DNA from: an uncultured Dictyoglomota bacterium
GTDB taxonomy: Bacteria; Dictyoglomota; Dictyoglomia; Dictyoglomales; Dictyoglomaceae
Reading direction: 5' to 3'
NCBI GenBank assembly: GCA_964654465.1
Contig: CAZZIO010000022.1
Span: 52,315 to 116,314 of the forward strand
DNA length: 64,000 nt
Positions 1 through 64,000 of the stretch are shown piece after piece (the stretch's first letter is position 1; every line of letters begins with the position of its first letter). A program made the translations under genes and the position numbers. Below the pieces are notes generated by a model. It had not been told where the DNA came from and made no database searches. It saw nothing but the letters and a program-made list of their open reading frames with translations.

Positions 1-878
1 TACCAGGAGCAAGGGTGGAATTTAACCCTGAAAAAAGAAATCCTACTGATTTTGCTCTATGGAAATTCTCTCCTAAGGATGTAAAAAGGCAGATGGAATG
101 GGATTCTCCATGGGGAGTAGGTTTTCCTGGATGGCATATTGAATGCTCAGTTATGTCTACAAAATATTTAGGACAACCCTTTGATATCCACTGTGGTGGT
201 GTGGATCATATTCCTATTCATCATACAAATGAAATAGCCCAGTCTGAAGCTGCATATGAAAAGCCGATGGCTAAATATTGGTTGCACGGAGAATTCCTCA
301 TTATGGGAGAAAAGAAAATGGCAAAATCCGAAGGAAATTTTCTTACATTATCAGATCTGGAAGAAAAGAGTTATCATTCATTAGCATATAGATATTTTTG
401 TCTTACCGCTCATTATAGAAGTCCATTAAGATTTACATGGTCAGCTATTGAAGGAGCACAAAGAGCTTTAAATAGACTTTATGAAAATATGAAAAGATAT
501 CCCAAGATAGAAGCTGATTTTGATAAAGAGTATGAAGAAAGATTTCATCAAGCCATAAATGATGATTTAGATATGCCAAAAGCACTTGCCATTTTATGGG
601 AACTTGTGAAAGATGATAAAATAGCACCCGAGGTTAAGAGAGCTACAATTATTCAATTTGATAAAGTATTCGGATTATCCTTAGATAACCCTCCAGAAGT
701 TAAAATTGAAGTACCTGAAGAAATTTGGCAACTTTTAGAAGAAAGAGAAAAAGCGAGAAAGGAAAAAAATTGGGAAAAAGCTGACAAAATTAGGGAAGAA
801 ATAAAACAAAGAGGCTATATAATAGAGGATACACCCCAAGGACCAAGAATCAAAAAAGCTACAATCCTTAATAAATAA
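1..878 (+). CDS. cysS: Cysteine--tRNA ligase, C-terminal part (5' end lies outside the window)
   Basis: Motifs [45 protein letters not shown] (KMSKS variant), HYRSPL and the anticodon-binding helices. The frame is open from base 3 (PGARVEF). Confidence 0.97.
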
Positions 879-881
879 TTT

Positions 882-2300
882 TTATTTCTTTTCTTTATCT
901 TTATACATTCTTTCATCAGCAATCTTTATTAATTCATCTAAGGACTTGCTATCTTCAGGGTAAGAGGCTATACCAAAGCTAAACCCTAAACTAATGCCAT
1001 CAATATTTGAAAATCTTTCTTTAAAATCACAAAGGGTTCTCTTCATTATTTTCTCTGCCATTTCTCTTGTTGTATTTATAAGAATAATACAAAACTCATC
1101 TCCTCCAAACCTTATAATTACATCCCCAGATCTAAAATTCTTTTTAAAAAATTCTACTACTTCTTTTAGTATTTGATCCCCTACATCATGACCAAATTTA
1201 TCATTAACATCCTTAAAATTGTCTATATCAACAAAGACAAGAGAAAAATAAATATTTTTATTCACTAATTCTTTGAAAATAACATCTAAATATCTTCTGT
1301 TGTAGGTTTGAGTTAAAACATCCAAATAAGCTATCTCTTTCATAATATTTCTTTCTATTAATAACTTTTCTTCTCTTATCTTGATCTTATCTATCATATT
1401 TTTAAAAGCTCTCATAAAATCGCCAATTTCGTCTTTTCTATGAATATCAAAATCCACATCATAATTTCCTCTTTCTATTTCCCTTGCTATTAGTACTAAC
1501 TTCTCAAAAGGTCTCATTATATAGGAAATTAGAAATTGGGAAATCAAAAGAGATGATATTAATATAAAAAGAGTAAATGATATAAGCATTATTAAAGATG
1601 ATCTATATATTAAATATATAATCTTGCTCTCTTTTTCTATATGAACCAATATGTTTTCACTTAAAGGAATCTCAATATGATAGGATGGATACTCATAATA
1701 ATTTCTTAACTTTTCTTCTCTAACATCTCCTATATTTAAAATCGTTATTTTAGCATCTAAAAAATTCTCCCATTCTCTAATTATCTCTTCATCTATAGGT
1801 TTTGCAAACAACAAATAGGCATCATAAAAATATCTTTTATCATCGCTCATTACTGGACCTACAGCACATAGAAATACCTTTTCTCTATAAGAATAGAAGA
1901 AAACTTCTACCTCTTTTATTTTCTCTTTTAGAAAATCTTTTGGGATATTACGGAATGAAGAAGTGATAATTTCTCCATCTTTTGTAAAAAGAATCACATC
2001 ATATTTAAGGGTTTTCTTAACCCATGGATTAATATTTGCCTCTAAAAACTCCTTGTCTCTTCTCTTAACTCCTTTTTCTCCCAAATCCATCCAATAAATA
2101 TAATCTGATAGATTAACAATTAAAATACTCTTTTCTTTTTCCAATAATTTACTAAATAAGCTTTGAGTATTTCTAACTTCTTTGTTTATATTTTCTCTGA
2201 AAACGTTTTTTACAAGGAGTATACCCCCGAGAATAAAAACAAAGGAAATAAAAATATTAGTAATCACTAAAATCAAAGTTATTTTGGTTCTTAGACTTAT
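882..2300 (-). CDS. Membrane sensor diguanylate cyclase (TM - extracytoplasmic sensor - TM - HAMP - GGDEF)
   Basis: Two hydrophobic segments, a HAMP-like region (RPFEKL..RKDEIG), DVLTQTYNRR, DIDNFKDVNDKFGHDVGD and RSGD..RFGGDEF. The start is either TTG 2276 or ATA 2300, which lies behind an AAGGAGG SD. Confidence 0.9.
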   Translation of the reverse strand: MSLRTKITLILVITNIFISFVFILGGILLVKNVFRENINKEVRNTQSLFSKLLEKEKSILIVNLSDYIYWMDLGEKGVKRRDKEFLEANINPWVKKTLKYDVILFTKDGEIITSSFRNIPKDFLKEKIKEVEVFFYSYREKVFLCAVGPVMSDDKRYFYDAYLLFAKPIDEEIIREWENFLDAKITILNIGDVREEKLRNYYEYPSYHIEIPLSENILVHIEKESKIIYLIYRSSLIMLISFTLFILISSLLISQFLISYIMRPFEKLVLIAREIERGNYDVDFDIHRKDEIGDFMRAFKNMIDKIKIREEKLLIERNIMKEIAYLDVLTQTYNRRYLDVIFKELVNKNIYFSLVFVDIDNFKDVNDKFGHDVGDQILKEVVEFFKKNFRSGDVIIRFGGDEFCIILINTTREMAEKIMKRTLCDFKERFSNIDGISLGFSFGIASYPEDSKSLDELIKIADERMYKDKEKK

Positions 2301-2367
2301 CTTTTCTTGACCTCCTTTTCCATATTGAATAGATTATATCATAAGTTTTTGCTAAAATATTCATGAA

Positions 2368-2456
2368 GGAGAGGTGGCCGAGTGGACGAAGGCGCTCGCC
2401 TCGAAAGCGAGTAGGCTGACAAAGCCTCGTGGGTTCGAATCCCACCCTCTCCGCCA
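2368..2456 (+). tRNA. tRNA-Ser (anticodon CGA) with encoded CCA end
   Basis: Acceptor stem GGAGAGG/CCTCTCC, anticodon arm CTCGC-CT-CGA-AA-GCGAG, long variable arm AGGCT..AGCCT, T-loop GGTTCGAATCC and GCCA end. Confidence 0.97.
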
Positions 2457-2474
2457 TATTTTTTAATTACCATT

Positions 2475-2510
2475 AAAACGATTGCCTAAATAGATCTCTT
2501 ATTGTAAAAT
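2475..2510 (+). promoter_or_regulatory. xylA promoter (TTGCCT-17-TAAAAT) overlapped by LacI-type operator AAAACGATTGC
   Basis: -35 at 2482-2487 and -10 at 2505-2510. The motif at 2475-2485 is the reverse complement of GCAATCGTTTT, also seen at 33666 and nearly at 17406. Confidence 0.65.
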
Positions 2511-2543
2511 ATTTTAAAAACTAATAATAAGGAGGTATAAATT

Positions 2544-3650
2544 ATGCCCTTTGTAGATCATCGTTCTCAAAAGATTAGGAGGAATAAAGAGGAACTTCTT
2601 AAACATCTTCAAACCTTCAAATTAGATCTTAAATTTTCAGTGGGTATCTGGTACTTCACTCCTGGAGGTGGCAGATTCCATGAACCTTACGTAGAACAAA
2701 AAAGTATTCCAGAAAGAATAGAAATGGCTGCTGAAATGGCTAAATATGGAGTGAAGGGAATAGAAGCTCACTATCCTGCAGAAGTCAATGAAGAGAATCT
2801 TCATCTTTATAAAAAACTCGAAAAAGAAGCTGGAATAAGACTTGTTGCTGTTCCTTTAAGCCTTTTTTACGATAAAATATTTGAATTTGGCTCTCTTTCT
2901 AATCCTTATGAAAAATATCGTAAGGTAGCCTATGAAAGATTAGTAAACGGTTTAAAATTGGTAAAAGAAGCTAACGCAGATATTTGTATAATATGGCCTG
3001 GAATTGATGGATATACTTATTCTTATGGACACCTTTACTATCATATGTGGGATACCTTTGAAGAATTAGTAGCCCAAGCTATGGACGAAGTACCAGGAGT
3101 ACAAGTTGCTATTGAACCAAAACCTTATGAACCAGCACCAAACAATATATACAGAACTACTGCTGATGGAATATTAGCTGCGAGAGATATAGAGTCAAGA
3201 CTCAAAAACCCCGAAAATCTCAAACTAATAAATGAAGGACATGCATTAGTAGGCTTAAATCCAGAGGTGGGTCATGTCAGAATGGGATTTGAGGATCTTC
3301 CTTATGCTTATGCCAGAGTTGCAAGAGAAGGTAGACTATTCCACACTCACTGGAACAGCCAACCTCTCGGAAACTATGACCAAGACCTAAATGTGGGAGT
3401 AGTTGACTGGGATTCTACAGAAGCATTACTTTATACACTAAAGATGATAGGTTATCAAGGATATTTTGGAATTGATATAAATCCTGAAAGAATGTCTGTA
3501 CAAAAAGCAATAGAAATCAATACAAAAGTCCTCAACATTATGAATGAGAGAATTGAAAGACTACCTCACGAAAGAATCATTGAGTGCTATTTTGATCCAG
3601 AAAATCACAGAGGAGAATTAGAGTTAATCTTAGCAGAAAACCACAAATAA
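2544..3650 (+). CDS. xylA: Xylose isomerase (short, class I-like TIM barrel)
   Basis: Metal and catalytic motifs FSVGIW, EAH, WPGIDG, IEPKPYEP, NPEVGH, YDQD and GIDINP. SD AAGGAGG. Confidence 0.8.
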   Translation: MPFVDHRSQKIRRNKEELLKHLQTFKLDLKFSVGIWYFTPGGGRFHEPYVEQKSIPERIEMAAEMAKYGVKGIEAHYPAEVNEENLHLYKKLEKEAGIRLVAVPLSLFYDKIFEFGSLSNPYEKYRKVAYERLVNGLKLVKEANADICIIWPGIDGYTYSYGHLYYHMWDTFEELVAQAMDEVPGVQVAIEPKPYEPAPNNIYRTTADGILAARDIESRLKNPENLKLINEGHALVGLNPEVGHVRMGFEDLPYAYARVAREGRLFHTHWNSQPLGNYDQDLNVGVVDWDSTEALLYTLKMIGYQGYFGIDINPERMSVQKAIEINTKVLNIMNERIERLPHERIIECYFDPENHRGELELILAENHK

Positions 3651-3663
3651 GAAGATCTTCATT

Positions 3664-3697
3664 AAGAGGGGGAGAAATATATCTCCCTCTCTTTTTT
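3664..3697 (+). terminator. Rho-independent terminator after xylA
   Basis: AAGAGGGGGAGA...TCTCCCTCTCTT stem followed by a T-run. Confidence 0.75.
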
Positions 3698-3792
3698 AAC
3701 CTTTTTTAACTTATGGTCAAAAAATTATAAAATAACTCATAATTTAAAATTTTTTGGTAAAAAAATCCTCATATCTCAGTTTTTTCCCCTTT

Positions 3793-3840
3793 GAACTATA
3801 TATTGAGTTGTGATATAAATATAACCACAATATTTAGTGG
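3793..3840 (+). promoter_or_regulatory. Tandem NrdR boxes
   Basis: GAACTATATATTGAGT (3793-3808) and CCACAATATTTAGTGG (3825-3840) match the acaCwAtATaTwGtgt consensus. They start 32 bp apart, directly upstream of nrdR-nrdD-nrdG. Confidence 0.85.
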
Positions 3841-3850
3841 GGGTATAGAA

Positions 3851-4303
3851 ATGAGATGTCCATTTTGTAATTATGAAAATACTTCTGTTATTGATACCAG
3901 AGAAATAGAAGATCAAAGAGTAATAAGAAGAAGAAGAGTATGTCCAAGATGTAAGGGAAGATTCACCACCTACGAAAGAATAGAAGAAAAACCTATTATG
4001 GTAATCAAAAAAGATGGTAGAAGAGAACCTTTCGATAGAAATAAGCTTTTAGCAGGTTTACAAAGAGCAGTAGTTAAAAGAAATATTGATAGCGAAAAAT
4101 TAGAAGCTATTATTGATGAAATTATAGGGGATATAAAGAAACAAGGAGTAAGTGAAATTTCCTCAAAGGAAATAGGAAAAATGGTATTAGAAAAATTAAA
4201 AGATTTAGATGCAGTTGCATATGTAAGATTTGCTTCTGTATATCAAGAGTTTAGTTCCTTAGAAGAATTTGCAAAACTTCTTTCTCAGATGAAAAAAGCA
4301 TAA
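3851..4303 (+). CDS. nrdR: Transcriptional repressor NrdR
   Basis: MRCPFC..RRRRVCPRC..RFTTYE zinc ribbon, VIKKDGRREPFD ATP-cone and VAYVRFASVY. The start was moved to ATG 3851. Confidence 0.97.
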   Translation: MRCPFCNYENTSVIDTREIEDQRVIRRRRVCPRCKGRFTTYERIEEKPIMVIKKDGRREPFDRNKLLAGLQRAVVKRNIDSEKLEAIIDEIIGDIKKQGVSEISSKEIGKMVLEKLKDLDAVAYVRFASVYQEFSSLEEFAKLLSQMKKA

Positions 4304-4325
4304 ACTAAGCAAGGAGGTATGAAAA

Positions 4326-6209
4326 ATGATTAGTAATCTGAATGATCTTATAAAAGAATACTTAAACAGAGAAGACTGGAGAGTAAACGAAAATTCAAAT
4401 ATGGGATATTCTCTCCAAGGCTTAAACTATTATCTTTATTCTTCTCTTATAGCAAGATATTGGTTAGAAGAAATCTATCCTCAAGAGATAGCAAGGGCTC
4501 ATCAAAATGGAGATTTTCATATACATGACCTTGGATCTCTTTCAGTATATTGTGTGGGTTGGGATTTAGAAGATCTACTTTTAAAAGGATTTGGAGGGGT
4601 AGAAGGAAAAGTTGCCAGTAAACCAGCCAAACATTTCAGAACCGCTTTAGGACAAATTGTAAATTTCATGTTTACACTACAAGGTGAAGCAGCAGGAGCT
4701 ATTGCCTTTTCAAATTTCGATACACTGCTGGCTCCATTTATAGCTTACGATAATCTTACTTATAAAGAAGTAAAACAAGCTATGCAAGAATTTGTTTTCA
4801 ATCTTAATATTCCTACTCGAACGGGATTTCAAACTCCGTTTACTAATTTAAGTTTTGATTTAGTAGTACCAGATGATTTAAAAGATAAAAAAGTAATAAT
4901 AGGAGGAGAAAGAAAAGAAGCCACATATGGAGAATTTCAAAGAGAAATGGACCTTTTAAATGAAGCTTTTGCAGAAGTAATGATAGAGGGTGACGCAAAT
5001 GGAAGAATCTTTACCTTCCCTATACCAACTTATAGCATAACAAAAGATTTTCCATGGGAAAAGTCAAACTTAACTAAAATTTGGGAAATGACAGCTAAAT
5101 ATGGTACTCCTTACTTCTCAAACTTTGTTAACTCAGAAATGGATCCTTCAGATGTAAGATCTATGTGCTGTAGATTAAGATTAGACAATTCTCTGGTAAG
5201 ACAAAGAGCTTTAAGTTTTTCTTTAAATGTAAATAATAAAAATGTGGATGAGTTGAAACATAGAGGCGGCGGATTATTTGGAGCAAATCCTCTTACAGGA
5301 AGTATTGGTGTGGTAACAATAAATATGCCCAGACTTGGTTATTTATCTAAGAATGAAGAAGAATTTTTTGAAAGACTATATTATCTAATGGATCTTGCAA
5401 AAGAAAGCCTTGAAATAAAAAGGAATGTAATAGAAGATCTCACACATAAAAATTTATATCCTTATTCCAAATATTATCTTTCTGGAGTTTATGAGTTAAC
5501 AGGACAATATTGGGGAAATCATTTTGCCACCATTGGACTTATAGGTATGCATGAGGCATGTGTAAATTTACTTGGAGAAGGTATAGATACATCAGCTGGA
5601 AGGGAATTTGCCATAAAAGTTCTTAAATTTATGAGAGAGAAACTTTTAGAATATCAAAAAGAAACTAATAATCTTTACAACTTAGAAGCTACTCCTGGAG
5701 AAGGTACATCCTACAGATTAGCAAGAATAGATAAGTCAAAATATCCAGACATTTATACCTCGGGAGATAAAGAACCCTTCTATACCAATTCTACTCAACT
5801 TCCTGTTGATTATTCAGCAGATCCTTTTGAAGTGTTGGAACATCAAGATGAGCTCCAAAGTCTCTATACAGGTGGTACTGTATTGCATATATTCTTAGGT
5901 GAAGCATTGGAAGATATAGAAATGGTAAAAGAGGCAGTAAAACTTATCACAAATAACTATAGATTGCCATATTTCACATTAACTCCCACCTTTAGCATAT
6001 GTCCTGAACATGGTTATCTTAGAGGAAATTACGAAAAATGCCCTACTTGTGGAAAAGAAACAGAAATTTATTCAAGAGTAGTAGGATATTACAGACCTGT
6101 TAAAAGTTGGAATAAAGGAAAACAAGAAGAGTTTAAATTAAGAAAAACCTTCACGTTGACATTAAAGGAGAGGAGAAAACATGAAAATCTCAGGTTACCT
6201 GGGATTTAG
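4326..6209 (+). CDS. nrdD: Anaerobic (class III) ribonucleoside-triphosphate reductase
   Basis: HIHDL, VYCVGW, RSMCCRL, EATPGEG, YTNST, C-terminal CPEHG..CPTC and the glycyl-radical loop YSRVVGYYRP. Confidence 0.95.
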   Translation: MISNLNDLIKEYLNREDWRVNENSNMGYSLQGLNYYLYSSLIARYWLEEIYPQEIARAHQNGDFHIHDLGSLSVYCVGWDLEDLLLKGFGGVEGKVASKPAKHFRTALGQIVNFMFTLQGEAAGAIAFSNFDTLLAPFIAYDNLTYKEVKQAMQEFVFNLNIPTRTGFQTPFTNLSFDLVVPDDLKDKKVIIGGERKEATYGEFQREMDLLNEAFAEVMIEGDANGRIFTFPIPTYSITKDFPWEKSNLTKIWEMTAKYGTPYFSNFVNSEMDPSDVRSMCCRLRLDNSLVRQRALSFSLNVNNKNVDELKHRGGGLFGANPLTGSIGVVTINMPRLGYLSKNEEEFFERLYYLMDLAKESLEIKRNVIEDLTHKNLYPYSKYYLSGVYELTGQYWGNHFATIGLIGMHEACVNLLGEGIDTSAGREFAIKVLKFMREKLLEYQKETNNLYNLEATPGEGTSYRLARIDKSKYPDIYTSGDKEPFYTNSTQLPVDYSADPFEVLEHQDELQSLYTGGTVLHIFLGEALEDIEMVKEAVKLITNNYRLPYFTLTPTFSICPEHGYLRGNYEKCPTCGKETEIYSRVVGYYRPVKSWNKGKQEEFKLRKTFTLTLKERRKHENLRLPGI

Positions 6210-6864
6210 TCTCGTAGATTATCCTGGTAAACCAAGCTTTGTTATATTTACTCAGGGTTGTAACTTTCGTTGCCCCTTCTGTCACAATCCTGAGCTTATA
6301 TCTACAAGGAAAAAAGGTATTTATTCTGAAGATTTTATAATAGAGGAAATTGATAGGAGAAAAAAAATAATAAAGGGGATTGTAATAACAGGAGGGGAGC
6401 CTACACTAAATGAGGATCTTCCCTCCTTTTTATTTAAATTAAAAAGAAAAAGATATTCCATAAAATTAGATACAAATGGATCAAATCCTAAAATGCTTAT
6501 AGAACTAATCAAAGGCAAATTAGTTGATTATGTGGCTATGGACTTTAAAACATCACCCTCAAAATATGCTATGGCAATAGGACTTTCAGAAGAATTAGTT
6601 CAAAAATATTTAAATAAGATAAAAGAATCTTTAAGAATATTAAAAGAAAGTAACATTAACTTCGAGATTAGAACCACTGTAGTACCAAACATTGTAGAAA
6701 AAGAAGATATTATAGAGATAAAAAATATTATTGAAGATGTGCCTTACTATTTACAAACCTTCAAACCTGAAAAAACTTTAGATCATAATTACAGAAAACT
6801 ATCTCCTTACTCCAAAGAATATTTAAAGGAGCTCAGTATATTGTCAAAAGGAAATTTAAGATAA
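6181..6864 (+). CDS. nrdG: Anaerobic RNR activating radical SAM protein
   Basis: SLVDYPG, GCNFRCPFCHN, ITGGEPT and KLDTNGS. Overlaps the end of nrdD. Confidence 0.92.
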   Translation: MKISGYLGFSLVDYPGKPSFVIFTQGCNFRCPFCHNPELISTRKKGIYSEDFIIEEIDRRKKIIKGIVITGGEPTLNEDLPSFLFKLKRKRYSIKLDTNGSNPKMLIELIKGKLVDYVAMDFKTSPSKYAMAIGLSEELVQKYLNKIKESLRILKESNINFEIRTTVVPNIVEKEDIIEIKNIIEDVPYYLQTFKPEKTLDHNYRKLSPYSKEYLKELSILSKGNLR

Positions 6865-8037
6865 ATTTTTTAATCTACTATTTTTAATCTCTTTTAGAAT
6901 TAAAAGCCCAAGAATAGAAGAAATTAATCCCTGCAAGAAATTAATCCTATATCCACCCAGATCAATAGTCATTCCAGAAGTAAAATATGCCAAAACCTGT
7001 GCCATAGAAATCATAAGAGTATTAACACCCACAAAACTTCCTGCTTTTCCCTTAGGTATATATTCAAGAACAAGACTATAAGGAATAACCATTAAAGACC
7101 CTAAACTAATGCCATAAATTATAGATGCAATAAAAGCATGAAAAATCCTGTAGGTTTGAGAAAATATAAAACTGCTCAATCCAAAAAGAAATAAAGAAAA
7201 AACAGAAAGTTTTTCTTTAGAATACTTATCAGCAAGGAAACCAGATACAAACGTAGAAATGGCAGTTAAAATTCCAAAAATAGCAAGTACTACCATATAA
7301 TCATTAATAGAAGCTGAAAGAGCATCTTGAAAGAATAAAAGAATAAATGAACTAACCGACGAAACACCATACCAAATTGAAAATTGAAGAAAAAATAATA
7401 AAAACCATAATCTTCCTTTAAAGAATTCTAAATCTAATTTTAGATTTTCTTTTTTACTATCACCTGGTTTTTCAGGTAAAAATAATAGAAAAAATGCAGA
7501 AACTAACGTCCCATATTTAAGGAGTTTAAATACTAAATTAGATGCATGGGCAATTACCACGATGAATATATATAAACCTTGAAAAAATTGAGATGTAAAA
7601 TTTATTATACCTGTTGCACGAGCATATGTATCTTTAGCTATCAGATCAGGAATTAGAGCTTGATAAATGGAAAAACCAGAATAAAAAAACATAAAAGAGA
7701 AAGTTATATAAAGATACAAACTGGATATGTCTTTTACTTTTTCAAGGCCACAAACAGAAAAAAGAAATAAAATTAGAAAAAATATTATTAAAATTTTTCT
7801 TCCTTTAAGAAAATTCCTAAGTTTATCTGATAAATATCCAATTAATGGGGGTACAACTATCCCTATAAAGCTTCCAAGAGAAAGCAAAATACCAATCTCT
7901 GTCTTTGATGAAACAAATTTATTTACAAAAAATACTAATGAAAAACTCCTAAAAGCTTGGAAAAAAGAAAAACTAATACCTCCCAAGCTAATAAGAGCAA
8001 TAATCCTTATAAATAAACCTACATTTATTATTTTCAC
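6856..8037 (-). CDS. MFS transporter
   Basis: About 12 hydrophobic segments, with GYLSDK..GRK and GFLADKY motif-A-like loops. Confidence 0.85.
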   Translation of the reverse strand: MKIINVGLFIRIIALISLGGISFSFFQAFRSFSLVFFVNKFVSSKTEIGILLSLGSFIGIVVPPLIGYLSDKLRNFLKGRKILIIFFLILFLFSVCGLEKVKDISSLYLYITFSFMFFYSGFSIYQALIPDLIAKDTYARATGIINFTSQFFQGLYIFIVVIAHASNLVFKLLKYGTLVSAFFLLFLPEKPGDSKKENLKLDLEFFKGRLWFLLFFLQFSIWYGVSSVSSFILLFFQDALSASINDYMVVLAIFGILTAISTFVSGFLADKYSKEKLSVFSLFLFGLSSFIFSQTYRIFHAFIASIIYGISLGSLMVIPYSLVLEYIPKGKAGSFVGVNTLMISMAQVLAYFTSGMTIDLGGYRINFLQGLISSILGLLILKEIKNSRLKNLS

Positions 8038-8075
8038 AATAATGTAATTTTACCATTTCTTGCTGTTAAAAAAAA

Positions 8076-9485
8076 TTATTTTATATATGTCTCATTTAAT
8101 AAATTAGCAACAGCAAGTTTTACCTGTTGAGAAGAAAATCTCTCAACGTTCTTAAGCACGTTATTAATTACCTCCTCTATTTCTTCCCTAGAAAGTACTT
8201 TAATTGCAAAATCATACACTACCTTAAGAGCTTCTCTTAAAAACGCTCTTAATTCATCTTCTTGCGATTTGGCTACATTTTTATAAAAATAGGGGAAATT
8301 AGGCTTAGCTTCAAAAGTTAGATGAGAGAAAAGATGCTTTACATCTGAAAGACTTTCATATATGAACTTATCCCAATCTTTTTTAAATTCCTCAGCCTTT
8401 CCCTTCTTTTCTAAATTTATAAGTATATCTTGCCAGAAATTAAAGAAATAATTCAAAAAATCAAGTTTTAAATTATCTCCTAAAGGTAGAACTAATTTTT
8501 TATCAATTACTGATTTTACAAGTTGTAATTTTCTTAGTTCACCAAAAGGTAAAATATCAAGCATTTCTCTTAAAACTCTCTTACCATCAAAAGACCAAAG
8601 AACAATATTTTCTTCAATAATTTCACTATGTTTTATAGGTACATACACCTTCTCCATATAAGGTTCTAATTCTTGGCTAAGAAACAAGATTTTTCCCGTA
8701 TCAATAACATTGTTAATCTCAAGCTTTCTATAACTTTCTATAAAATGGAAAACATCCTTTATTACTGAAAAAAATTCAGAATTTGGAATATCCCTAATTA
8801 AAGGAAATATATTAAACCATTCTACTTTTCTATCACGAGTTAGAATTTCAAAAGTAAGTTTATAGGCAGATGGCATTCTATTTAATGTATCTGTCCATTT
8901 TTTACGAAAATCTCTTTCATTTTCCTTTTCAAGAGTATAAATAAAATATCTCCAGAAAGTATAAACCCAAAACAGATTTAAGTTTTCGTCTATTCTTAAA
9001 AGATTTCTATTTTTTCTAAGCTTTTCAATAATTCTTAAAGTCCTTGCTTCACCATAAGGAGAGTTCAAAATAATTTCCTTTGCAGGTCTAAGTCCATCAA
9101 ATAACATTCCTACATACTTTTCTTCTTCATTGAGGTTAGTAATATTAATAAGTAGAAAGATAAGATCACCTAAATATTCAATAAGATCAATATCCTTGGA
9201 CACATCTACAAGTATATGGAGAGGATCTAAACTTAAGTTTGCTTTAGGAGCTTTTTCATCTTGAAAGAAAGTAAAATTTCCTTCTTTCCATAAAGCAAGT
9301 CCTAATATAGCATCATTATCTTCACAGTTATCTGCTTTAATATGCTTAATTCTACCTTCTTCAAAATAGACATCAGTCTTTTTAGTACCATGCGTTAACT
9401 GTAGTCTTCCTGTTTTTCTACTAAAGGATAAAATCTCAAGAACTTCCCATAATGAAACGCTTTTCAAATCTCCATTTAAACTCAT
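8076..9485 (-). CDS. DUF4388 (PatA-N-like) domain protein with an internal repeat
   Basis: The N-terminus MSLNGDLKSVSLWEVLEIL..RKTGRL..VYFEEGRI..LWKEGNFTF is typical of DUF4388. An FDG..(S/L)P(Y/F)GE unit occurs twice. Confidence 0.75.
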   Translation of the reverse strand: MSLNGDLKSVSLWEVLEILSFSRKTGRLQLTHGTKKTDVYFEEGRIKHIKADNCEDNDAILGLALWKEGNFTFFQDEKAPKANLSLDPLHILVDVSKDIDLIEYLGDLIFLLINITNLNEEEKYVGMLFDGLRPAKEIILNSPYGEARTLRIIEKLRKNRNLLRIDENLNLFWVYTFWRYFIYTLEKENERDFRKKWTDTLNRMPSAYKLTFEILTRDRKVEWFNIFPLIRDIPNSEFFSVIKDVFHFIESYRKLEINNVIDTGKILFLSQELEPYMEKVYVPIKHSEIIEENIVLWSFDGKRVLREMLDILPFGELRKLQLVKSVIDKKLVLPLGDNLKLDFLNYFFNFWQDILINLEKKGKAEEFKKDWDKFIYESLSDVKHLFSHLTFEAKPNFPYFYKNVAKSQEDELRAFLREALKVVYDFAIKVLSREEIEEVINNVLKNVERFSSQQVKLAVANLLNETYIK

Positions 9486-9515
9486 ATTCCTCTCCTCTTC
9501 CCTTATTTTTTTAAA

Positions 9516-9541
9516 GGGGAAAGCATTCTCAGCTTTCCCCT
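9516..9541 (-). terminator. Hairpin: terminator of the CBM lipoprotein genes and/or 5' stem of the DUF4388 mRNA
   Basis: Perfect inverted repeat AGGGGAAAGC-attctca-GCTTTCCCCT with only a short U tail on the minus strand. Confidence 0.55.
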
Positions 9542-9592
9542 ATATATTATAACATAGTTTTAAGATAAATTTAAAATTTCCCTTTTTATAAA

Positions 9593-10255
9593 TTATTTAA
9601 TAACCTTTGCTACCAATTCGAATAATTTAGGAGTAATTCTAAAGGCACTCTTCCCTTCTACAATCACAAGGTCATCAATATAAAAATCGAGAGAAGTATT
9701 TGATGGAGCCTCCACATATAAGCTAAGATCAAGAATAGAAACATTAGCAGGAATCTCATAAGTACCAGAAAGCTCTACCCATTTTCCATTAGGTACGTTA
9801 TTTTCATGCTTTATCCAATCATATTGAGTGTTAGAATCGGTATCATATTTTCTCTGCATAGTAAGGCCTAAATACTGACTTGATCCAGATTTTTGCATTA
9901 CCCATACAGATATGCTATAAACCTTACCTGGCTTTAATATATCCTTCAACTGAATCTGAGCGCCATGCCATCCTGCACTTCTTCCAGAGACATATAAACT
10001 ATACTTACCTGTATGTGCCTCTTTATCGGTTACTAAGATCTTCACATTATCCCCTCTTGCTGTCCATCCTTCTTCTTTGGAACTTTCAAAAGTTGTGATA
10101 ATTAAAGCGTTAGGAATATTTGGTACTGAAGCAACCTCTTTCTTAATCTCTTCTAAAATTTGATTTTGTTCTGTGTTAGACATAGGAGCCTTAGCACAGC
10201 CAGCAATAAAAAACAATACTATCAATAAAGAACAGATACTAAAGACCCTTTTCAT
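9593..10255 (-). CDS. Lipoprotein with a single CBM4/9-like (CBM22-type, xylan-binding) domain
   Basis: Lipobox FIAG-C. TFE..GWTARG, AHTGKYSLYVSGRSAGWHGAQ, WVELSGTY and LYVE..DFYIDD. No catalytic domain. Confidence 0.85.
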   Translation of the reverse strand: MKRVFSICSLLIVLFFIAGCAKAPMSNTEQNQILEEIKKEVASVPNIPNALIITTFESSKEEGWTARGDNVKILVTDKEAHTGKYSLYVSGRSAGWHGAQIQLKDILKPGKVYSISVWVMQKSGSSQYLGLTMQRKYDTDSNTQYDWIKHENNVPNGKWVELSGTYEIPANVSILDLSLYVEAPSNTSLDFYIDDLVIVEGKSAFRITPKLFELVAKVIK

Positions 10256-10315
10256 ACTCGGTACCTCCCTTGTTTATAAATTTTTAGAAATGGTGGAAAT
10301 TGTTTTTCCTCTCTC

Positions 10316-11137
10316 CTACTTTACCATTAAACCATCTATGTAATAGGACAAAGATTGATCTGGCGATTCAACATAAAGTAAAAGTTCTATTGCATCAGTA
10401 GGTACATTATAAGAACCTGAAAGCTCTACCCATGTCTCATTAGGTACATTCTTTTGCCAGACAATAGTATCATAGTTTGTACTTCCATCATTATTCGTTC
10501 TTTGCATAGTCAAAGTTATTTTTTGCTCTGATCCAGAATTTTGATAAACCCATACCTTTATACTATAAGTATTACCAGGTTGCAAATACTGTACTCCATC
10601 TTGAGAAAGTAAAGGTATTTGAGCTCCATGCCAATTACTGCTTCTACCAGATACGAATAAAGAATAATTTCCATATTTTGCCACATCAGAATTTATATTT
10701 ATAGATACCCCTGATCCCCTTGGTTGCCAAGATTGAATGGTTTCGTCCTCAAAACTTGTGCTAACAATTGGAACTTCAATTTGAAACTCATTCGATATCC
10801 TATTACCCTTATCATTATAAGCTTTTATTCTATAAGAATATACACTATTACGGGAAACACTATCATCAATATAAGAGGTCGTGTTAGGTTCTAATTGCGC
10901 TATTGATTCATATTGACCACTACTTGTTTTTCTTTCTACTATAAACCCATCTTCATTATTAGAATTATCCTTCCATACAAGTTTAACTCTTACCTCAGTT
11001 AATATGGGATCTACTAATTCAGCAATTAAATTAGAAGGTGCTTCAGGTAGTCCCTCTAATGATGTCTTTGGAGTACAGCCCCCAATTAGAATAAAGATAC
11101 AGAATAATAAACAAAGGACCAATAACTTTTTAAACAT
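10316..11137 (-). CDS. Lipoprotein with FN3 and CBM4/9-like (CBM22-type) domains
   Basis: Lipobox LIGG-C. FN3 motifs PEAPSNL..LVWKDNSNNEDGF..YSYRIKAYN. CBM motifs SFED..WQPRG..SLFVSGRSSNWHGAQ..YYID. Confidence 0.85.
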   Translation of the reverse strand: MFKKLLVLCLLFCIFILIGGCTPKTSLEGLPEAPSNLIAELVDPILTEVRVKLVWKDNSNNEDGFIVERKTSSGQYESIAQLEPNTTSYIDDSVSRNSVYSYRIKAYNDKGNRISNEFQIEVPIVSTSFEDETIQSWQPRGSGVSININSDVAKYGNYSLFVSGRSSNWHGAQIPLLSQDGVQYLQPGNTYSIKVWVYQNSGSEQKITLTMQRTNNDGSTNYDTIVWQKNVPNETWVELSGSYNVPTDAIELLLYVESPDQSLSYYIDGLMVK

Positions 11138-11193
11138 TACTTTGCACCTCCCCTTTATTTAAAAAAGTTTGTATAAACGTTTTAGAAAAATAT

Positions 11194-11230
11194 AAAAAGG
11201 GGGAGAAGGGATATAATTCCCTTCTCCCTC
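11194..11230 (-). terminator. Terminator/stabilising hairpin after the SBP gene
   Basis: GGGAGAAGGGA/TCCCTTCTCCC stem with a U-run on the minus strand. Confidence 0.75.
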
Positions 11231-11236
11231 AAAATT

Positions 11237-13153
11237 CTATTGTTTAAAGAAAAATTGTTCTGGGAATGAGTTAAGTTCAGATCTATAAGGATCATCCCAT
11301 AGTATTCCAGATGGGACATTTCTTAAATTGTTCTTTACTATTACAAGCTGAGGCAATCCTCCCACTGTTCCAATAATCCAAATATTCTTTCTATGTAAAG
11401 CTATGATTTGCTTTATTATTGTATCTCTCTTTCTTGCATCCACAGTTCTATTAAATTCATCCCATAGATCATATATTTTTCTAATATCTCCAGAAGGTTC
11501 TTCTCCTTCTTGTCCTTTAGTCCAATACCATCTGGCATAAAGAGGTGCCCAAGGACCATCTGTCCATGTTCCAAGTAATCTTCCTGCATTTATAGCCACA
11601 TTACTCATACGATCCATAACCCAAACACCAATTTCTATATCACCTGAATTACAATTTGTGGTATATAAACTTCTATCAACCTGTTTAACTATAGTTTTTA
11701 TACCTATAGCCTCCCAATAGCTCTTAATAAGCTCCATTGTGCTCATATTAGCACTTCCTGGATATGTAGTAAAACTTACTATTAGCTCAATTGGTTTTCC
11801 ATCTGGACCTAATCTAAATCCATCTTTCCCAACTTTTAAGCCCATTGCATCTAACAATATTTTAGCTCTCCCAGGATCATATTGAGCATAAGCTTTTGCC
11901 CAAGTCTCATCATAATATGCAGCTCCAGGTGGAATAGCTGCTTGCATTGGTACTCCTAAACCAAAGTAAAGAATCTTATTAATTTCTTCTCTGTTAATAG
12001 CAAGAGATAAAGCTTGTCTAAATCTTACATCTTGGAATAGTTTTCTCTTTACAGGATCTTTTATATTTTGATTTAGATATATAGCAGGATCTGCCCCTGT
12101 ACCAGTCCTCCAAACAAGTACCCTGTAATTTCCTTTATCTTTATTTTGCATGAATAAAGTATAATTGGGAAGCCTCATATGTCTTGCTTGAAAGTCTATC
12201 TCTCCAGCTATAGCCTTCATATTTATCATTTCTGCATCACTAACAAGGTAGTGTACTACTCTATCAATATATGGTAATTGGTTCCCTTCGGTATCTACTA
12301 CTGGATAATAAGGGTTTCTTTCCATAACGAATACTGGCTCATTAGGACTCTTGCTCACAATCTTCCAAGGTGACATGGTAGGTAAATCTGGATTCTGTAT
12401 ATAATCAATCATAAATTGGAATAGCTCATACCATTTATTAAAACCTTTTTGTTTGGCCATAGCCTCCAACTTGTCTTTTGGTGTATATTTAGGATGAAAT
12501 TGAGAGAGATAATGCTTTGGTGCATAAAAGCTAAAAGATCCTTTTGAATTATCAATAAACCATCCTTGGGTTGGGAAGGTATAAATAAACATCGGATTTG
12601 GATTTTTAAATTCTATTCTAAAAGTATAATCATCAACCTTAACAAATTTTGCTCTAACCCCATCCTGTACAAAAGCAGATGGGAATGTAGGAGTAAGCTC
12701 CTCATTACCTATTACATCTTCATACCAGAAAATTACATCATCAGTTGTAAGTGGATGGCCATCTGACCATTTTAATCCTTCTCTTAACTTAAAAGTAAAT
12801 ATCCTACCATCCTTAGAAATAGTATATTTCTCTACAAGCCATGGAAGAATCGTCTTACTATCAGAAGCCCATCTCATTAAATTGTTAGCATCATAGCATA
12901 TTTTAGCAATACCCCATCTATCACCAGGTCCTGTCCAAGCTCTTCTTAGAGTACCTCCATATCTACCAACTTCTTCAAGAGGTTTTACAACAATTGGATT
13001 TTTTGGTAATCTTTGCTCTACTGGTGGAAGTTTTCCTTCTTTTACAAGAGCCGAAAGCATAGGTGATTCATTGTATTTCTTTTGTCCTACAATAGTATTT
13101 CCGAAGATTAACAAGAATATTAACAAGAGAGATAATATTTTTATGGATCTCAT
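11237..13153 (-). CDS. ABC transporter substrate-binding protein, family 5 (Opp-type, likely oligosaccharide)
   Basis: Signal peptide, ESPML..GKLPPVEQRLP, GRYGG, KWSDGHP and GNQLPYID. Confidence 0.9.
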   Translation of the reverse strand: MRSIKILSLLLIFLLIFGNTIVGQKKYNESPMLSALVKEGKLPPVEQRLPKNPIVVKPLEEVGRYGGTLRRAWTGPGDRWGIAKICYDANNLMRWASDSKTILPWLVEKYTISKDGRIFTFKLREGLKWSDGHPLTTDDVIFWYEDVIGNEELTPTFPSAFVQDGVRAKFVKVDDYTFRIEFKNPNPMFIYTFPTQGWFIDNSKGSFSFYAPKHYLSQFHPKYTPKDKLEAMAKQKGFNKWYELFQFMIDYIQNPDLPTMSPWKIVSKSPNEPVFVMERNPYYPVVDTEGNQLPYIDRVVHYLVSDAEMINMKAIAGEIDFQARHMRLPNYTLFMQNKDKGNYRVLVWRTGTGADPAIYLNQNIKDPVKRKLFQDVRFRQALSLAINREEINKILYFGLGVPMQAAIPPGAAYYDETWAKAYAQYDPGRAKILLDAMGLKVGKDGFRLGPDGKPIELIVSFTTYPGSANMSTMELIKSYWEAIGIKTIVKQVDRSLYTTNCNSGDIEIGVWVMDRMSNVAINAGRLLGTWTDGPWAPLYARWYWTKGQEGEEPSGDIRKIYDLWDEFNRTVDARKRDTIIKQIIALHRKNIWIIGTVGGLPQLVIVKNNLRNVPSGILWDDPYRSELNSFPEQFFFKQ

Positions 13154-13171
13154 CTTTTAACCCCCTCTCAT

Positions 13172-14182
13172 CTATACAATTGGAATACCCTTCAAGTCAA
13201 GTTCTTTAGCAAAATGACAAGCCACGTAATGTTCATTACCTATATCAATTAAATCTGGCATCACCTCCTTACATATTTCCTTAGCATAATTACACCTTGG
13301 ATGAAAATAACATCCAGAAGGAGGGTTTGAAGCATCAGGTACTTCTCCCTTTAATAAAATTCTACGAGTTCGCATCTTCGGATCAGGTTTCGGAACAGCA
13401 GAAAGTAAAGCTTCTGTATATGGATGTCTTGGTTTTTCAAAGATTTCCTCTGTCCTTGCCAATTCTACAATCTTACCTACATACATAACAGCCACCCTAT
13501 CACAAATATGTTCTACTACTCCTAAATCATGAGATATAAAAAGATAGGTTAAATGAAATTCTTCTTGTAAATCTTTAAGAAGATTCAACACTTGGGCCTG
13601 AATTGAAACATCAAGAGCAGAAACTGGTTCATCACAAACCACTAATTTAGGATTAAGAGCCAAAGCCCTTGCAATACTTATTCTTTGTCTCTGTCCACCA
13701 GAAAAAGCATGAGGATATCTTCTCATATATTCAGGTCTTAATCCAACTTTCCTCATTAAATCTGCTACCCGTTCCTCTAACTCCTTACCCTTTGCAATCC
13801 CATTTACAAGAAGCGGCTCTCCAATAATCTCTTTAACAGTCATTCTTGGGTTCAAAGATCTAAAAGGATCCTGAAAGACCATCTGCATATATTTTCTAAC
13901 TTTATTTAATTCATTATTGGGTAGCTTAGCCACATTAATAGATATTCCATCAACATGAAGAATAACATCTCCTCCTGTTGGGTCATATGCCCTCAATATT
14001 ACTTTACCAGTCGTAGTTTTTCCACAACCAGACTCACCAACAAGCCCTAAGGTTTCTCCCTCCCTTACAAAAAAGCTAATATCATCTACAGCTTTAACCG
14101 TTGCAATCTGTTTTTTAAAGAAGCCTTTTGTCACAGGAAAATATTTCTTCAAATTTTTTACTTCCAAAAGGATACCATTCAT
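13172..14182 (-). CDS. Opp/Dpp-family ABC ATPase (OppF-like)
   Basis: [24 protein letters not shown] and the C-terminal GCYFHPRC. Confidence 0.93.
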
Positions 14183-15180
14183 GACTTTTCTACCTCTCCA
14201 TAAAGTAAACAGCTCACTTTATGTCCTGGTTTTACTTCTTTTAATTCTGGAACTCTTACATTACATAAACCATTTACAAATTGTGGACATCTTGGATGAA
14301 ATGTACAACCAGTTGGCATATTGTAAGGATCAGGAACAATTCCTTTTATAGCTTTTAATCTTCCCCTAACTTTCTTTCCTATTTTAGGAATAGATTCCAA
14401 TAAGGCTTTCGTGTAAGGATGTAAGGGGTCATAGAATATATCTTCCACCGAACCACTCTCCACTATCTTTCCAAGATACATTACTATAACCTCTTCTGCC
14501 ATTTCTGCTATAACTCCTAAGTTATGGGTTATCATCATAACTGCCATGCCAAATTGTTTCTGTAATTCCTTCATAAGCTCTAATATTTGAGCTTGAATTG
14601 TCACATCTAAGTTAGTTGTAGGTTCATCCGCTATCAATAATCTTGGTCTACAAGATAAAGCCATAGCAATCATTGCCCTTTGTAACATTCCACCACTGAA
14701 TTGATGAGGATATTCATCTATTCTCAATTCTGGTCTTGGAATTCCTGCAATCCTCATTAACTCAATTGCTGCTTCTCTCGCAGACTTTTTGTCAAGCTTT
14801 TGATGTAACATAATAGCCTCTATAATCTGTTCCCCCACAGTATGTACAGGAGAAAAAGAGGCTCCAGGTTCTTGGAATATCATAGCAATCTCTTTCCCTC
14901 TTATACTTCTAATTTCGTTCCCCTTAGGATCTAACTTTACCAGATCAATAATTTCTCCATCTCTATATAAAAAGATTTCTCCTTGAATTTTACTTCTTGG
15001 ACCAGTTAACTTTAATATGGAAAGGGCGGTAACGCTTTTACCACAACCCGATTCTCCAACAATCCCAAGAGTTTTTCCTTGCTTAATATCAAAGCTAATT
15101 CCATCAACTGCCTTTACCACTCCCTCTTCTAACACAAAATACGTTCTTAAATCTTTTACTTCCAATAATTTATCCATCAT
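14179..15180 (-). CDS. Opp/Dpp-family ABC ATPase (OppD-like)
   Basis: [24 protein letters not shown] and GCTFHPRC. Confidence 0.93.
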
Positions 15181-15190
15181 TTATTCCTCC

Positions 15191-16330
15191 TTATCTCGCA
15201 TAAGGATCTGCCGCATCCCTCAAACCATCTCCTACAAAATTAAAAGAAAGAACAACTAATATTACAAACAAAACAGGAAGGAGTAACCAAGGAGCCAATG
15301 CCACAGTTCTAAAGTTTTGAGCATCCTGTATTAAAACCCCCCAACTAAGAGCAGGTGGTCTTATACCTAAGCCCAAGAAACTAAGAGATGTCTCTCCAAT
15401 AATCATGCTAGGTATTGACAGGGTTAAAGAAGCTATAATATGGCTTAAGAAAGATGGTAATAAGTGTCTAAATATAACTCTTCTTTCACTGGCTCCAGCT
15501 AATTTTGCAGCTGTAACAAAATCTTCCTCTCTTAAAGACAAAAACTTACTTCTTACCTCACGAGCAAGACCCGTCCAACCAATAAAAGAAAGTATTATGG
15601 ATATTGCAAAATAAACCTTTACAGGAGACCAATTAGCAGGTACAGCTGCGGAAAGTGCCATCCATAGAGGTAATGTTGGTATACTTCTTAAAATTTCTAT
15701 AACTCTTTGAATAAGCAAGTCAAAAGGACCACCAAAATATCCTGAAATACCCCCAATCACTATTCCAAAAATAAAACTTAAAAAAATACCTACAAGACCC
15801 ACAGTGGTAGAAATTCTCGTACCATATATTACCCTAGAAAATACATCTCTGCCTAAGCTATCAGTACCAAATAAAAATATGTGTCCATCTCCCTCTACTC
15901 CAAATAGATGAATATTACTTTTAAATAAACCTAATACTTTATACTCATGGCCCCTAACAAAAAATTTAATAGGATACTTTTTGGATTTATCTTCTGTATA
16001 GATCCTTTTTAAGGTATTAGGATCAACCTCCATTTTATATGCATATACAAAAGGCCTCAAATGAAAGCCAGTTTCATCAATAAAATGAATTTTTTGAGGT
16101 GGTGCAAGTACATAACGAACATCGTATTTGTAGGGATCACTTGGAGCAAAAAATTCACAAAAGACTGCAATTATATAAAAGATTATTAATATTATACCTC
16201 CTAAAATAGCCAATTTGTTTCTTTTGAATCTCCACCACATAAGTTTCCATTGAGAAGCCACATAAATTTTTTCCTCCTTCTCTATATAACTTTCTTCTAT
16301 TATTTCTTCTCTCTTTTCCATCTTTGACAT
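15191..16330 (-). CDS. Opp-family ABC permease (OppC-like)
   Basis: FGTDSLGRD, the EAA loop FVTAAKLAGAS and ETSLSFLGLG. Start set at ATG 16330 behind GGAGGG. Confidence 0.92.
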   Translation of the reverse strand: MSKMEKREEIIEESYIEKEEKIYVASQWKLMWWRFKRNKLAILGGIILIIFYIIAVFCEFFAPSDPYKYDVRYVLAPPQKIHFIDETGFHLRPFVYAYKMEVDPNTLKRIYTEDKSKKYPIKFFVRGHEYKVLGLFKSNIHLFGVEGDGHIFLFGTDSLGRDVFSRVIYGTRISTTVGLVGIFLSFIFGIVIGGISGYFGGPFDLLIQRVIEILRSIPTLPLWMALSAAVPANWSPVKVYFAISIILSFIGWTGLAREVRSKFLSLREEDFVTAAKLAGASERRVIFRHLLPSFLSHIIASLTLSIPSMIIGETSLSFLGLGIRPPALSWGVLIQDAQNFRTVALAPWLLLPVLFVILVVLSFNFVGDGLRDAADPYAR

Positions 16331-16340
16331 ATTATCCCTC

Positions 16341-17324
16341 CTATTCATACCTTACCCTTGGATCTACCCATGCAAGAAGAATATCTGAGATCAATGTACC
16401 CAATAAGGTTAAACAACTTAACATAAGGAGGAATGCACCAGCTAAATACATATCCTGATTTCTTAAAGATTCTAAGAGCAAAGGTCCTGATGTAGGTAAA
16501 TTTAATACGATAGCTGTAATCTCAGCTCCTGAAACCAAAAACGGAAGTGACCAACCAACAGTACTTATAAAAGGAATTAAAGCTATTCTAAGAGGATATT
16601 TAAATACTACTTTCCATTCTTGAAGTCCTTTTGCTCTTGCTGTTAATACATATGGCTTATTCAATTCATCTAAAAGATTAGCTCTTAGAGTTCTTATCAT
16701 TCCTGCTGTGTTTGCAAGTCCAATAATCACTACTGGAACCCATATATGTTTCAACATATCTAAAAATTTTGCTAAACTCCAAGGAGCTTCTAAATATTCA
16801 GGAGAAAAAAGTCCTGTAAGATTTTGTCCAAAATAAGCATAAGCTACCCATAGCAATATTAAAGCAACCATAAAAGCAGGTACAGAAAGACCAATATATC
16901 CTAAAAAGGTAAATAAATAATCTCCAAAAGAGTATTGGTGAGTGGCAGAGTAGGTACCAATTAAAAATCCTACAACCCATATAAAGATAAGTGTAAATAA
17001 AGAAATAACGAAGGTTATTGCAAGCCTTTCTCCTATGAGTTCACTTACTGGTCTATTATATAAAAGAGATCTACCAAAATCCCCATGTAACACATTCCAT
17101 ATCCATAATAAATATTGCTCCCATATGGGTTTATCAAGACCATATTGTTTTTTTAAAGCTTCAATTGTTTCAAGATTTACAGACTCACCACTTGTAGCAA
17201 GTTGAGCTATATAAGAAGTAAGAAAATCCCCTGGAGGAAGTTGTATCACTATAAAAACAATTATAGATATAAAGAACAAAGTTAATATCATATATAGAAG
17301 TCTTTTGATGATATATTCTTTCAC
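16341..17324 (-). CDS. Opp-family ABC permease (OppB-like)
   Basis: YIIKRL..QLPPGD, YGLDKP, GDFGRS, TARAKGL and DPRVRY. Confidence 0.92.
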   Translation of the reverse strand: MKEYIIKRLLYMILTLFFISIIVFIVIQLPPGDFLTSYIAQLATSGESVNLETIEALKKQYGLDKPIWEQYLLWIWNVLHGDFGRSLLYNRPVSELIGERLAITFVISLFTLIFIWVVGFLIGTYSATHQYSFGDYLFTFLGYIGLSVPAFMVALILLWVAYAYFGQNLTGLFSPEYLEAPWSLAKFLDMLKHIWVPVVIIGLANTAGMIRTLRANLLDELNKPYVLTARAKGLQEWKVVFKYPLRIALIPFISTVGWSLPFLVSGAEITAIVLNLPTSGPLLLESLRNQDMYLAGAFLLMLSCLTLLGTLISDILLAWVDPRVRYE

Positions 17325-17394
17325 TTCTTTTCCCCCTTTAATCTATTCCAAGGATAATTTTTGATCCCCTTAAAAATTATTATCCACTTTATAA

Positions 17395-17450
17395 GAAAAC
17401 GCTTTGCAATCGTTTGCTTATAATATAAATTAAATTTTATTTTATGTCAA
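17395..17450 (-). promoter_or_regulatory. ABC operon promoter (TTGACA-17-TATATT) with LacI-type operator(s) GAAAACGCTTT-GCAATCGTTTGC
   Basis: -35 at 17445-17450 and -10 at 17422-17427. The CG-centred pseudo-palindrome GCAATCGTTTGC at 17406-17417 lies near the predicted +1. Confidence 0.7.
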
Positions 17451-17588
17451 TATTAAAGAAAGGTTTCATAAAAAAACTAATAAATGGTTCCAGTTTTATA
17501 TTTCTTCTTGAAAGAATTCTTAAAAAAATTTAGAATAAAACAAACTGATTACAAAAAAATAAAAAATTTAAAGGAGAGAAGGAAGCAT

Positions 17589-18623
17589 ATGAGAAGACAA
17601 GAAAAAAAATCTCCAACAATGAAAGATGTGGCTAAATTAGCGGGAGTTTCCATTAGTACTGTTTCTCATGTGATAAATAAAACAAGATATGTAGAAAAAG
17701 AAACAAGAGAAAGAGTATATGAAGCTATAAAAACCTTAGGATATAGACCTAACATTTTAGCTAGTAGTTTACGAAAAAAAATAACTAATACCATAGGATT
17801 AATAATATCTAATATTACAAACCTATTCTATCCAGAGGTTGTTAGGGGCGTAGAGGATTATCTCACAAAATTTAACTATAATCTAATATTATGTAACTCT
17901 GATGAAGATGTAGAAAAGGAAAAAAACTATATAGAAGTGCTATTTAGTAGAAGAGTAGATGGATTAATAATTACTCCAAGTAAAAGTAGTGAAACAAGAG
18001 AAAATCTGGATTTATTTAGGGAAAAAAATATACCAATTGTTTTAGTAGATAGGAAAATAGAAGGATTAGATGAAGATGTGGTTTTAGTAGATAATGTGAA
18101 AGGTACTTATGATGCTATAAATTATTTAATAAGTTTAGGACATAAGAGAATTGGTATAATTACAGGACCATTAGACACTACAACAGGGTATGAAAGATTG
18201 GAGGGATATCTTAAAGCTTTAGAAGATAATAATATTAAAAAAGATAACAATTTAATTTATGAAGGAGACTTTAAAGAAAAGGGAGGTTATGAAGGAACAA
18301 GCTATCTTTTAAACTTAAAAAATCCACCAACAGCTATTTTCTCAAGTAATAACTTAATGGTGTTAGGATCACTAAAAAGGATTACTGAAATAGGAGTAAA
18401 AATTCCTTCTGATCTATCATTAATATCTTTTGATGATATGGAATGGTTCCCATATTTTTCACCCCCCCTAACAGCTGTATATCAACCAGCATATGAACTT
18501 GGTGAAACAGCTGTAAAACTTTTATTTGAAAGGCTTAAAAGAGGCAGAAAAAAGAAAAAAGAGGTTATACTACCCACCAAATTAGTAATAAGAGAATCAT
18601 GTGCTCCCCCTAAAAAAATATGA
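17589..18623 (+). CDS. LacI-family transcriptional regulator (probable xylan/xylose regulon repressor)
   Basis: TMKDVAKLAGVSISTVSHVIN HTH, YRPN hinge and an effector domain. Divergent from the ABC operon. Start moved to ATG 17589. Confidence 0.93.
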   Translation: MRRQEKKSPTMKDVAKLAGVSISTVSHVINKTRYVEKETRERVYEAIKTLGYRPNILASSLRKKITNTIGLIISNITNLFYPEVVRGVEDYLTKFNYNLILCNSDEDVEKEKNYIEVLFSRRVDGLIITPSKSSETRENLDLFREKNIPIVLVDRKIEGLDEDVVLVDNVKGTYDAINYLISLGHKRIGIITGPLDTTTGYERLEGYLKALEDNNIKKDNNLIYEGDFKEKGGYEGTSYLLNLKNPPTAIFSSNNLMVLGSLKRITEIGVKIPSDLSLISFDDMEWFPYFSPPLTAVYQPAYELGETAVKLLFERLKRGRKKKKEVILPTKLVIRESCAPPKKI

Positions 18624-19123
18624 TTAAAATATATAATGCTTATTTAGATATTGAAACCACAGGGCTAAATCCTGCATCATCTTATATTACAGTTGTAGGT
18701 ATACTTTTGGAAAACGATTATGAAGAATATTTTCACCAACTAATAGGTCCTGAAATAACAGCTTATAATATCATAATTTTATTGGAAAAAGCTCATACAT
18801 TGTATACTTATAATGGATCTCGTTTTGATTTACCTTTCATAAAGGAAAAATTAGGTCTTGATCTTGAAGAACATATATACCATCAGGATTTAATGTATTC
18901 ATGCTGGAAAAGGGGTTTATACGGAGGCTTAAAAAGAATTGAGGAAAAATTAGGTATCACAAGAAAATTAAAAAATATAGATGGTAAGATGGCTGTAATC
19001 TTATGGAATCATTATATAGAATATGGAGACATCTACGCTTTAAGATTATTATTAGAATACAATCGTGAAGATGTGATAAACCTTAAAATATTGAAGGAAA
19101 AATTACTACCATTAAATTTGTAA
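18620..19123 (+). CDS. RNase H-like (YprB/RNase_H_2) exonuclease domain protein
   Basis: LDIETTGL, TYNGSRFDLPF, GGLKRIE and YNREDV (DEDD-type acidic residues). Confidence 0.85.
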   Translation: MIKIYNAYLDIETTGLNPASSYITVVGILLENDYEEYFHQLIGPEITAYNIIILLEKAHTLYTYNGSRFDLPFIKEKLGLDLEEHIYHQDLMYSCWKRGLYGGLKRIEEKLGITRKLKNIDGKMAVILWNHYIEYGDIYALRLLLEYNREDVINLKILKEKLLPLNL

Positions 19124-20095
19124 TTTCCAACACTGGAAATCCTCAGCATATATATCATCAAAAAAGGAATAAGTCAAGGCCCTACAACCTATACAATCAG
19201 CCTCAGAACATAAACGGCACTTTCCCTTTAATTTATTTCTACTAAAATTATCCCTAAATTTTACAATCTTTTCATAAATTATACTGAAATCATCATATAA
19301 AGCATTTCCCAAAATCAAAGGTAATCTCCTACAAGGGTAAATGTCTCCATTCGGCATAATAGCACATGACTCTCCTAAATTGCACAAGGCTCCCCAGATA
19401 GTATTTTTCTCAAAATCAACATAAAAAGCTTTATAGGGTAAGAGATCTTCAACTTCACCATCACTCCAAAATGAAATTCTTTCTACTACATCATACCATT
19501 CCTTATAAGAAAGAACCATTTCTTTAATCTTATTTCCTTCGCCTAACGGAATAAATCTTTCAAGTATAAAGCCCTTTGCTCCTACTTTTTCTGCAAGCCT
19601 GTACATCAGATCCAATTCTTTGTAATTATATTTTGCTAGAGTGAACATTAACAGAAAAGGATATGAGATATTTTCAAGATTACTTATAACTCTTTTAAAA
19701 ACCCCTTCTCCTCTTATAAGGTCATTAGTTTTTTCTGTCGCTCCTTCCAAAGAAACTTTTAAGTATTTTAATCTTTTAAACTTTTTAAGATGATTTTCAT
19801 CCTTAAAATTTACACCATTAGTTATTATATTAACATCCTTAATTACCTGAATCTTTTCAATTTCTTCTAAAAGAGGAATTAAATGGGGGAATAAAAAAGG
19901 TTCACCACCCGTTAAATTGATGCTAACAGTCTCAAAGTTTTGCTTCTCAAAGTAATTCACCAAATTATAAAGGATCTTTTTAATATCATCAAAAGACTTA
20001 TCTTTTCTATTATCATAACTATCTTGATAACAATGCTTACATCTAAGATTACAAAGATCTGTTAAATGCCATTGGAAAGAAAATTCTTTACCCAT
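19112..20095 (-). CDS. Radical SAM/SPASM domain protein
   Basis: CNLRCKHC and TGGEP. SPASM cysteines C..GDIYPC..KCRLC..CIGCRA..QC. Confidence 0.9.
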   Translation of the reverse strand: MGKEFSFQWHLTDLCNLRCKHCYQDSYDNRKDKSFDDIKKILYNLVNYFEKQNFETVSINLTGGEPFLFPHLIPLLEEIEKIQVIKDVNIITNGVNFKDENHLKKFKRLKYLKVSLEGATEKTNDLIRGEGVFKRVISNLENISYPFLLMFTLAKYNYKELDLMYRLAEKVGAKGFILERFIPLGEGNKIKEMVLSYKEWYDVVERISFWSDGEVEDLLPYKAFYVDFEKNTIWGALCNLGESCAIMPNGDIYPCRRLPLILGNALYDDFSIIYEKIVKFRDNFSRNKLKGKCRLCSEADCIGCRALTYSFFDDIYAEDFQCWKLQI

Positions 20096-20146
20096 AAATA
20101 AATCTCTATATTTTGATATAATATGTATAAAAGGAGGTGATTTCTG

Positions 20147-20341
20147 ATGGCTGAATGTAAAATACAGAATAATTTAAATAAATGTAATTGTACTTACGAG
20201 CCTTGCCCAAGAAAAGGTATTTGTTGTGAGTGTTTAGCATATCACAGAAGTCATGGAGAGCTTCCAGCATGTTATTTTCCTCCCGAAGTAGAAAGAACTT
20301 ATGACAGATCTATAAGAAGATTCATTTCTTTGTATAAATAG
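20147..20341 (+). CDS. Small Cys-rich protein (DUF6485-like, probably metal-binding)
   Basis: Strong SD AAGGAGGTG. 64 aa with 8 Cys in CxC-x4-C-x5-CCxC-x3-H..C. Confidence 0.75.
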
Positions 20342-20360
20342 GGAGGATTTAATCCTCCCT
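20340..20360. terminator. Hairpin between convergent genes
   Basis: AGGGAGGAT-tta-ATCCTCCCT followed by TTCTCCTTTT. Confidence 0.5.
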
Positions 20361-21272
20361 TTCTCCTTTTGGGTCAATATGAACCACAACATCTGAATTT
20401 TCAATATTTTTCTTTATAGAATCTTGAACCCTCAAAGCAATTTCATGAGCTTCTTTTGCGGTAAGATTATTTTCTACCTCGATATGTATAGTTATTACCT
20501 TTTGATTTTTATAATCATGCACTAATATATCGTGATAGTTTAAAACACCTGGTATAGAACATACAATACTTTCTATTTTCTTTATAAACTCCAATTTAGG
20601 GGCTTCTCCTATAAGAAAATTAGTAGAAGATTTAATCAAATCAAAACCAACTAAAAAAATTAATAACGAAACAATCAATCCTAAAATACCATCTAAGATA
20701 TACCATTCAAACATTGCAAAGACAAGACTAAGAGCCACAAGAATAGTAGCAATAGCATCACTTCGGTGATGCCATGCATCAGCAATTAGGGTTGATGAAT
20801 CAATCTTTTCTCCAAGAAAAATAGAAAATCTAGCCATCCATTCTTTAAAAATTGCAAAAATTATGAGTAATAGAAAAACCATAAGATTAAAACTAACTTT
20901 TTGAGAATGTAAAATTCTTTCAAAAGATTCTTTAGCAAGCTCAATTGCTACTATGATAAGAAGAATAGCTATTACAAGAGTGGCTATCTCTTCTATCCTA
21001 CCATGGCCAAAAGGATGTTCCTTATCAGCAGGTTTATTCCCTAATCTAAAGCCAAGGATAACGATGATAGAAGTTAAAACATCAGAAAGAGAATGAAAAG
21101 CATCAGCTATAAGAGCAATACTTCTTAAATATACACCAGAAAAGTATTTAAAGAGAAAAAAAATCAAATTACCTACCACACTTATCCAACCTTCTAAATA
21201 TCCTACATACCTTCTATCAACTTCTTTTTTAGAAAATATTTTTTCAAAAAGCCAGGCATTGAATTTCTTCAT
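20349..21272 (-). CDS. Cation diffusion facilitator (FieF/CzcD-family metal exporter)
   Basis: ADAFHSLSD, PADKEHPFGHGRIE, ADAWHHRSD and C-terminal HIEV..AH..VHIDP. Confidence 0.93.
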   Translation of the reverse strand: MKKFNAWLFEKIFSKKEVDRRYVGYLEGWISVVGNLIFFLFKYFSGVYLRSIALIADAFHSLSDVLTSIIVILGFRLGNKPADKEHPFGHGRIEEIATLVIAILLIIVAIELAKESFERILHSQKVSFNLMVFLLLIIFAIFKEWMARFSIFLGEKIDSSTLIADAWHHRSDAIATILVALSLVFAMFEWYILDGILGLIVSLLIFLVGFDLIKSSTNFLIGEAPKLEFIKKIESIVCSIPGVLNYHDILVHDYKNQKVITIHIEVENNLTAKEAHEIALRVQDSIKKNIENSDVVVHIDPKGERED

Positions 21273-21291
21273 TGTTTATCCTCCTAAAAAC

Positions 21292-21385
21292 AAAAATTCC
21301 TGCATTTCGCAGGAAGTCCCGCAAGCATATTAACAAAGCTTGCTGCCTTTAGATTACAAGGCCCGGCTTTATGGCCTGATCTTCC
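21292..21385 (-). ncRNA. czcD (NiCo) metal-sensing riboswitch with overlapping intrinsic terminator
   Basis: The minus strand reads GGAAGATCAGGC-cataaa-GCCGGGCCTT..AAGGCAGCAAGC..GCTTGCGGGACTTCC, a four-way junction with the CAGGC, GCCGGGC, GCAGC and GCGGGAC signatures. The terminator TTCCTGC-gaaat-GCAGGAA-TTTTT shares bases with P1. It lies upstream of a CDF gene. Confidence 0.88.
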
Positions 21386-21393
21386 TTAAAAGG

Positions 21394-21422
21394 ATTATAT
21401 AAGATAAATTTTTAAAAGTCAA
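21394..21422 (-). promoter_or_regulatory. Sigma70-type promoter TTGACT-17-TATAAT for the riboswitch-CDF transcript
   Basis: agtcaa at 21417-21422 and attata at 21394-21399. The predicted +1 falls just before P1. Confidence 0.8.
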
Positions 21423-21429
21423 AAAACAA

Positions 21430-22479
21430 TTAAAATTTGAATTTCTTAACTGCTTCTATTAAGGCTCTAATATTTTCTCCTGGTGTCCCTGGAGACACAC
21501 CTCCTCCAGCTGATAATATAATACCCTTTTTTTGACCATAATCTTTTAATATATTTTCAACACTTCTTTTTACATCTTCTTCTTTTCCTTTAACAAGGAT
21601 ATCAAGAGGTGGAACATTTCCCATAAGACATATTTTCCCTTGAGTCATTTCATAAACATCTTTTATATTTTGAAGATGAGTAAAATTAAAAATATTAATT
21701 CCTAAATCTGGTAAATACTTGTAAAAAACATTATTATTTGTATCATTATGATAAATCTTAACTGGGAAATCAAAAGTAGAGAATATCTTTTTCAAAGATG
21801 GATGTACAAATTCTAAATAATCACGTTCAGAGAAGAAACCCACTATATCATCTAACACCAATATCCCCTCTACCTCATGCAATATTTCTATCTGAGCAGT
21901 AAGAAAATCAATTACAAGTTCTGTTGTAATATCAATTAGCTTTTTAGCCTCTTCTGGATATAATTTTATAGATACTAAGAACTCAGTAACCCCCATTAAA
22001 TGAGACGCTACTGCAAAAGGTCCTCTTGCAGCTACAATTTTTATTGATTCACCCATACTATTTATTTTAGGTTCTACATATTTATATAATTCAAGTACAA
22101 GAGGCATTAGACCATCAGTTTTAGGATTTGGTTTTTTTACTCTCTTTAAAAATTCTGGAAGATCATCTGCAGAATATATAATTGGTTCTATACTTGGTGT
22201 AGAATTTTCATAGAAAATTATTTTTGATCCAAATCCTGAAGGCTCTTGTGCCATACCATATTCAACCCAAAAATCGGGTATAAAAATAACTTCGGAAAAC
22301 TGTTTTTTTATCTCCTTATAAGCCTCAATCCAAATCTCAGGAACAACATAAAACTGTAGATGAGAAATTCCCAAATATCCAGGAATCCATGGACTATCCA
22401 CAATCAGTGCTATAGGAATATCATCTTGTTCCTTAAACTGAACCGCTTTTAATAAAATATCCCAATCTTTTTCTTTCAT
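21430..22479 (-). CDS. UroD/MtaA-CmuA family protein (methyltransferase-like TIM barrel)
   Basis: GPFAVASHLMG, DD..GFFS..Y.EF..P, YHND, CLMGNVPP and ILSAGGGVSPGTP.ENI.A. It lacks the HemE N-terminal W.MRQAGR motif. Confidence 0.8.
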   Translation of the reverse strand: MKEKDWDILLKAVQFKEQDDIPIALIVDSPWIPGYLGISHLQFYVVPEIWIEAYKEIKKQFSEVIFIPDFWVEYGMAQEPSGFGSKIIFYENSTPSIEPIIYSADDLPEFLKRVKKPNPKTDGLMPLVLELYKYVEPKINSMGESIKIVAARGPFAVASHLMGVTEFLVSIKLYPEEAKKLIDITTELVIDFLTAQIEILHEVEGILVLDDIVGFFSERDYLEFVHPSLKKIFSTFDFPVKIYHNDTNNNVFYKYLPDLGINIFNFTHLQNIKDVYEMTQGKICLMGNVPPLDILVKGKEEDVKRSVENILKDYGQKKGIILSAGGGVSPGTPGENIRALIEAVKKFKF

Positions 22480-22492
22480 CTCATTCTCCCCC

Positions 22493-24541
22493 TTATGGAT
22501 ATATTTTCCTTCCCTTATCGTCGGGAATTCCAGTCTTTCTAAAGAAATAAGTATTTATAACATCTCTCCATTCCTTCGCATGTTCCAACTGCATTTCCAA
22601 TCTTTTAGAAACTCTTTCAAATATTTTATCATCAATTCTTTCTTTCAATTCATACCATTTTTCCTTAAGAACTTCTACTTCTTCTACCCCCTCAAAATGG
22701 AGGTCATATATTTGCTGTATAAGAGTTTTTCCAGATTTCAAAATAAATTTATATGGAACCCTGTGGAAGAAAAGAAGTAAGTCTTCTGGACATTTATTTA
22801 TATCATCATAAATCTCTCTCCAAGGAGAATGATATTGAAGAGTATAACCTGTTCCTTTTGAAGTTCTATCAATTCCTATAGCCTCATAATTTGCCCTATG
22901 ATATGTACCCCAACGAGAATACTCATAACCTTCAGGATTGGGTCCATAATGATACCCAGGATTCACCATCCAACCAAGTCCAAAAGGGGTTGTATACTTT
23001 TCATAAATTCTATGAGAATTTAACAACATATAAGAAATATTTTCTCTTACTTTGCTATCATCCCCAAATGTCAATTTTATCCAATCATCTACCACCTTAG
23101 CTATATCTCTATCTGGATTCCATGCTAATACTCCAAAAGTATAAAGATTCGCCTGAGCAAGATCATGTCCAGTCCAATTTGAACTATCTCCCACATTTGA
23201 TACTCCTGCAAAACCATTATATTTAGTCTCAAAAATTTTTCCTTTCAAAATCTCTTTAACTTTTGAGCCTTCACCTTTGGCATAAGTATCAAATTCTAAA
23301 ATTTCCTTCCACAATGTACCTAAATAACATAGATGAATTTGTTGCCCAGTATACTCTTGTGTTATTTGCAATTCTAAGATTTGATTAGTTTTTTCCATCC
23401 CCCCAAAAAGCGGTGATACAGGTTCCCTAACTTGAAAATCCATAGGTCCATATTTTATCTGAAGTACCACATTTTCATAAAAATTTCCATCTAAGGGCTT
23501 AAAGTTATCATAAGCTGCTCTAGCTCTATCTGTTTTATAATCTCTCCAGTCTTGCATACAATTATATACAAAGGTTCTCCATATCACATATCCCCCATAT
23601 GGTTCTAAGGCTTCTGCAAGCATATTCGCCCCATCTGCATGAGTTCTCCCATACATGTGGGGACCAGGGTTAAATTCAGAATCAGCTTTCACTAAAAAGC
23701 CTCCAAAATAAGGTATATAATCATAAATTTCTTCTGCTTTTGTCTTCCACCAAATGGAAACTCTTTTGTCTAAAGGATCAGCAGTAGAAAGACCGCCAAG
23801 ATAAATAGGAGAAGCAAAATTAATTGAAAGATAAATTTTTATTCCGTAATCCCAGAATATATTGGCAAGTCTTGAAAGAATCTTCAAATATTTATGGGTT
23901 ATAAGCTCTACTTCTTTTTTCTTCACATTTACATTATTTATTACAACACCATTTATACCAATGGAGGATAAAAGTCTAGCATAGTCCCTTGTCCTCTCAT
24001 TTATAATGATTTTGTTATCTTTAAAAAAAATGGAATTTCCTGCATACCCTCTTTCTACTGTTCCATCCAAATTATCCCAATGATTAATTATCCTAAAATA
24101 AGATGCAGGATTATCTACATGATTTAAATCATCTAATTTCTCACCTATTCTGAGATTTTCTATTAATTTAAAAACTGCATAAACCAAAGCCCTTTCATTT
24201 TTAGCAGTTATAATTAATATGTCTTTATCATTTTCCTTTATCCTCTTAAGTATAAAACCCTCATTATTTAATTTTCTTTCCCACATTTTAGCTTCTTTTA
24301 TAATATCTTTCATTTGATCGATTTTGCCAATCAAAATATACTTAGAAAAATCAAAGCTTCCTTTTATTACTCTCGGATTAATTTTAAAGGAATATTTTAT
24401 AAAGTGTTTAAGTTCCTTGATAGGGACCTCAAGAGATTTGTCATTATCTACAATACAAATAGTTCTAAATAAATCAAAATCTTTTATTTTTAAAGTTCTG
24501 TAATCCAACCAACACATATCATATGGCTTAACACTACTCAT
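22493..24541 (-). CDS. aguA: Alpha-glucuronidase, GH67
   Basis: [39 protein letters not shown] and QEYTGQQ. Confidence 0.96.
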
Positions 24542-24568
24542 TATTTAACTCCCCTATCTTTTTTAAAA

Positions 24569-24591
24569 ATTATACCATAAAAAATGTTTGC
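24569..24591 (-). promoter_or_regulatory. Extended -10 promoter (TGGTATAAT) of aguA with possible operator GCAAACATTTT
   Basis: attatacca at 24569-24577. AAAATGTTTGC at 24581-24591 is 9/11 identical to the xylose-regulon motif. Confidence 0.45.
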
Positions 24592-24712
24592 ACAATGGTT
24601 TTCTAGATAAGAGATTTTATTAGTTTATTTTACTAAAAATTAGACCCTATACATATTTTTAAAAAAGTAGTAAAATAAATGTAAAATTTAAATGTAAGAG
24701 GTGAGTTTATAT

Positions 24713-25825
24713 ATGCCATTAAAAGTCACAAAGATAAATGATAATATTACTGTGATACAGACACCGGAACAGCCCTTTTTATCTAATTCATATCTTGTTT
24801 CTTTAAATGGAAAAGAAAGAGTGTACCTTCTAGTTGACCCAACACCCCAAGAATATTTTAAAGACTTAATCTTTACATTAAACGATCTTATAGGAGGAGT
24901 AGAAAATTTAGATTTAATCTACGTAAATCATCAGGATCCAGATGTTACATCATCCTTAGCACCTATAATGGATATGAATAAAAATGCTCTTCTTATTACA
25001 TCTGAAGATACATGGAGATTAATAAGATTTTATGGTATTCCTAGAGAAAGATTTCAAGCCATAGAATATTTCCCAAATAGAAAAGTAGTACTTAAAACCA
25101 ATGACACCTTAGAATTTATACATACACCCTTCTGCCACTTTAGAGGGGCTTGGATGCTATTTATTCCAGAGAAAAAAGCCCTCTTTTCAGGTGACCTTTT
25201 AGGAGGTCTATCTTCCAGAGAAGTTAATGGGGTATTTGCTACTGAAGATTCCTGGGAGGGAATCAAACTTTTTCATGAAATATATATGCCATCAAAAGAA
25301 GCCTTGAGACTTGCAATAGATAAAATAGGTAGGTTAACTCCTCTTCCCGATATTATACTTCCACAACATGGTGACATAATAAGAAAAAATTTAATTGTTG
25401 ATTTTTTAGCTAAACTCAACGATTTAGAAGTAGGTTTAGATTATATTAAGAAATATGAATCCCAACAACAATTTTACCTCTATGCCTTTAATGAGATTTT
25501 ACAAAATTTAAAGAATAACTATTCAGATAAAGAAAAATTAATGCAAAAACTGAAGGAGATTAACTCTTCTCCATTTTTCCCAGAATTAATACATTTTGAA
25601 AATGGAGTAGCAACAGAATTTAGAATCCAACCAGAAACAGCCATTGAATTGCTTTATGATAAATTTAGCGAGGATGCCCAACGAGAAGAAAGAGAAAGCT
25701 TAAGAATTGATATAATTAAAACTCTTAGAAAATATAATCTTGACATCCCTGAAGGTATATTATATGAAAGACAAAGAGTTTCTGAAAATCCATTTAGAAG
25801 AATCTTTAAAATATTCCAGAGGTGA
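24713..25825 (+). CDS. Metallo-beta-lactamase fold protein, ODP (oxygen-binding di-iron protein)-like, with a C-terminal helical extension
   Basis: NSYL..LLVDP, NHQDPD, PFCHFRGA, LFSGD, FHEIYMP and PQHG. No flavodoxin domain is recognisable. Confidence 0.75.
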   Translation: MPLKVTKINDNITVIQTPEQPFLSNSYLVSLNGKERVYLLVDPTPQEYFKDLIFTLNDLIGGVENLDLIYVNHQDPDVTSSLAPIMDMNKNALLITSEDTWRLIRFYGIPRERFQAIEYFPNRKVVLKTNDTLEFIHTPFCHFRGAWMLFIPEKKALFSGDLLGGLSSREVNGVFATEDSWEGIKLFHEIYMPSKEALRLAIDKIGRLTPLPDIILPQHGDIIRKNLIVDFLAKLNDLEVGLDYIKKYESQQQFYLYAFNEILQNLKNNYSDKEKLMQKLKEINSSPFFPELIHFENGVATEFRIQPETAIELLYDKFSEDAQREERESLRIDIIKTLRKYNLDIPEGILYERQRVSENPFRRIFKIFQR

Positions 25826-25830
25826 TATCA

Positions 25831-26031
25831 ATGCCTATATTTGAGTTTAAATGTGAAGAATGTGGAGAAAAATTTGAAAAACTTGTATATTCTAATGAAG
25901 AGATACGATGTCCTAAGTGTGGAAGTAAAAATCTAAAAAAACTTATATCTTTGTTTGCCACATCTGGAATTGAACAAGGATCATCAGGTTGTTCTTCCTG
26001 TTCAGGAGGAAATTGTAGCTCTTGCCATTAA
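25831..26031 (+). CDS. FmdB-family zinc-ribbon protein
   Basis: MPIFEFKCEECG..FE..CPKCGS..LIS.F plus a Cys/Ser-rich tail. SD GAGGTG. Confidence 0.85.
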   Translation: MPIFEFKCEECGEKFEKLVYSNEEIRCPKCGSKNLKKLISLFATSGIEQGSSGCSSCSGGNCSSCH

Positions 26032-26032
26032 G

Positions 26033-26062
26033 AAAGGGAGAGGCTGTTACCTCTCCCTTTTT
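26033..26062. terminator. Bidirectional terminator
   Basis: AAAGGGAGAGG-ctgtta-CCTCTCCCTTTTT between convergent genes. Confidence 0.8.
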
Positions 26063-27170
26063 ACATTCTAATTAATTCATAATCTCTACTTCCAAGTCCT
26101 ATTTCTTCTGCATATTTTATTTGCAAACTCCAATCTATATTAGGATGTATAGCTTTAATTTTATCTTCTCCAGGATTAAAATTATCTGTTAAAGCTGTAT
26201 CTTTTAGACCAATCTGTGAATTGATTAGGTCACAAGATGCCTGATCTATTGCAACTATATCCCAACTACCTAAAATTCCCACATCAGGAACAATATTAGC
26301 ATCATGCCAACTTGCACAATCACAATCTGGAGATACATCCATTACAAAATTTATAAAGGCATATTTTGGTTCTTTTTGTTTCAGCATTCCATAAGTAAAT
26401 TCTGCCATTTTCTCTTGTAATCCTATAGCAGATTCATTCCATAAAATTTTTATAGCGGATGTAGGACAAACAACTGCACATTCGCCACAACCTATACACA
26501 AATCAGGCCTTGTTAGCTTAGATTTCTTATTAACAAGTTCTAAGGCTCCAGTAGGACAGTGATTTACACATCTCTTACAGCCAATACAAAGGTTGGGGTT
26601 AGGATCAGGTTTAAATTGGGCATGTTGCATTTGTTTTCCTGATCTTGGTGCACACCCCATACCTACATTTTTTATTGCTCCACCCAATCCAGCACTCATA
26701 TGACCCTTAACATGAGTTAAAACTAAGAGAAAATCTGCATCATGTATAGCTCCTGCCACTTTTATCTTCTTAAAATGTTTTAAATTTACCTCTACTTCCT
26801 TATAATAATCCCCATAAATTCCATCAGCTATTATTATGGGGGCTCCTACAGAGGAATATCCAAAACCATTGTAAATGGCTGATTCTAAATGATCCACAGC
26901 ATTAGCTCTACCACCTTTATATAAAGTATTAGCATCAGTAAGAAAAGGTTTTCCTCCAAGCTCTCTTACAGCTTCCACCACCTGTCTAACAAATATAGGT
27001 CTTAAAAAGGCATGATTTCCTGGCTCTCCAAAATGAAGTTTTATAGCTACTATATCTCCCTTTGACATTCTTTCTTCTAAAAGCTTTTTAGCAAGTCTTT
27101 TTAATCTTCTCAGAACAGATTGATTTTCATTCTTTGCTCTTAGTGATAAAAAATATACAGGTGACTTCAT
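26061..27170 (-). CDS. DUF362 domain protein with a 2x[4Fe-4S] ferredoxin insert
   Basis: AIKLHFGE, HVKGH..GGAIKNVGMG, CIGCKRCVNHCP, CIGCGECAVVCP and PDCDC. Confidence 0.9.
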   Translation of the reverse strand: MKSPVYFLSLRAKNENQSVLRRLKRLAKKLLEERMSKGDIVAIKLHFGEPGNHAFLRPIFVRQVVEAVRELGGKPFLTDANTLYKGGRANAVDHLESAIYNGFGYSSVGAPIIIADGIYGDYYKEVEVNLKHFKKIKVAGAIHDADFLLVLTHVKGHMSAGLGGAIKNVGMGCAPRSGKQMQHAQFKPDPNPNLCIGCKRCVNHCPTGALELVNKKSKLTRPDLCIGCGECAVVCPTSAIKILWNESAIGLQEKMAEFTYGMLKQKEPKYAFINFVMDVSPDCDCASWHDANIVPDVGILGSWDIVAIDQASCDLINSQIGLKDTALTDNFNPGEDKIKAIHPNIDWSLQIKYAEEIGLGSRDYELIRM

Positions 27171-27721
27171 AAATTTTCCTCCTTTAATGCCTTAATAAAA
27201 AGATTTGGAATTTCATTATCTATACCAATGAAATGAATCTCATCGAAAACATTTGGATTATGCTTTATAAAATCAAGAACAGTATTTACAATAATTTTGG
27301 TGCCAAGCTCTGGTGGAAAACCAAAAATTCCGCAACTTATTGCAGGGATACTTATAGATTTAATACCCCTTTCTTTTGCAATCTCTAAGACACTTCTTAC
27401 TGCTTTTCGAAGCTTTTCTTGTTCATTTCCTTCTCCCCATCGAGGACCTACAGTATGGATAACATATTTTGTCTTCAAACTTCCACCAGATGTAACCATA
27501 GCTGATCCTACTGGAAGAGGTCCATATTTGGAAACATACTCATCGCTTTCCCTTTGTATTGTTTCACCACCTGCTTTAACTATAGCTCCTGCTACCCCAC
27601 CTCCATGTTTTAAATAGGAGTTCGCTGGATTAACTATAGCATCTAAATTTTCTTGAGTTATATCTCCTTTAACAACCTTTAACTTAACATCATTTATATC
27701 TTTTTCAAATAAAATTTCCAT
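27167..27721 (-). CDS. Macrodomain protein (ADP-ribose / O-acetyl-ADP-ribose hydrolase family)
   Basis: GDIT, AIVNPAN..HGGGVAGAI, VIHTVGP and PAISCGIFGFP. Confidence 0.92.
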   Translation of the reverse strand: MEILFEKDINDVKLKVVKGDITQENLDAIVNPANSYLKHGGGVAGAIVKAGGETIQRESDEYVSKYGPLPVGSAMVTSGGSLKTKYVIHTVGPRWGEGNEQEKLRKAVRSVLEIAKERGIKSISIPAISCGIFGFPPELGTKIIVNTVLDFIKHNPNVFDEIHFIGIDNEIPNLFIKALKEENL

Positions 27722-27808
27722 GCCCTTTCACCTCCCTCTCAGTTTATTTCTTGTTATTATAAACCGAAAAGAGAAGCAAAAGGGCATGAAAAAATTATTA
27801 TCTAAATA

Positions 27809-28762
27809 TTAGGTATAAAGACAACATTTAACAATTCTTCCATCTACCTCCACATCTGGTACTGGATTTTTACATTTATCCATTCTATATGGACATCTAC
27901 TTATAAATTTACAACCTTTCATTTGATATTCTTCTTCCTCTAAAGTAAGAATCTTAATATCCTTAGTCCATTTTTTCTTTGGATCTGGTTCTGGAATAGA
28001 TTCTTTAAGTAACATTGTATATGGATGCTTAGGATCTGTTAGTACTTTATCAACAGATCCCATTTCCACTATTTCACCTCTAAACATTATGGCGATCCTA
28101 TCACTAACATAATATGCTGTGGCAAGATCATGAGTAATATATAAAACACTTAACCCTATTTCTTTTTTAAGTTTTGCAAAGAGATTTACAATGGACATTC
28201 TCAAAGAAGCATCAACCATTGATACAGGCTCATCAGCCACAAGAAGAGTAGGATTAGTAAGTAAAGACCTGGCAATAGATATTCTTTGAAGCTGTCCTCC
28301 AGAAAACTCACTTGGATATTTATTTACCACGTCATTCCAAGTAAGTCCTACCAAATTTAATGCATTTTCTATCACTTCCTGATAATTACTATTTGCACCA
28401 AGATTTTTAGCAGTTTCTACAAGATAATTATGGACCATTCTTAATGGATTAAAAGTTTCAAATGGATTCTGAAAAACCGCTTGTACTTCTTTTCTAATAG
28501 ACTTCTTATCTTCCTTTTGAGATTCTATTATATTTTTTCCTTTGTATATTATCTTTCCAGATGTAGGTTCAAGAAATCCCAAAATAATCTTGGCAACTGT
28601 AGTCTTACCACTACCACTTTCTCCAGCAAGCGTAAAAATTTCAGATTCTTTAATATTAAAGGAGACATTATTAACAGCACTTATCTTCACTCGAGAAAAC
28701 ATAGAACCCAATGTAAAAATTTTTGTTAAATTCTCAACCCTTAATAGTATCTCTTTATTCAT
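27809..28762 (-). CDS. Opp-family ABC ATPase
   Basis: GESGSGKT, FSGGQLQR and DEPVSMVD. ATGA overlap with the upstream gene. Confidence 0.92.
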   Translation of the reverse strand: MNKEILLRVENLTKIFTLGSMFSRVKISAVNNVSFNIKESEIFTLAGESGSGKTTVAKIILGFLEPTSGKIIYKGKNIIESQKEDKKSIRKEVQAVFQNPFETFNPLRMVHNYLVETAKNLGANSNYQEVIENALNLVGLTWNDVVNKYPSEFSGGQLQRISIARSLLTNPTLLVADEPVSMVDASLRMSIVNLFAKLKKEIGLSVLYITHDLATAYYVSDRIAIMFRGEIVEMGSVDKVLTDPKHPYTMLLKESIPEPDPKKKWTKDIKILTLEEEEYQMKGCKFISRCPYRMDKCKNPVPDVEVDGRIVKCCLYT

Positions 28763-29748
28763 AGCTCTCTCTCCTTTGAATATAAAAAGCATGCTACTCT
28801 ATGTTCTGAATTTACACTTACAAATTCAGGTACATTAACTTTACATTCTTCCATAGCTTGACCACACCTTGGGTGAAATCTACAACCAGATGGTGGGTTT
28901 AAAAGGGATGGTGGTGCACCTGGAGCACTTACCCTATATGATTTATCTCCAATCTTGGGCAAAGCTCCTATAAGATATTTAGTATAAGGATGTAGTGGGC
29001 TCTCAAAAATCTCGGATGTAGGAGCCTCCTCTACAATCTTTCCAGCATACATTATAGCAATCCTATCAGATATACTTGCATGTACACCCATATCATGAGT
29101 AACAAGAATAACAGTGTTCTTCAAATTCTTTTGTATTTCTTTTAATAATTGAATCACTGCTCTTTGAGCCACTACATCCAAAGCAGTAGAAGGTTCATCA
29201 GCTACTATGATCTTCGGACTAAGAATAGTAGCAAGAGCTATTGTAACCCTTTGTCGCATACCCCCAGACAATTGGTGAGGATAAGCATCCAAAACCTTCG
29301 TGGGCAATCCTAGTAAAGCAAAATGCTCTTCTATATTTTTTCTCCAAGCACTTTTATCAGAAATATCAACATGAGAGCCAATAAAATCCCAAAAAGATTC
29401 AATTATTTTTACCACTGGATTTAATACACTCATTGATCCTTGAGGAATATATGAAATATAATTCCACCTTATACTCTCTAAGGACCCATTCGTAGAAAAA
29501 ATATTTTTATATTCATTATCTATTCTATAATAGACTTTTCCACCTACTACATTTAGTGGTGGCTCTACCATACCATAAAGAGTTTTAATAAGAGTACTCT
29601 TTCCACACCCTGATTCGCCAGCAATGCCATAAATTTCATTCTCTTTAATAGATATATTTATATTATCAACTGCTCTTACAGAATGAAGCTTACCCCCTAT
29701 ATCTAATAGATAATAAGCCTTTAAATTTTCTGCCTTTAAGATCTCCAT
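28759..29748 (-). CDS. Opp-family ABC ATPase
   Basis: [24 protein letters not shown] and GCRFHPRC. Confidence 0.92.
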   Translation of the reverse strand: MEILKAENLKAYYLLDIGGKLHSVRAVDNINISIKENEIYGIAGESGCGKSTLIKTLYGMVEPPLNVVGGKVYYRIDNEYKNIFSTNGSLESIRWNYISYIPQGSMSVLNPVVKIIESFWDFIGSHVDISDKSAWRKNIEEHFALLGLPTKVLDAYPHQLSGGMRQRVTIALATILSPKIIVADEPSTALDVVAQRAVIQLLKEIQKNLKNTVILVTHDMGVHASISDRIAIMYAGKIVEEAPTSEIFESPLHPYTKYLIGALPKIGDKSYRVSAPGAPPSLLNPPSGCRFHPRCGQAMEECKVNVPEFVSVNSEHRVACFLYSKEREL

Positions 29749-29752
29749 TTCA

Positions 29753-30616
29753 TCACTCCCTTATAACTCTAATTCTTTGTATTCTTGTTCGAGGATCTAA
29801 ATACTCACTTATACTCACAGAAAGTAGATATAAACTTACAAAAAGCAATACTGATGTTACGACAGGAGTTAACAACCACCACCACAAACCTAAAAGCATT
29901 GCTTGATAACTTATAGCCCACTGTAAAACTGTACCTAAGGTTGGAATTTCAAGATTAGTCAAACCTAAAATAGCAAGAGTTATCTCCATTCCAATAGCCC
30001 ATGACATATTGTTTATCAATGTTGAAAAAACAATTGGAATAACGAAGGGAAAATATTCTTTGAATACTAATTGAATAGTATTTGTGCCAGATAATAGAGC
30101 AGTATATGTAAAATCTCTTTCTCTTAAACTTAATATCTGGGATCTAATTACTCGAGCATCCCAACTCCATCCAAAAACACTCAAAATAAGACCTAAGCCT
30201 ACAAAGCTTAGCCTCCCTTTTATAAGAGATGAAATTAATATCAAAATTGGCAATAGTGGCAAAACCAAGAAGCTATCATTTATTCCCATTAAAAATCTAT
30301 CCAGCCTTCCTCCTCTATATCCAGCTACGAGCCCAACAATAATAGCTATTATTCTAGAGAAAAACGCAGCTATTATAGCTATAGTTAAAGAGTTCCTTAT
30401 GGCAAAGGTAAGTTGCCAAAATACATCTTGCCCTTGAGAATTAGTACCCAAAATATGTTGCAATGATGGAGGTAAATCTCTTGGAGCTACATTCCATCTT
30501 GTAGGATCATAGGGAGATACAAAAGAAAGCAAAGCTAAAAAGAGAATCAAACATATAATTATAAATCCTACCCTGAATTTTCCATCTCTCAATAAATCTT
30601 TAAAGATACCCACCAT
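29753..30616 (-). CDS. Opp-family ABC permease (OppC-like)
   Basis: HILGTNSQGQD, RSQILSLRERDF, multiple TM segments and LDPR. Confidence 0.9.
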   Translation of the reverse strand: MVGIFKDLLRDGKFRVGFIIICLILFLALLSFVSPYDPTRWNVAPRDLPPSLQHILGTNSQGQDVFWQLTFAIRNSLTIAIIAAFFSRIIAIIVGLVAGYRGGRLDRFLMGINDSFLVLPLLPILILISSLIKGRLSFVGLGLILSVFGWSWDARVIRSQILSLRERDFTYTALLSGTNTIQLVFKEYFPFVIPIVFSTLINNMSWAIGMEITLAILGLTNLEIPTLGTVLQWAISYQAMLLGLWWWLLTPVVTSVLLFVSLYLLSVSISEYLDPRTRIQRIRVIRE

Positions 30617-30644
30617 ATTATTACCTCATTCCCTTCAAAAATTT

Positions 30645-31646
30645 TTATCTATATCTAACACGAGGGTCAAATAATGGATACAATAGATCTATAAGCAAGA
30701 TAAAGGTTGAAATACCAAAAATAGATATAGTGGCAATTCCCATAATTAAGTTAAAATCTCCCGTAGCAATTGCGTTATATAGTAAAGTTCCCATTCCTGG
30801 ATAAGAAAACACAATTTCGGTAATAAGAGCCCCACTAAATATTTGCCCCATAGATAAAGCCAAATTAGTAACCTGAGGAAGCATAGCATTTCTAATCACA
30901 TATTTAAAAGCGATTATTCTTCTTTTTACTCCTCCAGCCCTTGCATAAGTTACAAAATCCTCTTTTACAATATTAGAAACTATAAGCCTCATAGTTTGTA
31001 ATGTTACTGCAATCCCTAATACCATCATTGAAATTAAAGGTAAGAAAGCATACCTAAACAATTCAAATATAAATTTAATACTAAAACTTGGTACAACACC
31101 AACAGGCATACCACCACCCAAAGGAAACCATTTAAGAAGGTACGAAAAAACGATGAGAATTATAAGAGCAAATATATAATAGGGAATTGGCCTTATAACC
31201 ATAGCTATACTTTCCATAACCCTTGCCCACCTTTTATCATAATAAAAACCTACAATTCCACCTAATATGTTTCCTATAAACCAAGATAAAAAAGTACTTA
31301 TCGTAAGAAGTCCCAAGGTCCATGGCAAAGAATCCCCTATAAGTTTTATAACTGGAATAGGAAATCTAAAAAGTGATGGCCCAAAATCTCCATTTAAAAG
31401 TCTTCCCCAAAAAGCAAAATATTGCTCAAATAAATTTCCTTTCAATCCATATAACTCTTTCAAGGTCTCTGTCATTTTTTCTACTGCCTTTGGATCAAGA
31501 TAGGTTCCCATTCTTGTAATTGTATTGATCATCTGTTGTACAGGATCCACGGGAGTAAGGCGGGGAACAAAAAAAACAATGGTTACACCAACAAAAATTA
31601 CTAACAGATATTGTATTAACCTTGGTATCAGATATCTTTTAAACAT
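30645..31646 (-). CDS. Opp-family ABC permease (OppB-like)
   Basis: YLIPRL..PRLTPVDP, GDFGPS, RNAMLPQ and DPRVRY. Confidence 0.9.
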   Translation of the reverse strand: MFKRYLIPRLIQYLLVIFVGVTIVFFVPRLTPVDPVQQMINTITRMGTYLDPKAVEKMTETLKELYGLKGNLFEQYFAFWGRLLNGDFGPSLFRFPIPVIKLIGDSLPWTLGLLTISTFLSWFIGNILGGIVGFYYDKRWARVMESIAMVIRPIPYYIFALIILIVFSYLLKWFPLGGGMPVGVVPSFSIKFIFELFRYAFLPLISMMVLGIAVTLQTMRLIVSNIVKEDFVTYARAGGVKRRIIAFKYVIRNAMLPQVTNLALSMGQIFSGALITEIVFSYPGMGTLLYNAIATGDFNLIMGIATISIFGISTFILLIDLLYPLFDPRVRYR

Positions 31647-31668
31647 TCCATACCTCCTTCCATTTTTT

Positions 31669-31689
31669 AGCCCCCCTTTCGGGGGGCTT
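31669..31689 (-). terminator. Hairpin between SBP and permease genes (attenuator/mRNA stabiliser)
   Basis: AGCCCCCC-tttc-GGGGGGCT. Confidence 0.65.
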
Positions 31690-31694
31690 ATTTT

Positions 31695-33575
31695 TCATTT
31701 TCTTCCTGTTGGCTTCAAGAATGGTAACATGTACTTGAAATTGGGCCAATGATGATATGGTATACAATATGGATTTTCTACTGTTGGATAATTGGTCCAG
31801 TAATATTCATCATAGCTTGCTATACCTGGATAAGCACAAGTTGGAATTCCAGCCATTTCTTCAAATGCAATTTTTAATCCTTGCAATCCCAAAGTTTTAA
31901 CTTTTACACTGTTCCAATCAGTATTTGCCAACTCTTCTATCACTTTATCCATCCTTGGATCAGACCATCTACTAGCATGACCAAATGTACGTTCACCTAT
32001 TGGTCTTACATATTCGGATCTCCATGCATTAAAACTTCTATACATATCAGGATGTCCACCCCATGGTTCTGTAGCTGGCCAATCAGAAGAAGCCTCAAAA
32101 TCTCCTACTTGTAGCATCGTGGCTCTTTGCTCTGTTGTCACTACCTCTACATCTATTCCAAATTTTTTCCATTGCTGGGATGCTGCAAAACTATTTCTAA
32201 AATCAGGATGGGCAGGATTAGTGTGAGCTAGAATTGTTATTTTCCACGGTTTACCATCTGGTGTTAGCCATTTTCCATCTTTATCTCTCTTAAATCCATT
32301 CTTTATCAATAATTTTTCAGCTATATCAGGTGCATACTTGAACCATCCATAACCAAATATTGCCCTAATTTCTTTCGGATCATTTGGAACTGTATATCCT
32401 CTTCTCTTAGCATATTCAGCCAGTCTCATAGGTGCATCTGGATCATAAATTTTAACTTTTTGACCATCCACCGTAATAGTAAAGTTTTTCATCCAATTTT
32501 CCAAAGGTTCATAATACCATTTCAAATATGCAGGTGTAGGAGGTACAAGAAGTGCTCCCATAGTAGCTGCACCATCAAAAGCAGTTGCTAAGTATTCAAC
32601 TATATCAATTGATAAAGCTAATGCCCATCTAACTTCCTTATTATTATATGGAGCTTTTGAAGTATTAAAATATATTCCTGTAATACATGGGTCTACATTA
32701 ACGATGTATGGGAAGTTCTTCATATATGCCCTTGCATATTTATTTGTAGATAATACTGATCTCAACCCTTCCATAGTTAGATCTGCCATGTCTAATTGAT
32801 GGTTGTTTTGGGCAAGGACTTGTTTCTCAGTTGGTCCATAGTAGTAGAAGAGTACATATTTAGGTTGTGGCATTCCAAAGAGTTTTCCTGTTGGTGTTCT
32901 TTGCCAATCTTCTCTCCTCTGCCAGAGTACCCAGTATCCACCTGGATCATAGCTATGTAATACATATGGCCCTGAGCTTATTGGTGGTTTGAAATCAAAA
33001 GATACTGGATCTTTTACTTTTTCAAAAACATGTTTTGGTAATGGCCTACAAGCTCCCCATCTATCTAAGAAATAAGTATGAAATCTTGCATTAGGCTCTT
33101 TCAGGTCAATCCTAACAGTGTATTTATCAATCTTAGTTAATTTAACAACTTCCTGGAAAGAAGCATAATAACTCATTCCTGAATTACTTTTAGCAAGCTC
33201 TATTGTATAGATTAGATCATCCGCAGTAATTTCGACACCATCACTCCAATAACAAGCAGGTCTTAGTTTTACAGTTAGGGTTTTGAAATCCTTACTATAC
33301 AGAGGAGAAGCGGCAGCTAATGCGTTAATTGCTTTGCCTGTGGCAGGATCTACAATCCATAGCGGTTCTAACATAAGCTGCTGAATACCTCTATCTGGAG
33401 TACGCCAAGTGGCAGCCCAAACATTAAAATTATCCGGAGTAACCACTCTACCTGTAAGAATATTAGCAATCAAAGTTTCATTTCTTGGTACATTTGGTCC
33501 TAACTGTGAAAAGGCTGTTTGAGATAATGTGATTACCATTAATAATACTAAACTCATGAAAACTAATTTCTTCAT
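31695..33575 (-). CDS. ABC substrate-binding protein, family 5 (resembles Thermotoga xylo-/beta-gluco-oligosaccharide binding proteins)
   Basis: Signal peptide, PRNETLI..LTGRV..NFN.W, YWSDG, SSGPY and YWTNYPT.ENPY. Confidence 0.88.
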   Translation of the reverse strand: MKKLVFMSLVLLMVITLSQTAFSQLGPNVPRNETLIANILTGRVVTPDNFNVWAATWRTPDRGIQQLMLEPLWIVDPATGKAINALAAASPLYSKDFKTLTVKLRPACYWSDGVEITADDLIYTIELAKSNSGMSYYASFQEVVKLTKIDKYTVRIDLKEPNARFHTYFLDRWGACRPLPKHVFEKVKDPVSFDFKPPISSGPYVLHSYDPGGYWVLWQRREDWQRTPTGKLFGMPQPKYVLFYYYGPTEKQVLAQNNHQLDMADLTMEGLRSVLSTNKYARAYMKNFPYIVNVDPCITGIYFNTSKAPYNNKEVRWALALSIDIVEYLATAFDGAATMGALLVPPTPAYLKWYYEPLENWMKNFTITVDGQKVKIYDPDAPMRLAEYAKRRGYTVPNDPKEIRAIFGYGWFKYAPDIAEKLLIKNGFKRDKDGKWLTPDGKPWKITILAHTNPAHPDFRNSFAASQQWKKFGIDVEVVTTEQRATMLQVGDFEASSDWPATEPWGGHPDMYRSFNAWRSEYVRPIGERTFGHASRWSDPRMDKVIEELANTDWNSVKVKTLGLQGLKIAFEEMAGIPTCAYPGIASYDEYYWTNYPTVENPYCIPYHHWPNFKYMLPFLKPTGRK

Positions 33576-33665
33576 AAAATCACCTACCCCAAAAACTTTA
33601 TTCTATAAAGGATAAAAACAAAATAAAACTTTTTCACCTCCTTTTATTTATAGGAAACCATTAAA

Positions 33666-33711
33666 GCAATCGTTTTGTTTTATATTATAAACCTCATCAT
33701 AGTTTTGTCAA
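33666..33711 (-). promoter_or_regulatory. Promoter TTGACA-16-TATAAT with operator GCAATCGTTTT near +1
   Basis: tgtcaa at 33706-33711, attata at 33684-33689 and the motif at 33666-33676. Confidence 0.75.
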
Positions 33712-33827
33712 TAAACATTTAAGAAGGACATATTAAAAACAACAAAGTTACATTATTGACCTTTAGAAAATTGAGATCTATAATTATATAAAATTTTGGT
33801 TATTTTGGATTTTTTGGAGGTGAGAGG

Positions 33828-35216
33828 ATGAATACAGGATTAAAAATTAAAATGTACATAGGTGACATACTCTTTGAAAACCTATTTAAATATGTTTCAA
33901 AGAATCATGAAAAAAGAATCCCTAAACTTATAAATTTGGCAAGAAAATTTAGCCCTGATAAAGGTACCGACAAAATACTTGATACTGTAGAGGAATATTT
34001 ATGTAATGAACCTGCAGTGAAGCGCTTAATTCACAGGGCATTTACCGATTACGATCCTAATTATGCAAGTAGAATTTTCACAAATGTAATACTAAACGTA
34101 GGGTTTTTCTGGGTATATTTTGACAAAAATAACCAAAAAAAGAACATACCTACCCCCTATACTATCCTTATCAGTCCTACTATGAGATGTAATCTCAGAT
34201 GTATAGGATGCTATGCAGGAAATTACAGAAAAGAAGATGATCTTCCTCCCGAGGTTCTTGAAAGAATAATAAAAGAGGGAGAAGATATTGGTACATATTT
34301 TTATACCATATTAGGAGGAGAGCCTTTTGTTTATCCAGAATTATTGGATATTGTTAATAGACATAAAAGATCTGTATTTCAAATTTTTACAAATGCAACT
34401 CTTTTAGATGAAGATAAAATAGAAAGATTTTGGAAAAGTAAAAATGTAGTTCCAGTTCTCTCAATTGAAGGTGGTCAAGAAGAAACAGATAAAAGAAGAG
34501 GTAATGGTGTATATGAAAAAGTTATAAAGGCTATGGATCTTTTAAAAGAAGCAGGTATTCCTTTTGGTTATTCTATAACTCTTACAAGATACAACTATGA
34601 TGCAGTAACTAAACCAGAATTTTATCAATGGTTAGCTGATAAAGGTGCTTTCTTTGGTTGGACTTTCCTCTATATGCCTGTTGGAAAGGATGACGATCCG
34701 TCATTAATGCCTACTCCTGAACAAAGGGCAGAATATGGAAAGTTTATAAGAAAAATTAGAGGTCATTTACCCATATTCCCAATGGACTTTTGGAATGATG
34801 CACCCTATGTGGGTGGCTGTATAGCAGGTGGCAGAAAATATCTCCATATAAACAATAAAGGAGAAGTAGAACCTTGCATATTTACCCATTTTGCAGTAGA
34901 CAATATTAAGGAAAAATCTCTTATAGAAGTATTAAATTCAGATTTCTTCAAAGAAATAAGAAAAAGACAACCATTCCATGAAAATCTTTTGCTACCTTGT
35001 ATGATTATTGATTCTCCTTGGATTCTTAGGGAAATTGTTGCTAAAACAGGAGCACATCCTACTCATGAGGGTGCAGATGATGTGATAACTAAATTCTCCA
35101 ATATCCTGGATGAATATGCCAAGAATTTGAGAAGAGTACTTAATCCTATATGGAAAGAGGAATTCTATGGAAATATACAAGAAGAAAATACTGAAGAAAA
35201 GATAGGAGTGAAATAA
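33828..35216 (+). CDS. Radical SAM/SPASM protein with an N-terminal extension
   Basis: TILISPTMRCNLRCIGCYA, LGGEP, DFWND..GGCIAGGR, VEPCIF and PCMIID. Confidence 0.88.
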   Translation: MNTGLKIKMYIGDILFENLFKYVSKNHEKRIPKLINLARKFSPDKGTDKILDTVEEYLCNEPAVKRLIHRAFTDYDPNYASRIFTNVILNVGFFWVYFDKNNQKKNIPTPYTILISPTMRCNLRCIGCYAGNYRKEDDLPPEVLERIIKEGEDIGTYFYTILGGEPFVYPELLDIVNRHKRSVFQIFTNATLLDEDKIERFWKSKNVVPVLSIEGGQEETDKRRGNGVYEKVIKAMDLLKEAGIPFGYSITLTRYNYDAVTKPEFYQWLADKGAFFGWTFLYMPVGKDDDPSLMPTPEQRAEYGKFIRKIRGHLPIFPMDFWNDAPYVGGCIAGGRKYLHINNKGEVEPCIFTHFAVDNIKEKSLIEVLNSDFFKEIRKRQPFHENLLLPCMIIDSPWILREIVAKTGAHPTHEGADDVITKFSNILDEYAKNLRRVLNPIWKEEFYGNIQEENTEEKIGVK

Positions 35217-35219
35217 AAG

Positions 35220-35807
35220 GTGAGCCTTACAAAAAGGAGAATACAATTTTTAGAGACATTAAGAAGTTTATATAAAACATACAATAGGCCAATTCACTAT
35301 GAAGAAGTAGCTCAGAGACTATCAGTAAGTCCAGCTACAGCGTACGATATTCTCCAAACTTTATCTAAAGATGGTTATATAGATATGGTATATCTAAAAG
35401 ATTTCCAAAATAGTAAAAAGGGTAGAGGCAAAGTATTCTTTCTACCAAAAGAGATAAAAGATGGGATTCAACAAAACATAAATAAAGAGAATAATAATTT
35501 AGAAAAGTATTCTAAACCATTGCTTATAGTAATATCCTTTATAACGTTACTACTTAGTGAAATAAAGCTTTCTAAGGAATTAAAATCTTTCTTAGCTTTT
35601 CTATTATCAAATTATCAATCTAATTGGGAATTGATTCTCCTTGTAATACCTTTCTTACTAATGAGTTATACAAAGAATCTATATAAATTAATTCCAGAAA
35701 GTAGTGTTAAAAAAAGTATTGATGATTATATAACATCCATAAATCAGTTGGCTTCAGAAGAAAAGAAATTATTAGTAAATTTTATCTTCGGTCTTCTTCA
35801 AGATTGA
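35220..35807 (+). CDS. Winged-helix DNA-binding domain protein with a hydrophobic C-terminal region
   Basis: PIHYEEVAQRLSVSPATAYDILQTL..GY HTH. GTG start 3 nt after the radical SAM stop. Confidence 0.65.
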   Translation: MSLTKRRIQFLETLRSLYKTYNRPIHYEEVAQRLSVSPATAYDILQTLSKDGYIDMVYLKDFQNSKKGRGKVFFLPKEIKDGIQQNINKENNNLEKYSKPLLIVISFITLLLSEIKLSKELKSFLAFLLSNYQSNWELILLVIPFLLMSYTKNLYKLIPESSVKKSIDDYITSINQLASEEKKLLVNFIFGLLQD

Positions 35808-36938
35808 TCTCCTACGTAGGGAGGAATGGGAAATATCTTTATATTTTACATTACGAAATATTTTCCTCCATTCCTCCCTAAAAGGTTCTAAGGTAATGTA
35901 ATCTCTACGCATTCTTGGAGGATTTTTTAAAACTTCTCTGTAAACATCCATCATCATTTGGGCTACATTATCTGTACTATATTCATGAGCAAGCATTAAA
36001 GCTTTCTTCTTATATTCTTCTCTAAAGCTATTATCTTCAAATAATTTTACAATATAATTTCTAAACTCTTCATCATTTTTGGCTGGAATATACTTATCTT
36101 TATACGGTTCTTTATATTCCACATTGTCCCTAAGAAGTAAGGGTAAACCACAAGATGCAGCTTCCAAGACAGCCATTGGAAAATTCTCTTGAAAAGATGG
36201 GAAAAAGAATATATCAGCTGCATTCAAATACAAAGGCATATCTTCATAGGGTACAAGTCCAGTAAAGATAACATTAGAAGGAGCAGTCTTTATCTTTTCA
36301 TTCATCTCCATGTAACCAGCTGTTAAAACTGAGAAGGGCTGTCCTCCTACCCATACAAATTTTATATATGGCAAACTTTTGGCCACCTCAATAAAAGTAT
36401 CTACACCTTTTCGAGGTTGTAACTGACCAGAACAAATAGCCATAAAATCTTTGTTATTAATACCTAATCTTTTTCTACCCTCTTCTCTTAATTTTAAATC
36501 TGGATAAAATCTTTCTAAATTTACAGGATTTGGTACAAAAACAATAGGAGCCTTTACTCCTATCTCCTCTAAATCCCTTTTTACTCTTGGAGCTACTGCT
36601 ACAACCACATCAGCTAAATTATAGTAATTTTTAAGGTAGAGGGTAAAAAAGGGAAGCCAAACATTAGCTAAAACTAAACTTCCTAAAACTGATTCAGGAA
36701 CTACATGAGCTGATATTACAAGCCTTTTACCAGTAAGAAGTCCCTTACTTACTGCATATGGGCCCGGAGTATGTAAATGAGCTATATCATATAATCCACT
36801 TCCATTTAAATATACTTCCACATCATTTCTTTTTTTCAAAGCTTCCATAAGAACAAGAGTAGCTGTATAAACCCCTTGACCTTCTACCTTCCAAGCTTGA
36901 GCTTCTGAAACTATATTAACTTTAATTTTTTCCTTCAT
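35772..36938 (-). CDS. Glycosyltransferase family 4 (CpoA-like, possible glycolipid synthase)
   Basis: VEGQGV, GQLQPRKG, FVWVGG and FPSFQENFPMAVLEA. Confidence 0.85.
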   Translation of the reverse strand: MKEKIKVNIVSEAQAWKVEGQGVYTATLVLMEALKKRNDVEVYLNGSGLYDIAHLHTPGPYAVSKGLLTGKRLVISAHVVPESVLGSLVLANVWLPFFTLYLKNYYNLADVVVAVAPRVKRDLEEIGVKAPIVFVPNPVNLERFYPDLKLREEGRKRLGINNKDFMAICSGQLQPRKGVDTFIEVAKSLPYIKFVWVGGQPFSVLTAGYMEMNEKIKTAPSNVIFTGLVPYEDMPLYLNAADIFFFPSFQENFPMAVLEAASCGLPLLLRDNVEYKEPYKDKYIPAKNDEEFRNYIVKLFEDNSFREEYKKKALMLAHEYSTDNVAQMMMDVYREVLKNPPRMRRDYITLEPFREEWRKIFRNVKYKDISHSSLRRRSILKKTEDKIY

Positions 36939-37896
36939 TACCATTCACCCTCGAAACTCTAATAAAACCTGCACAATTTAAAATCTCAATACCATTTCTC
37001 TCTAAGTAATCCATAAGAATATTCATACCTAATGAATCAGAAGCCATATGCCCTGCAATAACCACATTTATATGATATTTTTCAGCCTCTTTCCTATGTT
37101 CATCACTCATATGCATCCCTACTATCGTTCCTACTCCTACCTCTGATAGTTTAGAAATTATATCTACAGGACCTTCCGTTCCTCCAGTCATATCCACAAA
37201 AATCTTTCCTGCTCTATTTTTAGGATTACCAACAAGGATTTTAGGAGGATTATTTCTTCTTCCTGCCTCTCGATATTCTGGTATTTCCTCAAGTATATCT
37301 AAAACTTCTTGTAAATCATACGGAGTTCTCAAATCAAATATTTTCTGAAGATAAGTAGCTACACAATTATCTGCAGGAGTATGACAACACATGAAAGGGA
37401 TATTTAGCAATCTTGCTGCATCTACACTTTTATTATGGTTAGCTGGCATAACTTTTCTTTCTACTTCTAATATTCTGGGATACATGACACCTTCTGCATA
37501 GTTAATAGGTACTCCAATTTTAGAGAGTAAATCCTCTTGTAAATGCATAACCTCATAAAAATTTGCATAAGCTGGACCAGCAGGATGATGAGAAATCACT
37601 AAATCTATCTTAATACCATTTCTTTCAAGCTCTTTTGCTAAAAGAATTTCTGAAGTATCAATATCAATTCCTACAAGGACTCTCTTTACTTCCCTTTCAA
37701 TATTCCCATTTAAGATTCTTGTATCTGCATAAGGGTTAAATAACTTTTCTTTGTCAAATTTATTTTTACTTTTTTCATCCATTTTCTCATAGTCTTTTTT
37801 TGCTCTCTCTAAAATCTCTTGAACCTTATCCCATCCTCTCGGATCATTCTCCATACCAAGTTTAACAAAAAGCTCGTATATTTCTTTTAGTTTCAT
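36922..37896 (-). CDS. NIF3 (NGG1p-interacting factor 3)-like protein
   Basis: NPYADTRI, VGIDID, ISHHP, CHTPADN and AGHMASDSLG. Confidence 0.85.
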   Translation of the reverse strand: MKLKEIYELFVKLGMENDPRGWDKVQEILERAKKDYEKMDEKSKNKFDKEKLFNPYADTRILNGNIEREVKRVLVGIDIDTSEILLAKELERNGIKIDLVISHHPAGPAYANFYEVMHLQEDLLSKIGVPINYAEGVMYPRILEVERKVMPANHNKSVDAARLLNIPFMCCHTPADNCVATYLQKIFDLRTPYDLQEVLDILEEIPEYREAGRRNNPPKILVGNPKNRAGKIFVDMTGGTEGPVDIISKLSEVGVGTIVGMHMSDEHRKEAEKYHINVVIAGHMASDSLGMNILMDYLERNGIEILNCAGFIRVSRVNGNEGKN

Positions 37897-37973
37897 ATCT
37901 CTAAAATCCTCCTAATTTTCCTTATTTATTCACCCAATTTACTTATATTATAACAATAAAAATCTTTTTAAAC

Positions 37974-38023
37974 AAAAAAGGGACTATCCTTATTCATAAA
38001 TTAAAAATAAAGGATAGTCCCTT
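37974..38023 (-). terminator. Terminator of the arabinan ABC-GH43 operon
   Basis: 14-bp perfect inverted repeat AAGGGACTATCCTT/AAGGATAGTCCCTT with an A-run on the + strand (U tail on the minus strand). Confidence 0.8.
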
Positions 38024-38043
38024 AGATAGTTTATTTCAAAAAG

Positions 38044-39471
38044 CTATTTAATCTTTTTTCCCCAAATTGCTATACCTTTTCCACTTAAACCAGTAAAAAC
38101 AAGAGTAGGTTTCCAATTTTCAAAATCCCATGCTGGTAAAATTTTTACAGTCTCTGATTCATATTTTTGTTGTCTTTCATCTACTACCCATTTAATTTTT
38201 AAAGTATTAGGAGACAAAAATTCCCAAATTCCTCTTTTATTATCACCTTCTACATATCCATTATTTAAAAGATTTATCTCTTGTGATTCTGCTTGTATTT
38301 TTACATAAGGATCCAATACAATTCTCTCCCAGACACCTATTATTAAACTTTGAGGAATTTCTTGAATTTTCTCTCCTGCATACCTTTCAGGTAATACTAC
38401 CGGCCATCCATCATCTGTCCATATAATTCTCCTAATATGCAAATACATCCAATTCTTATTTAAAGCCGGCCTGGCATGATGTACTATATACCAGTCATCA
38501 CCATCCACAAGTACTGAATTATGACCTGGTGCTATCCAACCATCATCATTCTTAAATTTATAACCACCAAGTATCTTAGTACCCACCTCATTAGGAGGAA
38601 GTGTTAAATCGGTCATAACATTACCATTATAATCCACATAAGGTCCTGTAATTCTATCAGATCTTGCAACCCTCACATTATAATCTAAAGATAAAGAATC
38701 GTAAGACACAAATAGATAATATTTCTTGAATTTAGGATTATAAATTATATAAGAACCTTCAATTGCACCAGAAACTGTTCCTTTTCTCCTTGCTATATTT
38801 ACACCAAAGCCCTTTTCTGCTGGTTTTCCATTTCTTTTATCAATTTTAATCAAATATATACCTGTCCAAAAAGATCCATAAGAAAGCCATGTATCTCCAT
38901 TTTCATCAAAAATTAGACATGGGTCAATAGCATTAACAGGATCACCTTGCTTAGATTTTATAACTAAGCCTTCATCCTTCCATGGTCCTTCTGGATTAGG
39001 AGATGTTGCTAATCCAATATATGATTGATTCTTTCCAAAAGTAGATGCAGAATAATAAAGATAGTACTTATTATTAAAGAATTTTACATCAGGAGCCCAT
39101 AAAGTAGAAGCTCTGCTCCATTCAAAGGCTTCTTGAGGAATACCTTTAAAAACATATTTATCATTGTCAAAAACATATCCTACAAACTGCCAATTTATAA
39201 GATCTTTTGATTTTCTTATCTGAATTCCAGGTCTTGGAATTCCATAAGCTTTTACATCAGTAGAGTAAATATAGTACCAACCATTATGAGCCTTAATTAT
39301 GGAAGGGTCATGAACATTATTAATAGACCATTTCTTTTCATCATTTACAATAGAAGCATCAAATAACTCTATTTTTGGTGGTTCAGGAGGATATAAAATA
39401 CTCTGAGTATAAACATTTTTACAGGATATAATTAATAACAAAATAGCTATCAATATTATCTTCTTTATCAT
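38044..39471 (-). CDS. GH43 endo-1,5-alpha-L-arabinanase-like, exported (possible lipoprotein)
   Basis: VHDPS, LWAPD, NAIDP, YGSFW.GI, IEGS and APGHNS. N-terminal signal ending IIS-C, plus a C-terminal beta domain. Confidence 0.88.
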   Translation of the reverse strand: MIKKIILIAILLLIISCKNVYTQSILYPPEPPKIELFDASIVNDEKKWSINNVHDPSIIKAHNGWYYIYSTDVKAYGIPRPGIQIRKSKDLINWQFVGYVFDNDKYVFKGIPQEAFEWSRASTLWAPDVKFFNNKYYLYYSASTFGKNQSYIGLATSPNPEGPWKDEGLVIKSKQGDPVNAIDPCLIFDENGDTWLSYGSFWTGIYLIKIDKRNGKPAEKGFGVNIARRKGTVSGAIEGSYIIYNPKFKKYYLFVSYDSLSLDYNVRVARSDRITGPYVDYNGNVMTDLTLPPNEVGTKILGGYKFKNDDGWIAPGHNSVLVDGDDWYIVHHARPALNKNWMYLHIRRIIWTDDGWPVVLPERYAGEKIQEIPQSLIIGVWERIVLDPYVKIQAESQEINLLNNGYVEGDNKRGIWEFLSPNTLKIKWVVDERQQKYESETVKILPAWDFENWKPTLVFTGLSGKGIAIWGKKIK

Positions 39472-39472
39472 A

Positions 39473-40348
39473 TCATTTCTCACCTGCACTTAAAGAGATT
39501 CCTTGCATTAGATACTTATGGAAAACAATAAATATAATTAAAGTTGGAGCTACTGATACAAAAGCTCCTGCCATTAAAGGTCCAATTCCTCTAAAAGGAT
39601 CTCCCCAACCCGCACTAAACCTTACCAATGCTATGGGAAGAGTTAATTTTTCAGGAGAGTTCAATACAAGTAAAGGCCATAAGAAACTATTCCAAGATCC
39701 TAAAAAGGACATTAAGGCTAAAGTAGTTAAAGCTGGCTTAACATAAGGCAAAACAACAGTAACTAAAAATCTTAATCTGGAACAACCATCAATCCAAGCT
39801 GCATCCTCCAATTCTCTTGGAATACCTAACATATACTGTCTTAACAAAAATACTCCAAAAGTACTTCCAAGACCAGGCAATATCAATGCCAAATAATTAT
39901 CCATAAGCCCTAATCTATGAATAATAAAATATTGAGGCACCAAAAATAATACCCCAGGAAAAGCAAGAATAGCTACATAGCTCCAAAAAATTACATTTTT
40001 TCCTCTAAATCTTAATCTTGATAAAGCATAAGCAGCTGGAGTAGCTATAACAAGACCCAAAAAGGTTGAAATAATTGCCACAAAGAAGCTGTTTATTATC
40101 CCCCTCATTACACTTATACCACTGGCAGGTGAAAATACGATCTTATAATTTTCAAGGGTAGGTTCTTGAGGGATCCATCTTGGAGGATTCTCAGTTATAG
40201 CAACTTGCGAAGATTTCAAGGATGTAGATAACATCCAAAAAATAGGAATATACCAAATAGCAGCAATTATCCAAAGTATAATTGATAATACTATTCTTTG
40301 TAGTTCTTTATTACTCTTTAAGAGTTTCAGCCAGTTTTTTTCTTGCAT
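39473..40348 (-). CDS. CUT1 carbohydrate ABC permease (MalG-like)
   Basis: AAYALSRLRF, IPRELEDAAWIDG and WNSFLWP. Confidence 0.92.
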   Translation of the reverse strand: MQEKNWLKLLKSNKELQRIVLSIILWIIAAIWYIPIFWMLSTSLKSSQVAITENPPRWIPQEPTLENYKIVFSPASGISVMRGIINSFFVAIISTFLGLVIATPAAYALSRLRFRGKNVIFWSYVAILAFPGVLFLVPQYFIIHRLGLMDNYLALILPGLGSTFGVFLLRQYMLGIPRELEDAAWIDGCSRLRFLVTVVLPYVKPALTTLALMSFLGSWNSFLWPLLVLNSPEKLTLPIALVRFSAGWGDPFRGIGPLMAGAFVSVAPTLIIFIVFHKYLMQGISLSAGEK

Positions 40349-40352
40349 AATT

Positions 40353-41267
40353 TCACTCCTCTGCACTTCTAATTGTCTTAGTAAGCATAAAAAGTTGAAT
40401 CAAAGCAAAAATTAACACAATTGCAAATATATACCATGAAATAGCAGCAGCCTGTCCTAATTCTTGACGAGTAAAACCAATTAAATAGAGATAATAAACC
40501 ATTGTCCTTGTACTTCCTGCAGGTCCTCCTCCAGTAAAGAAATAAACCTGGTCAAATAATCCGAACGCTAAAAGTACTTGTCTTACAACATCAAAAAAGA
40601 GTACATTTCTCATCCAAGGAAGAGTTACATTCCAGAAAATTCTCCAAGGACCAGCCCCGTCAATTTTTGCAGCCTCATATTGCTCAGGAGGTATTCTTTG
40701 TAAAGCACCAAGATATAGTAAAACACTGAATCCAACAATCCACCATACAGTGGTTATAATTATACAAAGCCATGCTCTGGCAGGAGTCTCAAACCAAGAA
40801 ATAGCTTCACTAAGAATACCAAATTTTGTAAGATAATAATTTAGAAGACCTGTTGGATAAGATGCATATATCCATTTCCAAGTTGTAAGGATACCAACAG
40901 AACCAAAGAATGTGGGAGAAACAAAAGCTATTAATAACCATAATTTACCATAAATCTTTTGGTTAAGTATTAAGGCAATAATCATAGCAACTATAATTAC
41001 TAACGGTATACTAACAACTGCAAAAATTACTGTATTTTTTACTGCAAGCCAAAATCTATCATCTGTCCAAATACGCACAAAATTCTGAAACCCCACAAAA
41101 GTTTTTTGTCCTAAAAGATTCCAATTATAAAAACTTATCTGTATATTTGAGATAAGTGGAATAATAATAAACAAAACAAAAAAGAAAAAGTGGGGGAGCA
41201 GGAACCCCCAGTTCCCAAGCTCCCACCACACTTTATTAGAAAAAATTTTCAGTTTCATAGTAGCCAT
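40353..41267 (-). CDS. CUT1 carbohydrate ABC permease (MalF-like)
   Basis: FVGFQNF, LQRIP..YEAAKIDGA and GGGPAGST. Confidence 0.92.
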   Translation of the reverse strand: MATMKLKIFSNKVWWELGNWGFLLPHFFFFVLFIIIPLISNIQISFYNWNLLGQKTFVGFQNFVRIWTDDRFWLAVKNTVIFAVVSIPLVIIVAMIIALILNQKIYGKLWLLIAFVSPTFFGSVGILTTWKWIYASYPTGLLNYYLTKFGILSEAISWFETPARAWLCIIITTVWWIVGFSVLLYLGALQRIPPEQYEAAKIDGAGPWRIFWNVTLPWMRNVLFFDVVRQVLLAFGLFDQVYFFTGGGPAGSTRTMVYYLYLIGFTRQELGQAAAISWYIFAIVLIFALIQLFMLTKTIRSAEE

Positions 41268-41289
41268 TTCATATCTCTCCCTTATATAT

Positions 41290-42537
41290 TTACCTTGCTG
41301 TTGACCAATAATCATCAAGAATTCTCTGCACAGCTTTTTCAGCTCTTTCCATTGCTTGCTCAGGAGTTAATTTTCTTGTTATAAGAACATCCTCTAAATA
41401 GACTGCTATTTCATCTAATACTTCAGAAATGTAAGGGAAGAATTGAAATGTTTTTACATATGGTAATTGCTGTGCAACCACATATATATGGGGTAGTTTC
41501 TTCTTTAATTCATCAGAAGTAGCTATAGACCTTCTTGAAGGAGTTTGCCCTGCTGCATACCAATCAAGAGCATGATCCCATAAATATTTTACCCATCTCA
41601 TTGAAGCTTGATATATCTTAGAATCTTGAACCATAACTTCAGGCAAAGCTATAATATGGGAACCACCAAATACTGCTTTTTTAGTACCCACTTGTGGACA
41701 TGGGGCATACCCAAAATCCTTTCCAAGAGCCTGCAACCATGGGTTTATAGTCCATATTCCAGTAATTAAGACAGAAGTTTGACCTGATTGGAATGGTGGA
41801 CCAGGATCTACAGCAGCTTTTGGGAAAATACCTCTTTCTTGGAGATCCATAAGGAATTTAAGGGTTTGAACAGCTGCATCTTTAAATGCTGGCTTCTTAA
41901 AATCAGGAGTCAAAAGATCTCCACCAAATTGCCAGAGAAAATGAACAAATATCCAAGCCCATGTAGGATTTTCATAGTAAGGTGTTAATCCTTTTGGTGT
42001 TATTTTCTTTAAAGCCTCCATTGCCTTAATAAACTCATCCCTTGTTCTTGGAGGCCTCTCAGGGTCAAGCCCTGCTTTTTTGAAATTTGCTTTGTTGTAT
42101 GCCATGTAAAAAATCCATACATCAAGTGGTATTCCATAATACTTGTTATCTTTAACTAAACCTTCCAATAAATTAGGGTATACATCTTTTATATTCACTC
42201 CGTATTTTGCTAATTCTCCTAATGTGAATCCCTTCATTTGATTAAGATACATTGGTAAATCAAACTTTCTAATAAGAAGAACCTGTGGGGCAGACTTTGT
42301 AGCTAAACCAGTCGATAACTTTTGCTTATATTCAACTGAACTACCTACAACCATGTGGACCACATTTACATCAGGATTTTCCTTGTTGAAATTCTGTATT
42401 ATTTGGTCCATATATGCTCCATCAGCACCACTTAATGGGGTCATAAAAGTAATTTGAACTTTGGTTTGCGATGAAGAAATATTGAGAATAAACAGAAGAA
42501 GAATCAAAAGGATACTTAGTGGAAGAATCTTTTTCAC
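41290..42537 (-). CDS. CUT1 sugar-binding protein (arabino-oligosaccharide by context)
   Basis: Signal peptide, FMTPLSGADG, YGIPLD, YNK..F..AGLD and FGGSH. GTG start behind GGAGGTG. Confidence 0.88.
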   Translation of the reverse strand: MKKILPLSILLILLLFILNISSSQTKVQITFMTPLSGADGAYMDQIIQNFNKENPDVNVVHMVVGSSVEYKQKLSTGLATKSAPQVLLIRKFDLPMYLNQMKGFTLGELAKYGVNIKDVYPNLLEGLVKDNKYYGIPLDVWIFYMAYNKANFKKAGLDPERPPRTRDEFIKAMEALKKITPKGLTPYYENPTWAWIFVHFLWQFGGDLLTPDFKKPAFKDAAVQTLKFLMDLQERGIFPKAAVDPGPPFQSGQTSVLITGIWTINPWLQALGKDFGYAPCPQVGTKKAVFGGSHIIALPEVMVQDSKIYQASMRWVKYLWDHALDWYAAGQTPSRRSIATSDELKKKLPHIYVVAQQLPYVKTFQFFPYISEVLDEIAVYLEDVLITRKLTPEQAMERAEKAVQRILDDYWSTAR

Positions 42538-42577
42538 AGAGGTCACCTCCCCTACTTTAATAAAATTTTCATTAAAA

Positions 42578-42606
42578 ATTTTATCTACTAAAAACATAAA
42601 TGTCAA
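42578..42606 (-). promoter_or_regulatory. Promoter TTGACA-17-TAAAAT of the arabinan ABC operon
   Basis: tgtcaa at 42601-42606 and atttta at 42578-42583. Confidence 0.75.
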
Positions 42607-42671
42607 GTATAAATTTTAAAATCCTTTATTTATCTAAATTTCTTTCTTATATTTAACACATTAATCCTACC

Positions 42672-42687
42672 CGAAAAGGTTTTCATA
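42672..42687. promoter_or_regulatory. LacI-type operator (arabinose regulon) CGAAAAGGTTTTCATA
   Basis: 14/16 identical to the reverse complement of the 51913 site and 13/16 to the 49250 site. Confidence 0.55.
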
Positions 42688-42696
42688 TAACTCATC

Positions 42697-42728
42697 AAAA
42701 AGGGGAGCACATATTGATGCTCCCCTTT
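42697..42728 (-). terminator. Terminator after the isomerase gene
   Basis: AAAGGGGAGCA-catattga-TGCTCCCCTTT. Confidence 0.8.
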
Positions 42729-42744
42729 AGAACCTTATCTCACT

Positions 42745-44229
42745 CTATTTTAAAAAAGGATTTTCATGAGGATATCTTTCATTGGGTCCCAAATTATAAT
42801 AAATTTCCTCTATACCAAGTAGTTTCAGCACCTCATAAATATATCTTGCAACATGCTTAAAACCAACTGCAGTGTGATGAGGAAATTTCTTTTCTAACAT
42901 CACATATCTATAGAATCTCCCCATCTCTCTAATTGCAAAAACACCTATGCTACCAAAAGATCTTGGATCCATATCAAGAATTTCTCCTTCAGCAACATAT
43001 GAGATTAATCTTGCATCAGGAGTTGCATGTAACCTAAATATGAGCATTTCACCAGGTCTTAATCTTCCCTCTAAAGTACCTCTGGTAATATTAGGCTCCT
43101 TATCTGGCTCCATTAATCTATGCATAATCAATTGATATCTCATAGAATAATCAATAAGACAACAAGAAGGAGTGTTTCCACAATGAAATCCCATGAATAG
43201 ATCTGTAGGTTTATAATCTTTCATTTTATCTTTTTGCTCTTCCATAAGATCATAAGGTACAGTATTATTTACATCTAAAAGAGTAGCTGGCATCTCACTG
43301 GTAGTATAAATAATATATTCACTAAGTGCACCATAAACATCAACCTCGCAAGCAACAGGGATTCCTCTTGTTGCAAGTCTTGAATTTATATAACAAGGAA
43401 CAAAACCAAAATATTTCTCAAAGGCCGGCCAACACTTATTTGCAAATATACCAAATTCAGAAGCACCTAAGTTTTTCTCCATAAAATCAATTAATGCAAT
43501 TTCATATTGAGCTAATTTTCTTAGCAATTCTGGATATTTATTTCCAGTTCCAAGCTCTTTAGCCATATCTTCCATCACTTCAGGAATTCTTGGATCGTTT
43601 TCAGCTCGCTTATATACATCGTAGAGATCTAATTCACTATTCTCCATTATAGATATACCTATATCATATAGGGGTTTTATAGGTGTGTGCATTGTAACAA
43701 AATCTTGAGGTCTTGGACCAAAAGAGAAAATCTTTAATTTCTTTAAAGCAAGAATAGTTCTTGCTATTGGTATAAAATCCTTTATCATTTCTGCAATTTC
43801 TGAAGGTAAACCCACAGGATAATGTGGTATATAAGCTTTTACATTTCTTAGACCAAGGTTATAACATAAACTTAGAAAACCACAGTAAGCATCTCCTCTA
43901 CCATTGAATAAATCTTTACCCGTTTCCTCTCCAGCTGCACATACCATAACAGGCCCATCAAAATTTTGAGCAAGCAGAGATGTAGGACCTTCAGGACCAA
44001 AATTTCCAAGATAAATTACCAAAGCATTTATCCCTTTTTCTTTAATTTCATTTAATACTTTAACAGTATCATTTTCGTTTTCTATTATTGTTTCCACATT
44101 TATTATCGGTATTTCTTTTTTATTACATTCCTCAATTACTTTATTTTTTCTATTACGAGAAAGCTCAATAGGAAAACAATCTCTACTTACAGCTACTATA
44201 CCAAGTTTCACTTCAGGAACATTTTTCAA
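42745..44229 (-). CDS. FucI/AraA-superfamily sugar isomerase, probable non-canonical L-arabinose isomerase
   Basis: GNFGPE, RGDAYCG, KCWP, ACEVD, LLDVN, FHCGN and FPHH. Directly downstream of araD. TTG start behind GGAGGTG. Confidence 0.75.
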   Translation of the reverse strand: MKNVPEVKLGIVAVSRDCFPIELSRNRKNKVIEECNKKEIPIINVETIIENENDTVKVLNEIKEKGINALVIYLGNFGPEGPTSLLAQNFDGPVMVCAAGEETGKDLFNGRGDAYCGFLSLCYNLGLRNVKAYIPHYPVGLPSEIAEMIKDFIPIARTILALKKLKIFSFGPRPQDFVTMHTPIKPLYDIGISIMENSELDLYDVYKRAENDPRIPEVMEDMAKELGTGNKYPELLRKLAQYEIALIDFMEKNLGASEFGIFANKCWPAFEKYFGFVPCYINSRLATRGIPVACEVDVYGALSEYIIYTTSEMPATLLDVNNTVPYDLMEEQKDKMKDYKPTDLFMGFHCGNTPSCCLIDYSMRYQLIMHRLMEPDKEPNITRGTLEGRLRPGEMLIFRLHATPDARLISYVAEGEILDMDPRSFGSIGVFAIREMGRFYRYVMLEKKFPHHTAVGFKHVARYIYEVLKLLGIEEIYYNLGPNERYPHENPFLK

Positions 44230-44247
44230 AAAAATCACCTCCTTATT

Positions 44248-44937
44248 TTATTTTTGTCCATAAACCTCATGAAACCTTTTAAACCATTTTTCAATCTCTT
44301 CCTTAGGAAGAAGATCAAGTTTACCTATTGTTAAAGCCAAATAACAAGTCTTAGCAATTTCTTCCACCATCACAGCATATTTCAGGGCTTCCGATGGTGT
44401 CCTTCCAAAAGTAAAAACACCATGACTTTTTAAAAGCACTACTGGTACAAAAGGTAAGTGCTTTTTTACCCATTCTGGTCTATCCTCTTTATTTATTACT
44501 TCTAATAACGCATTACCTACATCTTCTAATGGTAATGGAGAAGCATATCTCGCAACAGGTATTTCTTCACCAAAATAATCTGCATGAGAAGTAAGATAAA
44601 CAGGAATAGGTTTACCTAATAATGCAAAGCTTGTAGCATAGGGTGAATGAGTATGAACAATACCACCTATATCTTTACGGCCTTTATAAACCACAAGATG
44701 TGAAAGAGTATCTACTGAAGGTTTTAAATCTCCTTCCACAATATTTCCTTCAATATCTACCACTACCATCTTTTCTGGTGTTAAATCTTCATATTTTACT
44801 CCGCTTGGTTTTATGACTATATATCCTGTCTCAAAATCTCTTCCACTTACATTTCCACTTGTCATAACAACAAGACCATTCTTAGGAAGTTCCATATTCA
44901 TCTCATATACTTCTTTTCTTAACTTGGGTAACAGCAT
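44248..44937 (-). CDS. araD: L-ribulose-5-phosphate 4-epimerase
   Basis: TSGNVS, IKPSGV, PSVDT..H, VHTHS, SHADYF and YGQK end. Confidence 0.92.
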   Translation of the reverse strand: MLLPKLRKEVYEMNMELPKNGLVVMTSGNVSGRDFETGYIVIKPSGVKYEDLTPEKMVVVDIEGNIVEGDLKPSVDTLSHLVVYKGRKDIGGIVHTHSPYATSFALLGKPIPVYLTSHADYFGEEIPVARYASPLPLEDVGNALLEVINKEDRPEWVKKHLPFVPVVLLKSHGVFTFGRTPSEALKYAVMVEEIAKTCYLALTIGKLDLLPKEEIEKWFKRFHEVYGQK

Positions 44938-44955
44938 ATTAACTACCCCTTTTCA

Positions 44956-46509
<1,554 letters not shown>

Positions 46510-46516
46510 TTATATT

Positions 46517-47512
46517 TTAAGTAGATTCTCTTACCACCAACTTAGGTGTAAAAACCTTTTGAAATAAATGTTTCTCAGCATTTTCAGTATTTAAGATCTC
46601 TAAAAGAGCTTCTGCTGCTTTTACACCCATATCATACTTTGATATATCAATAGTTGTAAGAGACGGATTTAATAACTCCGTATAATCTAAATTATCACAT
46701 CCCACTATAGCAACATCATCAGGTATTCTAAGTTTCATATTTTTTAAAATTTTCATAACTTCTACAGCTATAGAATCACAAAAGCAGAAAATAGCAGTTG
46801 GTCTTGTTTTCATAGAAAAAATATTCTCTATAATAGCTTTTAAATCTGAATTTGGATGTAAAGAATAAATAAGTTTCGGATTAATCAATAAACCTGCCTC
46901 TCTTAAAGCAGTTTTATATCCTTCTAACCTTAATTTTGCACTCGAGTTTCTCCATGAGTTAAGAAAAAAAATCTTTCTATACCCTCTTTCTATCAAATGT
47001 TCTGTGGCCATTTTTCCCACTAAGAAATCATCACAAACTACATAGTTTGTATTTTCATCAGCTGTTCTTCTTGCCACTAATACAAAGGGTATCTGATTCT
47101 CACAAAGATATTTTACATTTTGAGATTCATATTCAATAGGAGCTAATATAATGCCATCTACTCTCTGTCCTATTAATGAAAGAATTGCTTCTTTCTCTTT
47201 TTTGGGATCCTCGTTGGAGTTATATAAAATTAAATTATACCCTCTTGATACCAGAATGCTTTCTATACCACTTACTAAATTAGCATAAAATGGATTTAAT
47301 ATAGTAGTAATAATTACTCCAATTTTTTTTGTTTTTCCAGATAAAAGACCTCTTGCAAGAGAATTAGGTACATACCCTAATTTTTGTGCAGCCTCCAGAA
47401 CCCTTTTTCTTGTAGCTGGACTAACCTCCCCTCTATTATTAAGGGCCCTGGAAGCTGTAGCAATTCCAACACCAGCTAATTTTGCAACATCTCTTATTGT
47501 AACATGTCTCAC
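46517..47512 (-). CDS. LacI-family regulator (probable arabinose regulon repressor)
   Basis: TIRDVAKLAGVGIATASRALN HTH and YVPN hinge. Directly upstream of abfA-araD-isomerase. Confidence 0.92.
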   Translation of the reverse strand: MRHVTIRDVAKLAGVGIATASRALNNRGEVSPATRKRVLEAAQKLGYVPNSLARGLLSGKTKKIGVIITTILNPFYANLVSGIESILVSRGYNLILYNSNEDPKKEKEAILSLIGQRVDGIILAPIEYESQNVKYLCENQIPFVLVARRTADENTNYVVCDDFLVGKMATEHLIERGYRKIFFLNSWRNSSAKLRLEGYKTALREAGLLINPKLIYSLHPNSDLKAIIENIFSMKTRPTAIFCFCDSIAVEVMKILKNMKLRIPDDVAIVGCDNLDYTELLNPSLTTIDISKYDMGVKAAEALLEILNTENAEKHLFQKVFTPKLVVREST

Positions 47513-47571
47513 TTTAATCTCCCTCTTTTTTTAGTAAAATTTATACTATATTTTTAAAAATTTTTCAATAT

Positions 47572-47613
47572 AAAAATGAGGTAGGAGAAGCTTAGTAACC
47601 CCTCCTACCTCAT
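47572..47613 (-). terminator. Terminator after the LamG lipoprotein genes
   Basis: ATGAGGTAGGAG/CTCCTACCTCAT inverted repeat with an A-run on the + side. Confidence 0.75.
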
Positions 47614-47626
47614 GTAAAAAACATAT

Positions 47627-48361
47627 TTATTGTTTTGTGGCAAGAGACAAAACCTCAGAATCAGTCAGAACACCATTGTAAACTCTTAAATCGTCAATTA
47701 CTCCTTTAAAAGGTGAATCCCAGTAGTTTACTCCTAAAGCAAAAAGAGCATCTTTTCCTGTGAAAAGATCTGGAAAACCACCATTATCAAATTTCTTTTC
47801 ACCATTTATATATATCTTAATATTACCATTGTTTACTGTTACTGCAATATGGTACCATCTATCTGTTTCTAATGTGTATCCTGTCTTACCATCATACCAT
47901 CCCTGTCCATTATTATAATTTGACCATACCGCAAGTTGACTTGGAGGATCATATAAATCATGTCCACCTGGAATTATACTTAACCACTCATTTGGTACAT
48001 CTTTCTTAACTGCACCAAAAAAGACTGGGGTAAAATAGGAAAGGGTCTCTGCATTTAACCAAAGCGATATACTATATTGATAAGTAGATATTAAATTATT
48101 AGGCAATAGTATTCCAGAAGCCCCATCTAAATAAACCGCTTTTCCATCAATTCCTACAGTGTAAGTAATATTACCTCCAGGTTCACCTATTTTACCTCCA
48201 CAAACTTGTCCTTCACCATAGTTTCCTACAGAGTCACTTAAATCTTCCTCAAATTTATAATGGGCCAACAATACTGCAGAAGATGTTGTTATGGGTTTAC
48301 TACAACCTGATAAAAAAACTATTAATAAAGTTATAATTATTAAGCTAACTATCTTTCTCAT
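47627..48361 (-). CDS. Lipoprotein with a LamG-like jellyroll domain
   Basis: Lipobox FLSG-C. AHYKFE, GIDGKAVYLDG, YSISLW, WYHIAVT..IYING and GVNYWD..F.G.IDDLRVY. Confidence 0.85.
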   Translation of the reverse strand: MRKIVSLIIITLLIVFLSGCSKPITTSSAVLLAHYKFEEDLSDSVGNYGEGQVCGGKIGEPGGNITYTVGIDGKAVYLDGASGILLPNNLISTYQYSISLWLNAETLSYFTPVFFGAVKKDVPNEWLSIIPGGHDLYDPPSQLAVWSNYNNGQGWYDGKTGYTLETDRWYHIAVTVNNGNIKIYINGEKKFDNGGFPDLFTGKDALFALGVNYWDSPFKGVIDDLRVYNGVLTDSEVLSLATKQ

Positions 48362-48391
48362 ACACTTAATTCCCCCTTCATCTACAAAAAT

Positions 48392-49141
48392 CTACTTTCC
48401 TAAACTTGCAAGCTCTCTTACCTCTTCATCAGTTAGAACCTTATTATAAATTCTTAGTTCATCAATTTTACCTTTAAAGGGTAGATCCCACCAATTTACT
48501 CCTAAGGTTATTACAACTTTATCTCCTCTAAATAAATCTTGTACCTTCTTACCTTCAAATCTTTTTTCTCCATTTATATATACTCTAACTAATCCATTAT
48601 CTACTGTAACGACAAAGTGATACCATTTCCCAACCTCAAATTTAACATCTGTCCAACCATCAAACCATGCACTTCCAGACCAAAAACCAGCTCTACCTTC
48701 AAATAATGAATGACCTCCGGGGACAATACTTATCCAAGTATCAGGATTTACAGCTGCAAAAAAAGCGGTAGTGTAATAGTTTAATTCCTCAGGGTAAATC
48801 CAAAGAGCTATAGAATATTCATATGTTTCTATAGACCCTTCATAAAGTAAAACTCCAGAATTTCCATCTAAAACTAATGCCTTACCAACAACTCCATCTC
48901 CAAAACTTACTTGTCCACCTGTTTGATCAACTTTAGGACCAATAACTTTACCCTCTCCTAACAAACCATTAGCGTCTCTTAAATCTCCATCAAAAGGATA
49001 ATAAGCCACTAATCCTTTGGGAAGTTCAAGCCTTTGTGGTATCTGTTGAATTTGTTGTAAAGATGTTTCTCCTGTTTTATTACATCCTGCAATCAGCAAC
49101 AACATAACTAAAACTCCTAATACACTTATTGCTTTTTTCAT
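48392..49141 (-). CDS. Lipoprotein with a LamG-like jellyroll domain
   Basis: Lipobox LIAG-C. AYYPFDG, GVVGKALVLDG, WYHFVVT..VYING and GVNWWD..F.G.IDELRIY. Paralog of the adjacent gene. Confidence 0.85.
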   Translation of the reverse strand: MKKAISVLGVLVMLLLIAGCNKTGETSLQQIQQIPQRLELPKGLVAYYPFDGDLRDANGLLGEGKVIGPKVDQTGGQVSFGDGVVGKALVLDGNSGVLLYEGSIETYEYSIALWIYPEELNYYTTAFFAAVNPDTWISIVPGGHSLFEGRAGFWSGSAWFDGWTDVKFEVGKWYHFVVTVDNGLVRVYINGEKRFEGKKVQDLFRGDKVVITLGVNWWDLPFKGKIDELRIYNKVLTDEEVRELASLGK

Positions 49142-49249
49142 CTTTTAAACCCCCTTTAAATTAATATTTAATTTTAAAACTATATCTTTTATAAACACCA
49201 TAGAATTGAAAAATCTTTCAAATATCACCTCCCCCTGTTATTCAATTTC

Positions 49250-49265
49250 TGGAAAGGTTTCCATA
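49250..49265. promoter_or_regulatory. LacI-type operator TGGAAAGGTTTCCATA
   Basis: Palindrome TGGAAA-GG-TTTCCA, 15/16 identical to the reverse complement of 51913-51928. Confidence 0.7.
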
Positions 49266-49337
49266 TACATATAAAAATAAAATTTTCAATAAAAACTATA
49301 TCATTTTATAATCTTAGTTAATAAAATTTTTATTTAA

Positions 49338-49366
49338 ATTTTAACCCCATACTTTTAAATAGTCAA
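49338..49366 (-). promoter_or_regulatory. Promoter TTGACT-17-TAAAAT for the LamG lipoprotein genes
   Basis: agtcaa at 49361-49366 and atttta at 49338-49343. Confidence 0.65.
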
Positions 49367-49416
49367 TAGGAAGATAAGGGGGATTACAACATCCCCCTCA
49401 ATATGAATTAACAAAC

Positions 49417-51888
49417 TTATTTTTTCTTTATCCTAATAATAGTCAAAGAATACTTAGGAAATTCGTAAACAAAATTATCTCCAACTCCGCTAAAGGTCAT
49501 AATTTGAGGGAAAATCTTTTTAGGATTATCCATAGAATTTTCATCTTTTAAATCATTAGAAGTTAAAACAATTACCTCTGCAACAGGTAATATAGCCTTT
49601 TTAGAAATTCCTTTTAAAGAAATATTAAGCTTTTTATTTTCTTCTGAAATATTAACCACCTTTAATACTACATCTCCATTTGTATCCTCCACAGCACTAG
49701 CATAAATTTCTTTCTTTTCCATTTTGTCCTCTACATCGTGAACCAATACTCCGTCAAGGTAACAACGAATTCTATTCCCATTTACTTCGATCTTGATATC
49801 ATACCATTTATCTTCTATCACTCTAATATTAGCTGAATTTCCTACTATACTTTTTATACCATTTACAGATTTTTCTATTGCAGTATAAGAATTTCCCCAA
49901 CCTCCTATATTCCACCAGTAGAAATTATCAAAATCTTTTACACCAAACATTATAAGGAATCCTTCTCTCCCAGAATTTTTCTTTGCCTTTACATGAATAG
50001 TATAATTTTTCCATTCTTTATTTCCTGTTATAGTGAAACAATTCTCAGAAAGAGTAGATTGAGAGAATACACCATTCCTTTGTGTCCATATACCTCTAAA
50101 AACAATCCAATTTTTCATAGTATCTTTAAAATTATCCTCATAAAGTACGCTTCGAGTAATATTATCTATTATTGTTAAATCTTTATATTCAACTGCTGTT
50201 TGCCAAGATCCTAATCCTATCATTCCTGTAATATTCATTTTAGAAGGATCTGCTTGAATATTTAAATTCATAGGTAAGATATATTTCCCTCTATTCTCAT
50301 TTAGCATCTTAATTACATAATAATTAGGTGTAGCATACGAAGATTTATTATCAAACCATATAAGATTTGGTTGCCATTGACTTGCTCCTTCTTTTCCAAA
50401 TAGAGGTGCATAAGAAATCATTTTTACTACATCCGAATATTTCTCAATATTTATAAGATATGCGGCTTCTGATAATGCAGACTCTAAATTATTTCTTCTT
50501 CCTTTCCCATGGGCAGCATATTCTCCTACAAACACTTTATAATTTTTATCATAGTTGGCATATCTATCAGTATTAGATAAGAACCAATCAGGTGCCATAT
50601 AATAATGCTCATCCACTAAATCTGCTTTTCCTTTACTCTTAACCCAATTCCACCCATCATCAAAAATTTTACCACTTGGAGAAGGACCTACCCCAAAAAT
50701 TACATTTATATTGGGGTATTTTCTCTTTATAGCATCATAAAACTTCTCATATCTCACATAATAATCGTATCCCCACTGCTCATTTCCTATCTCTATAAAT
50801 TTCATATTAAAAGGTTCAGGATGCCCAAGTTGAGCTCTTATAGCTCCCCATTTTGTATTTACCGAACCATTGGCAAATTCTATTAAATCTAAAGCATCTT
50901 GTATATACTCATCAAGTTTATCCAAAGGAACCATATCATTTGGGCCACTTCCTTGAAAAGCCATACCACAATTTATAACAGGCACAGGTTCCGCTCCTAT
51001 ATCTTCACAAAATAAAAAATATTCATAAAATCCTAAACCTAAACTCTGGTAATATCCCCAAAAGTTTGGTATTGTAGGTCTCTCAGATGGATCACCAATA
51101 GTCTTCTTCCAACGATAAGCATCAGCCATTGTTCTTCCTTGTACTAAACATCCACCTGGAAATCTAACAAAGGAAGGCTTCAGATCTGCAACTAACTTTG
51201 CTAAATCATATCTAAGACCGTTTTTTCTACCTTTCCATGTGTTTTGAGGGAATAAAGATATAAAATCCAAATCTAATATTCCTTTGTGATTAACAGTAAT
51301 TACAAACCTTCCATCTTCTATCTCATTCTCACAAGTTACTGTTTTTTCATATTTTTGCCAATTTTTTCCGATTCCTTCTATAATTCCTCTAAATCCAATA
51401 TTACCTTTCCTATCCGATACTTCAAATAAAATATTTTTTATACTATCATCTGGACTTCTGGCATAAAGAGCAACTCTATAATTTTCTCCCTTTTTTACAG
51501 TAATACCATGATATCCTTGGTTAGAAATAAGTACTCCTTTATCAATACTACTTATAACAATTCGTAAATATGTGGGGTTTTTAGAGCTTATAGGATTATT
51601 CTTTTCAATAATATATCCAGCTTTATCTTTACCCAACGAATTTATAGACCAACTATGTAAAGGGGTAGGAAATTCAAATGATCTATTTTGAATTAGCTCC
51701 GCATATAATCCTCCGTCACCAGCGTAATTAATGTCTTCAAAAAAAACTCCATATAATATAGGACTAATTTCTATTCCTCTTTTTGAAGTATCAACTTCTA
51801 ATGTATCGATATTTTCAGACCCTAATTCTATACTCAACATTAAAAGCATACATATAGAAAGTAACAATAGTGTTCTTTTAAGTCTCAT
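49417..51888 (-). CDS. Secreted multidomain GH51 alpha-L-arabinofuranosidase
   Basis: Signal peptide, FFEDIN..GGLYAELIQNRSFE, RFPGGC, IGNEQW, DEHYY and GEYAAH. A DUF1080/jellyroll-like insert (WWNIGGWGN..WYDIKIEV.G..I.C..DG) sits in the C-terminal part. Confidence 0.9.
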   Translation of the reverse strand: MRLKRTLLLLSICMLLMLSIELGSENIDTLEVDTSKRGIEISPILYGVFFEDINYAGDGGLYAELIQNRSFEFPTPLHSWSINSLGKDKAGYIIEKNNPISSKNPTYLRIVISSIDKGVLISNQGYHGITVKKGENYRVALYARSPDDSIKNILFEVSDRKGNIGFRGIIEGIGKNWQKYEKTVTCENEIEDGRFVITVNHKGILDLDFISLFPQNTWKGRKNGLRYDLAKLVADLKPSFVRFPGGCLVQGRTMADAYRWKKTIGDPSERPTIPNFWGYYQSLGLGFYEYFLFCEDIGAEPVPVINCGMAFQGSGPNDMVPLDKLDEYIQDALDLIEFANGSVNTKWGAIRAQLGHPEPFNMKFIEIGNEQWGYDYYVRYEKFYDAIKRKYPNINVIFGVGPSPSGKIFDDGWNWVKSKGKADLVDEHYYMAPDWFLSNTDRYANYDKNYKVFVGEYAAHGKGRRNNLESALSEAAYLINIEKYSDVVKMISYAPLFGKEGASQWQPNLIWFDNKSSYATPNYYVIKMLNENRGKYILPMNLNIQADPSKMNITGMIGLGSWQTAVEYKDLTIIDNITRSVLYEDNFKDTMKNWIVFRGIWTQRNGVFSQSTLSENCFTITGNKEWKNYTIHVKAKKNSGREGFLIMFGVKDFDNFYWWNIGGWGNSYTAIEKSVNGIKSIVGNSANIRVIEDKWYDIKIEVNGNRIRCYLDGVLVHDVEDKMEKKEIYASAVEDTNGDVVLKVVNISEENKKLNISLKGISKKAILPVAEVIVLTSNDLKDENSMDNPKKIFPQIMTFSGVGDNFVYEFPKYSLTIIRIKKK

Positions 51889-51912
51889 TTTTTACCTCCT
51901 TTTATACTAATT

Positions 51913-51928
51913 TATGGAAACCTTTCCG
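51913..51928. promoter_or_regulatory. LacI-type operator TATGGAAACCTTTCCG
   Basis: GGAAA-CC-TTTCC palindrome 25 bp upstream of the GH51 start. Confidence 0.7.
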
Positions 51929-52152
51929 GAATAAAGTATATTAATAATTTTACATTGTCTATATATGCTATTATTGTAATTTAAACATCCATACTCTTAT
52001 AAAATTAAACTTGAACAAAGAAACCACCAAAATTTTAAAAATATCTATATTCATATTAACGTTAATTGCATCAAAATCTTACCCTTAAAAAATTTTAACT
52101 TTACATTCATCTTACTATACATCTTTATTTTTCACTAAAACTTTTACTAAAT

Positions 52153-52219
52153 AATATAAACTTAAAATTTCTTAAAGTCAAGAGTAAATGTTGACTAAAA
52201 AGAAAAAAAATAGTATAGT
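52153..52219. promoter_or_regulatory. Back-to-back divergent promoters
   Basis: Plus strand: TTGACT(52191)-17-TATAGT(52214). Minus strand: TTGACT(52181)-17-TATATT(52158). Confidence 0.6.
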
Positions 52220-52258
52220 TTATAATAAAATTTTATTAATTCAACAAAAGGGATTACC

Positions 52259-53269
52259 ATGAAACAAGAGGAGATAAAAAAGAAAGTAAAACTTAAAGAT
52301 ATAGCTAAAGCAGCTGGAGTGTCTATTTCAGCTGTGTCTTTTGCCCTTAATAATAAGGGTTCATTAAATCCAGAAACCAAAATGAAGATATTAAAAATAG
52401 CACAAGAATTAGGTTATGCTCCAGAAAGAGAATGTAAAAAAACATATACAATAGGTTTAGTTATAAGTGATGTAACAAATCCTTTTTATCCTGCTGTAGT
52501 GATTGGAGTAGAAAATGTACTCTTAAAGCATGGATACAGCTTATTTTTATGTAATACAGACTATGATCCAGACCTTGGATGTACTTCTATAAAAAGATTT
52601 ATTGATAGAAATGTTGATGGTGTAATTATAATGACAAATAGATTAGATGATTCAGTTATAGAACTTCTCAAGCTTAATAGAATTCCGGTAGTAGTTTTTG
52701 ATAGAAATATTGAGGGATTAGATGTAAGCGGACTTTTAGTAGATTTTCAGTCAGGAATATCTGAAGCAGTAACACACTTAATTAATCTAGGCCATACAGA
52801 TATTGCTATAATAACAGGACCATTAGATTTAGAAACTGCTCAAGCGAGGCTTAGGGCTTTTAAAATGGCTCTTAAAAGATACCATATTGATTTACCAGAG
52901 GATAGAATATTTGAGGGAGATTTTAAAATGAGAAGTGGAGAAGAAGCTATGAGGAAAATACTAAAGCTTGATCCAAGACCAACAGCAGTCTTTGCTTCCA
53001 ACGATATGATGGCAATAGGAGCTTTAAGAGAAGCTCAAAATCAAGGTTTAAAAATACCAGATGATATATCCATTGTAGGATTAGATGATATTATGATGGC
53101 TTCCTATGTAAACCCTCCTCTTACTACTGTGGTTTTTCCTCAACAAGAAGTAGGCTCTAAAGCAGCTGAACTAATATTGAGACTCATTGAAAAGGGAGAA
53201 AAAGTAGTATCTTATATTCACACATACCTTGTAGTGAGAAAATCTACTGGACCAGCCCCTATAAGATAA
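52259..53269 (+). CDS. LacI-family transcriptional regulator
   Basis: KLKDIAKAAGVSISAVSFALN HTH, effector domain, NDMMAIG and PPLTTV. Confidence 0.92.
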   Translation: MKQEEIKKKVKLKDIAKAAGVSISAVSFALNNKGSLNPETKMKILKIAQELGYAPERECKKTYTIGLVISDVTNPFYPAVVIGVENVLLKHGYSLFLCNTDYDPDLGCTSIKRFIDRNVDGVIIMTNRLDDSVIELLKLNRIPVVVFDRNIEGLDVSGLLVDFQSGISEAVTHLINLGHTDIAIITGPLDLETAQARLRAFKMALKRYHIDLPEDRIFEGDFKMRSGEEAMRKILKLDPRPTAVFASNDMMAIGALREAQNQGLKIPDDISIVGLDDIMMASYVNPPLTTVVFPQQEVGSKAAELILRLIEKGEKVVSYIHTYLVVRKSTGPAPIR

Positions 53270-53275
53270 AGGAAA

Positions 53276-54061
53276 TTACATTTCTCTGGCAAAAAGTGCA
53301 GCTCCTAATGCTCCCATTATTTGTGGTTCTTCAGGAACATACACATTTAACCCAAGTAAATTTTCAAGAGTTTGAACTACACCCTTGTTTTTAGCTACAC
53401 CACCACTCATAACTATATCTTTATCTATACCTACTCTTTTTGCTAATGATAATGCCCTTTTGGCCACTGAATAATTTAAGCCTTTTATTATTTTTTCTTT
53501 TTCAATACCTTCTGTAATCAGTGTTATTACTTCCGACTCAGCAAAAACAGTACATATATTAGTTATCTCAACATAATCAGGAACCATATTGTGAATATGT
53601 CCAAAATTTTTTAGATCTTCCTGAAGAACTTCTGCCATAATCTCTAAAAATCTCCCAGTTCCTGCAGCACATTTATCATTCATAACAAAATCAACAACTG
53701 CCCCATTTTTTCCTACTTTTATAACTTTAGAATCTTGTCCTCCAATATCTATTATTGTTCTTGCATTTGGGAAAATAAAACTTACTCCTTTAGCATGACA
53801 AGATATCTCTGTCTTAGTCTTATCCGTAAAATTAACCTTTACCCTTCCATATCCTGTTGCCACAATACTTTTTATCTCTTCCATTCTTATACCATGCTTA
53901 TCCAATATATCATTTATAAGCCCCAATGCCGTTTTATTTCCATCTGGACCAGTCTCCTGTATACCATAATCAATAATCTCAGTTTTATCAAAACCCCTAT
54001 CAGATATTAAAACAATCTTAGTAGTTGTAGATCCAATATCAACACCTAAGTAGTAATTCAT
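53276..54061 (-). CDS. ASKHA-type [4Fe-4S] ATPase activator of 2-hydroxyacyl-CoA dehydratase (HgdC/BcrD-like)
   Basis: GVDIGSTTTK, ATGYGR, EISCHAKG, DIGGQDSK, MNDKCAAGTG, CTVFAESE and GGVAKN. Confidence 0.92.
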   Translation of the reverse strand: MNYYLGVDIGSTTTKIVLISDRGFDKTEIIDYGIQETGPDGNKTALGLINDILDKHGIRMEEIKSIVATGYGRVKVNFTDKTKTEISCHAKGVSFIFPNARTIIDIGGQDSKVIKVGKNGAVVDFVMNDKCAAGTGRFLEIMAEVLQEDLKNFGHIHNMVPDYVEITNICTVFAESEVITLITEGIEKEKIIKGLNYSVAKRALSLAKRVGIDKDIVMSGGVAKNKGVVQTLENLLGLNVYVPEEPQIMGALGAALFAREM

Positions 54062-55284
54062 GATATCACCTCAAAAAAAGCCTCCAAACGTGTTTTTATT
54101 TGCTCTTTCGGAAAATTAGTTTCATCAATTAGATCTCCGTCTATAACTATTGTAGGAATACCCTCTTCCATAAATTTTCTTCTTAATAAATAAGAGGGTA
54201 CTGATCCTTGTCTACAACCCCATTGATTAAAAATTATTATGCCATCAGCCTTATATTTATTTACATTCTCTGTACCCAATTTAAATCTCTCCTCTAAAGT
54301 AGAAAAAGCCTTAAGATTAAGCATTTTTTTGGCTAACGATTCAAAGGGATTATTTTCATCTAAAATCTCCCAAGATATAGATGTGGATTCTTCAAATACA
54401 ATATAAGCTCCTTTTTCTCTCATCCACAAAAAGAAATCGGTTTTAAAATAAGGGCCAAGATGCATCCAATATAATCTAATTTTAGGTTTTAATTCTTTAC
54501 CTTCTTTTATTCTCCTCTTTATCTCGTCTCTTAAAGTTTTAAAAAATAGAACCCCATGCTTAGAACCAAAGGATGAAAAAATCATAGCTGCAAAATCAAG
54601 AAAATCTTTGCCATCCATAACAGTATGATCTCTCCTTAGTTCTTTAACCTCTTCAAAATATTTATATGCTTCATTAGAAAGGTGTATAGTCTTTTTTAAT
54701 TTATCATTTGCATCTTTTATATTCAACCTTTTAGACATGTAATAATATAATTCCTCAAGATTTTCAGCTAAATGATCTACTTTATCGTAAGAATCTAAGA
54801 CAAAGTACTCTCCTCCTTTTAATCTGCTAATAATATTAAAAGAATATATAGGAGAATGACATGGTTTAGTATAAGTTACAAGATAATCAGGATTAGGGAA
54901 AATATTAAGTTTTGCCAAACCTATAATTCCCCTGTGCACACTACATACATCTGCTGCACTCACAACTTCTTCGCTCTCTTGAAGGGGCCTCCTTATTAAA
55001 CCCATAGCCCCTAGAAAACCAGATGCTACCTCAGGAAGTAATGGATACAAATCTAAAGCATAGAAAATTTCTGTTGGTGTGAAAATATTTACCATTACTA
55101 CTTTTTTCTTATTACTATAGATAGAACGTACCAAATCTATAGCATAAAGATAAGAAACCTTTGTAACATGCTCGTTTTTATATCTTTTAAGTACAAATGC
55201 TTTTGCTCCCCAAAATACTGGACTAAAATTTAATAGCTTTTTTAATAGGTCATTTTTTTCATATATTATTTTCTCTATGTTCAT
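54058..55284 (-). CDS. 2-hydroxyacyl-CoA dehydratase subunit family (HGD-D)
   Basis: P.EI..A, DVCS, PCH, YKADGII..WGCR, IDGD and TRLEAF. Confidence 0.85.
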   Translation of the reverse strand: MNIEKIIYEKNDLLKKLLNFSPVFWGAKAFVLKRYKNEHVTKVSYLYAIDLVRSIYSNKKKVVMVNIFTPTEIFYALDLYPLLPEVASGFLGAMGLIRRPLQESEEVVSAADVCSVHRGIIGLAKLNIFPNPDYLVTYTKPCHSPIYSFNIISRLKGGEYFVLDSYDKVDHLAENLEELYYYMSKRLNIKDANDKLKKTIHLSNEAYKYFEEVKELRRDHTVMDGKDFLDFAAMIFSSFGSKHGVLFFKTLRDEIKRRIKEGKELKPKIRLYWMHLGPYFKTDFFLWMREKGAYIVFEESTSISWEILDENNPFESLAKKMLNLKAFSTLEERFKLGTENVNKYKADGIIIFNQWGCRQGSVPSYLLRRKFMEEGIPTIVIDGDLIDETNFPKEQIKTRLEAFFEVIS

Positions 55285-56269
55285 ATAACATCTCCATAAA
55301 AGCTTCTATGCGTGTCCTAATTTGTTCTTTGGAAGAAAGGGTATAATCATCGTCAATGATAAGAGTCGGTATATTATTCTCTTTTAGTAATTTCTTCAAT
55401 AAACCTCCATGATATATGATAGGATCACAATATTTTAGAGTGTAAATTATTACACCATCTATTTTATCCTTTATAACAAAAATTTTTTCTAACCTTTTAT
55501 TTAAACTCAGATCTCTTATACAAGACATTTTATTAAGATAATGAAAAGAAATATTATAATAAGGATCATCTTTATAAGATTCTATCCTTTCCAGATTTTT
55601 ATTACCAAAACATGAGTCAATATATTCCACCTTAATCCCAAATTGTTCTAAGTAATCGATAAAACTAACTGGAATCATAGAAGCTAATAGGTAAACTTTT
55701 ATTCTATATTCATAATCTTTTTCCTTTTCTATATAAGCCTCTCCAGAAGAAATATAGAAGTAAGATAAGAATGAATAACTATTTGAGTGGCAAATTATTT
55801 TTTCTCTTAAATTATTAAAATAAGAAACACTTTCTAATATTTTATCTTCAGATTTTCCATTTAAAAAATTCTTATAAAGATCTCTCAATTCTTTAGAGAA
55901 ATATAATACATCTTCTTCTCTCCTATCAAAGGGAATTTTTAAAAAATATGCATCTTTAACTATTCCCAATTCTTTCCAACATTCATAAATTCTCTTTGAA
56001 GAATCACAGCTATCTGTAACAACTACTTTTTCAAGGGTTATATCTTCCCTAAAAAGAAATTCACTTATATTTTTAAGATATGGACAAAAGTATTTAGGAA
56101 AATAAGAATCTACTCTCTCTGGATACAAAGAATCATAAGTTAATAATAGTGGTTTGAAACCTGAAGCGTGAATAATCTCAGGGGGGATATATGAGCACAT
56201 ATACCCCACATATCCCCCTCTTTTAATCTCATTTTTCAAAAATTCATTATATCCATATATATCTCCCAT
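55259..56269 (-). CDS. 2-hydroxyacyl-CoA dehydratase subunit family (HGD-D), Cys-rich
   Basis: VGYMCSYIPPEII, FCPY, SCD, DGVI...KYCD and QIRTRIEAF. Confidence 0.85.
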   Translation of the reverse strand: MGDIYGYNEFLKNEIKRGGYVGYMCSYIPPEIIHASGFKPLLLTYDSLYPERVDSYFPKYFCPYLKNISEFLFREDITLEKVVVTDSCDSSKRIYECWKELGIVKDAYFLKIPFDRREEDVLYFSKELRDLYKNFLNGKSEDKILESVSYFNNLREKIICHSNSYSFLSYFYISSGEAYIEKEKDYEYRIKVYLLASMIPVSFIDYLEQFGIKVEYIDSCFGNKNLERIESYKDDPYYNISFHYLNKMSCIRDLSLNKRLEKIFVIKDKIDGVIIYTLKYCDPIIYHGGLLKKLLKENNIPTLIIDDDYTLSSKEQIRTRIEAFMEMLYEHRENNI

Positions 56270-56293
56270 TAAATGGTATTATATCATCAAGTA

Positions 56294-58006
56294 TTACTTT
56301 ACTCCTTTAACTTTATCTCTTATTTCAATAAGGTCTTTCATAACATGATATAGGTTATAGGATGCTTCTTTTGTACCAAATATGTCATGTAATTCTTTAT
56401 AGAGATTATATAATCTATTATATATCTCTCTATCTTCTTTCCTTGGATTATAAACTACGTCCTTCACTCTACAAATGGCTTTCTGGGCTTCTTCCACATT
56501 TCTATAGCCACTTCTCTCATACCCCGCTGCAACTGTCCCAAATATGGCAGCCCCAAGAGCCGGAGTCTGAGAAGAGTAAGATATTTTTATAGTTTTACCT
56601 AAAACATCAGCATAAATCTGCATTATAAAAGGATTCTTTTCAGGAATTCCCCCACAAGCTATAACTTCATTTACTTTTACTCCATATTCTTCAAATCTTT
56701 CCATAATCACTCTCGCCCCAAAAGCTGTAGCTTCAATCAATGCTCTATATATTTCTTCAGGACGGGTATGTAAAGTCTGTCCTATAAGAAGCCCTGTTAG
56801 TTTTGCATCCACAAGAACAGTCCTATTACCATTATTCCAATCAAGGGCTAAAAGCCCACTTTCTCCAGTCTTTAATCTTTGAGCACGCTCAGTCAACAAT
56901 TGATGAAGATCCTTATTTCGGGCTTCCTCTCCAAAATATTCTCTTGGAGTTAAGTATTTAACAAACCAGTTAAATATATCACCTACTGCCGATTGTCCAG
57001 CCTCCAATCCATAATATCCAGGAAGTATAGATCCATCTACAATACCACATAGACCTGGTATATCAGGAATTTTCTCAGTGTTAGGAACAACCATCATATC
57101 ACATGTAGAAGTACCTATAACCTTTACAAGAATACCTGGCTTTATACCTGCTCCAACTCCTCCCATGTGTGCATCAAAAGCACCAACTGCTACTACCACA
57201 TCTCCCCTTAGTCTAAATTTTTCTGCATAATAGGGAGAAATAGTACCAAATGGTATATCAGAAGTATAAGCTTTATCATAAAGTCTGTCTCTTAAATCAG
57301 CAAGCTTTGGGTGTAATTTTCCTAAAAACTCTTTGCTTGGAAGTCCACCCCATTCAGGATTATACATAGCCTTATGACCTGCTGCACATACGCTCCTCTT
57401 TATTTCCTCTGGTTTCTGTTTACCTGTAAGCACTCCTGGGATAAAATCACATATCTCTACCCATGTATAAGCAGAATCAAAAACCTTAGGGTCTACCCGT
57501 AAACAGTGAAGAATCTTTGAAAAGAACCATTCCGATGAATATACTCCTCCATACTTTCTCAGGTAAGGATATCCTCCCTCGTTAGCTAATCTCGTGATTT
57601 CCTCAGCCTCTTCATAACTGGAATGGTCCTTCCAAAGCCATGCTAAAGCGTTAATATTATCTTTAAACTCATCGTAAAAAGCTAATGGTATTCCCTCTCT
57701 ATCTACTGGAAGTGGTGTACTACCAGTGGTATCAATTCCTATTCCTATAACATCTTCTCTTTTGAATTCTTTATTATTTTTTTCAGCCTCTATGAGAGCC
57801 CCCTCTATAGAAACCTCCAAGCCCTTTATATAATCCGCTGGGTGCTGTCTTGCCACATTGGGATTTTTAGGATCGAGAATAATTCCTGCCTCTCCATGTT
57901 CATAATTAAAAACGTAAGACCCTAATTCTTCTCCTGTATTGATATCAACCACTAAAGCTCTAACAGAGTTAGTACCATAATCAAGCCCTATAGCATATTT
58001 TCCCAT
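56294..58006 (-). CDS. araB: L-ribulokinase
   Basis: GLDYGTNSVRA, RQHP.DY, GIDTTGST, WKDH, YSSEWF, AAGHKA, EAGQSAVGD and NGNRT. Confidence 0.93.
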   Translation of the reverse strand: MGKYAIGLDYGTNSVRALVVDINTGEELGSYVFNYEHGEAGIILDPKNPNVARQHPADYIKGLEVSIEGALIEAEKNNKEFKREDVIGIGIDTTGSTPLPVDREGIPLAFYDEFKDNINALAWLWKDHSSYEEAEEITRLANEGGYPYLRKYGGVYSSEWFFSKILHCLRVDPKVFDSAYTWVEICDFIPGVLTGKQKPEEIKRSVCAAGHKAMYNPEWGGLPSKEFLGKLHPKLADLRDRLYDKAYTSDIPFGTISPYYAEKFRLRGDVVVAVGAFDAHMGGVGAGIKPGILVKVIGTSTCDMMVVPNTEKIPDIPGLCGIVDGSILPGYYGLEAGQSAVGDIFNWFVKYLTPREYFGEEARNKDLHQLLTERAQRLKTGESGLLALDWNNGNRTVLVDAKLTGLLIGQTLHTRPEEIYRALIEATAFGARVIMERFEEYGVKVNEVIACGGIPEKNPFIMQIYADVLGKTIKISYSSQTPALGAAIFGTVAAGYERSGYRNVEEAQKAICRVKDVVYNPRKEDREIYNRLYNLYKELHDIFGTKEASYNLYHVMKDLIEIRDKVKGVK

Positions 58007-58071
58007 AAAACACACCTCCTTCTATATTTTTACTAATAATTTTACTAAAAAAAATTAATAAACAAAATACC

Positions 58072-59472
58072 TCAATAGTTTAAATATTCTTTTAATTCAT
58101 AATTAAAAGATTGATCCAATATTTCATTTAAAACCTTTTTTACCTGCTCATAAGATTTTGTTCTTGGATCTCTCACTAATATCTCCTCAAGAACTTTAAT
58201 ATCTCTTGATAAAAAACCTTCAAGGACCCATTCCATTCGTAGAATTCTTGGTAATAAATAAAATATTTTTATTCTTTGAGTCAAATCCGGATCTATTTTT
58301 TCATAGTGTATTCCCTCTTTATCCACCCATACAGGCACCTCTACTATCACATCATCAGGTATTCCTGAGATAGTCCCATTATTTGGAACATTTAAAATTA
58401 ACCTCTTTTTATCTCCAAAAGTTATACCATTCATAAAGTGAATATGTTGTTCACCACTTAATTCATCTTTATTAAATATTTCAGGCCAAAGTTTAAGAAG
58501 TTTAATATCTCTACTTTTCTCAACTTCATTGGCCAATTCAATCATTCTTCTTCTCCCAAATCTCAATTGTTCATGAAATTTAGGCCTTTCAACCTCATTA
58601 TCTATGCCTCCAAATTTACCATACCATCTTTTTTTAGTTTCAAGATTATAATTGTATTTCCAAGTACCATTTCTACATGTATCACCAATGGGCAGCATCC
58701 CATAAAACTTATACATATCAAGAGACGCTGGACTCATCTGTAAATCCCAAGGATTCTTAGGTTCCCATTTCGATAATTTTTCTTCCATCCATTTATCAAG
58801 AAGATGATAAGCATTCTCTCCCTTATATAAAAATCTATTCAAAAATATACCATGATTCACACCAGCAACCTGCCATTCTACATCCTTAGTATCAAGACCA
58901 AGAGTATTGAATACTTCAAAAACTCCATTAAAACCGTGACATATACCTACAACCTTTATATCTGTAACGCGTGTTAAAAGCTGTGTTATTTCAAATACTG
59001 GATTTGCTGTCTGCAAAAGCCAAGCAGATGGTGCATATTTCTTTATATTATTAGCTATGTCAAGGGCCAATTTCATATCGTAATAAGAAATTAAAACATA
59101 AGTGTAAGTAGATACCATATTCAATTCCTGACTATCAATACCCCTATAATAACCATGCTTCTCGCCAATCTTTGTAACAATATCGTACTTTACAAAACCA
59201 TCATCATGTTCTTTTGGAAAAGGATTTGCTGTATTTATAACAAAATCTGCTCCTTCTATACCCTCTTCAAGCTTTGCTGTCTTCTCAAAATTTAAATCCA
59301 CTCCAAGCTCTTCTACATATTTCTTTGCTAAAATATAAGAGGCTTTTAATCTTTCCTCGTGAATATCAACCAATGATATGGTAGAACCATGAAAATTTGG
59401 GGTCTTTGCAATATCACCTATAATCTGCATTGAAAATCTTATACTTCCTGAACCTATAATTGTAAATTTCAT
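58072..59472 (-). CDS. GH4 NAD+/Mn-dependent glycosidase (Thermotoga-type alpha-glucuronidase/alpha-glucosidase clade)
   Basis: IIGSGSIRF, GEKHGYYRGIDSQE, QTANP, GICHG, VAGVNHG, IGDT and VEVP. Confidence 0.88.
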   Translation of the reverse strand: MKFTIIGSGSIRFSMQIIGDIAKTPNFHGSTISLVDIHEERLKASYILAKKYVEELGVDLNFEKTAKLEEGIEGADFVINTANPFPKEHDDGFVKYDIVTKIGEKHGYYRGIDSQELNMVSTYTYVLISYYDMKLALDIANNIKKYAPSAWLLQTANPVFEITQLLTRVTDIKVVGICHGFNGVFEVFNTLGLDTKDVEWQVAGVNHGIFLNRFLYKGENAYHLLDKWMEEKLSKWEPKNPWDLQMSPASLDMYKFYGMLPIGDTCRNGTWKYNYNLETKKRWYGKFGGIDNEVERPKFHEQLRFGRRRMIELANEVEKSRDIKLLKLWPEIFNKDELSGEQHIHFMNGITFGDKKRLILNVPNNGTISGIPDDVIVEVPVWVDKEGIHYEKIDPDLTQRIKIFYLLPRILRMEWVLEGFLSRDIKVLEEILVRDPRTKSYEQVKKVLNEILDQSFNYELKEYLNY

Positions 59473-59499
59473 ATAGACATCCCCCTTTGAGCTATTTTT

Positions 59500-60393
59500 T
59501 TATTTAAAAATTATAAGGAAGAAAGTTCCAATTAATATGGTTAAAGAAACATATAAAGAGGCAAATCTTGAATTTAATCCCATTTCATTTGAATAAATTA
59601 CAACTACTAAAGGTGCTGGTAATAAAACTCCCAAGGAAATAATCCTAATAAATAGAGAATCCTCTAAAAATCTCCTCAAAAAAATAGCAAATAATATTCC
59701 AGGTATAAATCTTATAACAAGGCCATAAAATAAAGCCTCTATCTCTTTCTTATCCAATTTAAAATCAAGAAAATAACCGATTGTAAAAAGAGCAAGCGTA
59801 AAATTAGATAAAGATAAATAATTTAATATGGAAATAAAAATTGAAGGAAAATTTACTTTCAATAGATTTAAAATGAGAGATACAAAATATACATCCAATG
59901 GAAAAAATAATAACACCTTCTTAATCACATTTTTAACTTCAGAAAGAGACCAATTTCCCTCTGAGAGAATAGACAAAGCATATGATAATCCAAAAACTAT
60001 AAAAGAGTTTCCTATATCAAACATGGCCATATATAAAAGTCCCTCATCTCCGTAAAAACTTCTTATAAAAGGATAAGAAAAAAGCCCCACATTATACCCA
60101 CAGATACCAATAAGCAAAGTCCATCTCAGATTATTATCTAATTTCTTATTTCTTAAAAAAATAAAACCAATTATAAATACGACTATTCCAAAAGAAAATG
60201 AAATAAAAGGCAAAAAAAAGATATCATGGCTTATATAAGATGTTAAAAATACTTTAAGAATAGTAGCGGGAAGTGTAATATATATTACGAATCTACTTAA
60301 AGTTGATCCTGCCTCGGAAGGAAGTATTTTTATTTTCTTTATAAAATATCCCAGAAATATGATAAATATGTTTGTTATTATATTTTCTGTCAT
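59500..60393 (-). CDS. AEC (auxin efflux carrier/malate permease) family transporter
   Basis: LGY..K, FVIYITLPA, N.G..SYP and about 10 TM segments. Confidence 0.8.
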   Translation of the reverse strand: MTENIITNIFIIFLGYFIKKIKILPSEAGSTLSRFVIYITLPATILKVFLTSYISHDIFFLPFISFSFGIVVFIIGFIFLRNKKLDNNLRWTLLIGICGYNVGLFSYPFIRSFYGDEGLLYMAMFDIGNSFIVFGLSYALSILSEGNWSLSEVKNVIKKVLLFFPLDVYFVSLILNLLKVNFPSIFISILNYLSLSNFTLALFTIGYFLDFKLDKKEIEALFYGLVIRFIPGILFAIFLRRFLEDSLFIRIISLGVLLPAPLVVVIYSNEMGLNSRFASLYVSLTILIGTFFLIIFK

Positions 60394-60462
60394 ATCTTAA
60401 TACCATTTTGACTAAATATTAAAAGAATTATACCATTTATAATAAAAGGAGGTAAGGAGAAA

Positions 60463-61665
60463 ATGCTTATATGGGACAATGATTTTTCCAATCTCTTAGA
60501 TTATATAAAAAAACAAAAGGAAATCCCATTAATTCTTTGTGACGAAAATACTTATGAAGTATGCGGGAAAGACATCTATAGAAATCTTGGTGACAACTCA
60601 AAACTGCTTGTTTTACCATATAATACTCATGCAGACGAAAAACACATTTGTAAATTAATCATAAACACCAATGACGACAATGTAATCATCTCAGTAGGTT
60701 CGGGAAGTATAACAGATATAGCAAGATTCGTAAGTTATAAACAACATCTAAAATTTATATCTGTACCAACAGCCCCATCTATGGATGGATATGCATCTTC
60801 AGTTGCCGCACTAACCATAGATGGAATCAAAACCACTTTACCAGCAAAACCCCCTGAGCTTATATTTGCAAATTTAGAAATACTTAAAAATGCCCCCCAT
60901 TTACTTATAAAAGCAGGTTTTGGAGACTTAATGGGGAAATATACAGCTCTTTCAGATTGGAAGCTTGCTCACATTCTTTTAGATGAACCTTTAGATACAA
61001 ATGTAGCAGAAGAAATGTTAAAAGCTTGTGAAGATACGCTAAAAAGTATAGACAAAAATGATTTTATTAAACCATTGTTTGAGGGTCTTGTAAAATCAGG
61101 AGAATTAATGACAAAGGTAGGAAACTCTCGTCCAGCTTCAGGAGCAGAGCATCATATTGCCCATTATTTAGAGTTTTTGGGATATGATCTATTTCATGGA
61201 ATAAAAGTAGGAATAGCTACCTTTTACGTGATCAAATTATATGAATTCATATTAGAATTTGACTTTGAAAAAATGGATCAATATGTAGATTATGAAATAG
61301 ATATAAAGGAATGGAGAAAAGAGATAGAAGAAAATTTTCCCAAAATACATAATAGAATAATAGAAGAAAATATAGAAAGAATAGAAATGTTTAATAACAT
61401 TGAGTTCAGAAAAAGCCTCATTGAAAAAATAAAACTCCATCAAGATGATATTAAATCTCTTGCTGAAAACCTTTCTAAAAAGAAACGAGAAATAATAGAT
61501 GGATTTAAAAAAATCAGATTCTCATTGGATATAGAAGATTGGAACATAAAAAAAGAAGATTTAAAAAAAGCTATTCTTTATTCCCTATTTATCAGAGATA
61601 GATTTACTATTCTTACATTATATTATTTTTTAGGTCTTTTAAAAGATTTTATAAAAGTAGTATAA
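60463..61665 (+). CDS. sn-glycerol-1-phosphate dehydrogenase (AraM/EgsA-like)
   Basis: VGSGSITDIARF, VPTAPSMDGYAS, AGFGD..GKYTA..DW, SRPASGAEH..H and HG..VG. Confidence 0.88.
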   Translation: MLIWDNDFSNLLDYIKKQKEIPLILCDENTYEVCGKDIYRNLGDNSKLLVLPYNTHADEKHICKLIINTNDDNVIISVGSGSITDIARFVSYKQHLKFISVPTAPSMDGYASSVAALTIDGIKTTLPAKPPELIFANLEILKNAPHLLIKAGFGDLMGKYTALSDWKLAHILLDEPLDTNVAEEMLKACEDTLKSIDKNDFIKPLFEGLVKSGELMTKVGNSRPASGAEHHIAHYLEFLGYDLFHGIKVGIATFYVIKLYEFILEFDFEKMDQYVDYEIDIKEWRKEIEENFPKIHNRIIEENIERIEMFNNIEFRKSLIEKIKLHQDDIKSLAENLSKKKREIIDGFKKIRFSLDIEDWNIKKEDLKKAILYSLFIRDRFTILTLYYFLGLLKDFIKVV

Positions 61666-61700
61666 TAAATTGTTAACAATATTAACTATAGGAGAAGCTA

Positions 61701-63896
61701 ATGCGAAAAAAGATAGGGGTAATTGTAAACTATTTATATGAAGGCTATCAGATGAAAATTCTATCAGGAATTTTCTCTGAAGCAGAAAAACTTAATACTG
61801 ATATTTATGTCTTTGTAGGGGGAGATCTAAATCCAAACAATATTGAAAGCCAAAGAAGAAATAGGATTTATGATTTAATATCTAAGAAGAATATGGATGG
61901 ACTAATAATATTAGGACTTGTAGTTGGATTCAATTTACCAAAAGAAGAAATAATTAAATTTTACAAAAGATTTTATCCTCAATTACCCGTCGTAAGTTTA
62001 GGATTAGAAACAGAAGAAATACCATGTGTAATAAGCGACAACAGAAAAGGTTTCCAAGAACTTCTCATTCATTTGATAGAAGATCACCGATATAGAAGTA
62101 TTGCATATGTGGCTGGACCTATAAATAACGAAGAAGCTCAAATCAGAAACAACACTTTCTACGAAACACTTAGAGAATACGATATAGAAATAAAACCAGA
62201 ATATATATATGAAAGTGATTTCACCACCCCTCAAGGTATATATGCTATAAGAACCTTCTTAGATGAAAGGAAAATAAAACCTGATGTCATTGTTTTTTCC
62301 AATGATAACATGGCAATAGCAGGTCTTGAAGAACTTAAAAGAAGAAAGATAAAAGTACCAAATGAAATTGCCATTACAGGATTTGATAATATATTGGAGT
62401 CCACTTTTGTAGAACCATCTTTATCTACGGTGGAACAAAATTTATCAGAATTAGGAAAAAAAGCTTTAGAAATGTGTCATTCTCTTATTTTAGGAAAAGA
62501 AATTCCTAAAAAGATAGAAATACCCACAAAAATGACAATCCGTGAGTCTTGTGGTTGTACAAGATTTTATATTAGACTATCAAAAAAAGAAGAAAAAGTT
62601 TGGTCGAAAATTTTTGATCTCAAAAAGGATAAAGAGGATTTTTATTCTCTATTAAATGAATATTTGATTTCAAATATAGAAACAAAAAGCCCTCGAAATA
62701 TTAAATGGATAAAAAATATAATAAAAAAATTTTATAATAGTGTCATCGGAACTGAAGAAAACTTTATTACCGAAATAGAAAGTTTATTGTTAAATAATAA
62801 TGTAGATACTGAGTTATTGGAAGAAACTTTTAATAATATTAATTCTTTTATTGATATGCACTTTGAAAATTCTCTTCATCAAAAAGCCAAAAACCTTATT
62901 TTACAATCAATTAACGTTTTAAAAGATTATAAAGAAAAAAAATTAAAACATGAGATTTTCAAAACCAATGATTTAATTGATCATTTAGGATATATTGGAG
63001 CTGACCTTCTATCTACTCTTCAAATGGATGAAATTTTAAATAGGGTAAGCTATAGATTACCAGAAATAGATTTAAATACTTTCTATATATTTATGTATCA
63101 AAAAGATTCAAACTATAAAAAAGTCAAAAATATTCTATCGGTAGTAGATGGAAATATAAAAACAAAAGAAAAAGGCATATTTGATATAGAAGAAATTATA
63201 CCAGAATCTTTACTACCTAAAAGGAGATTAAATCTTGTCCTCGAACCTCTCTTTGTTGAAAATGACCATTTGGGATATATAGTATTTGAATATGGGCCTA
63301 AAAAGGGAGTAATCTATGAGATACTCAGAGCAGAAATAAGTGGCGGTATTAAAGGTGCTTTAATAATTGAAGAATTAAAAAAATTAGCTATTACTGACCC
63401 ATTAACTAGCCTACCTAATAGGAGAGCATTAGATGAGATCCTACAAAGAGAAATTGAAAGATCTAAAAGATATAATCGTCCTTTATCTGTTATGGTTATA
63501 GATTTGGACAATTTCAAAATGGTAAATGATACCTTTGGACATAGCTTTGGAGATGAAGTATTAAAAACAGTGGGCAAAATATTAAGAGAATCTTGTAGAA
63601 AAGTGGATATTGTGGGAAGATATGGTGGGGATGAATTTATCATTATTCTTCCTGAGACAAATTTAAAAAATACAATTAAAGTGGCAAATAAACTAATCAA
63701 AAATGTGGATAAAATAGAGCTTTTTTCTCCTAATAAGGCTAGAATTTATCTTAGTATAAGTATAGGCATTGCGGTATATCCAGATACTACAATAGAGCTT
63801 GAAAAACTTATAAATTTTGCAGATTTGGCTATGTATGAGGCAAAAAGTTTAGGGGGTAAGCAATATTCTATAATTAGTTTTAAGGGGGAACTTTGA
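61701..63896 (+). CDS. Cytoplasmic diguanylate cyclase with an N-terminal LacI/PBP-type sugar-sensing domain
   Basis: IGVIV..YQ, DN..G, IAYVAG, ND.MA.A, ITGFD..PSLSTVEQ..RESCGC, TDPLT..NRR and RKVD..RYGGDEF. No HTH and no TM segment. Confidence 0.9.
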   Translation: MRKKIGVIVNYLYEGYQMKILSGIFSEAEKLNTDIYVFVGGDLNPNNIESQRRNRIYDLISKKNMDGLIILGLVVGFNLPKEEIIKFYKRFYPQLPVVSLGLETEEIPCVISDNRKGFQELLIHLIEDHRYRSIAYVAGPINNEEAQIRNNTFYETLREYDIEIKPEYIYESDFTTPQGIYAIRTFLDERKIKPDVIVFSNDNMAIAGLEELKRRKIKVPNEIAITGFDNILESTFVEPSLSTVEQNLSELGKKALEMCHSLILGKEIPKKIEIPTKMTIRESCGCTRFYIRLSKKEEKVWSKIFDLKKDKEDFYSLLNEYLISNIETKSPRNIKWIKNIIKKFYNSVIGTEENFITEIESLLLNNNVDTELLEETFNNINSFIDMHFENSLHQKAKNLILQSINVLKDYKEKKLKHEIFKTNDLIDHLGYIGADLLSTLQMDEILNRVSYRLPEIDLNTFYIFMYQKDSNYKKVKNILSVVDGNIKTKEKGIFDIEEIIPESLLPKRRLNLVLEPLFVENDHLGYIVFEYGPKKGVIYEILRAEISGGIKGALIIEELKKLAITDPLTSLPNRRALDEILQREIERSKRYNRPLSVMVIDLDNFKMVNDTFGHSFGDEVLKTVGKILRESCRKVDIVGRYGGDEFIIILPETNLKNTIKVANKLIKNVDKIELFSPNKARIYLSISIGIAVYPDTTIELEKLINFADLAMYEAKSLGGKQYSIISFKGEL

Positions 63897-64000
63897 TGAG
63901 CAGAATGAAAATAGGAGTAATAGTAGATAATCTCTATAATTATCAATGGAGTATCTTAGAAGGAGTATTTTCAGCTGGAGAAAACTACAATTTAGATATC
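63896..64000 (+). CDS. Start of a paralogous LacI-type-sensor signalling protein (truncated by the window end)
   Basis: TGATG overlap with the previous stop. MSRMKIGVIVDNLYNYQWSILEGVFSAGENYNLDI aligns with KKIGVIVNYLYEGYQMKILSGIFSEAEKLNTDI. Confidence 0.75.
   Translation, partial: MSRMKIGVIVDNLYNYQWSILEGVFSAGENYNLDI

Follow-up and report, generated by a model that had tools for sequence, protein, structure and literature searches.

How might an anaerobic bacterium remove the methyl ether of 4-O-methylglucuronate once this sugar acid has been cut from xylan? Hardwood xylan has 4-O-methylglucuronate as its main acidic side chain, and (4-O-methyl)glucuronate is the known product of GH67 alpha-glucuronidases. 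The original prediction for the locus described here held that the demethylation step is poorly defined in anaerobes. This agrees with the literature that we searched, where we found no enzyme described for the anaerobic removal of this methyl ether, and where the sole carbohydrate O-demethylase was an oxygen-dependent P450. Three articles on 4-O-methylglucuronate (PMC5217386, PMC11235125 and PMC13425298) contain nothing on ether demethylation. The question is raised by a 64,000-nucleotide stretch of a Dictyoglomaceae genome, hereafter the window, in which a GH67 gene is followed directly by a gene of the UroD/MtaA fold, hereafter UroD1.

Layout of the GH67 and UroD1 locus

The GH67 gene (aguA, 22493..24541, reverse strand) was located on the ORF map and by Pfam, and encodes a 682-aa protein with all three GH67 Pfam domains (E 3e-157, 1e-95 and 8e-17). 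UroD1 (21430..22479, reverse strand) encodes a 349-aa protein of the URO-D family (PF01208, E 1e-45). As originally described, it starts 13 nt past the GH67 stop codon with its own Shine-Dalgarno sequence: read directly, the spacer (22480..22492, reverse strand) holds a purine-rich Shine-Dalgarno-like run, GGGGGAG, ahead of the UroD1 ATG. This spacer is too small for a promoter or terminator between the two genes, and it measures 11-19 nt in those relatives where both gene calls are clean. On the 5' side of the pair, the ORF map leaves an intergenic region (24542..24700, reverse strand) that is shared with a divergent ODP-family gene (24701-25825, forward strand). Upstream of GH67 we found weak promoter-like matches at best (9/12, at 24567-24540).

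The 3' boundary of the pair is the leader of a CDF transporter gene (21273..21429, reverse strand), which contains a promoter-like site, a NiCo riboswitch and a hairpin. The promoter-like site, TTGACT-17-TATAAT, matches at 11 of 12 positions (21422-21394); sites of this class are not enriched in this AT-rich stretch, with 26 observed and 23.3 expected. The riboswitch (21312-21393) scored 43.1 bits against a gathering score of 37; it was seen by a local Rfam scan on E-value and missed by the whole-window scan at the gathering threshold. The terminator-like hairpin lies at 21315-21297. Considering the promoter-like site and the riboswitch together, the CDF transporter gene has its own control region, which bears out the earlier statement that the next gene has its own promoter. 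From this layout, GH67 and the 349-aa UroD1 gene form a predicted two-gene unit.

Two Opp-type ABC transporter operons, identified by Pfam, provide context. The first (11237..17324, reverse strand) encodes a binding protein, two ATPases and two permeases, and is a candidate importer of glucurono-xylo-oligosaccharides. In one related genome (G006, locus L022), its orthologs (75-79% identity) directly precede GH67-UroD1. Orthologs of the second operon (27809..33575, reverse strand; 66-81% identity) lie directly upstream of a corrinoid protein-RACo-MtaB-GH67-UroD1 operon in three others (G007, G009 and G010). Divergent from the first operon is a LacI-family regulator (17484..18623, forward strand; Pfam), also given as context, with 42% identity to the LacI protein that heads a corrinoid-protein operon on another contig of the same genome, C65. 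A search for a LacI operator shared by the GH67 upstream region, the LacI/transporter region of the window and the C65 operon gave only loosely similar half-sites, and a scan of the genome returned 10 near-matches without a pattern.

UroD1 has the MtaA fold and an altered metal site

The AF2 model of UroD1 (pLDDT 96.4) has the UroD TIM-barrel fold. Its best Foldseek match is MtaA (PDB 4ay7; TM 0.78-0.81), and many HemE structures match with TM 0.74-0.78. MtaA is also the best match among solved structures in HMMER (E 3.8e-11). In the HMMER alignment, the H-x-C motif of MtaA corresponds to H244-N-D246 of UroD1, and G-C-G to G325-G-G. UroD1 therefore keeps the zinc His of MtaA but has both zinc Cys ligands replaced, by Asp246 and Gly326. 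The alignment to 4ay7 indicates that the altered metal site, which had been predicted from YHND and SAGGG standing in for H-x-C and a C-terminal Cys, is real. Both motifs are present in UroD1; RQAGR, which we take to be the HemE motif, is absent on direct reading of the protein, again as predicted. Across 80 family members, no variation occurs at H244 or at G325-G327, and the conservation of N245 and D246 is 90% or more.

UroD1 scored 71.5 bits against the HemE equivalog TIGR01464, which has a cut-off of 302.95. It also scored below all NCBIfam cut-offs for MtaA/MtbA/CmuA-type proteins (106 bits against 244, 90 against 235, 80 against 400 and 54 against 600), and it lacks the His-x-Cys ... Cys zinc site of these methyltransferases. 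CdmB alone among solved structures of characterised methyltransferase I enzymes was similar to UroD1, and weakly so (E 1.6e-4). UroD1 is probably not a HemE, given a score far below the cut-off and a report, in part of PMC5167688, that Dictyoglomus turgidum makes no tetrapyrroles.

The pair and its corrinoid partners in Dictyoglomaceae

GH67 lies directly upstream of UroD1 in all eight loci examined from other Dictyoglomaceae genomes, which have three different flanks. At these loci, the GH67 protein adjoining the UroD-like gene is 67-83% identical to that of the window. In a sister genus, g3 (G007, G009 and G010), a corrinoid protein (214 aa), RACo (about 580 aa), MtaB (PF12176, E 1e-167), GH67 and UroD1 follow one another on one strand, where spacers are at most 14 nt or the genes overlap. 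Two MAG loci (L001 and L026) have the same gene order. The g3 operon joins the corrinoid protein, RACo and MtaB to GH67 and UroD1, an association with corrinoid and activator genes that the original prediction had anticipated. In G006, a corrinoid protein gene lies 26 nt downstream of UroD1, convergent and behind a GH3 gene.

For the window genome itself, corrinoid and activator partners had been predicted to be encoded elsewhere, and both are present on contig C65. There, the corrinoid protein and RACo occur with UroD2, a zinc-type MtaA-like paralog that, unlike UroD1, keeps the MtaA motifs including the zinc site. The UroD2 gene lies directly upstream of homocysteine-biosynthesis genes. In five relatives searched, each genome has one strong match to the corrinoid protein (71-80% identity to the window-genome copy), which occurs together with UroD2 in genera g1 and g2 and with GH67-UroD1 in g3.

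PF02607 matched once in nine of the 11 family genomes and twice in G010, and gave no match in G008. Ten of the 11 have GH67, and the same count holds for the corrinoid protein and for RACo. In G008, which is 99% complete, we detected neither these three nor any URO-D gene. MtaB was detected solely in the three family genomes in which UroD2 was not, and a search of the window genome did not find it.

Homologs outside Dictyoglomaceae

The UroD1 family is rare and spread over several phyla, with 338 cluster representatives among 1.84 billion at E 1e-30 or better. Its current annotation is merely 'uroporphyrinogen decarboxylase family protein'; matches in the ESM Atlas fell into 'URO-D family' clusters only, and a single-protein search of genome contigs gave four loci. 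We compared 72 unique loci from outside the family Dictyoglomaceae. Corrinoid or hexuronate genes were found in 27, and the other 45, many of them short contigs, had neither gene class in the available stretch. The last 45 neighbour ORFs (L089-L103) were covered by custom HMMs for 16 chosen families instead of Pfam.

A corrinoid protein, RACo or pterin-binding methyltransferase was present in 13 of the 72 loci, leaving 59 without a corrinoid gene in the available stretch. In 11 loci the corrinoid protein gene is immediately downstream of the homolog, and a twelfth has it within 2.3 kb; these loci belong to three clades. At L072 the order is UroD1 homolog, corrinoid protein, pterin methyltransferase and RACo, and at L073 the corrinoid protein and pterin methyltransferase sit between the homolog and UxaC. 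In three distant relatives, which are 27-29% identical and share the H-x-D and Gly-Gly motifs, the protein is fused to a module of B12-binding_2 plus B12-binding. In a sample of Chloroflexota, the family occurred in three of 301 genomes, two of which had RACo; the third, G186, gave no RACo match. With so few members, and with RACo in 108 of the 301 genomes overall, this co-occurrence has no power.

The original prediction had made its reading depend on a link between the homologs and uronate genes. Such a link was found: homologs occur with GH67, UxaC, UxaE, UxuA, KdgA or KdgK in 16 of the 72 loci, and GH67 adjoins the homolog at L054, L062 and L064. In a quick tree search, the family tree showed GH67 adjacency at four separate places, and three clades had a corrinoid protein next to the homolog. 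GH67-UroD1 pairing is conserved, and the family is repeatedly linked to both corrinoid and hexuronate genes.

Glucuronate route and corrinoid supply

The glucuronate was originally assumed to enter the uxaC/uxuAB route after demethylation. This premise does not hold for these bacteria, as UxaC was not found in any of the 11 Dictyoglomaceae genomes. The window genome has KduI, KdgK, KdgA and UxaE, with KduI adjoining KdgA and KdgK adjoining a pectate lyase. UxaE belongs to a cluster, C62, that also has a 2-hydroxyacid dehydrogenase, an FGGY kinase, a 6PGD and an SDR. CobS was found in none of the 11 family genomes, and a search for a cobalamin riboswitch found none. The organism is unable to build corrinoids, a conclusion with which the genome analysis of D. 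turgidum agrees in the part of PMC5167688 on this subject. The same source reports activity of a D. turgidum GH67 on xylan and xylo-oligosaccharides.

Proposed function of UroD1

On balance, UroD1 is probably the methyltransferase on the substrate side of a corrinoid O-demethylase for 4-O-methylglucuronate. GH67 would free 4-O-methylglucuronate from imported xylan fragments (xylo-oligosaccharides), and UroD1 would bind it and offer its O-methyl group to the Co(I) corrinoid of the single MtaC-type protein. The products would be glucuronate and a methyl-Co(III) corrinoid protein, which is the methyltransferase I role in corrinoid O-demethylases. RACo, encoded on C65, would be the ATP-dependent reductive activase of the corrinoid protein, and UroD2, with its zinc site kept, would unload the methyl group onto a thiol. 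In the three g3 genomes, MtaB would stand in for UroD2 inside the GH67 operon.

The gene set of a methyltransferase I (corrinoid protein, methyltransferase II and RACo-type activase) was found at L072, at L073, in the g3 operon and on C65, with MtaB as the second methyltransferase in g3. A cognate corrinoid protein is encoded with UroD1 in the g3 operon and with the homolog in 12 non-Dictyoglomaceae loci, and its gene is on C65 in the window genome. The interchange of MtaB and UroD2 around a constant UroD1 is as expected if UroD1 is the substrate-specific loader. Together, the corrinoid and hexuronate neighbours, the g3 operon and the C65 partners support the substrate-specific methyltransferase that the original prediction had proposed. 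The pairing with GH67 suggests 4-O-methylglucuronate as the substrate; which way the methyl group moves and what accepts it are likewise presumed. By general chemistry, a phenolate leaves far more readily than a sugar alkoxide, which counts against the ether reading for a protein without the Cys-zinc site. Also against the proposed function are the failure to find UxaC in the 11 genomes, the inability to build corrinoids, the 45 loci with neither gene class, the Chloroflexota genome G186 with no RACo match, the weak similarity to CdmB, and an unloading enzyme, MtaA, as the best solved relative.

We also considered that UroD1 is a corrinoid-dependent methyltransferase I with another donor, such as a uronic acid methyl ester (e.g. 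methyl-esterified galacturonate, as in pectin), another O-methyl sugar or a methoxylated aromatic on xylan fragments. By general chemistry, a carboxylate is a far better leaving group than an alkoxide for Co(I) attack. One clade of homologs has UxaC and UxaE (tagaturonate epimerase) as neighbours, and L075 has an oligogalacturonate lyase, which point to galacturonate and not glucuronate. In further clades the neighbours are paired GFO/IDH/MocA oxidoreductases, aldo-keto reductases and TRAP transporters, so different members of the family may have different substrates. However, UroD1 is the immediate downstream partner of GH67 at 8/8 Dictyoglomaceae loci, and the adjacency recurs at L054, L062 and L064 with an enzyme whose family is known to release (4-O-methyl)glucuronate; a different donor is unlikely. 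It is less probable still that UroD1 is a corrinoid-independent uronate enzyme, either a lyase that eliminates methanol to give a 4,5-unsaturated uronate feeding KduI, KdgK and KdgA, or a sugar-acid decarboxylase. This would suit the window genome, where UxaC is missing, KduI adjoins KdgA and KdgK adjoins a pectate lyase; in addition, the 4-O is the leaving-group position in uronate beta-elimination as a matter of general chemistry, UroD is known as a family to need no cofactor, and 59 of the 72 loci have no corrinoid gene in the available stretch. Against it stand the corrinoid proteins at or near the homolog in twelve loci of three clades, the same-operon placement in g3, the joint absence from G008 with the corrinoid protein and RACo, and the fusion of same-motif relatives to a corrinoid domain. 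Moreover, KduI is near a family member in just two of 84 loci, compared with nine for UxaC.

The best solved relative of UroD1, MtaA, is an enzyme that unloads methyl-corrinoid, and in the g3 operon UroD1 stands where MtaA stands relative to MtaB and MtaC in what we take to be the methanogen layout. Such a layout is drawn in PMC10418091. UroD1 might then be a methyltransferase II that methylates a non-thiol acceptor after MtaB (from methanol) or UroD2 has loaded the corrinoid. This is very improbable, since UroD1 lacks the thiol-activating Cys-zinc site, a pterin-binding methyltransferase already fills the unloading role at L072 and L073, and MtaB and UroD2 swap across genomes around a constant UroD1. 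Methylation of a sugar acid in catabolic GH67/UxaC/KdgK clusters also lacks an evident purpose. Finally, a stand-alone UroD-family protein could travel with GH67 in one bacterial family without functional meaning. Kin share gene order, and the eight conserved loci are not independent because they all come from one family. Yet the pair survives three different flank rearrangements, independent GH67 adjacency is seen in three non-Dictyoglomaceae loci, and uronate-pathway neighbours occur in 16 of the 72 unique loci, making an accidental pairing extremely improbable.

A broader and more tentative scenario, which we regard as unlikely, builds on the proposed 4-O-methylglucuronate methyltransferase. 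A strictly fermentative, non-methylotrophic thermophile that is unable to make corrinoids might use a scavenged-corrinoid relay on the methyl ethers of a plant sugar acid, with two interchangeable outlets for the methyl group. MtaB working in reverse, in some genomes, would release methanol, so that the two methyl transfers would sum to ether hydrolysis. In the window genome, the MtaA-like zinc enzyme would pass the methyl group to a thiol; given the position of UroD2 directly upstream of homocysteine-biosynthesis genes, xylan methoxyl groups might reach methionine.

If correct, the proposed function supplies a testable enzyme for the missing anaerobic step in 4-O-methylglucuronate breakdown and gives a name to the UroD1 family. 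It would extend corrinoid O-demethylases from aryl ethers to a sugar alkyl ether, and from acetogens and methanogens to fermenters. Hemicellulose would also become a newly recognised supplier of methyl groups or methanol in anoxic habitats, and a thermostable ether-cleaving enzyme could help biomass processing.

Comparison with known systems

According to part of PMC13222342, the UroD superfamily holds the methyltransferase I enzymes MtvB, OdmB, VdmB, MtoB and CdmB, and CdmB and the Moorella thermoacetica O-demethylase contain no zinc. UroD1 belongs to the same TIM-barrel superfamily, and its relatives at L072 and L073 have the corrinoid protein, pterin-binding methyltransferase II and RACo-type activase of corrinoid O-demethylases. 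The known enzymes belong to acetogens and methanogens and have aryl methyl ethers or methyl halides as substrates, and the methyl group goes to C1 pathways. UroD1, in contrast, comes from a fermenter, has a glycoside hydrolase as its gene partner and would work on an alkyl (sugar) methyl ether. Its sequence similarity to them is marginal, CdmB being the nearest at the E-value given above, and its family has invariant residues of its own.

MtaA is the best match of UroD1 in both sequence and fold, and its zinc His is kept. UroD1 differs from it in having lost both zinc Cys ligands and in scoring 80-106 bits against NCBIfam cut-offs of 235-400. The roles differ as well: MtaA unloads methyl-corrinoid, and UroD1 would load it. 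The text of PMC10418091, on mlp gene clusters with MtaA-like proteins, contains none of the terms sugar, glucuron and carbohydrate. Like the MtaB/MtaC/MtaA system of Methanosarcina, the g3 operon has an MtaC-type corrinoid protein and an MtaB. The g3 MtaB matches M. barkeri MtaB (PDB 2i2x) with E 7e-105, and the aligned stretches around what we take to be the zinc ligands are near-identical. Unlike the Methanosarcina system, the g3 set has no methanogenesis or CoM context and lies between an oligosaccharide ABC transporter and GH67. With HemE, UroD1 shares the fold, at a TM of about 0.77, and the Pfam family, but the UroD1 family travels with sugar-acid and corrinoid-protein genes.

The cytochrome P450 6-O-methyl-D-galactose demethylase of marine bacteria is a carbohydrate O-demethylase, as described in part of PMC6292453. 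Like it, the UroD1 system would clear away a methyl ether and so open the sugar to catabolism. The P450 enzyme differs in its unrelated fold and in an oxidative, oxygen-dependent reaction that releases formaldehyde. The proposed UroD1 system would be the anaerobic, methyl-transfer counterpart of the P450 demethylase.

The GH67 and UroD1 genes form a conserved pair

In the window's genome, a Dictyoglomaceae assembly of 1.91 Mb in 72 contigs that is 99.97% complete, a 682-residue protein with all three GH67 domains (22493-24541, minus strand) is followed by UroD1, a UroD-like protein of 349 residues (21430-22479, minus strand; Pfam URO-D, E 1e-45). The 13-nt spacer includes a Shine-Dalgarno-like run. 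Just beyond the UroD1 stop codon lie a promoter-like site with 11/12 matches and then a nickel/cobalt (NiCo) riboswitch (RF02683; 21312-21393, minus strand; 43.1 bits, gathering score 37; E 8.7e-9), situated in the leader of the directly downstream gene for a cation-diffusion-facilitator (CDF) transporter (20349-21272, minus strand). These elements indicate that GH67 and UroD1 end as a unit and that the next gene is under its own control region. This agrees with the original prediction, whose description of the sequence was right on all points tested.

The riboswitch was absent from the whole-window Rfam scan at the gathering threshold, where a tRNA gene (2368-2453, plus strand) was the sole match, and was picked up by a local E-value scan. 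That a cobalt-efflux control element adjoins the gene of a putative corrinoid-dependent enzyme is probably a coincidence. The stretch separating GH67 from the second ABC operon (24701-27721) contains an ODP-family gene (metallo-beta-lactamase fold, plus strand), a gene for a DUF362 protein that has two 4Fe-4S motifs, and one for a macro-domain protein. All three have orthologs in the related genomes G001 and G003; in G005, orthologs were found for the ODP-family and macro-domain genes but not for the DUF362 gene.

A UroD1 relative (E 1e-40 or better) was present in eight of ten other Dictyoglomaceae genomes; the 30 genomes searched from other families had none. GH67 lies immediately upstream in all eight loci, with spacers of 11-19 nt where gene calls were clean. 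In genera g1 and g2 the pair is flanked by the CDF gene downstream and by a GH10 xylanase or ODP-family gene upstream. An Opp-type transporter operon precedes the pair in G006, and another precedes it in G007, G009 and G010 (sister genus g3), followed by three more genes before GH67. UroD1 was not found in G002 (86% complete), whose GH67 match runs into a contig end. Neither GH67, a corrinoid protein, the reductive activase RACo nor any URO-D gene was found in G008 (99% complete). The UroD1 match of G010 contains one in-frame TAG, and the RACo matches of G004, G005, G006 and G009 contain TAG or TAA; these stops may reflect overhang of the match, errors in the sequence or decay.

UroD1 has an altered metal site

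UroD1 was rejected both as HemE (71.5 bits against an equivalog cut-off of 303) and as an MtaA-type enzyme (54-106 bits against cut-offs of 235-600), and both zinc cysteines are replaced. Its confident AF2 model (pLDDT 96.4) shows a UroD/MtaA barrel whose top fold match is MtaA (TM 0.78-0.81). Alignment to MtaA (4ay7) bears out the predicted change of metal site, in which the histidine is retained and the two cysteines correspond to Asp246 and Gly326. Among 80 family members, H244 and G325-G327 are invariant, as are D28, S29, W31, E73, E79, R152, Q196, D210, N265, S323 and N336, while N245 and D246 reach a conservation of 90% or more. The zinc-ligand replacements are therefore a family trait.

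Proposed corrinoid partners in Dictyoglomaceae

The three g3 genomes encode a corrinoid protein, RACo and MtaB on the same strand directly before GH67 and UroD1, with gaps of at most 14 nt or overlaps. The corrinoid protein is MtaC-type (214 aa; B12-binding_2 and B12-binding), and RACo (~580 aa) has 2Fe-2S, linker, middle and ASKHA domains. MtaB matches PF12176 (E 1e-167) and Methanosarcina barkeri MtaB (E 7e-105), and was located in g3 and metagenome-assembled loci (L019:6162-7580, L021:5567-7021, L020, L001 and L026). A bona fide MtaB was found in 3 of 11 Dictyoglomaceae genomes, where it forms part of a fermentative thermophile's operon for xylan side chains. In G006, a corrinoid protein gene lies 26 nt past UroD1, convergent and behind a GH3 gene.

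MtaB was not found in the window's own genome. The corrinoid and activator partners predicted to lie elsewhere were located on another contig, C65, where genes for LacI, a corrinoid protein (MtaC-type, 212 aa, with a DxHxxG motif), RACo (568 aa), the second URO-D paralog UroD2 (320 aa), a homocysteine-biosynthesis protein (Pfam HcyBio) and a NIL/4Fe-4S protein form an operon-like series on one strand (C65:47011-53169, equal to L110:5012-11170). UroD2 retains the H-x-C and Cys motifs of MtaA. This gene order, which is kept in G001, G003 and G005, points to methionine formation by a methyl-corrinoid:homocysteine route, with regulation of the sugar type.

Each of five relatives searched has one strong match to the corrinoid protein, 71-80% identical to the copy in the window's genome. 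This single protein adjoins UroD2 in g1 and g2, and GH67 and UroD1 in g3. GH67, the corrinoid protein and RACo each occur in 10 of the 11 Dictyoglomaceae genomes, and MtaB is confined to the three in which UroD2 was not found, a phyletic pattern that, coming from kin genomes, represents one or a few evolutionary events and not a statistic.

According to a passage of a D. turgidum genome analysis (PMC5167688), hemes, sirohemes and corrinoids are not made. CobS was not found in any of the 11 Dictyoglomaceae genomes, nor was a cobalamin riboswitch found, so the organism must import its corrinoid; no transporter for it was identified.

The wider UroD1 family

A word-indexed search with UroD1 returned 3153 relatives, many of them 50-57% identical, from Moorella, Thermanaeromonas, Actinomycetota, Anaerolineales and Limisphaerales. 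They are annotated only as URO-D or MtaA/CmuA family. We examined 84 loci (4 genomic, 80 metagenomic), using our own HMMs for 16 families on all of them and a Pfam scan on the neighbours of L002-L089. Merging copies at 90% identity and excluding Dictyoglomaceae-like loci left 72 unique loci. As the original prediction anticipated, these include uronate genes (GH67, UxaC, UxaE, UxuA, KdgA or KdgK; 16/72) and corrinoid-type genes (corrinoid protein, RACo or pterin-binding methyltransferase; 13/72). At least one type occurs in 27 and both in two (L066 and L073); the 45 with neither include many on 1-4 kb contigs. Where at least 2 kb of downstream sequence was available (n=38), a corrinoid protein was present in seven loci and a uronate gene in 12.

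Locus L072, ordered aldo-keto reductase, UroD1 homolog, corrinoid protein, pterin-binding methyltransferase and RACo, is a complete four-part O-demethylase set. L073 also carries this set, followed directly by UxaC and further on by UxaE. In L062 and L064, GH67 is a divergent neighbour of the UroD1 homolog; in L054 the two are 7 kb apart. A quick maximum-likelihood search placed the UroD1 family in one supported group (98), with GH67 adjacency at four separate places; three clades show corrinoid-protein adjacency and three have uronate genes. The corrinoid proteins that neighbour UroD1 homologs in other phyla share 46-50% identity with the copy in the window's genome.

A second, divergent URO-D paralog adjoins the family member directly in the metagenome loci L056/L057, L067, L069, L074, L100 and L103; two of these paralogs have H-x-C and a C-terminal His, and one has H-x-D. 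They may be partner methyltransferases.

Searching 1.84 billion representatives with a profile gave 338 at E 1e-30 or better. Three natural fusions (P0163, P0186 and P0261; lengths of 615, 750 and 589 aa), only 27-29% identical to UroD1, have a URO-D domain ahead of B12-binding_2 and B12-binding domains, and their H-x-D and Gly-Gly motifs match those of UroD1 where the zinc ligands used to be. Superfamily members of this motif class therefore do occur joined to a corrinoid module. The additional ~160 N-terminal residues of P0186 may form the tail end of a pterin-binding domain.

Proposed function and alternatives

Excerpts of the 2026 CdmB paper (PMC13222342) place the methyltransferase I enzymes MtvB, OdmB, VdmB, MtoB and CdmB, which serve corrinoid O-demethylases and dehalogenases, in the UroD superfamily, describe zinc as absent from CdmB and the Moorella thermoacetica O-demethylase, and propose that the corrinoid protein docks at the barrel mouth. 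By analogy with these enzymes, UroD1 would bind 4-O-methylglucuronate freed by GH67, whose methyl carbon would be attacked by the Co(I) of the corrinoid protein. Corrinoid oxidised to Co(II) would be rescued by RACo. The loaded corrinoid would next be emptied by a second methyltransferase, with UroD2 passing the methyl group to a thiol, MtaB to water, giving methanol, or a pterin-binding enzyme to tetrahydrofolate. MtaB was reportedly found to be reversible by Sauer and Thauer in 1997. UroD2 and MtaB stand in for each other between genomes, and a pterin-binding enzyme takes their place in relatives, with UroD1 as the constant component; this fits UroD1 as the substrate-specific loader and the other three as alternative unloaders. 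Counting against the mechanism, alkoxides of sugars leave poorly.

The uxaC route proposed for the demethylated uronate did not hold in this lineage, since UxaC (PF02614) was not found in any of the 11 Dictyoglomaceae genomes. The window's genome encodes KduI beside KdgA, KdgK beside a pectate lyase, and a cluster around UxaE (C62:38237-44450; UxaE, 2-hydroxyacid dehydrogenase, FGGY kinase, 6-phosphogluconate dehydrogenase and SDR) that may be an unrecognised hexuronate route; a similar SDR recurs in ten loci. This gene content leaves room for an alternative without corrinoid, in which elimination of methanol would yield an unsaturated uronate for KduI to handle. However, KduI was near a family member in only 2 of 84 loci, compared with 9 of 84 for UxaC. 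In parts of the family, neighbouring UxaE, oligogalacturonate lyase and paired GFO/IDH/MocA enzymes suggest other methylated substrates.

Comparative genomics (the conserved pair, the g3 corrinoid operon, and the uronate and corrinoid neighbours) supports the original interpretation of UroD1 as the methyltransferase of a sugar O-demethylase. We consider corrinoid-dependent methyl transfer highly probable for the UroD1 family, and lean towards a model in which UroD1 loads the corrinoid and its substrate in Dictyoglomaceae is 4-O-methylglucuronate. The literature searched, with most subscription journals outside it, described no anaerobic or corrinoid-dependent carbohydrate O-demethylase and held nothing relevant on Dictyoglomus with corrinoid and MtaB. 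The only carbohydrate demethylase met there was a P450 acting on 6-O-methylgalactose, as stated in an excerpt of its source (PMC6292453). The proposed function makes an open step of hemicellulose catabolism directly testable by experiment. Compared with known O-demethylase systems, what is new here is the substrate class and the biological setting.
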